The notes under the pieces: generated by a model
The model's input: the letters and a program-made list of their open reading frames with translations, nothing else
Told to the model about the DNA's origin: nothing
Databases searched by the model: none
Position numbers and translations under genes: made by a program
Shown: positions 1 through 64,000 of the stretch, piece after piece
How the letters are laid out: each line of letters starts with the position of its first letter
Position numbering within the stretch: the first letter of the stretch is position 1
Assembly: GCA_051294375.1 (NCBI GenBank)
Contig: JBJCIZ010000744.1
Span: 500,264 to 564,263 of the forward strand
From: Paraspadella gotoi
Taxonomy: Eukaryota > Animalia > Chaetognatha
Length of the DNA stretch: 64,000 nucleotides
Direction: 5' to 3'

Positions 1-1384
1 TAATCAGTTTTAATTAATCAATTAAGTAAATAAATTAATCAATAATTAATTTAATTAGTATCAATCCGTCATCCGTGCCAATCTTAGCAAAAAGCTCCAA
101 TAACTCGTGATTGGCTGGTTGGATTGGAAAGTTTTGTGTGTGAGTAGGAAAGTGTGTGATAAAGCTGGATATAAAGTTTCGATGGAATCGGTGTGAGTGG
201 AATTAGTTTAAATGGAAAAACATAAGTCGAATTTACTAAAATCTTTTTACTTATTTTAACCAATAAATACTTCTAATTAATCAATAATTTGGATGGAATA
301 GATTGAGTTGAAATTTTGTGTGTGGGTAGGAAAATGTGTGCGAAGGTCTTGATATAAAGTTTCAGTGGAAACGTAACCAGTGGAAATGAGTTTAAAATGA
401 AAAAAAATATGAAGTCACATTACTTGAATCTTTTTATTTTATTTTAACCCATGATAGAAAATTTTTGTGCAGCCGGTAGGAAAGTGAAGTGAAGAAGCTC
501 GGTAAAAAGTTTTGACGGAATGCAAGTTGAAAAAAATTATGCAAGTTGAAAAAATGATGCAAGTTAAAAAAATCTTAAAGCATAAGGCATCGTCGCTATT
601 GCATAAAAAGAGAGAGAAGAGAAGAGACAAGAGAGCGTGAAGAGAGAGAGAGTGAGAGAGAAAGAGAGGAGTGAGAGAGGAGAGAGAGAGAAAGGAGACA
701 TAAAATAAAAAAATCTTAAAAAGAGCTCAAATCGAGCCAGAGAGCCCACTATCATAGAAAATCTAACTGAAAAAACCCGGGAAAAAAAACGAATGAATCA
801 TGCGAATAACGAATTATGATGTAATAGTAATTGATTAAGGGTAACTATAATTGATGATCGTAATAAGTAATTTATTGATGTAATCAGGAAATGATTATTC
901 GATCTCGATGATAATCAATTATTGAATGCGATGAATAGTCATTCCTGATGCGATGAATTGTCATTCATTGATAGCGATGATAGTCCAATAAAACAAAAAA
1001 TGCGTGAATCGAGCTGAAAGAGAGAGAAGAGAGACGAGAGAGAGAGAGAGAGAAAGAGAGACGAGAGAGAAAGAAAGAGATAAATCACGAAAATCTCGGA
1101 TGGAAAATATGGGATTTTTTTTTGTATTGAAAAAAAAGCGCGGAATAAATGGTAATAATAAAAAAATTTTAGAAGAAAAAAATAATCAAAATTTTCTCAA
1201 AAAAACAAACGATCACGCAGAGATCGGCAGAGAGGGACATGACACATCACAGAGAGCAAAAAGAGAGAGAGAGACAGCCCCTGCAGAGAAAAAAGAGAGA
1301 GAGAAAGAGCGAATATATAATAATTAAAGAGAGAGAGAGAGAGAACTCTACAGCCCCTTTACTCGTTAAAGAAATCAAGCAAGT

Positions 1385-1455
1385 ACCCATGGCGCTGACG
1401 TAGCGTGGAGCTTTTCCTCTACCCAAGGACCCTCCCGGGTTTCGCACCCTGTTCG
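1385..1455 (+). repeat. Degenerate, truncated tRNA-like head related to the heads of the twister elements
   Basis: tggcgctgacgtagcgtggagcttttcctctacccaaggacctcccgggtttcgcaccctg resembles 35815-35871 (A-box-like start, acccaa-gga, gggttcg..ccctg); no twister core follows. Confidence 0.4.
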
Positions 1456-1521
1456 CCGGGCATCGTTTTTTAGCATTAAAGTGAAGCCAACATTATATCT
1501 AAATTTTTTTGTAAAAGAAAA

Positions 1522-1578
<57 letters not shown>

Positions 1579-2058
1579 AGCTGAGAGAGAAATCAGAAGA
1601 AGCAGTGACCGGAGAAAAAGAGAGAAGAGAGCGACAATATATTTAAAAGAAAGAGAGAGACGAGAGCGACATATAATTTAAAACGTTTTGTTTTGTAAAT
1701 AAAACATACAAATACGAATATTGATATGAAAACATGAGAATTTTTAAAAGATCTTGAATCTTAGAACCATATATGAAATTTCCAACTCCCTTTGATAATC
1801 AAACACTTTCAGAAGCCATGATTGCAAAAAAAGCGGTGAACCGAAAGCTAAAACCGAAATCAAAATCGATAATAGAGGATATTTGATTTGGATAAAATGT
1901 AAACAAAAACATTTAATAACTGTCCTGACTCAAATTTTAAGGACATCGATGAGGACAAGCTGAATATTTAAATTATATTAATTAATTAAAATTAATTAAT
2001 TTAATTAATCTATTAATAATTAAATTAATTAATCTATTAATTATTAATTAATTGTACG

Positions 2059-2092
2059 GCAGATCCGACATTGTTTGCTCAAACTTTGTTTT
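2059..2092 (-). mobile_element. Terminus of a non-autonomous repeat (Helentron/DINE-like 'aacaagtttgagcaaacaatgtcggatctgc' end); sequence to its left is probably element interior
   Basis: Same motif occurs at 11646-11676 (+), 58530-58555 (-) and degenerately at ~58303-58340. Homology between the duplicated blocks (2090 vs ~9436) begins in a poly-T run at this terminus. Confidence 0.5.
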
Positions 2093-2311
2093 TGATTAAA
2101 GAGAGCTTTACAATTTTGCTGTTTTATCTTGCTATTCATTAGAACTGATAAACGATCACTTAGTATCATTCGGATTAATTTCGCTAGTAGTATAATTTAG
2201 GCTAGTCTGTCCTCATAACTAATCTCAGAATATGAGAAATGATTTTCGACATAACTGTATTCAACCAAAAAAACGAATGAAACATCTTGTTACAGAAAAT
2301 AATCAAGGCTA

Positions 2312-3510
2312 TCACAGTCTAGTCCCACCGCTTAGCTCAGGAACGGTGAGATTCAATTGTTTTCATGATTTCTCGGAAATGAAAGGGCAAATTCGCCGAA
2401 ACGAAAAACGTTTTTGCCTTTGTTCAGTTCTGGAAGAACGATTGTCTTAGCGTGCAGCTGCAGTGGGACGTGACGGGCCAATGGCTGACGGGTTTTTAAA
2501 GCCTGTGGTGGGGGGAATGTTATAACGAAATGTTTTTTAAACAAGAATTCTTAATCTCACTATTTAATTTCCTTGGTTTAAAAAAAAAACTAATTGTATC
2601 ATATCGGGTTATCATATCATCATCGACAACAACTTCTCCTTGCTGAAGGGCGGAACCAGAAATTTTTTGCGGCTTCAAATCGTTGAGATTAGAATATTGT
2701 GGTCGCCGACGACGGGCGTGTTGAGCCCGTATGACAAATGTGCGCGGACTTGATGCTTGAATCCGGATTCGGGTTGAACTTCGATGAGGGAGCAGCCAAA
2801 GTTTTCGTCGAGGACCTCGTACTGCGGAAGAGAAATGGAGTTGGGGGGGGGTGTTTAGGAAGAAAAAAGAGAGTATTGGGGTTGGTCGCTTTACTTTCTC
2901 TCACCCTCGTCACGGCCTTGAAGCCGGTCTGGCGCGGAGGGGCGAGTCGCTTCAAGTCTTCCTCGTCAAGTTCGTCTCGACGAGTTGCGCGGCGAAAGTG
3001 TCGGCGGTCATGGCGTCGCGAAATGGCGCTACAGTCGTGCGGAACCCGGCGTTTCCCTATTCATTTTATAATTAATTAATAATAAGTATATCCGCCAATT
3101 CTCCTCTCGCCCTCCTCTCACCCGGAATTCCTTCAACGGGATCTCGATGGTTCCATGAGGCAGAGTGGTTTTCCTTTGCAGATCGCCAAGTAGACCTTGA
3201 GCGCGGTCGAGTGGCGAAAGGCGCTTGACCCTCTGCGTGACGACGTCCGAGGCGGACAAGAGGAGAACTCCGGTGACTTCCCGGTCCAATCGGTGGAGAG
3301 GGTCAGCTTGGAATGACCCAAGGCTTCGGCCAGTTTTGGAAGGACATCGTCGACCGAGAGGCGGACGCCTGGACCGCCCTGGCAGGCGAGTCCATAGGGT
3401 TTGTCCAGTCCGACCAAGCCGAAGTGGTTGAAGACGACTCGCCGGCGGAGGAGCTCGAGAAGGTGATCCTCGAAGCCCACGTTAGATCCGCCACGAGGTC
3501 TTTGTATTTT
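2312..3510 (-). pseudogene. RPUSD4: Indel-rich duplicate of the 3' exons of the RPUSD4-like gene (probably uncollapsed haplotype or raw-read copy)
   Basis: 2090-3540 is nearly identical to ~9436-10901 apart from scattered 1-nt indels that break the frame. Confidence 0.75.
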
Positions 3511-3539
3511 CTACGGGAAGAGTGGCGTGGGAAGAGAGA

Positions 3540-6500
3540 ATCTGTAATTCTGAATGGAATTATGATTCTTATCGAAACCCCCCCACATTAGCCTTTTGTC
3601 TCTCCAAAAAGGCGAGACACCGCGCTGTGACCAGACATGTGAAACAGAAACAAAAGTCAAACGAAAAAATACTCTCCCGGCCTCAGCGGCAGCAGAGCTG
3701 CTGCAGGGCCCAGTCCCGACGCTGCATCACTCTGTCGAAGTGCTGCTGAGCCGGGGGAGCGTCACTAGTCCGGAAAACGCCAAAACGAAGCGCCCCATGA
3801 GACGTCCCTGCAGTAAAACCGGAAAGAAGGTCTGATCTCCGGACCAGTCTCCGGCCCTGAGAAGGACGCCGAGATCGACGCCGCGGGCGAAGGCTTCCGG
3901 AGACCGCCATGGCACGAGTAGATCCTGGCGGAGCGTCGACATTCGCCTCAAAAAGAGCGCCTTTAGGATCGCCGCAAACCGTTGAGGCGAAAACGGAGTA
4001 AAGGGCGGCGAAGGGGCGCAGAAAAGGAAAACGTGAGACGGCGCTAAACATTCGCGGACTCGGAAGCCACTCCTCAGAGCGCAATGGGCAACGCGATGAC
4101 GCCGGCAGGGCGTCCACCCTGAAGGACGGGCCCATGTGCCCAACGCGATCTGTCTTGGAAAGCTTGGACGAAACAAAACGCCCATGATCCGCGGCGAGCG
4201 AGCAGTGGGCCTTGATCACACTTGAGCGAAACTATCTCCGACGGCCTCTGGCCGAAAGCGAGTGCCAAAAGAAAAAAGAGAGAGAGCGCCGAAGAACGTG
4301 AGCGGGAGACGGCGGGGAGGGCGAAGTCCAAAACGCGTAGAACCAACGCCGCATCCCACGGAGGAAAACATCCGGCGAGTAGGGGGACTTCCGCTCGAAA
4401 GTCCCCTTGAGAAAACGTCGGACACGAGGGGGTGTTCCCCACCGAGTACGAACCCCTGTGCCGCAAGGTGGCCGAAATCGCTGGAGCGGTGAAGGTTCAC
4501 CGTGCTGTACGACAAGCCTAACCCAACGAGATGGGCTAGGTACTCCCCAACATCCTTCAGAGACGCATCAAGTCCTCGAACTTCTTACATTGAAGGAAAG
4601 AGCAGAAGGAGGTCCAGGCTCGAGCGTAACGATCTCGCGTCGAGCCTCTCCAGCTGTCGGCGATGATGTCGAAAGGCCGAGTCGCTGAGGTCGTCGAGGT
4701 CGTTCGCGCCGCCGAAAATCTGCCAAACGACCAGCTTGAGACGGTCGGCTTGCGCGGCGGAGATCCTGTGCTGAGGTCGATGACGGCGTCCTCCGGGACC
4801 GGAAGGCGTCGAGCCTCCAGAATCTTCAGGTTCAACAACGACGGAATCACTTCTGGGCTGACCAGAAAGGGGCGATCCAGAAGGAAGATCCCCGACGACT
4901 CCTCCAGCTTCCGGATGACGCTCGGGAGGAGAGGCAGGTGGAGGAAAGAGAAATGCCCGATCGAAGATCCAAATCTGGGCGAGGGCGTCCACACTCCGTT
5001 GGCGCTCCGCCTTTCCGAGAGAAGAAACGGCGCACCTGCGTCGAGTCCTTCGTCGCAAAAGATCGATGGAGGGAGTGCCGAAAGGTCTCGCAGATCTGAC
5101 GGAAGATCCGTGGAAGGAGATGCCCAATCCGCAACTAGGCGTCCCCTCGACGCCGCATCCGTCACCAAGTTCTCCTCTGACGACAGGTGACTCCCGGGTG
5201 ATACAGATCCCCAGGGTATGGGCGATCAGCAGAGACTCCCGGACAACCTCGTGTAGCTCCGTTCGAACGGCTGCACGTGCGCTGGAGACAGAGCAACGAC
5301 ACCAGCTGGTCGGGCCTACCAAAGGAGATTCGTATTTCTCAGAGAGCTGCCGAATCGAGAGAGGAAGATCTTCAAACACCATGAACTCCTTCACATTGAT
5401 ATGGTGATGGACATCTGCAGCCTCCCAGGTCCCCTGTGAAGCTCTCCCTGGGAAAAGGATGCCCCAACCCTCCTGCGAGGCATCCGTCGTCACTACGTGG
5501 GCGCAATCTTCTGGGGCAGATCGCCCACCGGCGCGACGCAGTCCTCCAGGCGAAGGCGACTGAACCACTCTAGCTCCTCCCGCGCTGAAGCGTCTAACAG
5601 CGGTTGGGGCGGATCGAGATCTTCTCGGAGTGTAGACGCGGTTGACGTTCCTTTGAATCCGGGCGGAGTGGCAACGGAGAAGCGGAACTGCGAGCCGTGG
5701 CCGCCGTGGCGTGTTCCGAAAACTGAAGGACTAAACGCGCCGGCGGGAGAGACGACGAGAGGAGTGAAGTCGCTAAACTCCGGATCGATTCCAACTTGGC
5801 GGCGGAAGCGAGATCTGATGAAGCTGACCGTCCCAATGAAAACGAGGAAATCGAAGGACTGATAGGAGTCAGGCTCGAACTTTCCCGGTGGAGAATGAAA
5901 CCCGCCTCCAAGAGCAGTTGGACCGCCTTCAACGTCGCTTGGTGACACTCCTCTTCGATGAGCCCAGGATGAGGATTCGTCGATATAGAAGAGACAACGA
6001 TGCCTCTCTGCCTCAGCCATTGACTAGCGGGCGGTTTGTCTTCATGAAGAGCCACGGGCCCGTCGCCAAACCGAAGGGAAGAACCTTGTACTGAAGATCC
6101 GACCCTTCCAAATGAATCGTACAAAACTTTCGATGCTCCTCGTTGAAGCGGAAGGGGGAGATAAGCGTCGCGCTAGGTCGATTGAGGCGCCCCAATCTCC
6201 CCGTCGAAACATCTTCCTGATGTCCTTGACCCCTTCCAAGCGGAAAACGGAGGTGGGAGAGAAAAGCGGCGTTGAGAGCTCAGGTTTGAGAATGGCCTCC
6301 ACCTCCATTCCTTCTTCGGTACAAGGAAGAACCTGGAGTAAAAAACCCGGAGAGGCCTCTACCTCCTCGATCGCACCCTTTCTCCAAGGCGGCGGAGATT
6401 TCCGTGCCGACCGCGTCGTCCCCTTCGCCGAAAGATGGCGTTGCGTCGGCAGGACGAGGAAGACGGTTGGGATCGCCTCCGATCGCGATCTGAAGCCCGA

Positions 6501-7820
6501 AATGTTCGTCAAAATTGGAGGGGTCGGCCCGACCTGACGAAATCCGATCTTGAAGAGGGCCTGCAGCGGACGAGGCGGGACTGCATCGGCAGAGAAACCC
6601 GTATTTCGCAGGCTTGGCTCCCCTGTCCTGCCCGTTTCCCGACTCTGGACGAGTAAGGCTTCTTGCCGCTCTTCCGCGGCTTGAAGTTGGACTTCGACGC
6701 TTTTGAAACCTTGACGACGTTATCAAAGAAAGCGAGGGGTGCGGCGGATCGATAAGGCGGCGTTGACCGCTGACGAACTTGATCCGAGCGATTTCCGAAG
6801 AAAAACCTCTCGGTGGGAGCGGCGTCCTGCAGCGCCCCACGCAGATCGGACGGCGCCTTCGACAAAACCGAACGTCGAACTTCCAAAAGCGCAGCGTTAA
6901 ACGCGGTTGCCTGGATGGACGAATATCGCGTAGGGGGGGGGGGCGAAGCCGCGAGGGGATCGCTCCACCACCTGATCTGCTGAAATACCCGCCTTGATGG
7001 CGTCCGACAAAAGGCGTAGCTCGTCGGCGACAAAAAGAGCGGCGTGACCCGACGCGCCCGCCTCCTGCATCGTGCGTAAATGTTGACGGTAGACAGGATA
7101 ACTGGTGTAGATAGCCGCTTTCGGAAGGCGGATCAACACCCGTCGTGATCTGGAAGTGGAAACGACGCCGGTGAGGCGTGGTCCACCCAACACGAAGGCG
7201 CGAGGTTTGCGGAGGTTTGTGCGAGACTCCAGCTTCTCGCCAACTCCCTGACTCCGAGACGTGGACGAAGCGAACGCATTTGCTTCGAAACTCCATCAGA
7301 CGGCGACGCCGCTCCTTGGCGGCGGGCTGCAAGGCGTAGAAAGGCCGATCGACGTCTGGGTCGGACCTCACCTCTCCATCTCCCGATGAGGTGTGTCCAG
7401 TCCCGGAGCTGGTGGCGACGCCGTGTGCCGTCCAGCGGCGAAGGCGAAGCGTTGCGTCTAGAGGCCGAGGCAGGAGCCCGTGGGCGGACTGCTCTCTGGA
7501 AGCGAAGGACTCGTCAAGGACCAGCGGCGAAGGGAAAGGCGGAAGTGAAGTCGTCCCGTTCGATAAGAATCACATAACGTAAGCAAAACGAGAAAAAATA
7601 GATTACATATCAAATCGAGGAAACCCCCCCCCCTTCTTTCTCTCTATCCACAAATATCCAGCAAAAAAGAAAATATTTGAAACTAAACACACACAGAAAA
7701 AACGGAAACCGAACCACACCCGCCGAGACCACCCACCCAACCCGGAGGCGAAAGGGGCGGCGGGCGGGAGAATGTGGGGGGTTTCGATAAAGAATCATAA
7801 TTCATTCAGAATTACAGATT
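3540..7820 (-). mobile_element. DIRS1-like tyrosine-recombinase retrotransposon (gag-like, RT, RNase H, MT-like, YR), frameshifted in this assembly
   Basis: RT motifs FRLEGVKDIRKMFRRGDWGASIDL and YKVLPFGLATGPWLFMK; RNase H VVTTDASQEGWG and HHHINVKEF; MT-like PSIDL..VDALAQ..FPP; YR SWRGSTRDRYARAW, LLALAFGQRPSEI, STRAMA. A ~50-bp inverted terminal repeat lies at 3540-3589 / 7771-7819. Confidence 0.9.
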
Positions 7821-8537
7821 CTCCTATTCTTAAAACCCCCCCCACATTAGCCTCAGTAAACGAGAAAAAAACGCGTGCGTGTGAACAAAAATATAAAAAA
7901 ATAAAAAACGAAAGAAAGAAAAAAAAGAGAAACAAAAATTTGATGGAGGGGCAAATAAAAGAATTTTGCAAACGAACTTCGAATAAAAGAACATCCCACA
8001 TTAACGCTCCCGGCGAAATCTTTCCATCTCCTGGCGAGCCGAATCCCGCCATTTCCTTGAAAAAAACCCGTTGAGGGCGGTCCTTCAAAAAATACTTTTT
8101 CCAGGCCTCCAGCCGTTTGCGCACGCCTCCCAGGGGCTGCGTGTAGGCTGTCCACCCCCCGAACCACACCCCTGGTGCCGGGTTGCGGCGCCCCTGCGCG
8201 CGCGGCCCGAGGCGCCGTAACCGAGGTAACGGAAACAGCGCCTAAAGCAGAGAGGGGTGGAGAGAAACACCGACCGGGGCGCGAGGCATCTGGCGACGCA
8301 GTGCGCCCACGTGAATCTCAGGGTCCTCAAACCCTTGTCGAAACCGAAGATTTCGTCGGAACTGCGATCGCGCGATCCTTCTCGAGATTAATCGCGCGAA
8401 TTCTTACGATCGTCGAAATAAAACCAAAGAGACGAGCGTGAAAGTTCAAAATTCGATATGGAAAAGAATAATATCGAAGGAAAGGCCCAGCCGATAATAA
8501 TCGAAAAAAAGCGCTAAAAATAAATCGAAAGCGACTG

Positions 8538-8562
8538 NNNNNNNNNNNNNNNNNNNNNNNNN
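8538..8562. other. Assembly gap (N run)
   Basis: 25 n characters. Confidence 1.
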
Positions 8563-9658
8563 TTCCCATTAAAATTTGAATTTGGTCGGCTACCGCTATT
8601 CAAAGCATGTCAACAAATAAATTCCTTTTTTTCTCTCTTTTTACTGGTTTAAATTTCACTTTTAGTCTTTAGTACTTTCGCGAATGTAATTTCTATTCTG
8701 TTATTTTTGCTCGAGGTTTTTGACGGAATTTTTTTTATTTTTTATAAACATTCAGTAAATGCGAGCAAGAGGTCTTTTTTTAAAAGTTATTCGAAAAAAA
8801 GTTTAAAAAATAAGTTACAAGTTTAAAAATTATATTTATTATAAGATGAATTGCTTGTACAAATTTAATTTTAAGAAATGATTATGAAAGACCTAGTAAA
8901 CACCTATAGTTTAGGCTATACAGGTTGCAAGGCCTGAAACTGGATGACACGTAATTAAGTATAAAAAGGCTAACACAGCGAGCTTCTACGAGCAGAAAAA
9001 CGCTAATAGAAAGAAGTGATGAAATTGAAAAACAATTACGAAGGTTTGATTAACGCGAAATTTGAAATCACAGTAGCAAAGATGAAATTATATCAACGAT
9101 AACAAATCTATTTGGATATATGTCCAAGTTTATCAATTTCTATAGTTTCTGTACATACTATATATACATGATCATGAAGTTAATGTACAATTTTTATTTG
9201 TAATTGTGATTGTCTAGTTTGTGTTTCTTGATTTTTATTATTTTCCATTATGTTCGACTTTTGAATTGTCCACACCTTCGATACCTCACATATTCATCTT
9301 AATAACTGAACTTCAATTTTCTATTACTATATTTTTTTAAATAAATCTATCGAAAAAAAATGGTTTGTGTTCTAACAGTAAAAAAAAGCTGTGAAAGAAA
9401 AGGGTTGGCCAACTTTATCTAATCAACGGTGACTTTTTTTGATTAAAGAGAGCTTTACCAATTTGCTGTTTTATCTTGCTATTCATTAGAACTGATAAAC
9501 GATCACTTAGTATCATTCGGATTAATTTGCTAGTAGTATAATTTAGGCTAGTCTGTCCTCATAACTAATCTCAGAATATGAGAAATGATTTTCGACATAA
9601 CTGTATTCAACCAAAAAAAACGAATGAAACATCTTGTTACAGAAAATAATCAAGGCTA

Positions 9659-12600
9659 TCACAGTCTAGTCCCACCGCTTAGCTCAGGAACGGTGAGATT
9701 CAATTGTTTCATGATTTCTCGGAAATGAAAGGGCAAATTCGCCGAAACGAAAACGTTTTTGCCTTTGTTCAGTTCTGGAAGAACGATTGTCTTAGCGTGC
9801 AGCTGCAGTGGGACGTGACGGGCCAATGGCTGACGGGTTTTTAAAGCCTGTGGTGGGGGGGAATGTTATAACGAAATGTTTTTTAAACAAGAATTCTTAA
9901 TCTCACTATTTAATTTCCTTTGGTTTAAAAAAAAAACTAATTGTATCATATCGGGTATCATATCATCATCGACAACAACTTCTCCTTGCCTGAAGGGCGG
10001 AACCAGAAATTTTTTGCGGCTTCAAATCGTTGAGATTAGAATATTTGTGGTCGCCGACGACGGGCGTGTTGAGCCCGTATGACAAATGTGCGCGGACTTG
10101 ATGCTTGAATCCGGATTCGGGTTGAACTTCGATGAGGGAGCAGCCAAAGTTTTCGTCGAGGACCTCGTACTGCGGAAGAGAAATGGAGTTGGGGGGGGGT
10201 GTTTAGGAAGAAAAAAGAGAGTATTGGGGTTGGTCGCTTTACTTTCTCTCACCCTCGTCACGGCCTTGAAGCCGGTCTGGCGCGGAGGGGCGAGTCGCTT
10301 CAAGTCTTCCTCGTCAAGTTCGTCCTCGACGAGTTGCGCGGCGAAAGTGTCGGCGGTCATGGCGTCGCGAAATGGCGCTACAGTCGTGCGGAACCCGGCG
10401 TTTCCCTATTCATTTTATAATTAATTAATAATAAGTATATCCGCCAATTCTCCCTCTCGCCCTCCTCTCACCCGGAATTCCTTCAACGGGATCTCGATGG
10501 TTCCATGAGGCAGAGTGGGTTTTCCTTTGCAGATCGCCAAGTAGACCTTGAGCGCGCGTCGAGTGGCGAAAAGGCGCTTGACCCTCTGCGTGACGACGTC
10601 CGAGGCGGACAAGAGGAGAACTCCGGTGACTTCCCGGTCCAATCGGTGGAGAGGGGTCAGCTTGGAATGACCCAAGGCTTCGGCCAGTTTTGGAAGGACA
10701 TCGTCGACCGAGAGGCGGACGCCTGGACCGCCCTGGCAGGCGAGTCCATAGGGTTTGTCCAGTCCGACCAAGCCGAAGTGGTTGAAGACGACTCGCCGGC
10801 GGAGGAGCTCGAGAAGGTGATCCTCGGAAGCCCACGTTAGATCCGCCACGAGGTCTTTGTATTTTCTACGGGAAGAGTTGGCGTGGGAGAGAGAGAATTT
10901 ATTACCGCAACGTCATTTGAGAAGAGGCGAAGAACAGACAGAGAGAGAACCCTTATCCTGGTCATTGTAAGTTCAGTTATACTCTCCTACTTTAAAAATG
11001 GAGTTGCCTTCGACTTTACCAAACTTACATATTTTAAACATAAATAAGTTATGAATATCCTCGTCGTTTCGAAGCTGAAATAAAAATTTTATTTAAAGAC
11101 GGGAAAGTTTTCATTTTTTTACAAGGAAAAAACCCTAAAAACTTGTTCATTTGTGCATTTTAAAAGATGCAATTATGCATTAATGATTTAAACAAAGGCC
11201 ATTCCAAAATCTTGTTCGTCATTATTTCCGCCCACAAGCTTTGTCCGATTTAAATAAGCAGAGAATCCGGTTTAATAATTCAAACCGGAACCATCGCATT
11301 GAAGCGAAGAGACGACCGGAAAGAATCGGCACAACATGAAAGAGAAATCCCGTTTCTAAACTCGTCGGAGGGAAAGAGGGAGAGATAAAAAAAAGAGTGA
11401 AGAGACAGTAATTATTGATAAGTGTTAATGACCGAACCGTTCAATATAAGCAGTTCCTGAGCTTCGGATCAGGCTGTAACACCATGTTACAGGCGGGTTA
11501 AGCGCCCCGTCCCTCTTAACTGCCAGACGACCACCGGGCTAGAACCCCGGACCTTTGGGTTGGGAGGCGAATGACTTGCCTCCGGCACCAATGGCCGCTG
11601 ATGAACGGTTGGTGGATTTTAGTCCACCATAAGAGAAACAAAAAAAACAAGTTTGAGCAAACAATGTCGGATCTGCCTACGATAATTAAGTGGTAATCAG
11701 CTGATCCGATGATAAATAATGACAACTCTTTCTGACCTTAAATTTGTGATCTTATCAGATTATATAACAAATCATAAGCAGATCCGACTAAAAAAAAACA
11801 AAAAAACGCAAACTCCTCGGCAGAGCCGGAAGTAAAGACTAACTTGGCGAGGCGGAACCGATATGAGAATAAGTAAAGACAGACCGACCGTTTTCCCTCT
11901 CCTCACCTGAATCCCTTTGAGTCGAACATCTTCTTGCCCAACTTGGCGGGAGGATAGAGGACCTTCTCGACGGCCGTCGCCGCTTCCCACTTGACCGACG
12001 GCGCCGCGACCGCCACCGACGCCGCTTCACCGTCGGTCGGGCCTTTAGGTTTGGTCCGCTTCCCCGTTGAGGAGGCGCTGGCCTTTGACGAGGGAGACAC
12101 GGCCTTCCCGACGCCGTAATCGTACTTGGGAATCACGCGTTTCGCGGATTCGTTTTGGTCCAAGTTGTTCATGAAGAGAGATCCTTGAAAATCGGTTTTG
12201 GACGAAGATGACGACGACGCTTCCTTCTTCGACTGCACATCACTAAATCGAGACTCCTTCATTAGGGATGACGACGACGACGCTTCCTTTTTCTTCTCAG
12301 GAGCGACTTTCTTCAACCCAGATTCCACCAATAGGGATGACATAGACGCCCCCTTCTCCACTTTCGACTCCATCTCGGCTCCGACGCCGCGAAAATCCGA
12401 GTTTTCCACGTACAACGAATCGAAGTAATTTAAGTCGGTCAACTCTTCCTTGATTCTGTCCGGCTTCGCCTCCCGATCAGAGCGTCGTCGACTCATATCC
12501 TCCAAGTCCGATTTCCAATCTCCCTTCAGCCTTTCGTCCGTAGAGACGAAATGTGTGGTGGACGTTGATGTCAATCCTAGTTGTTCGTCGAAAAAATTTG

Positions 12601-13387
12601 CAGAGGATTCGTCTTTGTCCGGCGTCGACGTTAATGTCTCTTCGACGTCGTCGCCTCGCCAATCCTTCGTCCTTTCCGAAGCGCACCTCGTCTCGGCAAA
12701 GTTCATCTCCAACTGCTCGTCGAAGTAATTCGTCGACGCCTCCTTCGTTCCTTCGATCTTTGGAGCTGCAAATTTAGCGTCCGAGATCTCGCTCTGTCGC
12801 CGACGATTCCATTCAAGCCAGCCGCCGATGCTCGGCAGCGGAGCCATCGCTTCGATGAGCGAGGAGGAAGGCGGCGGCCGATGCAGCGGCTCGTCGGGGA
12901 AAGGCGCGAGGGGCAGGTTTTCCGCGTCTAAACGGACCTCTATGCCCGACAGAAGTCGAGTCGTTACGTCGTCCGCGGCGTAAGGCAGTGCAAGGGCGGC
13001 GCGTTTCCGGGCGAGTCGAGCTCGTCGCGGTTCGAGGCCAAAGTCACGGAGAGTCATCGATTCTTTAAAGGAAGTCGTTTCGTCGAGAGCCGGTGGAGCG
13101 GACGACGGGATCTCGGCGACATCGGAAGCGGCGTCGTCCACCGGAACTCCATCGAAGCCGGCGCTTTCCAACTCCCTTCTCTTCGCCGAAATCCGGCGCT
13201 GTTTCTCCTCCTCCGCCTTCTTCTCCGCGAGATCTTGCTCGATGCCGAAAAAGTCGCTTTTCGGCGCCGTCTTCCGGTAGGATCGCTCATCCGGCGCCGG
13301 ACGCTGGGCGGCTAACAATCTAAGAGACGCCGCCGAGGCGCGAAAATTGGATTCCAAAGACGCCGAGGTTAAACAGCGGCGAAACAT
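9659..13387 (-). CDS. RPUSD4: Mitochondrial RluA-family RNA pseudouridine synthase (RPUSD4-like); exons ~13387-11907, 10865-10472, 10405-~10254, ~10170-9990, ~9848-9659
   Basis: Motifs DKPYG, LHRLDREVTGVLLL (catalytic Asp), GFKHQVRAHLSYGLNTPVVGDHKYS, PLQLHAK. Exon 1 splices in frame (DSKGFR|KYKDLVADL). N-terminus is Arg/Ser/Leu/Ala-rich like a presequence. Last intron appears GC-AG (CAG|gcaagg). Confidence 0.85.
11423..11629 (-). mobile_element. Solo-LTR-like element 1 (tRNA-like head plus twister-like ribozyme) in RPUSD4 intron 1
   Basis: TG...CA termini; exact 4-bp TSD taag at 11419-11422 and 11630-11633; homologous to 35762-35998. Confidence 0.75.
11450..11523 (-). ncRNA. Circularly permuted (open at P5) twister-like self-cleaving ribozyme
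   Basis: gcagtt-aa-gagg-GA-CGGG-gcgct-UAA-ccc-GCC-tgtaac..gttaca-g-cctga-UCCG-AAGC-tcagg-aactgc. T1 = UCCG/CGGG, T2 = GC/GC; P3, P4 and P5 pair. Predicted cut between 11500 and 11499. Confidence 0.7.
11640..11790 (+). mobile_element. Short non-autonomous repeat with 11-bp subterminal inverted repeats (gtcggatctgc / gcagatccgac), HINE/DINE-like
   Basis: Inverted 11-mers at 11666-11676 and 11778-11788, flanked by A-runs; same end motif occurs elsewhere in the window. Confidence 0.45.
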
Positions 13388-15201
13388 CGCCGCATCGACT
13401 GATTAATGAAGTAACAGATTTTACAATTTCGTGAGTAAGAAACCAAAGGGGAGAAAAAAAAAGAATTGCGAAGGGATATATTATGTATTTAATTTTAAAC
13501 GAAAGTGGCCAGTCACTTTTAAACAGCTTTTGAACCCTAATTCCCTCTTACAATTGATTTCAAATCCTCTTGACTAAACGATTATCCTTGTCAGTTGATG
13601 CGATGAAAGACCAATACAGATAAATCGTGGAACGGAAGTCATCAAGTTAAGTCCTCGACGTCTTTTGGTCTTCTCATCACACCCCAAAAACTCTCTCATC
13701 GGGTAAAAAATTAAATGTTCAAGTTTAATTTTAAACAAAATCGATAGTTTTCTCTACAAATCTGACCGATTCCCGGAGGGACCTAAACGGGGGGCGTTCG
13801 ACGATAATAATTTAATTATGAAAAATAAAACTTGAAACAAATTTATAAAACCAAAAAAGTTTCCTGAGTACTTTTAAATGCGACCGATATATATGTAGAT
13901 AAAAGTTAAGAGTTATATAGCATTCGACCAGAGATGTATATTTTAATTACTTAATTCTCTTCGTAAATTCTATGAATGAACAAAATTCAAAATTGCGAAA
14001 TGAAATTACTAGTAGCAGCAATGCTGTCCAATGTCTATTTCTACGGGTAGACACAATGAGAGAGTCGAAAAAGAAAAAGAGCATAAACTGATAAAAGATT
14101 TAAAAAAAAAGGAATTTCTGAAAAAAAAAAATATACATCCCTGAAAGAGTGAAAGTAACGAAAAATCTTGTCGACTGTAATGCAAAATTAGTCAGTTTTC
14201 TGTCAGGTTTCTTAGTTATTAAAAAGGCAAATGTGATGAAGTGCAAAATCGTTAGAGGACAACGAGAATTCCTCCTTTCTAATAATAATAATAATAATAA
14301 TAATCATAATAATAATCATAATGTACGAGGAAGAGAGAAATAAAAAAAAGTATACGGCACCTCGGTAGGATTTTAAATGTTTTTGCTTTTACGCTGGATT
14401 TAGCCTAAATTTAATATGAAAATATCCTCTCGCTGTCGCTTTAAAATTACAAATAATGCTTAAAACTTTACCAAATACTTCTATATGGACTAAAGTTCTT
14501 TCTATAACTCTTTGCCTCGATACGAATATATCAATATACAATTATACATGATATACATGATAACAAAGTCCGGGCTTGACTTCGGCTTTTCATTATTGTC
14601 TCTAGCTTTCTGTCATTTGTTAATTTTCATTTTCTCCATTCTATCTCTAAAATCTAAATTTGTGTGAACGGAGGAAAAATGGTTGGTTCGTTGTGTCTAA
14701 AAAACGTACAAAAAATGTGGAAAGTTACAATCTAGATTTAAAAATTCGATTGCATAAGTATTTTCTACTTTATTAATGATAGTGGATGTATTTAATACGG
14801 CAGAAAATTCTGTTGAGCTCCCAATATTAGTTTATTAAAAGCAACAAAAAAAAAAACGATTGCATTGCAAAAAGATTCATGAGAAGAAAAAGGAGGAACC
14901 CAAAATTTTTTTAAAAAAAATCAATTCATGCAATTTTAACTTAAATACATCGATGAATAAGAAAAAAACGCAGGATTTAACAAAAAAATGTTTAATATCC
15001 GATGGAAGAGATAGAGAGATCAACAATTTGGGCAATTCGAAGGTAAGTTGCAGGGTGTGTGTGTCTGCAAAATCTCGTGGTGGGTGTCCATGTCCAAAAA
15101 ATTTTTGTTTCGTCCTCTTCGCTTTGCTTTGCTTCGCTTTTATCACGATCTACCCCCCCCTCCAGGGGGCGGGAGAGCGCGAGGGGAGATACAGAGCCAT
15201 C

Positions 15202-16448
15202 TCACTTTCTGGCGTCATTGAGACCTTGATAATAGCCCGTATGATAACCGCTCATGTACCACGAGATGAGCATGGCGTGAAGGGCGTCGGCGTCGGGTCC
15301 GCCGCCGCCGGAGCCCAGAGGCGGCGGCGGCGGCGGCGGCATCGCGGAAGGCGAAAAGGAGGCGGTACCGTTGGTGCCGGGGAAAGGAAAACTTCCAGGT
15401 GGAAATCTGAGAGAAGGGAAAAAACAATTTTAACCGGAAATTGTTCAGCCAAGAAAAGTCGGGTAAAAAAAACTAGATGTAAAATATTTAGGAGAAAAAC
15501 AAATGTTTGCTTCCAATAGGCATGTTATTCTACGTTATTTTTTTCTTTCTTCCTCTCTTTTTTATTTCTACTTAGTCAACTCTATCTTTCTTTCTATCAT
15601 AATTATTATTTCTTTCTTCATCATTTTTTTTTCTTTCTTACGGGAGCGCGAAGTTGTGCGAGAACCCGGGAGGGATATTTTGAGACTTGGACTTGTTCCT
15701 GCCGCGCTTTTCCTTCTTTCCGCGACCGCCGCCCGGCTTGGGGGCGGGTGGCGCGGCGTCTTCGTCCTCGTCGTCCCGAGGCGCCAAAGGGACGGACTGC
15801 GATGAGTTTTTGGCGCCGGAGCGACGGCCGCGGCGATGGCGCCCCTGGCCACGCCCACGCCGGGCGCCGCCGCGGGCGCGGAGACGGGATTCCGAGGCGT
15901 CACCGACGGATGAGGAGTCCACGTCCTCGGTTCCGTCGAGGACCGTCTCTTCTTCGTAATCTGGAATAAATGAGTAACAATAATACATTTCAGTAAAAGT
16001 ATTATTAATACTATTATTATTCATAAATGACAAAGATGAACATCATCACTGGAGCTGATGAAACCTGACGTATTAACGAGAGCGATTCGTGCGGTTGCGT
16101 TAACGTTAAACGCTCATCATCTACCTAGAAAAGTTGACTCGCCCTCTTCAAAACTTGACTCACCCTCTTCCGAGTAGGTCTCGCTCTGCGTCGTTTCCCC
16201 TTTCGTTCGTCTTCTTTCGCTTCGATTCGACTTTTTCTTCGTCTCAGTTTCGGCGTCGTCTTCGTACGGAAGGAGGTCGTCGATGTTCTGTTCCTCCTCG
16301 TTGCCGTAACCTACGTTTTGATTGATTGATTGATTGGATTCGATTTCATTGGTATACAGATATAAATTTAAATTATCTATTGATAATTCGTATTTACTAT
16401 TAAACAAAAACGACACATTCACAATCTCCCGAACAAAATCTCGCGCCC

Positions 16449-16497
<49 letters not shown>

Positions 16498-17548
16498 ATA
16501 TAACGGACGACGCAAGTGAAGTTGTCCGCGTCGATTGATTTGATGACGGCGTTGTAAAGAAGTCCGTCTTCCGTGAAATAGGCGACGCACTTGTTGCCCA
16601 CTTTCCACCCATTGACGGCCTTATTTTTGCTGCGCCGCCGCGTACGGCGGCCGCGTTTCTGCGCCTCGCCGCTGTCGTCTCCCTCGTCCGCTTTGGCGTC
16701 GTCAGGGTGGGTCCCGGCGGCGTCGCTCTTTGGCTTGTTGCGGCTCGATGATTTGGGAAGATCCGATTGTGGCTCCTCATCGCCGGAACTGAAGAAATGC
16801 GATTGATTGACAAATTTTCGGCTCGTTCTAAGCCGGAAATAATTATATTTTTATCTCTCAACAGACTTAATATTATCTTTGTACTCTCCTACTTGTCATC
16901 TTCGCGTAAAAAATAAATGAATAAATAAATAATAAATATATTAAATAATAAATAAATAAATGAACTTCGTCTCTTTAATAACTGCCACAGTAGCAAATTA
17001 ATTTGTGAATTGTCTGAAATGAGTTCCTCAATCTCATTTGCATATTGTCGTATTCTGATTAAGCTTTTATAATTTTTTATTCTATTACCTTGAAGGTTTA
17101 ATATTATTATTTTACATTAGTAAATGATCATGTTTATTTGTGGTTCAATTAATAGCTATCAATATCAATCAATTAATAATTCAAAATATTTTATTCTTTA
17201 CAAATTTCGGCCTGAAGATTTAAAATCTTAACGTAAAAGATTTCATTCTTCTTCCCATCTTATCTCATTCAATCACCACGTTATTTTACTCATTCTCCTA
17301 TTTTTCTTTCACCTCGTCAAAATTCCAAGCTCATTCAATCTTTCACTAACCGCTTGACGATTTCGTCCTTCATGAGGTTAATGGCGTTGTCGTAAGCTTT
17401 GATCAGCTCGGTGTCGTCCCACAGTTGTTCGTCGTCGTCGCCGTCTCGCGAGCGCGAAAACACAATGTCCCCTTCAATCAAGATTCAATTTTATTCAACA
17501 CAAAATTAACAGAAAATTCGAATCAAACCACCTACCTATAGAGGCCAT
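15202..17548 (-). CDS. SMN: Survival motor neuron protein (multi-exon)
   Basis: Gemin2-binding LWDDTELIKAYDNAI; Tudor domain WKVGNKCVAYFTEDGLLYNAVIKSID..CVVRYI|GYGNEEEQ; poly-Pro; YG box MLISWYMSGYHTGYYQG. Confidence 0.95.
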
Positions 17549-17819
17549 TCCACAATTGTGGTTACAACATTTAAATCTGTATAACAAAGATAAAAGAAAT
17601 ACGTAAACCCCGATGAAAAATGACAGAAAATAAATGAACGTCCGATAAAAAAAAAAAAAAAAGCAGCTATAAACCACTGCAAAAAAAAGCACGATATATC
17701 TCAATCACATAAAATCTAAAAATGACTATATAAATCCGTTCGCAATGTCACTTAGTCTAATGCCACCTAATCACAATCACAGATAATAAAAAGTCATTCG
17801 CTTTTGTTTTTTATTTTCT

Positions 17820-20430
<2,611 letters not shown>

Positions 20431-20626
20431 TTTCTTCTTTTAAATATCACCACAACGCAATTAAGGGCTTCTTGAGAAGGCGAAAGAAAAAAAAAAAGAT
20501 TTCAACGAGAGTAAAAAGGGAAAAAAAATTGTAAAAAGTGTCAACGAATATAAAAATCTGATCACAAAATGAAATCACAGAAATCACGGTTCCTCGGAAA
20601 TAGTTTTGATTTGTTTGTTGTTCAAC

Positions 20627-23600
20627 TCAGACGTGCGACTCCCATCCGATCCAAAGTCTCCCGACGACATCGACGTCGAGGGCGAGATCGACGAGGCACT
20701 TGACTTGATCCTCGACGGAGACGACGTCGTCTTCGCCGCCGCAGATTTTGGCGCGGACGCCGCGAGGATCTCCGGCCGCGAGGCGCGCCCACTCCGCGCG
20801 GCCCTTGGGCTGATGTCTGGCGGCGATTTCGTCGCGCAGTACCGACACGGGATGCTCGCCTCTGAGCTTTCGCCGCAGAGTCTTTAACTTTTCGCGGGGA
20901 AAAAATCGGATGCGCTCGGTGGGATCGGCGGAGGAGTCGGAAGCGGTGGAGACGGCGGAGGCCTGAAGCAGACGCTCGGCTTGGGTCTGCCAATCCGTCG
21001 AAGGTTCGTTGACGAAGGCTTCGGCGACGGCGGCGACGAGGGTGGCGTGAGAACGCCAGGCGGCGAGGAACGACGCCATCCTTGCGGCGAGGGGACTCGG
21101 GGCGCCGGGCGTCACCTCGTGGGGAAGAAAGACGTTGCGCAGCTGGCGGGTGAGTCTGAAGGGGACGAGCTCGGGGGTGGAGAGTAACTGGATGCTAAGA
21201 CCGAAAGAATAGCCGAAGTCGATGCCGATCAGTGTCCCTTCAGGATAAAGATTTATAAATGTTCAGGATAAAGAATTATAAATGTTTCTAAGGATAAGAA
21301 GCATTTATAAATGTTATGGATAAGAAGGATTTATAAATGTTCACTTTGTTCAGGATAAGAAGGATTTATAAATGTTTTTAAAATTATGATTTCTAATTAA
21401 TTTCCGACTCACCGTTTTCCTTGTCGACGAGCACGTTGCTGAGATGACGATCTCCGATGCCGAGGACGTAGTGTGCGACGGAGAGGGCGGCCAACGACTC
21501 TTTCCATCTCGACTGAAGGTGGACGAAGGCTTCGGGCGACGTCGTCATCGTCTCCAATCCGCGGCGAAGGAGATTCCATGGGATCGAGGCTTCGCTGCGT
21601 CGCTGAATCTCCGCCACCTGGAGGCATATTCATTTAGACATAATATGTACAACTCCAACCCACCAAAAAACAAAATGGGCAATTTGGATAACCTATTAAA
21701 CACAAAATTTTGAAGGATTTCTAAATAACGCTTATAAAAGAAAACCAATTAGGCCGCTACAAACACCAGTACCTCAGCAGCTGGCAGGGCCCAGATGCGA
21801 CCGAAGGCGGCACCGGCTTCCTGTTGCTTGCAGACGCCGTCCTTCTTAATTTTTCGGGCCTCGTCGAGAAACTTTCGTTCTGGTTTAAAGTTTTCCTTGG
21901 CGACCCTTTCGAGAAAACTCTTGAGGGTCTCCGTCTTGGCGATCCACTCAATGAGCCCCGAATGGGGCGTCAAGGGGATAACCTTGAAGGTCCTGACTCC
22001 AGAAGATGTCTTTAGGAAAGATTCCTGAATGAAATCGGGGTGAGAAGTTAAGATTCGTCATTTGTTTGAATAGCAAAATAACTAATAAATTGCCTCGTTT
22101 CTGCAAAACACTGAACGAAGAAACAACTAGTGAAGAAAAGAAACAAAAAACGAAAAAAAAGAAAAAGAGGAAAAAATAGAAAAACGATAAGATTGATCGC
22201 GTTATCGTTGGCAAACGTTTTCTCGAAACCGATTGTAAAGATACACAATTAATTAATTAATTAATTAATTATGAAGACGATGTTATAAAAGCGAGAGCAT
22301 CGATCGTCGATCACCAACCACCAACAATTAGAAACATTATTAAAACAGATCATAGGGAAATTAAAAATTGCTTTCTAAAAATCTTCAATAACCCAAAAAA
22401 TTAAAAATTATTTTTTTTTAAATATTTTTTTATCAATGGCGAATAGCAAAAAGTTTCAAGAAATAAGAAAGATGTTTGAAAAATTAGGTTCAAGGCCAAA
22501 CCAGAAAAGTAAGTATCCTTGGTAACGATTGAGTCAATTGAACATTAAGAAAAAATATTTTAATGACGTTTTAATGTTAATGTGGACAAAAGCGCGGATC
22601 GACGCACCTTTAAGCGTCCACCATGGAAGGCACCCCGAATCAAACCGGCAACGAAATATCAAGGATCGAGACGCGACGAACGTCTCCAGATCGTCTCCAC
22701 GCCCACCGCCGATCGAGGGGCGCGTGCCGACCATCGGCGAGACCGAAGTCCTCATCCTCGACGAGATGATGAGGAAGAGCGCCGTGGGCCGGACTCTTGA
22801 TTTCGACCCCGTCGCCTGGGAGACTCCGAGACACCCTCGCCCGGAAAGGCCGAGCAAGATGCGGGAGATCCTCGAGGATTTCTTGAAGGAAGACGCGAAG
22901 GGTGGAGCGGAGTCGGCCAAGAAGTTCGAGACGACGACGGAGATCGAGGGAGTCAGGGAAGAGGTCGTCGTTAGGAGGAGGAGGGAGAAGTTGAAGAAGG
23001 CGACGAAGGAAAAAGATTGGAGCGAAAATGAAGAGAAGTTCAAAGGGAAGAATAATATTATATTAATTATTATATTATTATTATATTAATTACTCCAACG
23101 ATTTTTCGTCAAGGGAGTAACATTTTAATCTCTTTTTTTATCAAAAGGCGGGCGATACATGGTGGAGACTGTGCCTTTCAATCCGATGGAGACGAAAAAA
23201 GAGTTGGAACCTCGTCCGCGTTCCAAAATTAGAGAAGAAAAGTTACCAACCAACGGAAAGACGGAACCCTTATTCAAAGTAGGGATATTAATGGCGATTA
23301 TTGGCCGATTCGACAATGCTGAGTAGAGTCCAATACAATTCAGAGAGACAAATCGTCAAATCTACCCGCCATCGACGCTTCGTGGCCGACGACTAAGGAA
23401 GCAAAAACGTCTTCTCATTTAGGTAAGGCAATGTGACACTTGCTCTTTTGTCCTAAATTGGAATCGTAAGGATTTTCCTCAGCGAAGGGAGACGAGCGGC
23501 ATCGATTTCCACCCATGGATCAAGGACTCGATCGAGTCCCCTCTTTAGAACGAGACCAAGAATACAATCAACTCCTTCTATTTTGGCTGAATGAGTCGAG

Positions 23601-26600
23601 ACCAAATGTTAGTCGAGGATCGTCGCGTCCGACGGTCAAATATGTTGGTAGGGAATATCTCTCGCGAATTAGCGAGTAAAAGGTTGATTAATTAATTGAT
23701 TAATACGTATAAATAATTATTAATAAAATGACAGATTACTACAACGAAGGCGGTTATGAGTCTCCCTGCGCGATCGGTTTGAGTGAATTCACGGACAATC
23801 GAGAAGATCGTAAACCTTTCAAAAAAGTCAAGAAATCAAAAATGACTTGACGTTGTATGTACATTGTAACCTAAATAAATAAATAAATAAATTTAATAAA
23901 ATTAAAGAAATTTGAGTAAAGAGTTTGTTTAAAAAAATAACTAAAACAGTAATGTTTTCTAGGTCTTCAACTAAAAATAGAACAGATATGTCAATGCAAT
24001 TTGACTAATAGAAAAGATTACGCTTTGGCTCCCCTCCCCAATCCGCCAAAGTTTTGAAATGTTCACATTCTAGAGTAAACTCACCTCGCCGACGACGGCG
24101 TTCATGACGCCGAGAATCGACTGGACGCGAGCGTCGACGCGTATGTCGTCCCCGGCGCCGCCTTTTAGCAGAAAATCTCGTTCGACGGCGTCGTCGCCGA
24201 CGATGCGAAGGCGACGAGGGCGCTCCTTGGATTGGAGAGATCGGAAGTCGGCGTCGAAGCAGGAGACGCGCGCGTGGCGGAGGGGATCGGGTTTGGAGAA
24301 GGACGTGTATTGGCCGGGGATCTCGAGCTCAATTCCTGGAGGATGAGATTTAAACCAAAGACGATAATAAAGAGACGACAGAGTAAAGGGTGGAAAACAT
24401 TGGAAATAAAAAAAAAAGAGAAAAAGAGGTTCCGAGGTAAGTTAAAACCTTACCCGTCGACGCTGCGTCGAACTCGGCCAACCAAGGCGCCCAGTCCATC
24501 AACTTCATGCTGGTCGGCCCCCGGACCGAAGGCGGCACCTTAAGTTGCTCCAACAAACTGGCGCCGACTCGAAGGAGTTTGCTTCCGTCGGCGATGCAAA
24601 TCTAAAACGAAAATGAATACGTTTGTTGGTTGATTAGATAAATACTAAATAAATAAATACTAAATAAATAAATACTAAATAGAATTCACGTTCGTTTTCA
24701 CGATCAACCTCACAAGCGGGATAATCCCGTTTAAAAGGGGTTCTGACTCCGAGTAAATGCCGCTTACTATGAACTGGGTCACAGGAAACAGAGTTCAAGC
24801 TTTAACGAGTAAAATACTTCTTGCCATGAAACCCAAGATAAACTTGAGTCTCTTTAAATCTTGAGAATAAAAACCATTGGTTTTACTTTTTGGTTCCTCT
24901 TCCTAGACTCGCGGGCCCCGACTTTTCATATCTAAAGAAAATTTCGTCATAACTAAAATCACATAAAAGAATATAAATAAAAAATTAGGCATATAAAAAA
25001 TGTCATGTAATAAAAAATGTAAATATGATTTCAGCTTCTTCCTCTCAACACAATTGCCGGTTTTTTCCCCATCAATGAAAATTCCCCTTCCTCCCTAAGT
25101 TAAACACAAATTCCGCTTCCCATTCTCTATTCGACTTTCCGCTTCTTCCCCTCAACGCAATTTCCGCTTCTTCGCCTTCTCTTTCCCGTTGACGACCTTC
25201 TCCACTCCGTCGACCGTGTGCGAGAGGACGCGCCCATTCCGCTCCACGACGACTTCCGTTCGTCCGTTGTGAACCGTCCTCGTCTTCCTGTTGGACGAGG
25301 TCGTCGTCTTGGTCGTCGTCGTCGTCTTCGTTTTCCCCTCCTCGTCCGACGATTTTATCGTCGTCGTCTGAATGGTGACGATGCCGCCGCCGGCATCACG
25401 GCCGCCGGTGGCGGTGGTGATGTTCATGCTGAAGTTGACGCTGGATCCGAAATCGCCAAAAAACTGACGGAACAACTGGTCGGGATTGGTGAAGCGGAAA
25501 GTTCGGAACTGAGAACCGGGACGCGCGGATTGGAGCGACTGGCCGCGGCCCAAACAATCGTAGTGCTCTCTTCGATCCGGGTCGGAGAGAACTTCGTAAG
25601 CCTCGGCAACCTTCTTAAAGACCTCTTGGGCTCTCTGCTCGTTGTCTGGGTTCTTATCCGGATGCCATTTGAGCGCGGCTTGTCTGTAGGCCTTTCGGAT
25701 TTCCTCTTGGTCCGCCGATTTGCGGACTCCCAAAATTTCATAGTAGTCGTCGCTTTCCACGTTTGACGACATTTTTAAGGCTGAAGACTTCCTGGTTACG
25801 TCTTGTCACGTTTACATTAGATATTCAAAAATAACGTGAAAATGTCGCTCACCGGTTTTAATCATTTTTTTCTCAATGTTAAAAAAATAAACAATCCTAC
25901 GCGTTTTAAAAGCAATAAAAGTACATATATTTTTGTCACCGTTTTGCATTTTCAATAAATGAAGATTAAATATTCTGACTATACTATGACTCGATGAAAT
26001 ACATTGACTATGCATGTATGAACATCGAAAGTTAACACTGCGAAAGCGATTTACTCCAATTTTCCCAAAAAAAACATTTTTTTGGGCATACATACATAAG
26101 TCGCGTTGTTCCTTTCACATTTGGCAAAATATGATTTGAGGTCAACGTTAAAACGACAATGGCGTCCTTAAGCTTACCTTAAGCTTACCCTCCTCCACAA
26201 AAAACTCACCTCCTCGATCTTGTTGAGGATCCAGTCGACGATCCTCTTCCTCCCCCTTCCAATCCTCCTCCCTATCGGCTCCAGTTTCTCCTTCAACTCG
26301 TCCAAAGATCTTCGAAATCTCCCCTCGTCCATCTCCTTCTTCGCCATCGCCGTCCTCGTCTCCGCCACCCACTTCTCCAGCGCCACCTCGGGATCGAAGA
26401 GCAATTCCAAATTGGAGATCATCGCCTCCACGACGGGCAGCTTGGCATCGAGTTCGGCGACGAGGGCGGCGATGTCTGGCGCGAGATCTTTCGACGCCGA
26501 ACCCGCGAAGACTTTGAGCGGGTAGACGACGGCGAAAGGGTAGTCGGCCGCGGCGCGTCGCAACAGCTCGATGACGACCGGCGCCGCGGGGGTGTTGAGA

Positions 26601-29600
26601 TAAGACACGATTTGAGAGGCGAAAGGCAACGCCGTCCACGAGGGAAGCGAAGCGGCGTCGCGGCAAAAAGAAGGCGCGAGATTCGGATCGGCAGCGACGA
26701 GTGAGAGGAGTTTGGGAAAGTGGACGTGAGAAGACGCCGCTTGGAATTTGATGGCCGAGAGAAAAGCGCTGATAATTCGCGACGGAAACGAGGCGGCGTC
26801 GATAGGCGACGGCGTTCCATCGTCGGAATCGACGAATTGTAACATGAAAACGCCGAGAGCGAGAAAATCTTTTCCGTTTGCTCCAGGGGCGGAGGCCGCT
26901 TTCTCCAGAGTTTCGCGCGCAGCATCGAGAAACGCCGCTTCGGCGTCGATCGGCGCCGCTTCTTCGGCGGCGTCGCCTTTGATCAACCGCAGGGTTCCAA
27001 GGACATAAGGATTATCGAAGGCGACGAGATGGCTCCGCAGCTGCAGCGCAGCAACTTGATAGAGATCGGCGAGGACGTTTAAACGAGCAGCGTCGGGCGC
27101 AGCGTCCGACCTCAGATCGCGAATGGCCTTGTGGACGTTGCGTTTTCGGTCCACGCCGCAACGAAACGCTTCCGTCTGTAATTTTCCCGAGAGAGAGAGG
27201 ATCTTGGCCTCCATTTCCTTGTCAGGCCCTGAATGCTTGAGGCCGCGAAGGACACGGAAAGTAAGTTCGAAGGAACGCTGAAAGAGTCCGGCTTCGGCGA
27301 ATTCGAGCATCGATTCCTCGCGGAATCTCGTCGCTTCCATCTCGAATCGGTCAGAGTCGAGGTCGACCCGGCGAAGGACGGAGGCAATCACGTTCGTCAA
27401 AGTCGTTCGATTCGTCACGCTCGTCTGCCAAGAGGACAGATCGTCTCGACGAGGGTCCATCGGACGGCGTCGCCAACGCTCGATCAGGGCCAGGGCGTCG
27501 TCGATGGACGGTCGATTGGCCACGTGAATAAATTCCCCGATCTCTCGTAGATGACGCAGGGTGGAAAGTTGGCGTCGACGCGCGTCGGAAAGGAGTGGAT
27601 CGGCGGCGGACCAAGCATCGACGAAGGCGCCGTAACTCGTCTCGACGTAAAAATCTGCTTTTTCTAATTTCTTTTTCATCGCGGAGACGAGAGCGAGCTC
27701 GTCGGCGAAGGTTCCTTCAAGGAAGGCCCGCTTGGCGGCGTCTTCGAAACAGGTTTCCACGTAGGCAAAGGGATCTCTGCCCTCCGCGTTTCTAAGGCTC
27801 TTCAGTTTGTAAGACAAGAGACGCTCCTTTAGAGGCGACGACCAAATGGCGGCGTCATCGCCAAGTGCCTCGTCCACCTCCTTCCAATCTTGCAGGGCCG
27901 CGGCGCAGCGAACCCGACATTCTTGGATCCATATTTTGGCCTCGGGATCTTCGGGCACTTCGATCTCTTGGTATTTCTTCAACGCGGTTTTGATCATCCC
28001 GTTCGCTTCTTCGTTAACGGCGTCGACCAATGGCGGGCCCCACGATTCGAGCATGGCGGGCCCCGTTGAGGCGTACCTAACCAACAGGGCGGTCGCCTCG
28101 TCTCGATTTTCCATCTCGGCCAACAATCGGGCCAACTGGAGTCCAAGACCGTCGTCGAACCGCAGCCCGGGATCGTCGGGGCATTTCGAGGCTTCGGATT
28201 CGATCTTGCGTCGTTTTGCATTTCGCTCGTTGCCATGGTCACGCGGCGAAGTTAGAGCGAGTTTCTGCAGACAAGCGACGCCATTGAGGAGATTGGACTT
28301 AAAGGATGAGAGGCTCGCGGCGGCGACGAGTTTGGGACGTAACGAGCAGGCGGGGACACGTTCGGAGATAGAGAGAACGCAGGAGATGAAGGAGGGAGAA
28401 ATAAAGCGGCTTTCGGAGAGTATTCGGTTGAAGACGAGAGATAATTCGGCCGCTCGGGCATCGGGACGGCCGGTCAAAATGCTGGCACCGAGCGCGGAGA
28501 ACAAGCGCAATGCCAGGCGTTGATCCCTCGAGGCCAGGCTGAGCAAGGGAACGAAGAGATCGGACAATTTGAGAAGTTGAATATCGGGAAAATCTCCTTG
28601 GCGATACTGACGATAAGCCTGGACGCGCTCCTTTCTCTCCGAGCGAATTCTCCGAATTCTTTCGCCTTTTTTTCGAAGTTGAGACCGAATGGCGGCGTCT
28701 CTGACGTCGTCCGCAGATCCCTTGACGAACCGTTTGGCTCCCACGTCGCCGGAGAGCAGCTTCCGCGTTTGAGAGCCGGAGAACCGATCGCCGGACTTGA
28801 ATTTGGCGGAGACGAGGAGCGAGGAATCCGTGACGGCGGTCTCGATGTCGAGCGAAGCCGCTGGCGCCATCGTCGGTGTGAAAAGCTGCATTCGACTCGA
28901 CGCCTCCTGCGTCGCTTCGATCAGACGAAGAGACGCGGCGCTGCCGACTGCTGCCGTCTGCGTCTCGGCGAAAAGCGGCGTCATCGTCGGCGCCTGTTCC
29001 TGGGGGCCAGGTTGGAGATTGAGCGGAAGAAACTCGCAAGGAGAGAGAGGATGCTCGAAAAAGGGATCGTCGAAACGCGGAGAAGCAGAAACGGATTCGA
29101 GCAAAAGGTTTGAAGAGTAAGAGAGGAAGAGATCTTCTTGATCCGGAGTGTAGACCAGTTGAAATAGAGACCTGAGCCGATCTTCGGGCGAATTCGGTAA
29201 AAGCGAGACCCAAAAGGATTTGGATTTGAGAGCGACGTCGTCTTCCGCGTCGACGAGACCGTCGATGAGCGATTTCTCAGAAATGACGCGAAGTTCCTTT
29301 AATTTGTCGTCGTCTTTGGTCGCATCGTGAACGAGGATCATGATTTCGACGGCGGCCAACTTTGCTTCTTTCGTCGGTAATTTTTCGATCCCGGATGCGG
29401 CCCGAATCATCGTCGACCAACGCTGCACGCCCTCCAGCGAGTGACGCAGGATCTTAAGAAAGACGAAGAGCGCGAGTTGAGCGGCGTCGGCGTCGACCGG
29501 CGTCATCACGAGATCCGCAATGTTTTCTCGAAGGAAAGCGTCGTCGGCGAAAATTTCCGTCAAGAGCGGCGCCGGAAGTCGGTGGAGGATCTCGATGGCC

Positions 29601-32600
29601 GAGAGGCGAATCGGACCAAAGAGACGCGAAAAGCGGGAGGCGACGCGCGTGGCGAATCGTCGACAACTCGGCCACGACAATAACTGCGGAAAGTGTTTGG
29701 TGACTCCAGACAAAACGTGAAGGAAACTCTCGAACTTTTCCTGTTCGCTTCGCTCTAAACAAGAGACCACATGGTCGTCCACGCGACTCTGCAGAGGCGG
29801 GGCGATTTTTTCGACGAAAGATTTCAAGACGAGACCCAAAACTTCGGAGAAACACTCCAAATTTCTTTTCGCCGTACCGCGAAGGTGATCGGTCAACGCT
29901 TTGATTCTTTTCGCCAGAAGATCCAAAGACGTTAATTCTTCCTTCGGCGCCGAAGGGTAGCCTTCCAAGAGCAAAGTGGCCAGGGCATTGGCGCCAGTGA
30001 CGCAGACGCGTTGGTCGCCGGCTTCGTTCTTCCCGATCAGTCCGTAGATGACGTCGTAGGGAACCTTAAAATCCGGCGCCCCTTTCGCGACGGAGAGCAA
30101 AGTTTTGAAAACCTCCAGATTGAATCTTACGATGGGGTTTTTTTCGTGGTGCAAATGTCGCGTCAAATACTTGGCCAGGAGGGACAAGTCGTCAGAATGA
30201 TCTTTCTCCTCGAAGGAGAAGGAAAAGAGGAGGAGGAGCAAATCCATGGAGAAATAACTCGGCTCCGCGAGTTCGATCACGAGTTTCGTCAAGGGTTCGA
30301 CGAGGCGACGTCCGTAGCAGCGGACGTGAGGGGCGAGATTTAGCAAGAGCTTTGCGACGAAGACTCGGGAGTTTTTGTCCTGCGTCGACGTAGTGTTTAG
30401 CTTCTTGACCAAACACTCGAACCATCCGGGAATCACGTCGCCGGAAGTCGACGGCGTGATGTCGGTGGCGAGGTCGATGACGAGATCCATCAACGGCGCC
30501 ATCACGGGATGACGGTTGACGCAGTCCATCTCGATTTCGACGGCGCCGGAATCCGCAGCGGCCAAAGAATGAAGCTCGTCCTCCGCGACGTCGGCGATTG
30601 ACTGGGACGATTTGGGAATCAAGTCGTAAGTAGAAACGTCCTCCATCAGGCTGCTCGTCTCTCCGCCAAAAAACTGCGTCGATGGCGCCGGATCATCGGC
30701 GATATCTCTCGCGCCGGATCGAATGGCGCGAAAGTGGCGCCGTCGGGAGAGCGCCTTTTCCAGTTCCACGGGGAATTCGAATCCTTCGTCCTGACGAATC
30801 AGATTAGCGGAGAAAGAGTCGAACTTTGAAAATACAAGTTTCACGGCAAACATTTCAGACTTTTGTCCGCGCTGGGTGACGGCGACGACGGATAAAAGGG
30901 CGTTGAAGGCGGCGACCCTGAGGCGCCAATGGGCGTGGCGCAGGCGCGGCGGAGACGACTCGTGCTTCATTTCTTCCCATCGCTTGGAAGCGACGTTGGC
31001 GAAAAAGGCGCGAATGTTTTTCGAATCTCCGTTTTTGAACTGAAGCGGAATGGAAGACGAATCATCGGTCAAATACTCGACGGAGAAATAGAGGAAAAAG
31101 AAACGAATCAAGACGAAGCATCCGGCGGCGACTGCCAATTTAGCGACGGCCTCCAGTTCCGAGTCGGCGAGAGAATCGGAGGAAAGGCATCCTTCTTTGA
31201 TGGAATCGAGATGTCGGCTGAAAAACTCGTTGACGACTTTTGCTCTGGCGCCACGAAGAAGCGGCGAGAGGAATGCGTCGACGGCCTTGACGCGCGCTTG
31301 CGTCGCCATCTCTCGCGTTGACTCCTCCCGGCGGAAAACGGCGTAGACGGCGTCGAGAATGTCCGCTTGGCGAGGCGCCGGTTGTTGGCGTATGGCGGCG
31401 ATCAGCGAGGTTTCGACAGCGCTTTCGGCGTCGACGTCGACGGCGCTGCCGATTCGAACGGAGAGATGAACAAGGCCCTTCAAGACAAAGGCAGAACCGG
31501 TTGCAGAGAAGACGTCGAGCATAGCGGAGAGACAAGGAGGCCGTTGATCCTCCGACAAAAAAGCGATGAACCGAAGGAGAGATTTGTCCAACACCTCGTC
31601 GAATCCGGCGACGCCGACGAGGATGCCGAGCAAAAGTAGCTTGATTTCCAATGGTTCCGTCTCGGCGGCGTTCAGTAATCGCGCCGCCGATTCCGCCATT
31701 GCCGGAAACGAGACGTCGTGGCGCTTGGCGAGGTTCGAAAAAGATTTGAATATCGTCAGCGATATTTCTTTGTCCGTTTTAGTATAAAACATTCTTTCTA
31801 CGTCGCGCCATCGTCGTCGGAACACGTCGGCGACGACCTCGGATTTTCTCTTCTCTCCCGCGGAGAAGTCGACGACGTCTCGAAGAATCCCGCGGGCGAA
31901 GTCGCGGTCGTCGATGCCGTCGACGGCCTCGTCGACGAGAGAATCCAATGCGGCGTCGAATTGAAGAACGAAGGTTAATAGAGAAGATTTAAAGGCGGAG
32001 TAAAAAGAGTCGCCTCTTGTTACGACGCCATCCCGTTTACTTTCGACGCGTTGAGGATTGAGCAGCAAACGCGAGAGAAATCGTCCATCCACTTTGGACA
32101 CTTGGGCCGAATGCAATTCGGAAACGAGTTCGAGGATTTTCGAGCAGACGACTTTCGTCGACGGGGAGAGAGTCGAGTCGACTGAAACAGAAGAGACGAC
32201 GACGTCGAAAAGACAAGGAAGCGCGGAGACGCTCCAATCCGAATCGAATAATTCGGGGACGACGCGGACGAGACACTTGAGTCCCACGATTCGTTCCAAC
32301 TTTTCGGAATTTTCCTCGAGGGCGGAGACAACACCAGAGTCTAAAAGCGAAGCGACAAATCCTTCTTCTCGTTCCATTCGAACGACGATCTTGAACTCCT
32401 TCGCGATCGGCGCGTGATTTTCGGCCAAGTCTTCGATGAGACCGACGGTTTCTTCGCCGAGCTCTCGGGGGCCGCGACCGCGTGCCGAGGAGAAGCCGAG
32501 AGACGAAGGAGAAAGGAGACAATCGACGAGAAGCCTCGTCATCTTTTCCTCGATGATTTCGGAGAGAACGAGAGAGTCCACGCCGCTCTTCGTCAAGGAT

Positions 32601-35600
32601 CGAAGAAAGAGAATTAGACGAGCGACAACGCGACATTTCAATTGACGAAACATCGTCTCCCGCCGACGAAACATTAAGCCATTCACTTCTTCGACGAAAT
32701 GACGAATCCACGTCAAAACCCGGGGTGCGGCGGAAGAACCGACGCCGAAAATGGCGCCGGGACGCAAGAGTTTGGCGCCGAAAAAGGCCGCGTAGCAGTC
32801 GAGGGCGGCGTGGAGGTCGACGAGGAACCCGTGGTCACATCGGAGAGGGTCATTATCGATGGGAACGGTTTCAGCGTCGACGCGGTTGCGCTCGAAGAGA
32901 TCCACGAAGAACTGGGGGCCGGATTGGGCGAGACGCCGCCCGACGAAAGTGAGAGGGTCGGAATTTGCCGCGGCGAGCGTCTCGGCGAGAAACTCGAGGA
33001 TCTCCCGACGAGCGACCGTCTGTCGGACGCCGACGCGGCGCAACAACCAGTTCGACAACGCCTTCAACGACGCCGCCTCCATTCCGCGAGGCAGTCGGCG
33101 CCCGCGGGACTCCTCGTCTTCGCGAGACAAGAGAGGCCGAACGTCGGGATGTTGAAGAATGCGGCGAAGGTGGCGAAGGGAAGTTTGGAGTTCTTTGACC
33201 ACGACGGAGGAGGAGGAAGAGGAAGAGACTGGATCCTCGTCATCCTCGTCGTCGTCGTCGACGAGACAAAGAGATTCCAAAAACCCGGTGACGAGATCGA
33301 AGAAGAAGAGATTAACTGAAGAAAAGAATTTAGTACTAAGCTAATAGTTGTAATATAAAAGCAATCATATTTCTTACCCAATTTAAGCTTTTCCCGAAAA
33401 ACGGTGCTGATCCGATTAAAAGCCACTGCGGCGCCCATTCGCTTCCCGGCGTCGGGATGCCGCGCCATCGCAGTCACGCGCTTCAAAAGGCCCTTGGCGC
33501 CCACGCCGTCCGCCCGATCGAACCAGAGGAAGAACTCTCGAAAACAGTCGGCGGCGACCGACTGCAGACGGGAATCTTCGGACGCCAACGAAGTCGTAAC
33601 TGCCCCGACGACAGCGAGGGCTTCGGCGCTATTAGCGTCGCGACCGGAAGTCAACCAGTGGACGAGCGGAAAGGTGAGTTTACGAAAGAGGCCTTCGACG
33701 AAGGCGTCTGTGGAGACGCAGAGGCGCAAGAGAACTGGAAACACGCGTTCGAAAAACTTGTCCATCGGCGCCTGACGTCGCGCCTCGTCCGGCGTGGTGG
33801 CACTGCGGCCGATGGCGAGGACGACGACGCCGTGAAGCAGCTCGCAGGCGGACGTCTTGGTCTGACGATCGACGGCGTTCAGCGCCAAGTCGCAAACGAG
33901 AGGCAAGAAGTCATCCAGATAAAGAAAGACGCGGGTGGATGGAAATGGAATTTCCAGGCGCACGTGCTTGGCCGAGTCCCAAGCGAAGACGGCGTCGCGA
34001 TCGACGGTCGTCAGCGAGGAGGCGGCGCCGGATCCGATCTTGCCGAGAAAGGCGAGGACGCGACGGACAAGATGGGCGGCGCTGGGGGAGTCGTCACCGG
34101 GGTCGACGCCCGCTTGACGCAAGAGTCGATCGCGCTGGGCGTAATGACGAAGAGCCGCGTGAGAGACGTTCTTCTGACGAGATTTGGTAGAGGACGCCGT
34201 CTCGGGCGTCATTTCGGGCGTCGTCTTCGACCCGGCGCCGATCAAGAGTCGGGATAATTTAGTCAAAACCTGGGCGCGAAGAAAAGGCGCCCAGAGTTTC
34301 TCCGAGAGGCGCGACGTCCAGTGCTCCAGTGAGTCGAGAGCCGATAAAGACAAGGAGGCGTCGCCGTGATCCAACGCCGCCTCCACGACGAGAGACGCCG
34401 CCTCGGGATCGCCCTCGACGACGCGGTGCGGTGCAGAGAGCAACATCTTGAGTAGCGAGTTAAGGAGCTCGCCGTGGAATGCTGGTAAAAAGATTTTTAA
34501 AAGATATTGCCATGTTTGTCTTTTTTTTTTTTGCTCGTATTTTAAAACTTCGCTTTTTTTATCATGAGTTGTAATCATTTACATTTTAACATTTCACGTA
34601 TCATGGCAATATGTATCATATATTACGTATTATGAGTCATTTCGTTTCCTCTTTCCCTTTTATTTTTCTCAATTTCCCTCCATTCACTTCCTCACCTTTG
34701 ATCCGCTTGACTTTTCTTTTAAAGAATCCGCGGCAGAGATCGAGAAAATCATCGTCCTTGTCGTCGTCGTCGTCGTCGTCGTCGTCGAAAACTTGGACCC
34801 TCCTTCCGACGGAGAAGAAGAAGGCGAGGAGTTTGTAAAAGGCGGAGACGAGGGGAAAGTCGAGGGAGGCGACGACGAGGCGCCGGCAGACAAACGGCGC
34901 CCACGGCTTCAACGCCGCGTCGGGAACGCCGTCGAGAGCGGCGACAAAAGTCTCCGCCAGGTTGATAACCGTCTGCCAATCCCGAGGCGTCGAAGCGACC
35001 AGGCGTTCGAGAGGATCCGGGGTAGCTAGAGAGATGTGCAATTGTACAATGATATAATATATATTTGATAAACTGCTATTGTCACCAAATGACTGACCTT
35101 CCTTTTCCTCGTCCACGGTCGTCTCCAAATCTAGCCGATCGACGATGAAGACGACGGCGTCCAAGAATTGGGCGAGGACGGCGCCGACGAGACGCTGCGC
35201 CGCTTCCGGGGAGCAGACGCCCTCGTAGTCATCGCGGAGCAGATGGCGCCAGAGTGGGAAAAAGCGGTCGCAAGTGAGAACGGCAATCGAGGACGTCGAA
35301 GCGGCGTTGAAAGGCTTGAGATCCGAATCAAGCGCAACGTCGGATTCCGGGGTGAGTGACGCCTGATAACCAACCATGGATTGTCCCCTGGCGGCCATCG
35401 TGTTTTCCCATCCCGTCGCGGCCAGCGTCTCCACTGCGTCGTCGTTCCCCGCTGATTCCGCTGCCGCGACCCGCTGACGTCGAGAAGCCTCGGCCTTTGT
35501 TGGGAGGAGACAGACACGCATGAGACTTTGGCGGACGATCCGTTGGAGGATGAGAGGAAATGAAGGCGTCGTTGACTGCAGCGTCGAAAGGAGATTGACG

Positions 35601-38216
35601 AGGGCTGAGAGGAACAATTCAAAATTTGGAATAAAATGCGTAGTTTTGAAATTATTTATCTGTACCTTATCACAAGTTTCCTTCCCTCGATTATCGCTCA
35701 ATCTCATTTGCATAATGTCGTAAATGTCGTAAAGAACACACAGTTCTAAATATATAGATTGTGTAGCGGTAGTATTTCATACCCCGCTACTCGTCCGAGA
35801 ATCAGCAGCACCTATGGGGCCGGAGGTAGCACGAGCTCCTCCCAACCCAAAGGACTCGGGTTCGTGCCCTGCTGATTCACACAAGTAAAAGCGGGACGGG
35901 GAGTCCAACCCACCTGTAGTGACGGACTACAGCCCGATCCGAAGTTCGGGACCTTGTGTGCAACGGACGGTGAACTGCTCGCGGCATCGTCTTCCACAAT
36001 TGATTATTTAACCGATACCCCTTTCTTAGTATCAAACCCCCAATTAACATGGAAATAAATGTCAAAAAGCCCGAGCACCACCAGCCAGCACCCGCACGTC
36101 CAAACGACCGACCTCCGCATCCCGTCCGCGAATGACTCTGCGCCAGATGAGGAAATTCTCGAAAGAACTTTCCGACGATCCTCTCGATCCTCGTCGCCAG
36201 CGAGGCGGAGACGTCGTCGAGGGCGGCGATCACATGACCGAGGGAAAGGAGAAAGTCGGGGAACAGGCGCAGCCGTTCCCATGGCAACGGGGAGTCGGAG
36301 GAGACTTGGATTTCCGCCTCCGTCGCCGAGAGGACGCGTTCGAACATGAAGCTCATCACGTCGGACTCGCTTTCCTAAACGTGAGGGGAACGAAAGGAAT
36401 CGATCGTTATTGCGTAATCGGTATATTATGTATTCTGTAATTCGCCGCCTCGGGCAGAATTTAATTAATCAATTTTTCTCTTTTTCATTCTTCCACGCCC
36501 ACCTTCGTAAACTTCTTGGCGACGCCGGCCAAAAGGGAATAAGTCTTGACGGCGCCGGCGCGACGATGGGCGCGGAATTGCGAAGACGTGGCGCCGGAGG
36601 AGGTGGACGACGAAGCCGAGTGGGTTTCGTCGAGGAATTCCGAATCTCGCAAGCGACGCTGAAAAAAGTGGAATATCTCCAGCGGAGAGTCGACGCCGTC
36701 GTCGAGGGCCATCTCGTCGTCGGCGATAACCTCGGCGATGATCTTGACGCACTCGTAGCTGCAGGTCGACGCTAAAGAAGACATTTCAGCATTTCTGAGA
36801 AAAGACAGACATGAAAATTGAAAAAAGTCAAACACGGCCGTTGACAATCTTCAAATCTTTTCGACCCACTTGTGATTGATCCAAAACCCCAAGCGATCCA
36901 TCAACCGCTCGTAAGCGGCCACCAAGGGACGCCGCAGAATGTAGGCGTGGCGGGCGAGAAGCTTGAGGCCTCCGCGAACGACGTCGTATGATCTAGTGGC
37001 GCTCTCGACTTCCTTGGAGACAGATTTGAGGGCGAGATCGAATACGAGGCGAGTCTCCTCCTCGGTCAGAGTGGAGAATTGGTAGAGGACTCCCGTCAGG
37101 CCGAAGAGGCATCCGCTAGTAACGAGATAGGATTAATTATTATTATACAATATACAGTACACGACTTACTCCCTTCTAGTATTGGAAATTAATTAAAAAA
37201 GCCAATCACTTGTAACCAAAAAGGAGTTTGTCCACCTTCAAACACGATTTCAAAACCTCGAACCTGCAAATGTTAAAGTCTCTGGACTCGAGCACCGTCG
37301 TCTTCTCCATCGTCGATCTCAGCGTCGAGAGGAAAAACCTCTTGAGTGTTTCGGCGAAAGGACATCGATCGGGGAAGAGCTCCGCGAGGAGGCCGAGAAA
37401 GTCGTAGAGCTCCTTGAGCAGAGAGTGTTGGGTCTTCTTCACCTCCAAGCGAACGTAGGCGAAGAGTTCGTTTCCAAGTTTAGCCACGTCCAGATCAGGG
37501 AAATCTGGAGAAAATCATATCACGTCTAGATATACATTTTCTCAGCATCATATCAGAGAGAGAGAGAAAGTCAGAGAGAGACAAAGATCTTGAATTAAAA
37601 GTAAAACTGATTGGCTGAGTGACGTTCACCACACAGCTTGGATAACAATTCTTACCCTCTCCGTCCTTCCTAACGGAGGCCAGGCGCAAGAGTTTGCGCA
37701 AGCACTTGGTCGCTTCGATCTTCACCGGAGAGGCGTCGCAGCATTTGATCAGCGTCGCGCACGTCGTCTTCAGCGCCGGCGCGTGAGGATGCAGCGAAGC
37801 GGCGTCGCGCTCGGCCACTTTGCCCAAGTAGGTCGTCAAAAAGGAGAGGAGGTGCTTGAGGACGTCTTTTTGTAGGTCTTTGTTTCGGTAGACGTCGGGC
37901 GATTGGAGGAATCGTAGCACGCCCTGAGAAGACGAAAGGGAGAAATGAAAGGAATGGGGGGGATTCCCACATTTCCTAACTTGATGATAAGAATGAAATG
38001 AGAGTTTGCCCAATCACACCCACTCTTCAAAAAACCCACTACCTTGTTTGCATCGAAAATCATCAAAGTGCAAAGTCGAATCTCCTTTTTCTTCTTAACG
38101 TCGTCGAGCGCCGACGAGATCAGCGCCGCCACGTGGTGACCCAGGCGCGGGAGGTCGGCTCCGCAATCGAACAGCGCCGCCAGACCCGACTCCACCTTGT
38201 GAACACCGGACGTCAT
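20627..38216 (-). CDS. PRKDC: DNA-dependent protein kinase catalytic subunit (~15 exons, including a ~7.1-kb exon at ~33316-26209)
   Basis: [31 protein letters not shown] and ATQ cluster, [13 protein letters not shown] region, kinase [13 protein letters not shown] and [21 protein letters not shown] end [11 protein letters not shown]. Confidence 0.95.
21241..21377. repeat. Intronic minisatellite, ~22-24 bp unit (caggataagaaggatttataaatgtt-like)
   Basis: About five imperfect tandem copies. Confidence 0.85.
22436..23850 (+). CDS. Probable five-to-six-exon orphan gene nested antisense in a PRKDC intron
   Basis: ATG at 22436 with donor gtaagt at 22509; open GC-rich exon ~22593-23045; further frame-consistent AG/GT exons at ~23148-23278, 23344-23422, 23483-23647 and 23735-23850, followed by AATAAA runs. 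One donor (~23046) is non-canonical or mis-sequenced. Confidence 0.55.
25152..25772 (-). CDS. Intronless DnaJ/Hsp40 (DNAJB6/B8-like) nested on the same strand in a PRKDC intron
   Basis: [40 protein letters not shown]-domain, F-rich linker [17 protein letters not shown]-rich C-terminus. Confidence 0.9.
35762..35998 (+). mobile_element. Solo-LTR-like element 2 (tRNA-like head plus twister-like ribozyme) in a PRKDC intron
   Basis: TGTAG...CCACA termini; exact 4-bp TSD attg at 35758-35761 and 35999-36002; tRNA-like region 35800-35877 with A/B-box-like motifs closed by aatcagcag/ctgctgatt. Confidence 0.75.
35878..35960 (+). ncRNA. Circularly permuted twister-like ribozyme
   Basis: cacacaag-taaaa-gcgg-GA-CGGG-gagtc-CAA-ccc-ACC-tgtagt..actaca-g-cccga-UCCG-AAGU-tcggg-ac-cttgtgtg. 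T2 is AC/GU, compensatory relative to copy 1. Predicted cut between 35906 and 35907. Confidence 0.7.
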
Positions 38217-38534
38217 GGCCTTTTTTTAGGTTATGGTTTTATTTTTATCTCGAAAAATAAAACCGTTTCGTTGAGGTTTTTCATTGCACTTTTTTTTTTG
38301 TCACTCACATAAAAACCTGTAATCTTTACTATATATCCGGTAGATAAGAAAAATTAACTTAAAAGAGGCTCTAGATAAAAACACGATAGCAACGCGATGA
38401 AATCATCCTGCCAGCAGGAAACGTTTTAGTAAAGCTTTAAGTACATTTAGTCACATAAAAATATATCTCTAAATGATGCGTCTAAAAAGTTGGAAGTCAC
38501 AACTGCCAATTAATCGAGTCATGGTGGAGGAGAA

Positions 38535-41500
38535 TCATTTCAAAGTTTGAAACTTGCACTGATTGGCGGAGTGCTTCGTCGTGCTCAGAACGCTCCCGGA
38601 ATCTTTGTGCAGAGTCAACCTTCCGTGACATCCGGGTACTTGGCACTTGAAGTGCAAGTAGGGCACTTTGACCGACTCGTTTTTTTGATGGTAATACTTG
38701 AATCCTTTCCACTCGCAAGTGTCGTAACCTGTTTCAATCCAAGCCAAAATTTAGATGCAAATATTTTCAGAGGGGAACAATTTTTCGTTTATTTCCGAAG
38801 ACTCTCCGAATCACATAATTTAAATATACTCGTTTTTAAATTACCCGAGTAGTTAACGACAAAATTTAAATCGGTTGGTCTACGTCATTTACAAACTATG
38901 TTTAAACAAACAAACAAACATGATTTAATGTAACTTCTCTCTTCTCTCACCCATGACGGAATTGTACTCGATGAGCGGCCTGTCCCTCTTCGCCTCCGCC
39001 CGATTCTTGTTCAGGCTCAACTTGTCGCCCGCAAATTCCACCACCTTGGGCGCGACCTTCCGCTTGGCGAAGACGGGAGACGCCCAGTCGAACTCGTCGA
39101 TGTTGTTGGCGAGCGTCACCGTCTCGCAGTTTATCTCGCTGCGAGAGGGGAAAAAGAATTGTTCAAATTGTAATAAACAAGATTGTCAAAATTGTATACG
39201 AAAGTCATTAAACTCGATATCGTCCTCGACCTGTCGGTCAATCTCGACGATCCGTCGTCGTCCGCGAGGGAGATGATCGGCACCAACGGTTTTGCTGTCG
39301 TTGTTGTTGTTGTTGTCTCCGCCGTTCCGGTCGAATCGGTCGCAGAGTCCTCCAAGTCGTTCCGGAGAAGGACGGTGGAGACGGCGGCCTCCGTCTCGGA
39401 AACGAAAGGAGAGACGACGTCGGCGGAGACGCTCGACTCTTTCGACGTCTTTCTCTCGACAACCGTCGATCTGGAGGAAGAGAAAAAAGAGGAAGCTCGA
39501 AATGAGAACCTCCACCCTTTTGTTTTTGTTGGCAGAGTGATTAACTATGGTTATTGGTTTACAATCGAGTGTTGTTTTTCCCAAGATATTTCCCTCCTTC
39601 ATGCACTAAACATTGTTTAGTAAACAAGTATTCTAGAAAAACGTTATCAAGAGATAAAATAAATAATCAAAACTGCTACAATATGCAAATGAAATTTTTA
39701 AATCTTAATTGAAATAAAAGAAGAGCATCACTCACCCTTTCTCCTCGGGCGCCCTCTTGGAATAAGTTCTTCTCTCCGCCGCCGTCGACGACGACGACGA
39801 CCTTTTCCGCTTCGCCGCCTCCTTCGTCTTCATCCTCTTCGCCCTCGAGGCGGCCCTCTTCTCCGCGATCGACTTGGAGGAGACCGACTTGAGGAAGGAG
39901 AGAGGCTTCCCGCCCGACAAGCGCGGCGGCGGAGGCTGCGGCTGCGCCTTCCGACGCCTCGGCACCGTCGGAGGCGGCGGCGCGGAGCTGGGCGGCGTCA
40001 CCGGCGACAGAGAGACGGGGATGGCGGGGAAGACGGAGGTGATGGATGAACCGGGGGAGACAGAGTTGGAGGCGACCGAGGGCGAGACGGTGGTGGAGGA
40101 GGCGGCGGGGGTGGAGACCACCTCGTAGGCGCCAGTGGCGCCGAGAACGCCGTCGGGGAGAGCGTCGACGGGAGAGGGTATGGGAAGGACCGTTTCGCCC
40201 ATGAAGGGGTCGCCGCCTTTTTGGAAGGGAAAATCAGGACGATATTAAAACGGTTTTAGGGCGACAACAACAAATCAGGACGATATTAAAACGGTTTTAG
40301 GGCGACAACAACAAATCAGGATGATATTAAAACGGTTTTGGGGTGACAACAACAAATCAGGATGATATTAAAACGGTTTTGGGGTGACAACAAATCAGGA
40401 CGATGTTAAAATGGTTTTTGGGGAGACAACAACAAATCAGGATGATATTAAAACGGTTTTGGGGTGACAACAACAAAAACGACGACGAAAATCGATTACG
40501 TCAGAACCCAGACTTTTAAAATGATTTACCAGACAAAATTGAGGCGATGGGGAAAATGGTGTGAGAAAGAGAGGTTCCGATCGAAGTCGCTTGACCGAAA
40601 GGCTGCGACGGCGCGAAGATCGGAGCCTGATCCGACGGCGCAGAAGTTTGGGGTGAATCGGAAGTGAATGAAGATAATTCAATCGGAAGAGAATGGGGAA
40701 GAGAAAGGGGTAGAGATTGGGGTAAAGGTTGGGGTGAAGATTGACAAAAAGAATGAGAAATGGATTGTGGAATTGATTGGGAAAGAGAATGAGGATTAGA
40801 ATGAGAAAGAGATTGAGAAAAAGATTGAGGAATAGAATGAGAAAGAGAATGAGGAATAGAATGAGAAAGAGAATGAGGATTAGAATGAGAAAGAGGATTA
40901 GAATGAGAAAGAGATTGAGGAATAGAATGAGAAAGAGATTGAGAATGAGGAATAGATAGAGAATGAGGATTAGAATGGGAAAGAGGAAGGGAATGAGAAA
41001 GAGGAATAGATTGAGAATGAGATTGTGCATTAGAAAGTGAAAGTGATTGCGGAATAGTTTGAGAAAAACCTTGTGAAAAAGAATGAGAAAGAGGTTGTGA
41101 AAAAACTTGTGGCAACGACTGAGAGATAGATTGAGGCAGGCCTTGTGAAACTGATTGGGTCGACGGCAAAATAGGTTGGGAAAAAGAATGTGGAATCGGG
41201 CATTTCGAAGAATTTCGAGATCGTTGCGTTTGCTGCAACTGCTGCGAAGGCTGAATGAGCTGCTTCTGCTCCATTTGCTGCAGAGACGGTGTTTTGGCGA
41301 TCAACGCGGAAACGTTCGTCGCCGTGAGGTTCGTGAGTTGAAGGGAAGACAACGTCTTCTGCAGCTGCAGCTGGTGAGAGAGAGACAGTTGCTGCGGCGG
41401 GAGACGTATTTGAACGGAGCCTGGCGGCAATGTAGAGAGAGGTCCTGAGGGAAGCGATAAGTTTTCGAGATTAAAATAATAATTTATTTTTAAATTTTTT

Positions 41501-43851
41501 TCTACTACTCAGGATTCACCGATGGAACCAAAAGGAGTAATCGGAAGCCGAAGGTTCCTGGCGCCAAGACCCTGCCCGATTTTTTCGGCATCGTTGGAGG
41601 AAACGGGGGCCATGGGGCCGTCGGGCGTCGTGATCGGCGCGGGCGATGGGGTCGGCATGGGGGGCTGAAGGGCCTGGTCAACGATCGGTGGCGGCGGAGT
41701 GAGACAATTGGCCATCTCGTCGGTGAGATCGCGAATCACCGGGTGATCGATACCGCGAACTAGGAATGGCGGTAAAAAGAAACATTATGGCAACAGCCGG
41801 GTTGCGCTGTGATGCCCATTGGGATGGGGCATCTCACTGTTGGCTTTGGGGGCTTCCGACCCTCAGTGACGCCTCCAGTCACTGGCGCGGTTACCCTAGG
41901 ACGGTCTCGCTTTGCCACACAGAGGGGAAGTCGTTAGGACTGTGGATGGAACACTAGCCTGGGATGGTGTGTTCCCCTCTGAGCCAATGGATTTGGCTGA
42001 CTGATGGTGGACGTGAGGCGGTGTGAATATACCGCCACAACGTTATGGCCGGTAATTTTTGTCTTAGATCCAATTTTAATAATATCCCAATGGATTTTTC
42101 TTCCCCAAGGCCGTCACGCCACCCCCCCCCCAAATCTCTCACCTCCCCCCTCTTCCTCATTATCGCCGAGTTGAACGGATCGAATATCGACGATCGTGTT
42201 TTCGTCGTCGTCGTCGTCGTCGCCTCCTTGCTTCCGAGTTCAGATCGAGTCGAGGCCCGTCGTCACGACTTGCCACGTTCAGACTTGCCACGTTCAGATC
42301 GAGTCGAGGCCCGTCGTCACGACTTGCCACGTCATCGGCGCCACGGTCGCCACCCTCATCGTCACGCGATCGTCTCGTCGTCTTTCCACTTCCTCGTCGC
42401 ATCTTTCTCTCTTCTTTCTCTTCTTCCTCTTCCTCTCCTTCCTCCTTTTCTCCTCCATCGATTTTCCCGCTCTTCCTCTTCCTCAGCACGATCCTCAACG
42501 GGCGGCGTTCCACTTTGCGGCGCGCCCTCTTCACCGGCGTCACGCAACACGGCTTCTTGAGACGGAGGCTCTTGCGGAATCTTCGGTGGCCTTCGGTGCC
42601 GACGTCGAGGTCCGCTTCTTCTTCCGCGGGCGGAGCCGGCGCCGCGGCCTCCGAAGATTCGGGGTCAGCTGTCAAAGGAGACGCGGCGTCGTTGGTCGAA
42701 CTCGCCGGTGGAGCGACGGGGCTTTCGGCGTCGGATAGAGGCTCGTCCTTGACGGCGACGACAGTTTCCAAGACGACGGGGTGAACGCCTTTGAGTAAAG
42801 GAAGGAACTATCTGAACATTACAATTCACATTTTACTAACAAACATATTAAGCAACTGCAACCTTTAGCGAGCGCGGATTTCTTAGTCAACGGGCTGCGA
42901 AGGGCGAGTCGCTTGGGAGGCGTGGCCGAGGTGCATAGGGTGAGTCGCTTCCGGAGGAGCGAGGGAGACGCTGGTGGAGAAGGGAGGACCAGGTTGGAGA
43001 TTCTCGACGAATCCGGTGGATCCGAATCGGGGGGAATTTCCTGAAGGATTAGTCGTGTCTAGTTTCAATGACGAATTAAAATCTGGGATTTCCTATTGAC
43101 AATTGGTACTGGGTCGTCTCGTATCATTGACGCATACAATTTAAAGGCGACTTGGGAGAAATGGATCATACAAAATCCCTCCCTTCTGCAACGTTGATTT
43201 TTTTAAAAATTAAAAAAAATTGATTTTTCTTCCATGAAATTTGCAGTCTCTTGTAACGTGCGTAAGTCGGTTTTAGTAAGTTTGTTTTATAACATTAAAA
43301 AATTGATAATGCCTTTCTCAAATTCAAGCTAAGCTATATTTACTTTGTAGGATTCATGTTTGATGTTATGATATTAAAATCACTTCCATTACACAATACA
43401 CAGCATACCATACCCCGTCTCTAATTCAGAGGGATAGTTAAAACGGAATCCAAAATGAAATCGCTCCGCCGACAGGAAAGGAAGAAAAAGACTCTCGGGG
43501 GTCGAGACTCTCGTCACTCACGGGTTTCTTGGCCGGCGACACGAAGCTGGTCATGGCGTCGTCGAGATCGACGCCGCATTGGCGCCTCACCACCCTGGCG
43601 CCCTCTTCGAGCGTCCACTCGACGTCGTCGGGCGTGGGGCCGAGGCTGCCGTCGAGGAAGGCCTCGCGAAACCCGCGCCGACCCATCCAGCTCCGTCGGC
43701 CGGCGTCCTCGACGATGAGGAAGATGTCGGAGTCGGTGAGCGAAGAGAGTTTGAGGACGACCTCGAGCAGGATGCCCGCGATGGTGGACTCGATGTGCTG
43801 GAGTTGAGTCACGAGGGAAGAGATCGAGGACGATGACAACCAAGACGCCAT
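38535..43851 (-). CDS. Putative transcription factor: divergent MADS-like N-terminus, long low-complexity middle (S/H/Q repeats), C-terminal FLYWCH/WRKY-GCM1-type zinc finger
   Basis: Chain of GC-rich minus-strand exons (43851-~43474, ~43040-42863, ~42789-42142, ~41760-41512, ~41444-40516, ~40218-39736, ~39470-39220, ~39138-38950, ~38810-38535). N-terminal LKLSSLTDSDIFLIVE; C-terminal WKGFKY..FKCQVPGCHGRL..H..C. Exact exon joining is uncertain. Confidence 0.55.
40231..40475. repeat. Intronic minisatellite, ~40-bp unit aaatcaggaYgatattaaaacggttttRgggYgacaacaac x6
   Basis: Six near-identical tandem copies. Confidence 0.95.
41786..42039 (-). mobile_element. Solo-LTR-like element 3 (hairpin-rich 5' module plus twister-like ribozyme), intronic
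   Basis: Inverted termini tatggc/gccaca (TG...TA on the minus strand); flanks acat (41782-41785) and acgt (42040-42043) differ by one base. Confidence 0.65.
41837..41922 (-). ncRNA. Circularly permuted twister-like ribozyme
   Basis: ctgtgtggc-aaa-gcga-GA-CCGU-cctaggg-UAA-ccgc-GCC-agtgac..gtcact-g-aggg-UCGG-AAGC-cccc-aaa-gccaacag. T1 is UCGG/CCGU, covarying with copies 1 and 2. Predicted cut between 41893 and 41892. Confidence 0.7.
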
Positions 43852-46552
43852 TTTTTTTTCTTAGCTTGGTCTTAGTTATCTTTGTTATTAGTTTGGGTTT
43901 TTTTGTTTGTTTTTTTTAAATCTCCACTTACCTAGAGGGATGATAAAAATCGTTTCATTTAAATAAACCGAGTCGAAAATGACTCCGAAACTAGGTTTTT
44001 ACGTCAAATGCACCAAGATGTCGAGTTTAATTTTAATCAGCGAACTAAAGTTTAGTTTTTCGACAAAGCTAGCTAAATTTATGAATCCTCTACCTCGAAG
44101 TTTTTTTGATAAAATGAAAAAAAAATAACTGTGGAAGTTGAAAAGACTAACCTTTTTTTTATTTTGGTGAAATTTGATTAACAACACAAGGTTCATGCAT
44201 TTGATCTTTATTGACCACAAAATAAAAAGAAAAACTAAATTTAATAAATAATTTAAAGACTAGAACAAAAACAATTTTAAAAATGTTAAACGAAAGAGCG
44301 ATCGTAAATATGGATTTCACTGTATTCTTCTTTTAACCTCCAAAAGAGAGATTAAAATGACGGAAAAAAAAAAACCATAATAAAATGAAACGAACAAACA
44401 AAACTTGTTAAAGTCTTTTATTTATCTTTTAACGAACAAAAAAAATTTTATTTGATTGAAAAATATGGATATGTTGAAACAATCCTCGCTTGACGCTTTC
44501 GACTACGTATCGAATCTTACTGGATTTCGCGGTCACAGAAATCAAACGATAATAATTATAATTATTTGCAAGTAATGATAAAAACAAGGGCCGGCTCATC
44601 GTTCGGAGATAATGAGTAAAAAGAAAACGTGAAAGATATGATAGATATATCTCGAATGTGTAATGCCATCGAAAAAGAAAGGGGGGGGGAACGGAAGGAC
44701 TGATTTAAGAAAATTTGGCGAGTCTCCGTTTCGTTTTTGGGAAGGGGGGCGGAACTAAAAGAAAAAAAATCCGACTAGCGGCTAAAAGAGAGAGAGAGAG
44801 AGAGAGAGAGGAGAAAGAGAGAGAAGAGAGACGTTAAGTAGGAAAAAATCTTGGAAAAAGGTTGGCTACGATCACACGTTAAGCGGTGTAATAAAAAAAA
44901 GCATATCGCTTTGTAGATCGAGGACTAAAACATTCGACTAATGCATATATTATCATTGATATACCATGTAAGACTAAGGATTATACCATTTAAAAAAATT
45001 CTTTTTTTTTGTTATTATCTCGATGCCAGTAAGATTCTCGACTTTATTAAGTAAGGCGTGGTATGATTGAAAGAAAACTAAAAAAAAAAGTTAAACAGAG
45101 GAGGATTCATACATATATATAATTATATATCAATGAACGCCGATGGAAACTTTCATTCGCTCAAGTCAACCGTGAAGGGAAAGGAAAACCCAATCCAGTT
45201 TTTAACGGAGCAAGAAAAAAAAATGGAAACGGATCGAAGACATGCGACCAAAGGTCAAATGTTAATAATAATAATAATAAGAAAAGGATGAAATGTCCGA
45301 AGAATTAAATCGGGACTGCGTTCTTTAAAGAATAGGGGTAAACCAAAACGAGAAATTATATATGGTGAGAATCACATATGATTGAATGGCAATTGCAAGG
45401 CGGACCGGCCGGACACGTCCATTTGAAACGGACCGGGCCAGAGTAATTTGAACTCGGATGCGAACCACCGCCCAGCGTTTCCGTCTCTTGGAAAAACTAG
45501 ACGAGAACGAGTCTTGGAACAAAACCCCCCCTCCCAAAAAAAAAAAAAAAAAAGCAAAAGCGAGAAAATTCTTTAAAAAAAAGGGGAAACAGGAAAAATA
45601 AATATTGCAAAAATATTGCACTATATTCTTCGTAACTTCGAAGAATCGTAAAAATCAAATCCAGAATAATTCGCACGAAGCGACAATTTAGTCAACAGTC
45701 AGTCCCTACCATTTTTTATCTAAATAAATTTCGATCGCTCGGGCTTTTTCTGTTCTGTCTCTCTTGCATAAAACGTAAAACGAAAATAAACAAAATTCTG
45801 CTTTGATAATCATCCATCAGGACCAAAAAAAAGAACAATTATCCGGATATCGCTATTAAAAAAAATCGATTGGTCGTTTCGTAAATTATTTATCCTTTAA
45901 TTTTTTTTCGCACACGATATGCATATAATAATATACTGCTATACATCCTGCCACGTACGATCAATAAATACAATGTTTTTATGATTAAAACCTAAGTTCG
46001 GAAGTTAAAAAAAAGAGGCTACGCGCGCTTGAAAATTAAAAGGAAAAAACGATTCATAAATGGGTTCTAAAGCTGAAAATATCTAGTCAAAGAAATGATA
46101 TTAATTTTTTTAGAATTACGCCAGGTGTACAAGTAATTATTATTGAGACTATAGCTAATTATAATAGTCCCGAGTCGGCCGGAGACTTAGTTTTTCCGTT
46201 TTTGTTTTGTTTGTTTGTTTACGTTGTGCGAACAAAAAAAAGATTATAGTCTAAGTAGGAAAAGTATGACTCGTTCGTCAAATATATATATACGATACAT
46301 ACATATTACATAAAAATATCCATTAACCCAGCGTCGACGTGGAGCCACTGAAATTTTTTTTGTTTTCTGTTTGTTTGTTTGTTTAAACGGGGGAGAGGGA
46401 AGGGAAAAGGAAAAAAGTAACAAGAAGATAATGCGGACAAAAAATAAAAATAAACAGTGATAATTAATTATGGTGATTTGTGTATTTTTTGTGTGATTTT
46501 TTCGGCTGCTTTTTTTTTAAGTGCATGTCGTCTTAGTCTAGCAATCGATGAA

Positions 46553-46604
46553 GAACGAACGAACGAACGAACGAACGAACGAACGAACGAACGAACGAAC
46601 GAAC
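46553..46604. repeat. (GAAC)n microsatellite
   Basis: Direct reading. Confidence 0.95.
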
Positions 46605-46867
46605 AGAAGGCGTCGGGATTATCTTCGTCAAAGTCGGTGAGACCGAGCCATGCCTCCGGTCACATGTAGCGGATTTATTTTTTTTTTGTTATCAATAAAT
46701 GAGTATTTTTAAATGTTTCACTGTTCCGATAAGAAGGGAAGCGGGGAGAAAATGTAGCGGTTCGAATGGGGGAGGGGATATCATATCTCCTCAACACTTT
46801 TATTCTTATTTTTCGTTGGGTTTTAGGGTTTTGGTTTTTTCAAGTTTTTTTTTCTCCGGAAGAAGCA

Positions 46868-47190
46868 AAGGAAGAGAGAGAGAGAGAGAGAGAGAGAGAT
46901 ATTGGCCGAGGAAGACGCCGCCCTCCTTCCGTCTTTCCGGGTTGTGTCACGCCCATATTTCCGGGTTGTGTCACGCCCATATTTCCGGGTCGTGTCACGC
47001 CCATATTTTGAGAGTGAAGTCCCAGGAAGAGAGAGAGAGAGAGAGAGACACAGAGAGAGATTGTACGAGGAAGACGCCGCCCTCTTTCCACGTCTTTCCG
47101 GGTCGTGTCACGCCCATATCTTTCGGGTCGTGTCACGCCCATATTTCCGGGTCGTGTCACGCCCATATTTTGAGAGTGAAGTCCCAGGAA
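46868..47190. repeat. Tandem duplications of the GNB5 stop-codon region (22-bp unit nested in a ~180-bp unit)
   Basis: ccgggtYgtgtcacgcccatattt x6; gagagtgaagtcccaggaa and the (GA)n-gaggaagacgccgccctc block each occur twice. Confidence 0.85.
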
Positions 47191-50100
47191 CAGGTGCAGA
47201 GGGCGGTGCCGTCGGGGGAAACGCGAAGGAAGGACACCCGATTGTCGTGACCGTAGAGGGTGTTCGTTCGAGTGCCTGTCAGGGGATGGCGGTGATTTAT
47301 TTTGGAAAATTGGATGACTAATTTTGACCACCTGACTGACCTTCTCAAAATCGGACTTACCTTTGAGGGTATCCCAGGCATTGACGGTGTAATCATTGTA
47401 GCCGGAGAAGAGGAGGCGCCCCGACAGGGAAAAATCCACCGAGGTGCAGCCAAAGAGGATGTGAGGCTTTTCGTACACCATCACCTGGTGGAAATAAATA
47501 TTATTTCACCGTAAAACCTATTTGAATTATCTGTAATCCACTTTTTCGACATTAAATTTACAATATAACCACTTCTTGACCGCCTCCACTGTACGAATGA
47601 GTTAGAAAAATTCAATCCTTTCATACGATTGAAACATTCTTTGAGATATTATACTACTTCATTGATATACTCTTAGAGTGAATAAACGAGACTGTGAGGG
47701 AGTCTTGATGGAAAGCTTGATGGAACCTGCAATGTCATTCTTGTAAGAGCGATGGAGGCATTAAACTACCAAAGCCTGTCGAAAGTCAGGGACAAGATAG
47801 CTTATTTATTAAATGAGTGGATAATTTTTATATTGGTTTTGGAAAAATAAAATATACTCAGCAACACAATTGGGCTAAAAAGGGCGGCAAGAGGGACTGC
47901 GTAATGCTTTTATTAACCCGCAAATAATTTTAAAAAGTCAAAAATTTAATTTAATTTAATTGAATTACTTCGCGGTCGGCACGAAGGTCGAAGAGTCGGC
48001 AGGTGGCGTCGTCGGAGCCGGTGGCGACGGCCTCTCCGCTCGGATGAAATCGGACGGAATTGATGTCGGCGGAGTGCGCCTCGAAACTCTGGACGGCCCG
48101 CCCGGTCCGCATGTCCCAGACCAGGGTCTGCTTGTCGCAGGAGGCCGAAGCGAACACGTTGTCACTTTCTGTTAAGGAAAAAATGATTATAACGATAACG
48201 AGATGAGAACGATGATTACGATGATAGAATATTCATCCTGACGAGCATCAGACCGACCGACCTGGAGATATATGAAGACTCATGATGTCGCCCGTGTGGC
48301 CGCTGAAGCCCTGAATCATTTGACTAGATTCAACGTCCCACAGAGCGCAAATCGAGTCTCCACCGCCCGTCAGGAGTTGTTGATCTGAACCGACGATCAA
48401 AAAACAACGGACTTCAATCCTTTCTTTATTCTTCCATTTGACGCATTTCTCGGAAATCGAGAGAATACATACGAACCGGATTTCAAGAAGGCGCAGCACG
48501 ACATGTAGGAAGTGTGGGTGGCGACGGTGTTCTTCTTGGAGGCGACGTCGACGTCCAAGGACAGCGGATAGACGGTGCATTTGTTGTCCAGTCCGCCGCA
48601 GGCGACAGCGTTCCCTGGAGACGTGAGTAAAATAGGGCATTGAGTTATTTAATCTCATTTGCATATTGCAGCAGTTCAGATTTTTTTCTTATATCTTTTG
48701 ATCGGTTTTTGTAGAAGCTTTATTTTACTATTTTACGCATACTTTTATTAAGGTTTAATAACGATTTGGTTTTCCAAATTATATTTAGATATTTCATCGT
48801 AGTATTTTTCGCCTAACCTGAGGGCGCGTATGCACAAGCCATGACCCACGTGGTCGGCATCGAGACAGCATGCTCTTTATTCGTTGTAAATCCATCCCAA
48901 ACAATCATTTTACCATCCTGGAAAGGGGACATGAAGAGAAAGGACGATATTTTAACATTCAAGATATTTATTGGAGACGGATTCGCGTGGACGCCGATGG
49001 ACTCGCTATGAACATTTATAAACTCATTTTAGTTATTAATCTGTTTCCCTTTATTAAAAGCTTGAGGGGTATTGAAGGCGTGAAGAAATAAGAGGGAAAA
49101 TAATGGTATATTTCGCGAAGAGTAGAAACGAGAGAATGTATCGCTAGACAAAATATACTAAGGGGGAAAGAAGAAGAAGAGGAAGAGGAGAATTGGACGG
49201 CAGGATAAATCCTCCTCTGGAAAGAGTATCATGCTATAATTAATAAATGTTATGTGTCAGAATACATGATTCTTGGTTCGCGTCTCCCCCATACATATTG
49301 TGCGCCTTTGTATCTCTCTCAGATCCATACAATAAGATTCTAGCATTTGTCAGCAGCGCCGTTCGCTTGAAGCCGTGATTGGTGGGCGCCGTTATTCCAG
49401 CTCCCCCTCGACGTGGGCCATCTTCGCCCACTGGTGATTTACATAAAATCTCCAACAGTGGTGCATCAGCCAAAAATCGAACCCAGGGCGCTCGCGTGGC
49501 AGGCGAGCATTCTACCACTGAACCACCGATCTTCCCGGATGATGCACCACTGTTGAAGATTTTATGTTAATCGCCAATGGGTAAAAGTGGCTCACGTCGA
49601 GGGGGAGCTGGAACGCATCGGGATCTCCAACGGCGCCCACCAATCTGGGCTGCGAGCGGACGGCGCTGCCGACAGATGCTAGAGTCTTATTGTATGGATC
49701 TGAGAGAGATACACAGGTGCACAATATGAATGGGGGAGACGCGAACCAAGAACCATGCATTCTGACACGTATCATTTATTAATTACAGCACGATATTTTT
49801 CACTAAAGGGAAACAGATTAATAAATGATAATTAAGCAACGGCAATCAAAATCAAAATCTCCTCCAACATATTTTGACAGACATAGAATCTAAACGAGAG
49901 TGGAATCTACCATCACCTGTGAGGATGAGACCACATGTCTTTTGTCCTTGACGCACCAGTCCATGCAGAGGACTTTGCCGAGATGGCCCTTGAGGACTCT
50001 CCGGATTTTGATGCCCATCAGAGGCAGAGAGTCGAGGCGCTCGGCGACGGCGATTAGCGACGCGTCGTCCAGTTTAGTCTTTTCCTGGAAATATGATGTT

Positions 50101-50646
50101 AGAGTGATATATTTCGTGGATAACTTGCTCCTGCTCCTTAGTTTTACGACATTTTTATACAAAATCAACAAAAACGTGAGATCCTCGGATCTTAAAACAT
50201 TCTGACCTCCTTCAACTTCATCTTGAGTTTCTCGGCCTCTCTCCTCAACTCCTCGATGGAGTTCTCCAGGTTGGCCGTAGAGGCGGCGCCGCCGCCGCAG
50301 GCGCTTGGAGGTTTTTTCGCCTCGCCCGCCGCCGACCCGTTTTTTTCTGAGAAAGTGACGGTGGGGATTGTATTAATATCTCTCCACCCCAAAATACAAC
50401 ACCCCAAAAGACACCAGCCCAGACACCTCCGTTGGCGGAATTTTGTGCGTCGGGACTCTTGGCCGCGGGCGAAGCGGTGGAAGTGCGGTCGTCGTGATCG
50501 CCGTCGACGTGAACATCGACGGTCTCCCGGTCGCCGACATGTTTGCTCTTCGGCCTGACGACGGCCGGGTCGACGACGGCGTTGACGACGACGACCGGGT
50601 TGGAGGCAGTGGTGACCGGCGCGAGCGACGTCTCCGCGTCCGCCAT
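47157..50646 (-). CDS. GNB5: G protein beta subunit 5 (multi-exon, WD40)
   Basis: [26 protein letters not shown]|[86 protein letters not shown]. Confidence 0.93.
47678..47812. repeat. Interspersed repeat fragment, second copy at ~59254-59392
   Basis: Both share ataaacgag.actgtgag.gagtctt..gaaagcttg..cttgtaagag..taaac.accaaag..caagat.agc. Confidence 0.7.
49033..49824. mobile_element. Foldback palindrome in a GNB5 intron: diverged ~240-bp arms (49226-49467 / 49541-49796) plus outer 21-bp inverted repeats
   Basis: Arms are reverse complements differing mostly by transitions and one ~17-bp indel; outer repeat ttattaatctgtttcccttta (49033-49053 / 49804-49824). Confidence 0.85.
49459..49530 (-). 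pseudogene. tRNA-Gly(GCC) retro-copy with encoded 3' CCA
   Basis: atcggtggttcagtggtagaatgctcgcctGCCacgcgagcgccctgggttcgatttttggctgatgcaCCA closely follows the metazoan tRNA-Gly(GCC) sequence; first 2 nt are missing and the T-stem has decayed. Confidence 0.85.
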
Positions 50647-51593
50647 TTAAATGCTTTTTTTGGGGGGGAGGGGGGGCGGGAAAACGATAACTAATTATAG
50701 TATATAGAAACCCATAATTCGCCATTCGAACAACATCCGTAAACTGTTTTCTTCATATTAGGATTCAATGAGCCATACTATTCCGATGAAGGAAAGTCTT
50801 TTTCTAGCAATGACAGAAGCTGGTACAAACATTGACCATAACTTATAAGCTTCTCCCCCCCTCTTCGCAATTTACCATGGGGGACTGCCAGAGCGTTCTC
50901 GGCAGGTGGGAGTTTCATTCGTTGACGACATTTCCGAGGGGAGAGGGGGGGGGTTCACATCTCCAAATGAAGAGAGGGGGACCTTACAGCTCTCAAGAGT
51001 GGAGGGCGACACTCGATCAGCCCTCTAGTCCATTCATTACGGGGATAAATTGAGAGATGATTTATAGTCCCGTCACGAGAGTAAAATGCTTTACAGTTTT
51101 TTTCAATTCATTTTTTTTCGAAGCGGAAAAAAATATTATTCTCCATCTGTAAAAAAATTAAATTAAGAGAATCGAACAAGAAATTTCTGTGGTTTTTTTT
51201 TTTTTTTTTTTGCAGGGGGGATAGGGGGGCAGAGGGCGGGGGTTGGGTGAGAAGAAAAGAGAAAAGACTCGCGGTCCAAGTAAGGAGGAAAAAAAAAAAC
51301 AAGTCACCAAAAACAAAAATGGGAAATAAGAAATACCGAGGGTGCAGTTCGCACTGTCGGTCGGGGGGGGGGAACGTTAAGTTATTAGATCGTAATTGAT
51401 ACTACAATATAAGCAACGACTAATTATTACTCGAATCGAATGTTAATCAGAAACAAACGCGGCTTCGGTAACTATCCGTCATTCTCCGTCATCACTTCAA
51501 GAAAACGTACCGACGCGCCCGAAAGAGGACGCGACGGAAAATAAAACAAAAGAGTTGGGTTGTAGCGGCGCCTCCTGCGTGTGGCGCCATCTT

Positions 51594-55879
<4,286 letters not shown>

Positions 55880-56402
55880 CTCTCGCTCTCTCTCTAACTC
55901 AGGGCGACCGTTTCCGAATTACATACTCAAAATGGCACTCTTCTGGCCACGGATGGCCACGCCCCCCCACCGAGCGTTAATGAATCTCGGACGATGCTTC
56001 AGCGCATGATGAACAAATTTCTTAGACGTCGAAACGGTTGACAATCATGGGTTCTTGGCGTTCCGAGTTCATATTCATTTTTGTTTTCACGTCTGCTTTT
56101 TTTTTCAAAAATCAAATTGGAAAAATTTAAGCAAAAACAACTCAAAAGTAAAACTGGAAAATTTGGTGGACGTTGCCACTTTACATTTGAAACTAAATAC
56201 AATACTTCAATGTCATTTATGTTTCAGACATCTCGGAAATCGAGAAGGATCCGTTAAACGAAGAGAAAAAACAAAACACCAAAATACAAGCTAATCTAAT
56301 TTGGAATGTTGCTGCGGTAGAAATGGAAAGAGAAAGATGGCACAATAAGAGGGGGGGGGAGATTGTGCCGTGGGGGCAAGGAGGGGGGGAGAGAGAGACG
56401 GA

Positions 56403-59400
56403 TCAAATGAAAATCTGGTCGCTGGCGAGCGAGTCCATGAAGGGTTTAACGAGTCCGCTGGTGGCGAAGTTAAAGACAAGACCGAAGGCGATAGAAATGG
56501 GCAGGGCGGGCAGGGCCTTCTTGAAGATGGCCAGAAGGAGCAGGGTGAAACTGAGGCCGATGAGGATGGCGATGAAGCAGGCCAGCGTCGTGTTCCAGTC
56601 GCCGTTGGCTGAGGCTTTGCCAACCAAGACGCTGGGGGGGGGGGCGAAAATCGTGTGTCGAAAAGGGTTAGTGAATCATGCTGGTAAAGATGAAGTCAGG
56701 ATTAATTAATTATTATTTTCACCTGTAAAAAATAAAGTCGCCCAATCCTAGCTTGACGCCTTGCACCTCATCTTCCTCCATCTCTGCGTCTTCACGATCG
56801 GGACGAACGATGACGACTCGGGGAGCGTCTGGAAACAAGTTGGAATTTTAAATGTCGAAGAATCGCGAATAAAAAGAAGAAGAAAATCAAGTGTTAAACC
56901 TGAAGAAACGGGGCCGTCGATGGAGCGACCCGGATTTTCTCTTGGAATCAGGGGACGATTTCTGTCGAAAACAATTTTTTTTTTGGTTGAAATCTAAACA
57001 ACGTCAGTCTCTTCATTCTAAAATAGTAAGTAATAATAATAATAATAGTAAGTAATAATAATAATTTTCAAATGTGTTGAATCTAAATTGAAACCAACTT
57101 ATCTCATCTGTATGCCGTATTAAGGTGACCCTCCTGACGACAAATACTACTCATCATTTGAAAAAAAAAACAAAACAAAACAACACACAACAAAAGACCA
57201 AACAAAACAATATCCCAAATTCACCTCGCATCTCCGCCGTCCTGCTGCTGATCCCGCCACTGCGTCGTGAATCCCGCCGCCTCGTCGGGATCTTGACTCA
57301 CCGTCGTCACGTTCGTCGCCGACGACGAAGACGACGACGAAGCCCCGGTGCTGAATGGAAACGTTTTGGCTTTAGAATTATGACTGAATCATAACGGATT
57401 CCACGTTTGATCAAAGGAAAGTCTTTTTTAAAGAAAATCTAATCACTAATCCCCTAAATCCCCCACACCTTTGAGAATTGGGCCTCGGCGCCTCTTCAGT
57501 CCCTCCATCGCCGCCGCCGCCTGCCGACCGCGTCCGACGGCTGACGACGGGCTCGTCGACGGTGTACACCACCGTCGAGGAGTAGATGAGGGAAGGAAAG
57601 ATGGTCTCGTTCCGCTCATGAGCGATCTCCACCAACATACGTAGCGGACCCTTGGGACAGAGGACGGCGATGAGATCCCAGACGGAGATGACGGCCAGGA
57701 GGACCCAGGCCGTCCAGTCGGGCAGGTACTTGATGAAGATGAGGGCCATCAGGGCCGCGGTCACGATCAGATAGGCCTGGGAGGGTTTAAGAGGCAAATG
57801 GGAAGAGACCTTTAATAAGTGGGAAGAGACCTTTCAATCTCAAAACAAACCTCGTACGCGGTTTTAAAAGATCGTTTATCGAACTCGAAAAGATTCTTAC
57901 CGCGTTCCGAAATCGTTTTTTTTCGTGTTTTTTTTTTTCTTTTTGGTCCGCATCAACGAATCCGTTCAAACGAACAGATTTCCAAACATGAAAAATAACT
58001 TACTGGAGTTTCAACTTCAACAAATTCATGTGTTTTTTTTTTTGAATATCTTTTCAAGGTTTGTATTTTAGGAATATGTTAAAATGACAACGTTGATTGA
58101 CAAAAAAATTACCTTTAATTAAAATTATCATTTTTTAAGATATAAAGTATTTGCAGTTGGTAATATTGGGATTTGAGAGTGACCCGACTTGTTACTAACT
58201 CATCACTCGTCAACCGACAAGACTTTATTAACTAATTTTTTTGCGCTTTCATTGTTTAATCAGGGTTCTTGACTAAATTATATTAGTGAACTGGATATCA
58301 AAAAACAAGTTTGCAGAACAATGTCGGTACGATAATTACAGCGGGTTAAATCACTAATCAGCATGATAAATCACAATTTTTAAAAATCTTTTCAACTCGC
58401 ATCATTTTTTTCACTCACATCATTTTTTTCAACTCATATCATTTTTTCAATTTGCATTCATTTTTTAAATATTACGATCATTTTTCAACTTGCTATCATT
58501 TTTTTAACTTGCATCTTTTTCTTAACTTGCAGATCCCGACATTGTTGCTCAAACTGTGTTTAAAAAGATTTTAAAAGAAAGTATAATTCTGGTTTCACGT
58601 TGTCCATTTTCTCCTTGGGTTTGCAGCCTCATCATGCGCATCCTCGGACTCGTCACAACTTCCAGTCTCGCGGAGTTCCTTTGCTTCAACGCTCTCTTTT
58701 TCATCGGCCCATCGCCCTCAGAGATTGTCCTTCTTCGCGTAGGGATTCAGGCCACCTCTCATTTCGTTCACTGTCAAGTAAGGACGCGGCGACCCTGGCT
58801 CGCTCTTTGTTTGGATTTGGTTGTGCCGCTGCACGGTTTTTCTCTTCGGCACTCCTAAAGAACGCCAGCCTTTTGCCAGATCTTCCTTTGGCAGCGCGTC
58901 GTCTCTGCCGCTTCTCGGTTTACTTTTATATTTGACATTTAAAATTGATTGCAAAAATCGATTTTTTTCATGTATAATTTGATTCTTTTTTCACTTAATT
59001 ATTTCGTCTACTTAATTCGTAGTTGTGGCTAAAAATTCGATGATACAAATGCTAGATAATTATAATGTTTTTTGCCAGAATTACCATAGTAACTAAAATA
59101 AATTAATGTTTAACCCATAGGCAATTAGCGACTTACAAAGCAAAAGCGAGTGAACCATTTAAATACTATGTTGCCAATTTTGAATTGCTATAAATATTCT
59201 TTTAAAATTATTCCACTTTCACTTGAAGAGAAGCCAGCGTTACTCTGGGAGCTGTGATAAACGAGCACTGTGAGTGAGTCTTTATTGAAAGCTTGCAGGA
59301 CCTGCTGTATTAAGTCTTGTAAGAGTTGATGCGAGGCCTTTAAACCACCAAAGACCATTGTCCAAAGTAGCGGGCAAGATTAGCCTGATTAAATTATAAT

Positions 59401-60570
59401 ATGAATGGATAATTTTTATATTGTCTGTACCAATTTCATATACATTTTTTTTTTTTTTAAAAATATTTCTCATTATTAAAAATTATAATGAATTATAAGA
59501 TCGAAAACTTTTAACAAAAAACGAAAATCGATTTTAAAAATTTTTAAATTTTTTTATATCTCGGATCGGAATTCCCGGGTAACGAATAAAAACTTCTGTT
59601 AAGCGAAAAATCATTTATTTATTAGCGATTTTAAAAAACGTACGAGTTGTTCGAGATGAATAAGTGGAAGAGATCTTTAATAAGTGGAAAGCAAGACCTT
59701 TAATAGTGGGAAGAGACCTTTAATAAGTGAAGAGACCTTTAATAAGTGGGAAGAGACCTTTAATAAGTGGGAAGAGACCTTTAATAAGTGGAAGAGACCT
59801 TTAATAAGTGGGGAAGAACCTTTAATAAGTGGGAAGAGACCTTTAATAAGTGTGAAGAGACCTTTAATAATCTATTTATTCGTTTTTTTAGTAGCCCTTA
59901 ACTAATATCTAAATTAATAAGTAAAATAAAACCTGATTTAGCAACAAAGGGCCTTTCCAGTAGATGCAAATCATTCCGACGCAACCGAAATTCCAGATGA
60001 CGAAGACGGCGGTGAAGTAGTCGAGGGTAACGTTGTAGGCCTTGACCACTTCGCTATCAAGGTAAGATTAAGACTCATTACAAATTTGTTTGGTTGCTAG
60101 GAATATGAAAACAACAACCACCTAGAAAAACCACCAGCCAAACGATACAAACAAAAACTAAGAAAACAACCAATTTGGAAGACGATCAATGAATCAAACG
60201 GCTAAAAAAATCAAGAAATCTACCAAGAAAATGAGTGATCAATATAACAAATAAAATGCCGAACAAATTACTCAACAACCAACCAAAAACTAAAACAATT
60301 GGATCTACAATCAAGAAAATACAAACAACCAATCATGAGCCATGAATCCAAACCTCAGGTAAAAATAGGAGAAGAGAAAGAGCATCATGAGAGAGGCGAG
60401 GATGAGCCAGCCGTGGATGAGCTTGTAGCAGCCCCATTTGTAGAGGAAAACGAGCAGCACCGTCATGACGACGATGACGGAGATCATGATCATCGCGTTG
60501 ATGAAGGCGTAACCCACTTTGGCGGCGCTCGATCCCGCGCTCTCTTCCCGCATGGGCGTGTAGAGTCTGA
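56403..60570 (-). CDS. PSEN: Presenilin (5' part truncated by the gap)
   Basis: [71 protein letters not shown]|[17 protein letters not shown]; both catalytic Asp residues are present. Confidence 0.95.
57837..59657. mobile_element. ~1.8-kb insertion with imperfect terminal inverted repeats splitting an intronic minisatellite of presenilin
   Basis: Left end atctcaaaacaaacctcgtacg and right end cgtacgagttgttcgagat are inverted; the insertion is absent from the duplicate intron (62790-63100). Confidence 0.7.
59659..59870. repeat. 20-21-bp minisatellite gggaagagacctttaataagt (also 57800-57835 and 62790-63100)
   Basis: Tandem copies without unique spacers. Confidence 0.95.
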
Positions 60571-60640
60571 GATGAGAGGGGAGGGGGCAAAGGAAGTTGG
60601 AGTCAAAGTATTAATTATTTTATTATTTTTTTAAAAATTT

Positions 60641-60665
60641 NNNNNNNNNNNNNNNNNNNNNNNNN
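60641..60665. other. Assembly gap (N run)
   Basis: 25 n characters. Confidence 1.
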
Positions 60666-60789
60666 TTATCGTTCGATCGATCGGTAGACGTGTTTGTGGC
60701 CATCTCATTCATTCATTCATTCATTATCTTATTCACCTCATTCCCTTCTTCCCCTCATCGACTCCCCCCCCCCCCCCATCTTGCACTCC

Positions 60790-60995
60790 ACCAAGCCCGT
60801 CTCCGCCCGTTCGCCCGATTCCCGCCCAAGGAGTCCGTCGAGGAAGACCGACGATGAAGAGACTCTTAAGTACGGAGCAGCTCACGCACGTCATCCAGAT
60901 ACTTCATCCCCGTCAACCATCTGCATGTTGGTCGTCATCGGTCAACCATCAACTCCATCTCCTTCTACACGGAGAAGGGGGGTTGGTCAACTGTG
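60790..60995 (+). pseudogene. PSEN: Error-rich, inverted presenilin 5' exon (TM1)
   Basis: DDEETLKYGA.HVIQI..P.TICML.VI read across frameshifts on the plus strand. Confidence 0.65.
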
Positions 60996-62249
60996 AGTAT
61001 GGCGGGCCTGGGGCAGACGTCGATATTTCTCCATAAAAGGGGGTGGTCAACTGTGAGTATGGGGCCTGTCGTATTTCTCATAAAAGGGGTGGTCAATGTA
61101 TGGTGGCCTGGGCCCGTCGATATTTCTCATCAGCAAGTCAAATGTACAATTTTTAATCGTCGCAATCGCTTTGCGTTTGCGACGATCTAGTAACTCTTTT
61201 GGGCATAAGTGGCGTAGGCGTCGTCGTCATCGTCGTTGTCGTCGTCGGCGTTCGAAATTATAGATCGCCTTTTTGGATGATTAAATTTGGGTGAATGAAG
61301 CTGAAAATTTATAAACAATATGTGTTTTTGTGTTTAGTTCGTTTATCAAACAAATAAATATCCTCTATTTTATTTTCATATCTCTTTCTATCTCTCTTTT
61401 CTCGTTTAATTATATGTAGGCTCTCTCTCTTTTCCCCAGTGTTTTATTCATCTTTCTTTTTCCTCCTTTTTCTCCTGCTGCTTCTGCCTTTTGAGTCTGC
61501 AGCTGGCTCTGCAGGGCTCTCTTTTTCTCCTCTTTTCTCCTGCTGCTTCTGCTGCTGCCTTTTGATTTCTTTTTTTCCTCTCTCCTCTCTTCTGCGTTTT
61601 TATTAAATAAAAAAATTGAATTAGGATTGAACTTGTAAAATTAGGCATCGCATTCGTGCATGTTATTTATTTTTGCCTATCGCACCATTCGTGTTTTTTA
61701 ATTTCGTTTTTTTTTTCTCAGGGGCTGCGTCTGCTGATCAGTTTATTTGACAATGACAATCGACAATACACAAAAAAAAAACTTTCATTTTTTTTTCAAG
61801 AACTGTAACTTTTATTTTTCCTCAGTACTTTATTATTTTTTTTAATTGACAATCGCAAAATATTAATTTTTTTTCTGTTATAAATTAATTTTTTTTCCTC
61901 AGATTTTATTTTTTTTAGTATCAAAAATTGGTCGTCAATCCAGGTTTTTCTTATGCGATTGCGACGATCCTTACGCTTTTAAGATTTTTTTTCTAAGGAG
62001 GTGTGTTTATGAACGCTGGGCTCGGGCATGTCCCATCGGTTCGATTTAATGTTTTATTGCTATCATGTGTTTTCAAACCGTTGTTTGTGCCCGGTCAAGA
62101 ATGTCTGCACTTCTGAGCTATGAAGTTAAAATCTGAAACATTAAATCGAACCGATGGGACATGCCCGAGCCCAGGACATGCCCGAGGACATGCCCGAGGA
62201 CATGCCCGAGCCCAGGACATGCCCGAGCCCAGGACAAAAGGAGGAGATG

Positions 62250-63830
62250 CCACTCGCGTCGGTGATCCGGCCGCCTCGTCGGATCTTGCTCACCGATCGT
62301 CACGTTCGGTTCGGCCGCGCGAGACGACGACGGAGCCCCCGGTGCTGAATTGGAAAACGTTTTATGGCTTTATGAATTATGACGTGAAATCATACATAGG
62401 ATTCCCACGTTTGATAGGAAGTCTTTTTTTTTTAGAGAATCATTCTAACCCTTAATCCCAATCCTCCCCTTTGGAATTGGGGCTCGGCGCCTCTTCAGTC
62501 CCTATCGCCGACGCCGGCCAGCCTGCCGACACAGCGCGTCCGACGGCTGACGACGGCTCGTCGACGGGTACCGATCCGAGGAGTAAAGTGAGGAGGAAAG
62601 GTTGGTCTCGGGTTCCGCTCATCGGGATCTCCACCACATACGTAGCGGCCTTGGGACAGAGGACGGCGATAGGATTCCAGAGAATGACGGCCGGGACCCG
62701 GGTCCAGTCGGAGCAGAGTACTTAATTTGGATGAGGGCCATCAGGGCTCGGTCACGATTCAGATAGGCACTGGGAGGTTTAAGAGGGCAAATGGGAAGAC
62801 ATAAGTGAGGAGAGCTTTAATATAAGTGGTGGAGAATTTTGGGAGACTTTATAGTGGAAGAGCTTTAATAAGTGGAAGAGATCTTTAATAAGTGGAAGAG
62901 ACCTTTAATAAGTGGGAAGAGACCTTTAATAAGTGGAAGAGACCTTTAATAAGTGGAAGAGACCTTTAATAAGTGGAAGAGACCTTTAATAAGTGGGAAG
63001 AGGACCTTTAATAAGTGGGAAGAGACCTTTAATAAGTGGGAAGAGACCTTTAATAAGTGGGAAGAGACCTTTAATAAGTGCGGAAGAGACCTTTAATAAT
63101 CTATTTATTCGTTTTTTTAGTAGCCCTTAACTAATATCTAAATTATAAGTAAAATAAAACCTGATTTAGCAACAAAGGGCCTTTCCAGTAGATGCAAAAT
63201 CATTCCCGACGCAACCGAAATTCCAGATGACGAAAGACGGCGGTGAAGTAGTCGAGGGTAACGTTAGTAAGCCTTGACCACTTCGCTATCAAGGTAAGAT
63301 TAAGACTCATTACAAATTTGTTTGGTTGCTAGGAATATGAAAACAACAACCACGCTAGAAAAACCACCAGCCAAACGATACAAACAAAAACTAAGAAAAC
63401 AAAACCAATTTGGAAGACGATCAATGAAATCAAAGGCTAAAAAAAATCAAGAAATCTACCAAGAAAATTGACGTTGATCAATATAACAAATAAATGCCGA
63501 ACAAATTACTCAACAACCAACCAAAAACTAAAACAATTGGATCTACAATCAAGAAAATACAAACAACCAATCATGAGCATGAATCCAAACCTCAGGTAAA
63601 AATAGGAGAAGAGAAAAGAGCATCATGAGAGAGGCGAGGATGAGCCAGCCGCTGGATGAGACTTGTAGCAGCCCGCATTTGTAGAGGAAAACGAGCAGCA
63701 CCGTCATGACGACGATGACGGAGATCATGATCATCGCGTTGATGAGAAGGCGTAACCCACTTTGGCGGCGCTCGATCCCGCGCTCTCTTCCCGCATGGGC
63801 GTGTAGAGTCTGAGATGAGAGGGAGGGGCA
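62250..63830 (-). pseudogene. PSEN: Indel-rich duplicate of presenilin exons (probable haplotype or raw-read copy)
   Basis: Collinear with 57280-57835 plus 59660-60640, with many 1-nt indels. Confidence 0.8.
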
Positions 63831-64000
63831 AAGGAAAGTTGGAGTCAAAGTATTAATTATTTTATTATTTTTTTAAAAATTTCAGATTTTAACTTCATAG
63901 CTCAGAAGTGCAGACATTTCTTGACCGGGCACAAACAACGGTTTGAAAACACAATGATAGCAATAAAACATTAAATCGAACCGATGGGACATGCCCGAGC

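Follow-up and report, generated by a model that had tools for sequence, protein, structure and literature searches.

Three short inserts in a 64,000-nucleotide stretch of Paraspadella gotoi DNA, the whole of which is called the window here, carry the same ribozyme-like motif, raising the question of what kind of element they are and whether the motif could cut their RNA. Their borders bear on the first part of this question. In the family of copy 1, other genomic copies align on through 11398–11422 and break off at 11398 and 11631/11632, as seen in contigs from other loci. We therefore place copy 1 at 11398–11631, flanked by AGAG on both sides. The preliminary description had given 11423–11629 with a TSD of taag, which the contig breaks contradict; the taag repeat is a coincidence, its left copy falling inside the element. 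For copies 2 and 3, the sizes and TSDs first proposed were recovered. TG..CA ends had been described for the family. Read on the ribozyme strand, they are present in copy 2, but copy 1 ends in TA..CA and copy 3 in TG..TA. The TSDs are all 4 bp and differ among the copies (AGAG, ATTG and ACAT/ACGT).

Copies 1 and 3 are members of many-copy families with sharp ends and many different flanks. In run X7, 115 contigs of the copy 1 family break at 11398 and 130 plus 106 at 11631/11632 (agreement 0.40–0.42), and 78 plus 70 contigs of the copy 3 family break at 42039/42040. The summed contig depth (millions, versus 182 in unique flank) does not measure copy number, and we draw none from it. Likewise, contig coverage from run X9, which is RNA only by guess, carries no information on expression. 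Run X10, from another organism, gave three contigs, two of which touch an element end at low depth; these were left unused. The three copies in the window are 58–68% identical overall, with 32–42% of aligned positions differing, and their terminal inverted repeats amount to no more than 5 of 8 matches, and they have no poly-A or simple-repeat tail. No second LTR, PBS or PPT was observed at the three loci in the 64-kb window, flanks included, and no two-LTR copy, PBS, PPT, LTR-to-LTR joint or empty site among the joints listed (the best 15 of 79 and 15 of 69). Thus, of the non-autonomous LTR family proposed earlier, the multiple copies, the integrase-type 4-bp TSDs, the sharp ends and the P5-permuted twister fold are borne out, but no paired LTRs with PBS and PPT were seen.

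The ordered motif P5-P2'-GA-T1'-P1-NAA-P2-T2-P3-P4-T1-AA-T2'-P4'-P5' is real in all three copies, as had been reported, and the cut predicted for copy 1 from the twister consensus falls exactly where it had been placed. Helices were compared by coordinates, since MAFFT misaligned the core of copy 3; three sequences gave no covariance model. P4 has 5, 5 and 3 bp and P5 has 6, 8 and at least 4 bp in copies 1, 2 and 3, respectively, with the strand termini in P5. Nine unpaired or tertiary core positions are identical in the three copies: two A residues in L1, the G and A before T1', U, A and A in L4, and C and G in T2. The U before T1 corresponds to the conserved L4 uridine (PMC5408937). Both pseudoknots form in every copy, T2 with two pairs and T1 with three Watson-Crick pairs, and each shows compensatory change between families (T2 GC/GC versus AC/GU; T1 CCG/CGG versus CGG/CCG); P3, P4 and P5 are re-paired as well. 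The compensatory changes described earlier are therefore upheld except that T1 has three pairs, not four. This covariation evidence rests on three sequences. Within the copy 3 family, the complete variant table shows only two core positions varying at 5% or more, the P3-loop bases 41873 and 41877; for the copy 1 family, the variants listed (40 of 79) do not allow the core to be called invariant.

Features of the three copies and of the locus of copy 1 (positions in the window)
Feature	Position	Strand	Details and basis
Copy 1, whole element	11398..11631	-	234 bp, solo-LTR-like; family loose ends and TSD
Copy 1, left TSD	11394..11397	+	AGAG, 4 bp
Copy 1, right TSD	11632..11635	+	AGAG, 4 bp
Host intron of copy 1	10866..11906	-	GT..AG; pseudouridine synthase gene (PF00849); copy 1 sense to gene
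Copy 1, 5'-terminal hairpin	11610..11629	-	also opens copies 2 and 3
Copy 1, outer helix	11436..11609	-	11609-11602/11443-11436; encloses tRNA-like and twister domains; folding
Copy 1, tRNA-like module	11524..11600	-	box A-like 11590-11579; box B-like (GGTTC) 11547-11536; long closing stem
Copy 1, P5-permuted twister fold	11450..11523	-	descriptor searches and helix comparison
Copy 1, P5	11523-11518/11455-11450	-	
Copy 1, P2'	11515-11512	-	
Copy 1, catalytic G and A	11511-11510	-	
Copy 1, T1'	11509-11507	-	
Copy 1, P1 linker	11501..11506	-	6 nt, self-complementary; self-duplex -8.3 kcal/mol; no stable hairpin
Copy 1, L1	11500-11498	-	
Copy 1, predicted cleavage site	11499..11500	-	twister consensus position (PMC8501958); after element nt 132
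Copy 1, P2	11497-11495	-	
Copy 1, T2	11494-11493	-	
Copy 1, P3	11492-11474	-	
Copy 1, P4/L4	11473-11456	-	
Copy 2, whole element	35762..35998	+	237 bp, TG..CA; TSD ATTG 35758-35761/35999-36002; ends from TSD alone
Copy 2, box A-like	35815-35826	+	
Copy 2, box B-like	35858-35869	+	
Copy 2, twister	35878-35960	+	predicted cut 35906/35907
Copy 3, whole element	41786..42039	-	254 bp, TG..TA; TSD ACAT/ACGT 41782-41785/42040-42043
Copy 3, box A-like	41986-41975	-	no clear box B
Copy 3, twister	41917-41841	-	predicted cut 41893/41892
Copy 3, P1 linker	41901-41894	-	palindromic; self-duplex -11.0 kcal/mol; no stable hairpin

Could a structured, GC-rich repeat resemble a twister by chance? The Rfam twister models, put forward earlier as a check, gave no gathering-score match in the window: copies 1 and 2 had none at E<=10, and copy 3 had only a partial, non-significant match to twister-P1 (15.2 bits, E 1.5). 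Our descriptors were also fitted after the fact, both being written once the copies had been seen. However, the strict descriptor found copies 1 and 2 in the window and matched once in 2,878 shuffled windows; a version loosened post hoc to a 3-bp P4 found all three copies and gave 10 matches in 2,205 shuffles. P3 and P4 formed together in both matching copies of the window but in none of 30 database stretches that share their fixed letters. These 30 stretches, 1 viral and 29 metagenome matches to a degenerate motif pattern, had been candidate relatives; all lack the P3 and P4 pairing and were set aside as chance matches, serving as the control. The copy 3 pattern had no match in viral sequences. 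Whole-element folding z-scores are -3.35, -3.51 and -2.92. Together with the re-paired helices and the position of each match, inside a TSD-bounded element with the predicted cut after nt 132, 145 or 147, these controls leave chance resemblance a very remote prospect.

The fold departs from the canonical twister in ways that bear on its activity. Canonical P2 has four pairs, and the G-C pair closing L4 is described as "essentially invariant"; according to a review, it has been suggested that altering the length of P2 disturbs the active site (PMC5408937). In none of our copies does P2 consist of four Watson-Crick pairs: in copies 1 and 2 a 3-nt strand faces 4 nt, giving three pairs with a 1-nt bulge, and in copy 3 a C-A mismatch adjoins L1. 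The L4-closing pair is A-U in copies 1 and 2, and T2 of copy 2 is AC/GU. P1 is a 6–8-nt linker that can form only 1–2 pairs in cis but 6–8 in trans in copies 1 and 3; in copy 2 it is not palindromic (-1.4 kcal/mol). Folding without pseudoknot energies assigns the active P2 a probability of 0.00 in copies 1 and 2. Instead, the copy 1 monomer is predicted in a blocking hairpin (p 0.98), copy 2 with its catalytic G paired in a slipped register (p 0.75), and copy 3 with P3/P4 at a probability of at most 0.02.

The preliminary description overlooked the imperfect P2, the palindromic P1 and a tRNA-like module. In copies 1 and 2 this module directly precedes the twister on the 5' side, with GGTTC as box B in both, and the tRNA-like part begins ~30–50 nt inside the element. 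In copy 1, it is a candidate Pol III internal promoter. Aligned to a tRNA-Gly of the window, copy 2 is beaten or equalled by only 2 of 2,000 shuffles; the likeness is weak elsewhere, the scores of copies 1 and 3 being matched by 289 and 1,365 of 2,000 shuffles. Neither ARAGORN nor Rfam calls the module. The presence of an A/B-box module in copies 1 and 2 makes the elements look like Helenus-type TRIM LTRs. The outer helix around the tRNA-like and twister domains recurs in copy 2 with altered letters (35792-35797/35964-35969), with pair probabilities of 0.81 and 0.89.

Based on these observations, we give about an even chance to the reading that the inserts are solo LTRs of three related, non-autonomous, Gypsy-mobilised miniature retrotransposons of Helenus-like type, with a P5-permuted twister predicted to cut the element RNA. 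The element is probably an animal LTR retrozyme with a twister, its catalysis being predicted from the fold. Pol III would initiate from the tRNA-like promoter in the 5' LTR and continue through it, since none of the copies has four consecutive T on its sense strand. A tRNA ligase may then circularise the RNA, as in plant LTR retrozymes; a Gypsy reverse transcriptase and integrase would copy and insert the element, producing the 4-bp TSD, and LTR-LTR recombination would leave solo copies like these three. The palindromic P1 in two of the three copies suggests cleavage through pairing of two LTRs, and hammerheads are known to cleave as dimers via a short palindrome (PMC6765202). In a Pol III-driven LTR retrozyme of this kind, P1 would gate the twister and restrict its cut to transcripts that hold two LTRs, freeing a circle and leaving thousands of intronic solo copies harmless. 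We offer this extension tentatively and think it less probable than not; P1 is dispensable in vitro and in mini-twisters (PMC5408937), so dimers may not be needed.

Copy 1 is indeed sense to its host pre-mRNA, as the preliminary description had it; copy 3 is sense in an apparent GT-AG intron of a minus-strand gene, and copy 2 lies antisense between DNA-PKcs coding stretches. A GPI exon matches named animals, many of which are arthropods, at 72–73% and unnamed proteins at 76–81%. A solo copy with a single weak, misfolding-prone ribozyme would cut its host intron slowly or not at all. For copy 1 such cutting is doubtful, given its non-canonical P2, the 6-nt linker that stands for P1 and the blocking hairpin predicted for the monomer.

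The twister might instead terminate Pol III transcription. In that case the copy in the 3' LTR alone would cut, yielding a linear RNA with a ~90-nt terminal repeat, from the tRNA-like module to the cut site, which would undergo TRIM-like reverse transcription and form no circles. This would fit the absence of an oligo-T terminator from all copies, many published Helenus LTRs having a T-run after the tRNA-like part, and Cassandra offers a precedent, its Pol III transcripts being linear and bearing short terminal repeats. The outer helix, moreover, draws on LTR sequence that precedes the tRNA-like module, and a transcript begun inside the 5' LTR may lack it. Yet the two LTRs are identical in sequence, Pol III may start upstream of the arm of the outer helix, and a palindromic P1 in two copies suits symmetric cleavage of dimers; fish Helenus LTRs, among those inspected, also have no T-run and no ribozyme was seen in them. 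We consider termination unlikely. Alternatively, the fold may be a relic with little or no catalytic activity that sets no RNA ends and persists as a signal for structure or packaging. The non-canonical P2 of all copies points this way, as do the blocked monomer folds and the sense placement of two copies in apparent introns. The P2 defects appear to be family-wide, with no indel among the variants listed for copy 1 (40 of 79) and no variant at the copy 3 mismatch. Nevertheless, families differing at 32–42% of aligned positions share their catalytic and tertiary nucleotides, and both pseudoknots covary, which is more than a scaffold requires, and we find a relic unlikely.

A further possibility is that the inserts are not LTRs at all but complete short retroposons, such as a tRNA-headed SINE or a derivative of a Penelope pseudo-LTR, or a MITE-like DNA element. 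The tRNA-like head would suit this, as would the internal region not found at the three loci. SINE and Penelope insertions are marked by variable 5' truncation, a 3' tail and a longer, variable TSD, traits that these elements do not show: the families end sharply on both sides and away from the cut site, unlike in Perere-3, where the TSD abuts the cut; there is no tail, and the tRNA-like part is internal. Animal non-LTR retrozymes have TSDs larger than 4 bp, and the near-absence of terminal inverted repeats argues against a MITE-like element. We regard this group of explanations as improbable.

The solo-LTR reading can be set beside described systems, cited here for the accessible parts of each source. 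Like plant LTR retrozymes (PMC4918200), our elements are non-coding, have a 4-bp TSD and a motif of self-cleaving type in the putative LTR, probably occur as solo LTRs, which are common in plants, and have a ribozyme whose predicted fold is blocked; in both, mobilisation of Gypsy type is inferred. Unlike them, they have an animal host, a P5 twister in place of a type III hammerhead, a tRNA-like module and shorter LTRs (234–254 bp versus ~300–400), and they are known from solo copies, whereas the plant elements have a two-LTR form, PBS/PPT and circles. Since an LTR retrozyme is defined by a hammerhead in the LTR and our motif is of twister type, the element would work like a retrozyme while standing outside the class as defined. 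Helenus TRIMs and TRIMp3 (Kojima 2024, PMC10886601) share the short LTR, a tRNA-like module, here with box A- and box B-like stretches, and the solo LTRs, and Helenus shares the 4-bp TSD of its animal families and the TG/TA..CA ends. Our box A, however, departs from the TRGCY consensus of Helenus, and copy 3 has no clear box B. The accessible part of the Helenus paper mentions neither twister nor self-cleavage, and the LTRs inspected by eye showed no twister. In the wasp LTRs of Helenus-2_SyJa and -2_SyUm, the tRNA-like module appears by eye to be followed by a complete type III hammerhead (PMC10886601). These two elements come with an internal part, and the hammerhead, unremarked in the accessible text, is placed where the twister sits here.

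Type P5 twisters (Rfam clan CL00120; PMC5408937) share L1 NAA/GA, L4 U-NNN-AA-NN, a 3-bp T1, a 2-bp T2 and P3 with our motif, which differs in its P1 linker, imperfect P2, A-U closure of L4 in two copies and sub-threshold score in Rfam. As in the T-variant twisters of Perere-3 RTE elements of Schistosoma mansoni (PMC8501958), a twister would serve a retroelement, and copy 2 resembles T-variants in Table 1 of that paper in core spacing and in its P3/L2 letters. Perere-3, however, is non-LTR with a type P1 twister whose cut sets the 5' end beside the TSD, whereas ours lies mid-element. The short palindromic stem and animal hosts recall dimer-cleaving Penelope hammerheads and animal non-LTR retrozymes (PMC6765202, PMC7229834, bioRxiv 10.64898/2026.07.22.740005), in which the palindrome favours cleavage by two neighbouring copies (PMC6765202, PMC7229834); unlike our elements, those are hammerhead-bearing tandem non-LTR repeats without 4-bp TSDs, PBS or PPT.

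Our search of the accessible literature found no twister in an LTR or TRIM, in line with the earlier remark that no described equivalent was known. That literature places LTR retrozymes, with their hammerheads, mainly in plants and treats animal retrozymes as non-LTR; the one role in retroelements that we found reported there for a twister is to process the 5' ends of RTE-type LINEs. A figure legend in PMC8501958 places some T-variant twisters upstream of LTR-type RT domains, which may bear on novelty. If our reading is correct, a twister in an animal LTR would be a second retroelement role for this ribozyme, ribozyme-driven RNA circles would extend to Gypsy-dependent animal elements, and there would be a hint of how a TRIM transcribed by Pol III sets its RNA ends when it has no terminator. 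Gating of a twister by dimers would be new to ribozyme biochemistry, as would activity with a shortened P2. Taken with the wasp Helenus hammerheads, the elements would point to an animal LTR class built of a tRNA promoter and an interchangeable ribozyme. These predictions can be tested cheaply on transcripts of 80–90 nt.

All three copies of the solo-LTR-like element, read by coordinates, carry the strand order of a P5-permuted twister, P5-P2'-GA-T1'-linker-NAA-P2-T2-P3-P4-U-T1-AA-T2'-P4'-P5', which upholds the shared ordered motif of the preliminary description. The order agrees with the passages on twister anatomy in PMC5408937 and with naturally occurring twisters tabulated in PMC8501958 (Table 1). 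Helix-by-helix reading also confirms the compensatory changes described for P3, P4, P5, T1 and T2. T1 switches from CCG/CGG to CGG/CCG between copies with pairing kept, T2 switches from GC/GC to AC/GU, and P3, P4 and P5 keep their pairing through different letters. A strict descriptor matches copies 1 and 2 and gives one match per 2,878 shuffled windows; a relaxed descriptor matches all three copies and gives 10 matches in 2,205 shuffles, both having been fitted with the copies in view and the relaxation made afterwards. P3 and P4 are both formed in none of 30 database stretches with the same fixed letters, versus both matching window copies. Within the copy 3 family, core differences of at least 5% are confined to two P3-loop bases; in the copy 1 family, the core changes among the 40 of 79 variant rows listed are two P3-loop bases and one pairing-preserving P5 change.

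The copies are twister-like in every tertiary feature but depart from the canonical form of P2 and score below the Rfam threshold. P2 lacks four clean pairs in all three copies, and its length may be critical according to the relevant part of a review (PMC5408937). The L4-closing pair of copies 1 and 2 is A-U, not the nearly invariant G-C. The Rfam search proposed earlier returned no significant twister match in the copies, the best being a partial twister-P1 match in copy 3 (E 1.5). When the copies were folded without pseudoknots, T1' of copy 1 was predicted to pair with P2/T2 in a hairpin (p 0.98), copy 2 adopted a slipped register with the catalytic G paired (p 0.75), and P3 and P4 were absent from copy 3. 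The ribozyme of plant retrozymes is likewise predicted to be blocked, as reported in part of PMC4918200; therefore such folds would lower the expected monomer rate and may still permit function. The short P2 is common to copies 1 and 2, whose T2, P3, P4 and P5 nonetheless differ by compensatory changes; this points to a variant fold with short P2 that may have stayed under selection. Copy 1 is indeed sense in an intron of its host gene. Cutting of the pre-mRNA from within this intron, also suggested earlier, is doubtful given P2, the L4-closing pair, the Rfam result and the blocking predicted folds.

P1 is a linker of 6–8 nt without a stable hairpin. It is fully self-complementary in copies 1 and 3 (-8.3 and -11.0 kcal/mol) and not in copy 2 (-1.4 kcal/mol). 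A short palindromic stem in hammerheads leads to cleavage as dimers, according to a section of PMC6765202. For the twister, dependence on dimers is offered here only as a hypothesis, because P1 is dispensable in mini-twisters (PMC5408937, in the section on these).

Element borders were located by aligning contigs of public sequencing runs to 11250–11800 at an 80% likeness cut-off. Matches numbered 24,747 of 7,042,937 contigs in run X7 and 17,874 of 4,416,630 in run X1, for a stretch that also includes a second repeat (~11640–11790). Coverage steps up at 11398, not 11423. In X7, 115 contigs of the copy 1 family end before 11398 and 130 and 106 behind 11631/11632; the continuations past the family ends are unrelated (agreement 0.40–0.42). 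This rise and these break-offs replace the earlier span of 11423–11629, and its taag/taag duplication is coincidental. For copy 3 (5,371 matching contigs in X7, 7,887 in X1, 1,585 in X2 and 348 in X9), pieces begin at 41785/41786 and 78 and 70 contigs of X7 end behind 42039/42040, confirming the span 41786–42039. The duplication reported for copy 2 is present, and the ends of that copy are drawn from it alone. The sharp ends on both sides, three distinct 4-bp duplications, TG/TA..CA/TA termini, and the lack of a tail or of a real terminal inverted repeat are consistent with LTR ends made by an integrase. Summed contig depth does not equal copy number. The variety of flanking sequence shows that loci number in the hundreds at least, and the presence of three copies within 64 kb points to many more. 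Copies 1 and 2 are similar (E 2.6e-14; BLAST, nhmmer). Copy 3 was not picked up by the sequence-similarity search and was located through the motif search; global identities among the three are 68%, 58% and 61%.

Coordinates of the elements and of other features in the window
Feature	Position	Strand	Remarks
Copy 1	11398–11631	-	AGAG on both sides; fold 11523–11450; host intron 11906–10866
Copy 2	35762–35998	+	ATTG duplication; fold 35878–35960
Copy 3	41786–42039	-	fold 41917–41841
Weak match to 5' half of copy 2	1345–1470		E 0.012; includes tRNA-like part; no twister behind
MITE-like repeat	11640–11795		many-copy, unrelated, inverted ends, hairpin fold; ~8 bp from copy 1; family loose ends 11640–11645 and 11688; partial second copy 2044–2093
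Degenerate tRNA-Gly	49459–49532	-	near centre of palindrome
Imperfect palindrome	49222–49800		~580 bp
Near-identical duplicate	2153–3541 and 9500–10900		pseudouridine synthase gene 3' part; 98.7%, mostly small-gap differences
N gap	8538–8562		between the duplicate copies
Insert	3536–7823		~4.3 kb; inverted ends 3536–3583/7776–7823; broken minus-strand frames
Open frame	26174–33340		2,388 codons
21-bp tandem arrays	~59660–59890 and 62870–63120		within 57796–63119
Nested inverted repeats	62016–62174 and 63873–64000		within 62016–64000

Overlooked in the preliminary description of the elements was a tRNA-like module: in copies 1 and 2, P5 is immediately preceded, in the same orientation, by a box A-like motif and a box B (GGTTC) inside a long closing stem. 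Copy 3 has the box A-like motif only. Alignment to the window's tRNA-Gly was matched by 2 of 2,000 shuffles for copy 2, which is significant, and by 289 and 1,365 of 2,000 for copies 1 and 3, which is not. ARAGORN and Rfam did not call the module, and the sense strand of all three copies has no run of four T. The stretch 1345–1470 is perhaps an old relative without ribozyme, and we read the palindrome around the tRNA-Gly as a foldback or MITE-like tRNA capture.

In the portion of PMC10886601 covered, animal Helenus elements are defined by a short LTR that contains a tRNA-like module, together with a 4-bp TSD. The window elements share the TSD and perhaps, in part, the module; the internal part of Helenus is not seen at the three loci. 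The same portion contains neither 'twister' nor 'self-cleav', and no twister was noticed in the accompanying sequence file, viewed in parts by eye and throughout by short-motif search. By eye, the LTRs of two wasp families in supplement DataS1, Helenus-2_SyJa and Helenus-2_SyUm, each with an internal part according to that paper, seem to hold a complete type III hammerhead immediately downstream of the tRNA-like part, with ~12 nt of loop I–loop II complementarity; the covered text does not mention it. If true, a tRNA-like promoter followed by a ribozyme in an animal TRIM LTR is already in published data, unremarked. Insect elements with type III hammerheads were announced as work in preparation in the pertinent part of a 2020 review. 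In the openly available papers searched, no LTR or TRIM was reported to carry a twister. The window elements may work like plant LTR retrozymes, but they have no hammerhead and so fall outside that class as defined; the two-LTR form and circles are features of the class, whereas only single-LTR copies are seen here.

The observed fold, covariation, family ends and TSDs can be joined into a cycle to which we give about an even chance. Pol III would transcribe from the 5' LTR, both LTRs would be cleaved with the help of P1 pairing, the released RNA would be ligated into a circle, and a Gypsy reverse transcriptase and integrase would copy and insert the element, leaving the window copies as solo leftovers. 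What is inferred in this cycle is that the promoter is active, that a two-LTR form and a helper element exist, and that the RNA is cleaved and forms circles. That the twister instead serves as terminator of a linear RNA is possible but unlikely. Slightly less credit goes to an inert relic fold. A non-LTR or MITE-like unit is improbable beside the termini and TSDs, and chance resemblance, beside the descriptor counts, very improbable.

The window is gene-dense, with introns, and includes pseudouridine synthase (PF00849), DNA-PKcs (PF20500) and presenilin (PF01080). Its GPI exon is 72–73% identical to named animal proteins, many of them arthropod, and 76–81% to others. From its look and its neighbours, the long open frame holds most of DNA-PKcs in a single very long exon. 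Pfam found no match in the frames tried of the ~4.3-kb insert, which by eye looks like a DIRS-type retroelement. The duplicate of the pseudouridine synthase 3' part is possibly an assembly artefact.

Follow-up and report, generated by a model that had tools for sequence, protein, structure and literature searches.

An abundant short interspersed element of Paraspadella gotoi with a tRNA-sized head and a twister-like fold

The repeat unit and its setting

A complete unit of an interspersed repeat (copy 2) lies within an intron of a DNA-PKcs gene in the window, the 64,000-nt stretch of Paraspadella gotoi DNA analyzed here, and a second complete unit (copy 1) is present on the opposite strand. 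The features are as follows.

35605..36112, minus strand: DNA-PKcs intron (GT..AG) holding copy 2 in antisense; one contig of run X9 joins 35604 to 36113
35758..35761, no strand: left target-site duplication ATTG, with its right twin at 35999-36002; the fifth base outside differs
35762..35998, plus strand: copy 2, a complete 237-nt unit of a less abundant subfamily; contig likeness is lost at both ends
35763..35790, plus strand: 5' terminal hairpin in minimum-energy folds, GTAGCGG/CCGCTAC with an inner GTAT/ATAC
35792..35797, plus strand: 5' strand of a long-range stem, pairing with 35964-35969 and enclosing the head and the twister-like domain
35800..35877, plus strand: head, a three-way junction in predicted folds, closed by 35800-08/35869-77
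35815..35826, plus strand: A-box-like segment TGGGGCCGGAGG, from the copy comparison; the majority letter of the runs at 35818 is C
35838..35853, plus strand: invariant 16-nt block CCTCCCAACCCAAAGG
35859..35869, plus strand: B-box-like segment GGTTCGTGCCC, which fits a loose pattern only and lacks the A of the consensus GGTTCNANNCC
35879..35959, plus strand: twister-like domain of type P5, with P5 at 35879-85/35953-59 and P2 at 35893-95/35909-11
35914-20/35926-32 and 35933-37/35946-50, plus strand: helices P3 and P4 of the twister-like domain, found in the folds of both copies
35960..35998, plus strand: 3' part, with the second strand of the long-range stem and a tail of variable sequence whose last letters are CA
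11398..11631, minus strand: copy 1, a complete 234-nt unit of the most abundant subfamily, with the head at 11598-11527 and the twister-like domain at 11523-11450
11536..11546, minus strand: B-box match GGTTCTAGCCC of copy 1, whose A-box-like segment TGGTGCCGGAGG lies at 11590-11579

Pfam DNA-PKcs domains were found on the frames flanking the intron, and the spliced DNA-PKcs contig comes from X9, a run labelled 'RNA?'. All sequencing runs were represented by assembled contigs only, and intron parts without X9 cover were left out of the evidence.

The extent given for copy 2 in the preliminary description, 35762-35998, coincides with the true ends of the unit, where contigs of two DNA runs stop matching and a 4-bp duplication adjoins. 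Likeness is lost at 35761/35762 on the left (48 pieces in X1, 28 in X5) and at 35997-36000 on the right (69 pieces in X1, 24 in X5), with 1093 (X1) and 417 (X5) contig pieces matching this copy. Copy 1, matched by 17874/3380/3921 DNA contig pieces (17874 in X1), has loose ends at 11398 (108 pieces) and 11631/11632 (118/117) and is bordered by a CTCT duplication at 11632-35 and 11394-97, so that in the two copies read both duplications are exactly 4 bp. Beyond the unit ends, the flanks of hundreds of contig ends have no consensus (agreement 0.41–0.46), and the word depth summed over the contig pieces of the unit is thousands of times the flank depth. The two copies share 69% identity over a 142-nt core (blastn); no third copy was detected in the window by blastn at word size 7 or by two covariance models (CMs) with filters off (next best E 0.19–0.39). 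Copy 2 has the termini TG...CA (TGT...ACA) and copy 1 TA...CA, and the tails of the two copies read end in CTTCA and CCACA, with no A-rich or simple-repeat tail. The segment 35762-35998 is one complete, duplication-flanked copy of a very abundant non-coding interspersed element of about 235 nt, and the T(G/A)...CA termini and the duplications of 4 bp mark it as mobile.

The head and its likeness to a tRNA

Three segments, A-box-like, anticodon-like, and B-box-like, had been described as common to both copies, and the comparison bears this out. The window contains two exact matches to GGNGCCGGAGGYA, at 35816-35828 (+) and 11577-11589 (-), where 0.25 would be expected, CCTCCCAACCC is exact at 35838 (+) and 11557 (-), and the blocks GCCGGAGG, CCTCCCAACCCAAAGG, and GGGTTC are invariant between the copies. 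The 16-nt CCTCCCAACCCAAAGG, the segment that had been termed anticodon-like, is the most conserved block and lies outside the promoter boxes. The closing stems were likewise correctly recognized as being of unrelated sequence yet paired in both copies, each in the minimum-energy fold: AATCAGCAG (35800-08) pairs with CTGCTGATT (35869-77) over 9 bp in copy 2, and GCGGCCA (11598-92) with TGGTCGT (11533-27) over 7 bp, two of them G.U, in copy 1. The comparison shows that the closing stem of the head has been kept by pairing while its sequence was replaced.

The heads fold more stably than shuffled sequences, with z-scores of -4.38 (0/200 shuffles as stable) and -2.66 (3/200), and a head CM built from copy 2 alone recovers copy 1 at 30.1 bits (E 2.4e-5) and nothing else at E<0.1. 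The alignment to this model mis-threads the closing stem of copy 1; the stems were therefore taken by eye and from the folds, and no pair count is given for the head. In copy 2 the junction carries a long arm (CCT.TGGG/CCCA.AGG with GGAGG/CCTCC) and a short GGG..CCC hairpin. The inner fold differs between the minimum-energy structures of the two copies, and covariation cannot support it because the head core is invariant.

The proposed similarity to tRNA above background was not borne out. The Rfam tRNA model (RF00005) gave no match on the element strand, whether by gathering score or by E<=10, and confining the search to 85–90 nt at each head did not change this; ARAGORN at default settings found no tRNA on either head. 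At the 85% threshold, which gives 12 calls in the window with 1/12 passing the default threshold, ARAGORN called copy 1 at 11526-11598 as tRNA-Gly(CCC), exactly the stem-closed head; this relaxed threading has two mismatches in the anticodon stem and two G.U among the three D-stem pairs. Copy 2 was called only at 80%, as Val-CAC, among 50 calls and with a threading unlike the Gly-CCC of copy 1. In the predicted folds the head is a three-way junction with neither a D arm nor a 5-bp anticodon stem with a 7-nt loop. In copy 1 the head measures 72–73 nt from stem start to stem end, and its 7-bp stem can be combined, as in a tRNA, with a 5-bp T-arm-like CCGGG/CCCGG with the 7-nt loop GTTCTAG and no spacer, although this hairpin is not the pairing chosen in the minimum-energy fold; in copy 2 the stem has 9–10 bp and the hairpin 3–4 bp. 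In favor of a tRNA-like head are its size, the T-arm-like hairpin abutting the closing stem, the B-box match, and the A-box-like segment at tRNA spacing; against it are the missing cloverleaf and the failure of the detectors to recognize it at working thresholds.

A stem-closed, tRNA-sized domain directly 5' of a self-cleaving-type fold, with a spacer of 0–3 nt between them, recalls the phage tRNA-theta units, in which the ribozyme would make the 3' end of a working tRNA or tRNA-like gene. This is very improbable here. The head fails all tRNA detectors at working thresholds, the predicted cut lies 27–29 nt past the stem and not at the discriminator, and a repeat so widely scattered, represented by many thousands of contig pieces, is not a decoding gene family.

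The evidence for promoter boxes differs between the copies. In the type-2 Pol III promoter of tRNA-derived SINEs, the B box has the consensus GGTTCGANNCC, and the A box, TRGCNNAGTGG, lies 30–60 nt upstream of it and about 10–20 nt from the point where the transcript begins, the 5' end of the element. GGTTCNANNCC matches three times over 128 kb of strand, once in copy 1, against an expectation of 2.4–2.5. At position 35865 of copy 2 the majority letter of the runs is C and not A, so the majority also lacks the B-box A. For the A box, only the relaxed TRGYN6GG fits, in copy 1, the A-box-like segment lacking the consensus A. A relaxed A box and a B box at a spacing of 25–45 nt occur together once in the window against 0.04 expected, a figure to be read with the motif patterns having been relaxed after the sequence was seen. 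The A-box-like segment begins at unit base 42 in copy 1 and 54 in copy 2, that is, 42–54 nt from the 5' end, too far for a type-2 promoter to start there. The lack of TTTT in the sense strands was discarded as an argument on Pol III termination, since 1063/2000 (53%) and 1835/2000 (92%) of the shuffles lack it likewise.

The length of 72–73 nt, the T-arm-like hairpin, the B-box match, and the A-box-like segment about 42 nt upstream of it suggest that the head began as a tRNA, and it likely descends from a tRNA-type promoter that has decayed. Alternatively, the head could be a structural RNA domain, one that binds the copying enzyme, for instance, or helps the ribozyme to fold, that neither derives from a tRNA nor serves as a Pol III promoter; the box likeness would then be chance and transcription would come by read-through from the host. 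We regard this as possible but doubtful. It accords with the silence of Rfam on tRNA and the missing cloverleaf, with the strongest conservation falling in the 16-nt block beyond the promoter boxes, and with a conserved long-range stem that clamps the head and the twister-like domain as one fold. X9 contigs, too, carry copies that continue into unlike flanks, which indicates that copies are transcribed together with their surroundings. Against it, the length, T-arm-like hairpin, B box, and A-to-B spacing of copy 1 would coincide by chance only 0.04 times per window, and SINE heads, for the most part of tRNA origin, commonly escape tRNA detectors.

The depth of X9 contigs is higher over 35808-35875 than over the rest of the unit; this excess was discarded, as contig depth cannot rank parts of a unit. 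The abundant contigs of the copy 1 subfamily may also match the shared head core of copy 2, and some pieces continue into unlike flanks at 35819 and 35872. Along copy 1 the ratio of X9 to DNA depth is flat.

The twister-like domain and the fold of the whole unit

The domain that follows the head had been described as a twister ribozyme. It is twister-like by its structure only, a type-P5 arrangement with pseudoknots; the Rfam twister families gave no match at E<=10 in 501, 301, or 85 nt. All helices of a type-P5 twister, P2 and P4 together with the optional P3 and P5, form in both copies, with the termini in P5 and the P1 side closed by a hairpin. Pairing was found in 58/60 cells, against 25–40% in slid controls, and 8/30 pairs are compensated between the copies, in P3, P4, P5, and the T2 pseudoknot. 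The T1 pseudoknot is CCG:CGG in both copies, and the copies differ in T2 (copy 1 GC:GC, copy 2 AC:GU). A CM built from the twister-like domain of copy 2 recovers copy 1 at E 1.1e-10 and nothing else at E<0.1. The predicted cut falls between 35906 and 35907 in copy 2, unit base 145/146, and at 11500/11499 in copy 1; the majority letter of the runs at 35906 is T and not C, giving the usual U-A cut site.

Twister anatomy as set out in the available text of PMC5408937 and in Table 1 of PMC8501958 comprises about ten nucleotides in L1 and L4 that are more than 97% conserved, a four-pair P2, and a G-C that extends P4. As in the canonical twister, P2, P3, P4, P5, and both pseudoknots can form here, the L2 dinucleotide (GC/AC) pairs with the last two letters of L4 (GC/GU), the majority cut site is U-A, and L4 reads UCCGAAGY against UCCCAAGC. 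Unlike the canonical form, one letter of L4 and one of L1 among the near-invariant nucleotides differ in a compensating flip of a T1 pair (L4 C to G, L1 G to C), the near-invariant G-C extending P4 is A-U, P2 has three pairs and not four, the 3' strand of L2 is 1–3 nt longer, and no Rfam score is obtained. A hammerhead was also considered and rejected: CUGAUGA occurs antisense in copy 1, where the GAAA that goes with it falls in the flank, and copy 2 lacks it.

The two copies, folded independently, are predicted to adopt the same architecture of terminal hairpin, long-range stem, head, and twister-like domain. The hairpin reported to follow a TG terminus does so in copy 2 (TG at 35762-63); copy 1 has a hairpin of unrelated 7 bp at 11629-11610, and begins with TA. 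The long-range stem of copy 1 (11609-11602/11443-11436) has one pair changed on both sides. The whole elements have z-scores of -3.51 and -3.35 (0/200 shuffles each), and RNAalifold finds six compensated pairs even on a plain MAFFT alignment. Variants present at ≥5% in the copy 1 subfamily lie in loops or the tail or keep the pair, the latter being G.U to G-C at 11527 and 11530, C-G to U.G at 11597, and G.U to A-U at 11524. In head and twister-like domain alike, the stem sequences have been replaced and selection has preserved the fold.

The ribozyme would cut within the hairpin-closed P1 region, and after such a cut the halves would still be joined through the long-range stem, the pseudoknots, P2, and P5. 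This geometry allows a reading, which we consider rather unlikely, of the element, with its integrase-like 4-bp duplications, as a twister retrozyme or SINE forming a nicked tRNA-like particle, in which the long-range helix clamps together the tRNA-mimicking three-way junction and a P5-permuted twister with a flipped T1 pair. On this view self-cleavage would leave a nick in the folded RNA without releasing its parts, and host tRNA enzymes or a borrowed reverse transcriptase or integrase would recognize the nicked particle and not a linear Pol III transcript. If true, such an element would be distinct from both hammerhead retrozymes and the twisters at the 5' ends of RTE elements.

Nature of the element and relation to known systems

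Our preferred explanation, to which we assign a probability of about 0.4, is a retroelement of SINE-like character that bears a ribozyme; its head, derived from a tRNA and since decayed, would be an internal Pol III promoter and is followed by a twister-like fold. The observation made in the preliminary description is confirmed, and its interpretation is partly supported. The head would act as the internal Pol III promoter of the element, its sequence-invariant blocks may be kept because they bind the transcription or copying machinery, and the element would spread via an RNA copy, by analogy with the hammerhead SINE-like elements of schistosomes. The fixed 4-bp duplications and the CA end speak against this explanation, as they resemble the work of an integrase more than LINE insertion.

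The cassette had originally been placed inside an LTR, a context that was not borne out. Cassandra TRIMs carry a 5S cassette within their LTRs. The 4-bp duplications and T(G/A)...CA termini make an LTR-type origin possible, in which case the unit is the solo LTR of a miniature non-coding element of the TRIM or retrozyme type with a Pol III-like cassette and a twister. Transcription would start within the LTR, the ribozymes of two LTRs would excise the unit RNA, and the RNA would be circularized and copied before an integrase inserts the DNA. The exact duplications of both copies and the TG...CA of copy 2 are consistent with this, as is a predicted cut placed centrally in the unit rather than terminally, the position described for plant retrozyme LTRs in the available text of PMC7761336. 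An internal start would also remove the problem of the distance between the A-box-like segment and the unit end, and a few head-to-tail junctions do exist, from 35998 to 35760 (X9, X5) and from 11631 to 11396 with two extra letters (X1). Solo LTRs can, moreover, greatly outnumber full elements, as in N. benthamiana with nine full-length elements among hundreds of loci (PMC9695139, available part). Against a solo LTR, neither copy has a direct-orientation partner in the window, the two being inverted and 24 kb apart; the sequence after 35998 and 11398 has no primer site of the TGG type, nor is there a purine tract ahead of the units; and the hundreds of contig-end flanks share no common internal sequence. 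Copy 1 starts with TA rather than TG, and no reverse transcriptase, integrase, or endonuclease domain was found in the 54 frames tested (8 + 46 of the 156 listed). This reading is unlikely. The TGGNGCC that begins the A-box-like block is at most a tentative candidate for a primer-binding site, as it does not follow a unit end.

Compared with tRNA-derived SINEs, the element has a similar tRNA-sized 5' module, B-box/A-box-like spacing, a length of about 235 nt, and very many copies. It differs in the 33–38 nt, including the terminal hairpin, that precede the tRNA-like part, in having no A-rich or LINE-like tail, in its fixed 4-bp duplications in place of ones of variable length, and in a body made of a ribozyme-type fold. 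The SINE-like hammerhead elements of schistosomes appear to be transcribed by Pol III (PMC6765202). Going by the available part of that paper, the Sm-alpha type resembles the present element in being short, abundant, and non-coding, in combining a Pol III-type promoter region, putative here, with a ribozyme, and in that cleavage of multimers leaves the promoter part at the 3' side of the unit. It differs in carrying a hammerhead, where the fold here is twister-like and of type P5, and in occurring as tandem arrays, whereas here most copies are scattered singly, sharply bounded, and flanked by 4-bp duplications. Plant LTR retrozymes (PMC7761336) and TRIMs likewise are non-coding, produce 4-bp duplications, and carry a ribozyme or Pol III-type cassette midway along a short terminal repeat; here, in contrast, no paired repeats, PBS, or PPT were seen, the ribozyme is twister-like and not a hammerhead, and the cassette is tRNA-like and not 5S.

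Twister variants have been described at the 5' end of Perere-3/RTE non-LTR retrotransposons (PMC8501958, PMC7761336, available text). The likeness to these comprises a twister-type fold in a retroelement, a P3 beginning with CUGUAG, and a GUAAA-like L2 (cf. S. mansoni in Table 1). The Perere-3/RTE twisters, in the same texts, are of type P1 and lie at the very 5' end, the target duplication forms P1, and cleavage sets the element end; the fold here is of type P5, with an internal cut at unit base 145/146 of a non-coding 237-nt unit.

Searches elsewhere returned no related element. The head pattern had seven loci in metagenome contigs, all chance matches without a following GGGTTC or twister, the head and twister patterns each had none in viral contigs, and the twister pattern had one chance match in prokaryote genome contigs, in what seems to be bacterial coding sequence. 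In the open literature, the field searched, no short interspersed element was found described in which a tRNA-like head is joined to a twister.

The one biological role demonstrated to date for twisters in eukaryotes is the 5'-end processing of RTE-type retrotransposons in a schistosome (PMC8501958). In Paraspadella gotoi, a twister-shaped fold that current Rfam models miss sits in the middle of a short, extremely abundant non-coding element, beside a tRNA-sized domain, and the case shows how a single flipped pseudoknot pair can hide a large family from homology-model scans. If the fold cleaves, the family would be a second natural context for the twister, alongside the RTE case, and would do for this ribozyme what retrozymes and SINE-like elements do for the hammerhead. 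The family would also provide a test case for the cooperation of a tRNA-like domain and a ribozyme in retroelement RNA.

Unit ends, abundance and genomic setting

The ends of the repeat unit were mapped by comparing 35762–35998 with the contigs of public runs covering the window, at a match threshold of at least 80%. The unique flanks of copy 2 have single coverage in these contigs, and its interior matches 1093 assembled pieces in X1 and 417 in X5, two DNA sequencing runs, at the same threshold. Likeness is lost at 35761/35762 in 48 pieces of X1 and 28 of X5 at the left end, and at 35997–36000 in 69 and 24 pieces, respectively, at the right end, beyond which the pieces carry AT-rich flanks without a consensus (agreement 0.41–0.54). 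This sharp loss at both ends therefore shows that 35762–35998, the coordinates proposed in the preliminary description, mark precisely where a dispersed repeat unit begins and ends. The unit is flanked on both sides by the same four bases, ATTG. A diverged second copy, copy 1, was found on the minus strand through shared motifs and blastn (69% over 142 nt); the same breakpoint test places its ends at 11398 and 11631/11632, and it is also flanked by four identical bases, CTCT. Copy 2 has TG...CA termini, and copy 1 has TA...CA. The copy 1 subfamily is far commoner, with 17874, 3380, and 3921 matching pieces across three DNA runs and a summed word depth thousands of times the flank depth, which indicates abundance rather than copy number.

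Around copy 2, Pfam recognizes DNA-PKcs domains in frames of the minus strand. In one contig of run X9, 35604 is joined directly to 36113, and 35605–36112 is thus a GT..AG intron. Copy 2 sits within this DNA-PKcs intron, antisense to the gene. At each end of the element, contigs of X1 and X5 lead from unique sequence into it; the samples behind these runs therefore carry the insertion. The DNA-PKcs gene itself (20627–37000, minus strand) is large, with very long exons and one open frame of 2368 aa, and a DnaJ-domain frame (25152–25805) lies between its kinase/FATC frame (20627–21262) and the rest of the gene.

Other repeats occur in the window. A very abundant small repeat at 11645–11795, 13 nt from copy 1, is found again at 2044–2093 and 58300–58371, and its core (11645–11688) has a summed depth even above that of the element. 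The stretch 11645–11795 is bounded by inverted GTCGGATCTGC / GCAGATCCGAC and is MITE-like; most other copies run past 11688 into a (TTAA)-like stretch. Tandem arrays at 40231–40474, 40677–41138, 59666–59891, and 62874–63119 comprise a 41-bp unit repeated five times, a 12-nt periodicity within an open frame, and a pair of 21-bp arrays separated by 3.1 kb.

Common fold and the twister-like domain

Full copies 1 and 2, folded separately, gave a common plan consisting of a 5' hairpin, a long-range stem, two neighbouring domains inside that stem (the head and, 3' of it, a twister-like domain), and a variable tail:

35762–35998, plus strand: copy 2
35792–97 with 35964–69, plus strand: long-range stem of copy 2, predicted fold
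35800–35877, plus strand: head of copy 2
35879–35959, plus strand: twister-like domain of copy 2, predicted cut at 35906/35907
11398–11631, minus strand: copy 1
11609–02 with 11443–36, minus strand: long-range stem of copy 1, predicted fold
11598–11527, minus strand: head of copy 1
11523–11450, minus strand: twister-like domain of copy 1, predicted cut at 11500/11499

Whole-unit folding gave z-scores of −3.51 and −3.35, with 0 of 200 shuffles reaching the same stability. In both copies the 5' hairpin has 7 bp and starts within one or two bases of the 5' end, with unrelated sequences in the two; in the long-range stem one pair is changed on both sides and one on one side. The closing stem of the head is AATCAGCAG/CTGCTGATT in copy 2 and GCGGCCA/TGGTCGT in copy 1, and folding of the two copies bears out the earlier observation that these unrelated sequences both pair. 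Inside the head, a GGAGG/CCTCC hairpin is common to both copies; the rest of the interior is sequence-invariant (GCCGGAGG, CCTCCCAACCCAAAGG, GGGTTC) and pairs differently in the two minimum-energy structures. Covariation therefore supports the closing stem of the head only, and all covariation statements rest on two copies read as sequence.

The layout of the second domain is that of a type-P5 twister: P5, the 3' L2 strand, P2, L1, a short hairpin-closed P1, the cut site, P2, the L2 dinucleotide, P3, and P4. A model-based alignment of copies 1 and 2 has 58 of 60 cells paired. Of its 30 pairs, 8 differ at both positions, and these fall in P5 (four), P3 (two), P4 (one), and pseudoknot T2 (one); with slid partners as controls, 25–40% of cells pair and 0–1 pairs are compensated. 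No twister family match was obtained in Rfam at E≤10, even for the 85-nt domain alone, and the domain is therefore called twister-like by structure. It is predicted to be a twister-like fold and a candidate self-cleaver. At 35906 the run majority is T, which gives the usual U-A site, whereas the window copy has C. Compared with the Schistosoma mansoni twisters tabulated in PMC8501958 and the anatomy in PMC5408937, L4 is UCCGAAGY rather than UCCCAAGC and L1 is GACGG rather than GAGGG, differences equivalent to the flip of a single T1 pair; P4 is extended by A-U rather than G-C, and P2 has three pairs rather than four.

Variant sites in the copy 1 subfamily, defined as those with at least 5% of depth differing from the window sequence, fall in loops (11484, 11485), in the tail (11418–11433), or in stems whose pairing is kept (11527 and 11530, G.U to G-C; 11597, C-G to U.G; 11524, G.U to A-U). 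One site, 11465, departs from this pattern: it is the L4 letter that is flipped, and it varies at 4–10%. This variation fits constraint on the fold, weakly so because transitions often keep pairs.

Over 35889–35962, a few run contigs at about single-copy depth either have short A-rich inserts in place of the twister-like core or go on after 35889 into a long A run; these contigs are twister-less derivatives of the element. At head position 35831, G dominates in X9, the run with the spliced contig (10696 of 12900 summed depth, six contigs), against about 4–6% in the DNA runs, and some of these X9 pieces continue into unlike flanks; the G form could come from a separate subfamily or from a piece of the head carried within an abundant transcript.

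Ancestry of the head and nature of the element

The head had been read as a Pol III/tRNA-like cassette inside an LTR. On either head, the Rfam tRNA model gave nothing at E≤10 and ARAGORN made no call at default, so tRNA similarity above background is essentially lacking, the outcome that the preliminary description had named as refuting its reading. At 85% of thresholds, ARAGORN called 11526–11598 as tRNA-Gly(CCC), among 12 calls across the window, of which one passes default; at 80%, 35799–35880 was called as tRNA-Val(CAC), one of 50. The relaxed threading assigned the anticodon arm to different arms in the two copies. Counted toward tRNA ancestry are the length of the stem-closed domain in copy 1 (72–73 nt), a putative 5-bp hairpin, with GTTCTAG as its 7-nt loop, abutting the 3' strand of the 7-bp stem, and the fit of GGTTCTAGCCC to a degenerate B box, a pattern with three matches in 128 kb of strand. 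The B box combined with a relaxed A-box pattern at tRNA-like spacing is seen a single time in the window (0.04 expected), with the pattern loosened after the sequence was seen. Some traits of the head thus speak for tRNA ancestry, whereas the detectors find no tRNA.

Several points stand against the head working as a type-2 promoter in a plain SINE: its A-box-like block begins 42 or 54 nt from the first base of the unit and does not have the consensus A, the B-box A is missing in copy 2 and its majority, and an A-rich tail is absent; that TTTT is missing carries no statistical significance.

At the default threshold the window has a single tRNA call, a Gly-GCC at 49459–49532 (32.3 bits, just above the Rfam cut-off of 29), centred in long inverted repeats at 49222–49800 with arms of 172 and 77 nt that are 87–89% complementary; this may be a foldback element around a tRNA-like core.

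The unit recalls an LTR of the retrozyme type in its two 4-bp duplications, its CA 3' ends, and a predicted mid-unit cut site like that of the retrozyme LTRs (PMC7761336). However, neither copy has a direct-orientation partner in the window, neither a PBS nor a PPT was found, the contig flanks share no internal sequence, and no reverse transcriptase or integrase domain appeared in the 54 frames tested in the window. The LTR context proposed for the head and ribozyme is not supported by these results. Among the joints listed, head-to-tail and inverted junctions are each represented by just one or two contigs, so partial tandems of the Penelope type are not the usual arrangement. Elsewhere in the window, a 1.45-kb direct repeat (2089–3541 and 9436–10898, 98.6% identical) flanks about 5.9 kb; its ends are not TG...CA, no Pfam match was found in the 14 frames tested there, and it may represent either a pair of LTRs or a segmental duplication.

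Relatives and classification

Searches for related sequences gave none in metagenome contigs (seven chance matches), no match in viral contigs, and none in prokaryote genomes (one chance match). No report of a short dispersed unit with both a twister-type fold and a tRNA-like domain turned up in the literature searched. The closest described elements are the schistosome hammerhead SINE-like elements (PMC6765202), which appear to be Pol III-transcribed, the twister variants at the 5' end of Perere-3/RTE (PMC8501958), and the LTR retrozymes (PMC7761336); none has this combination. Overall, the observation in the preliminary description is confirmed and its interpretation is supported in part. 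The object is rated as a ribozyme-bearing non-autonomous retroelement, a variant of that kind.
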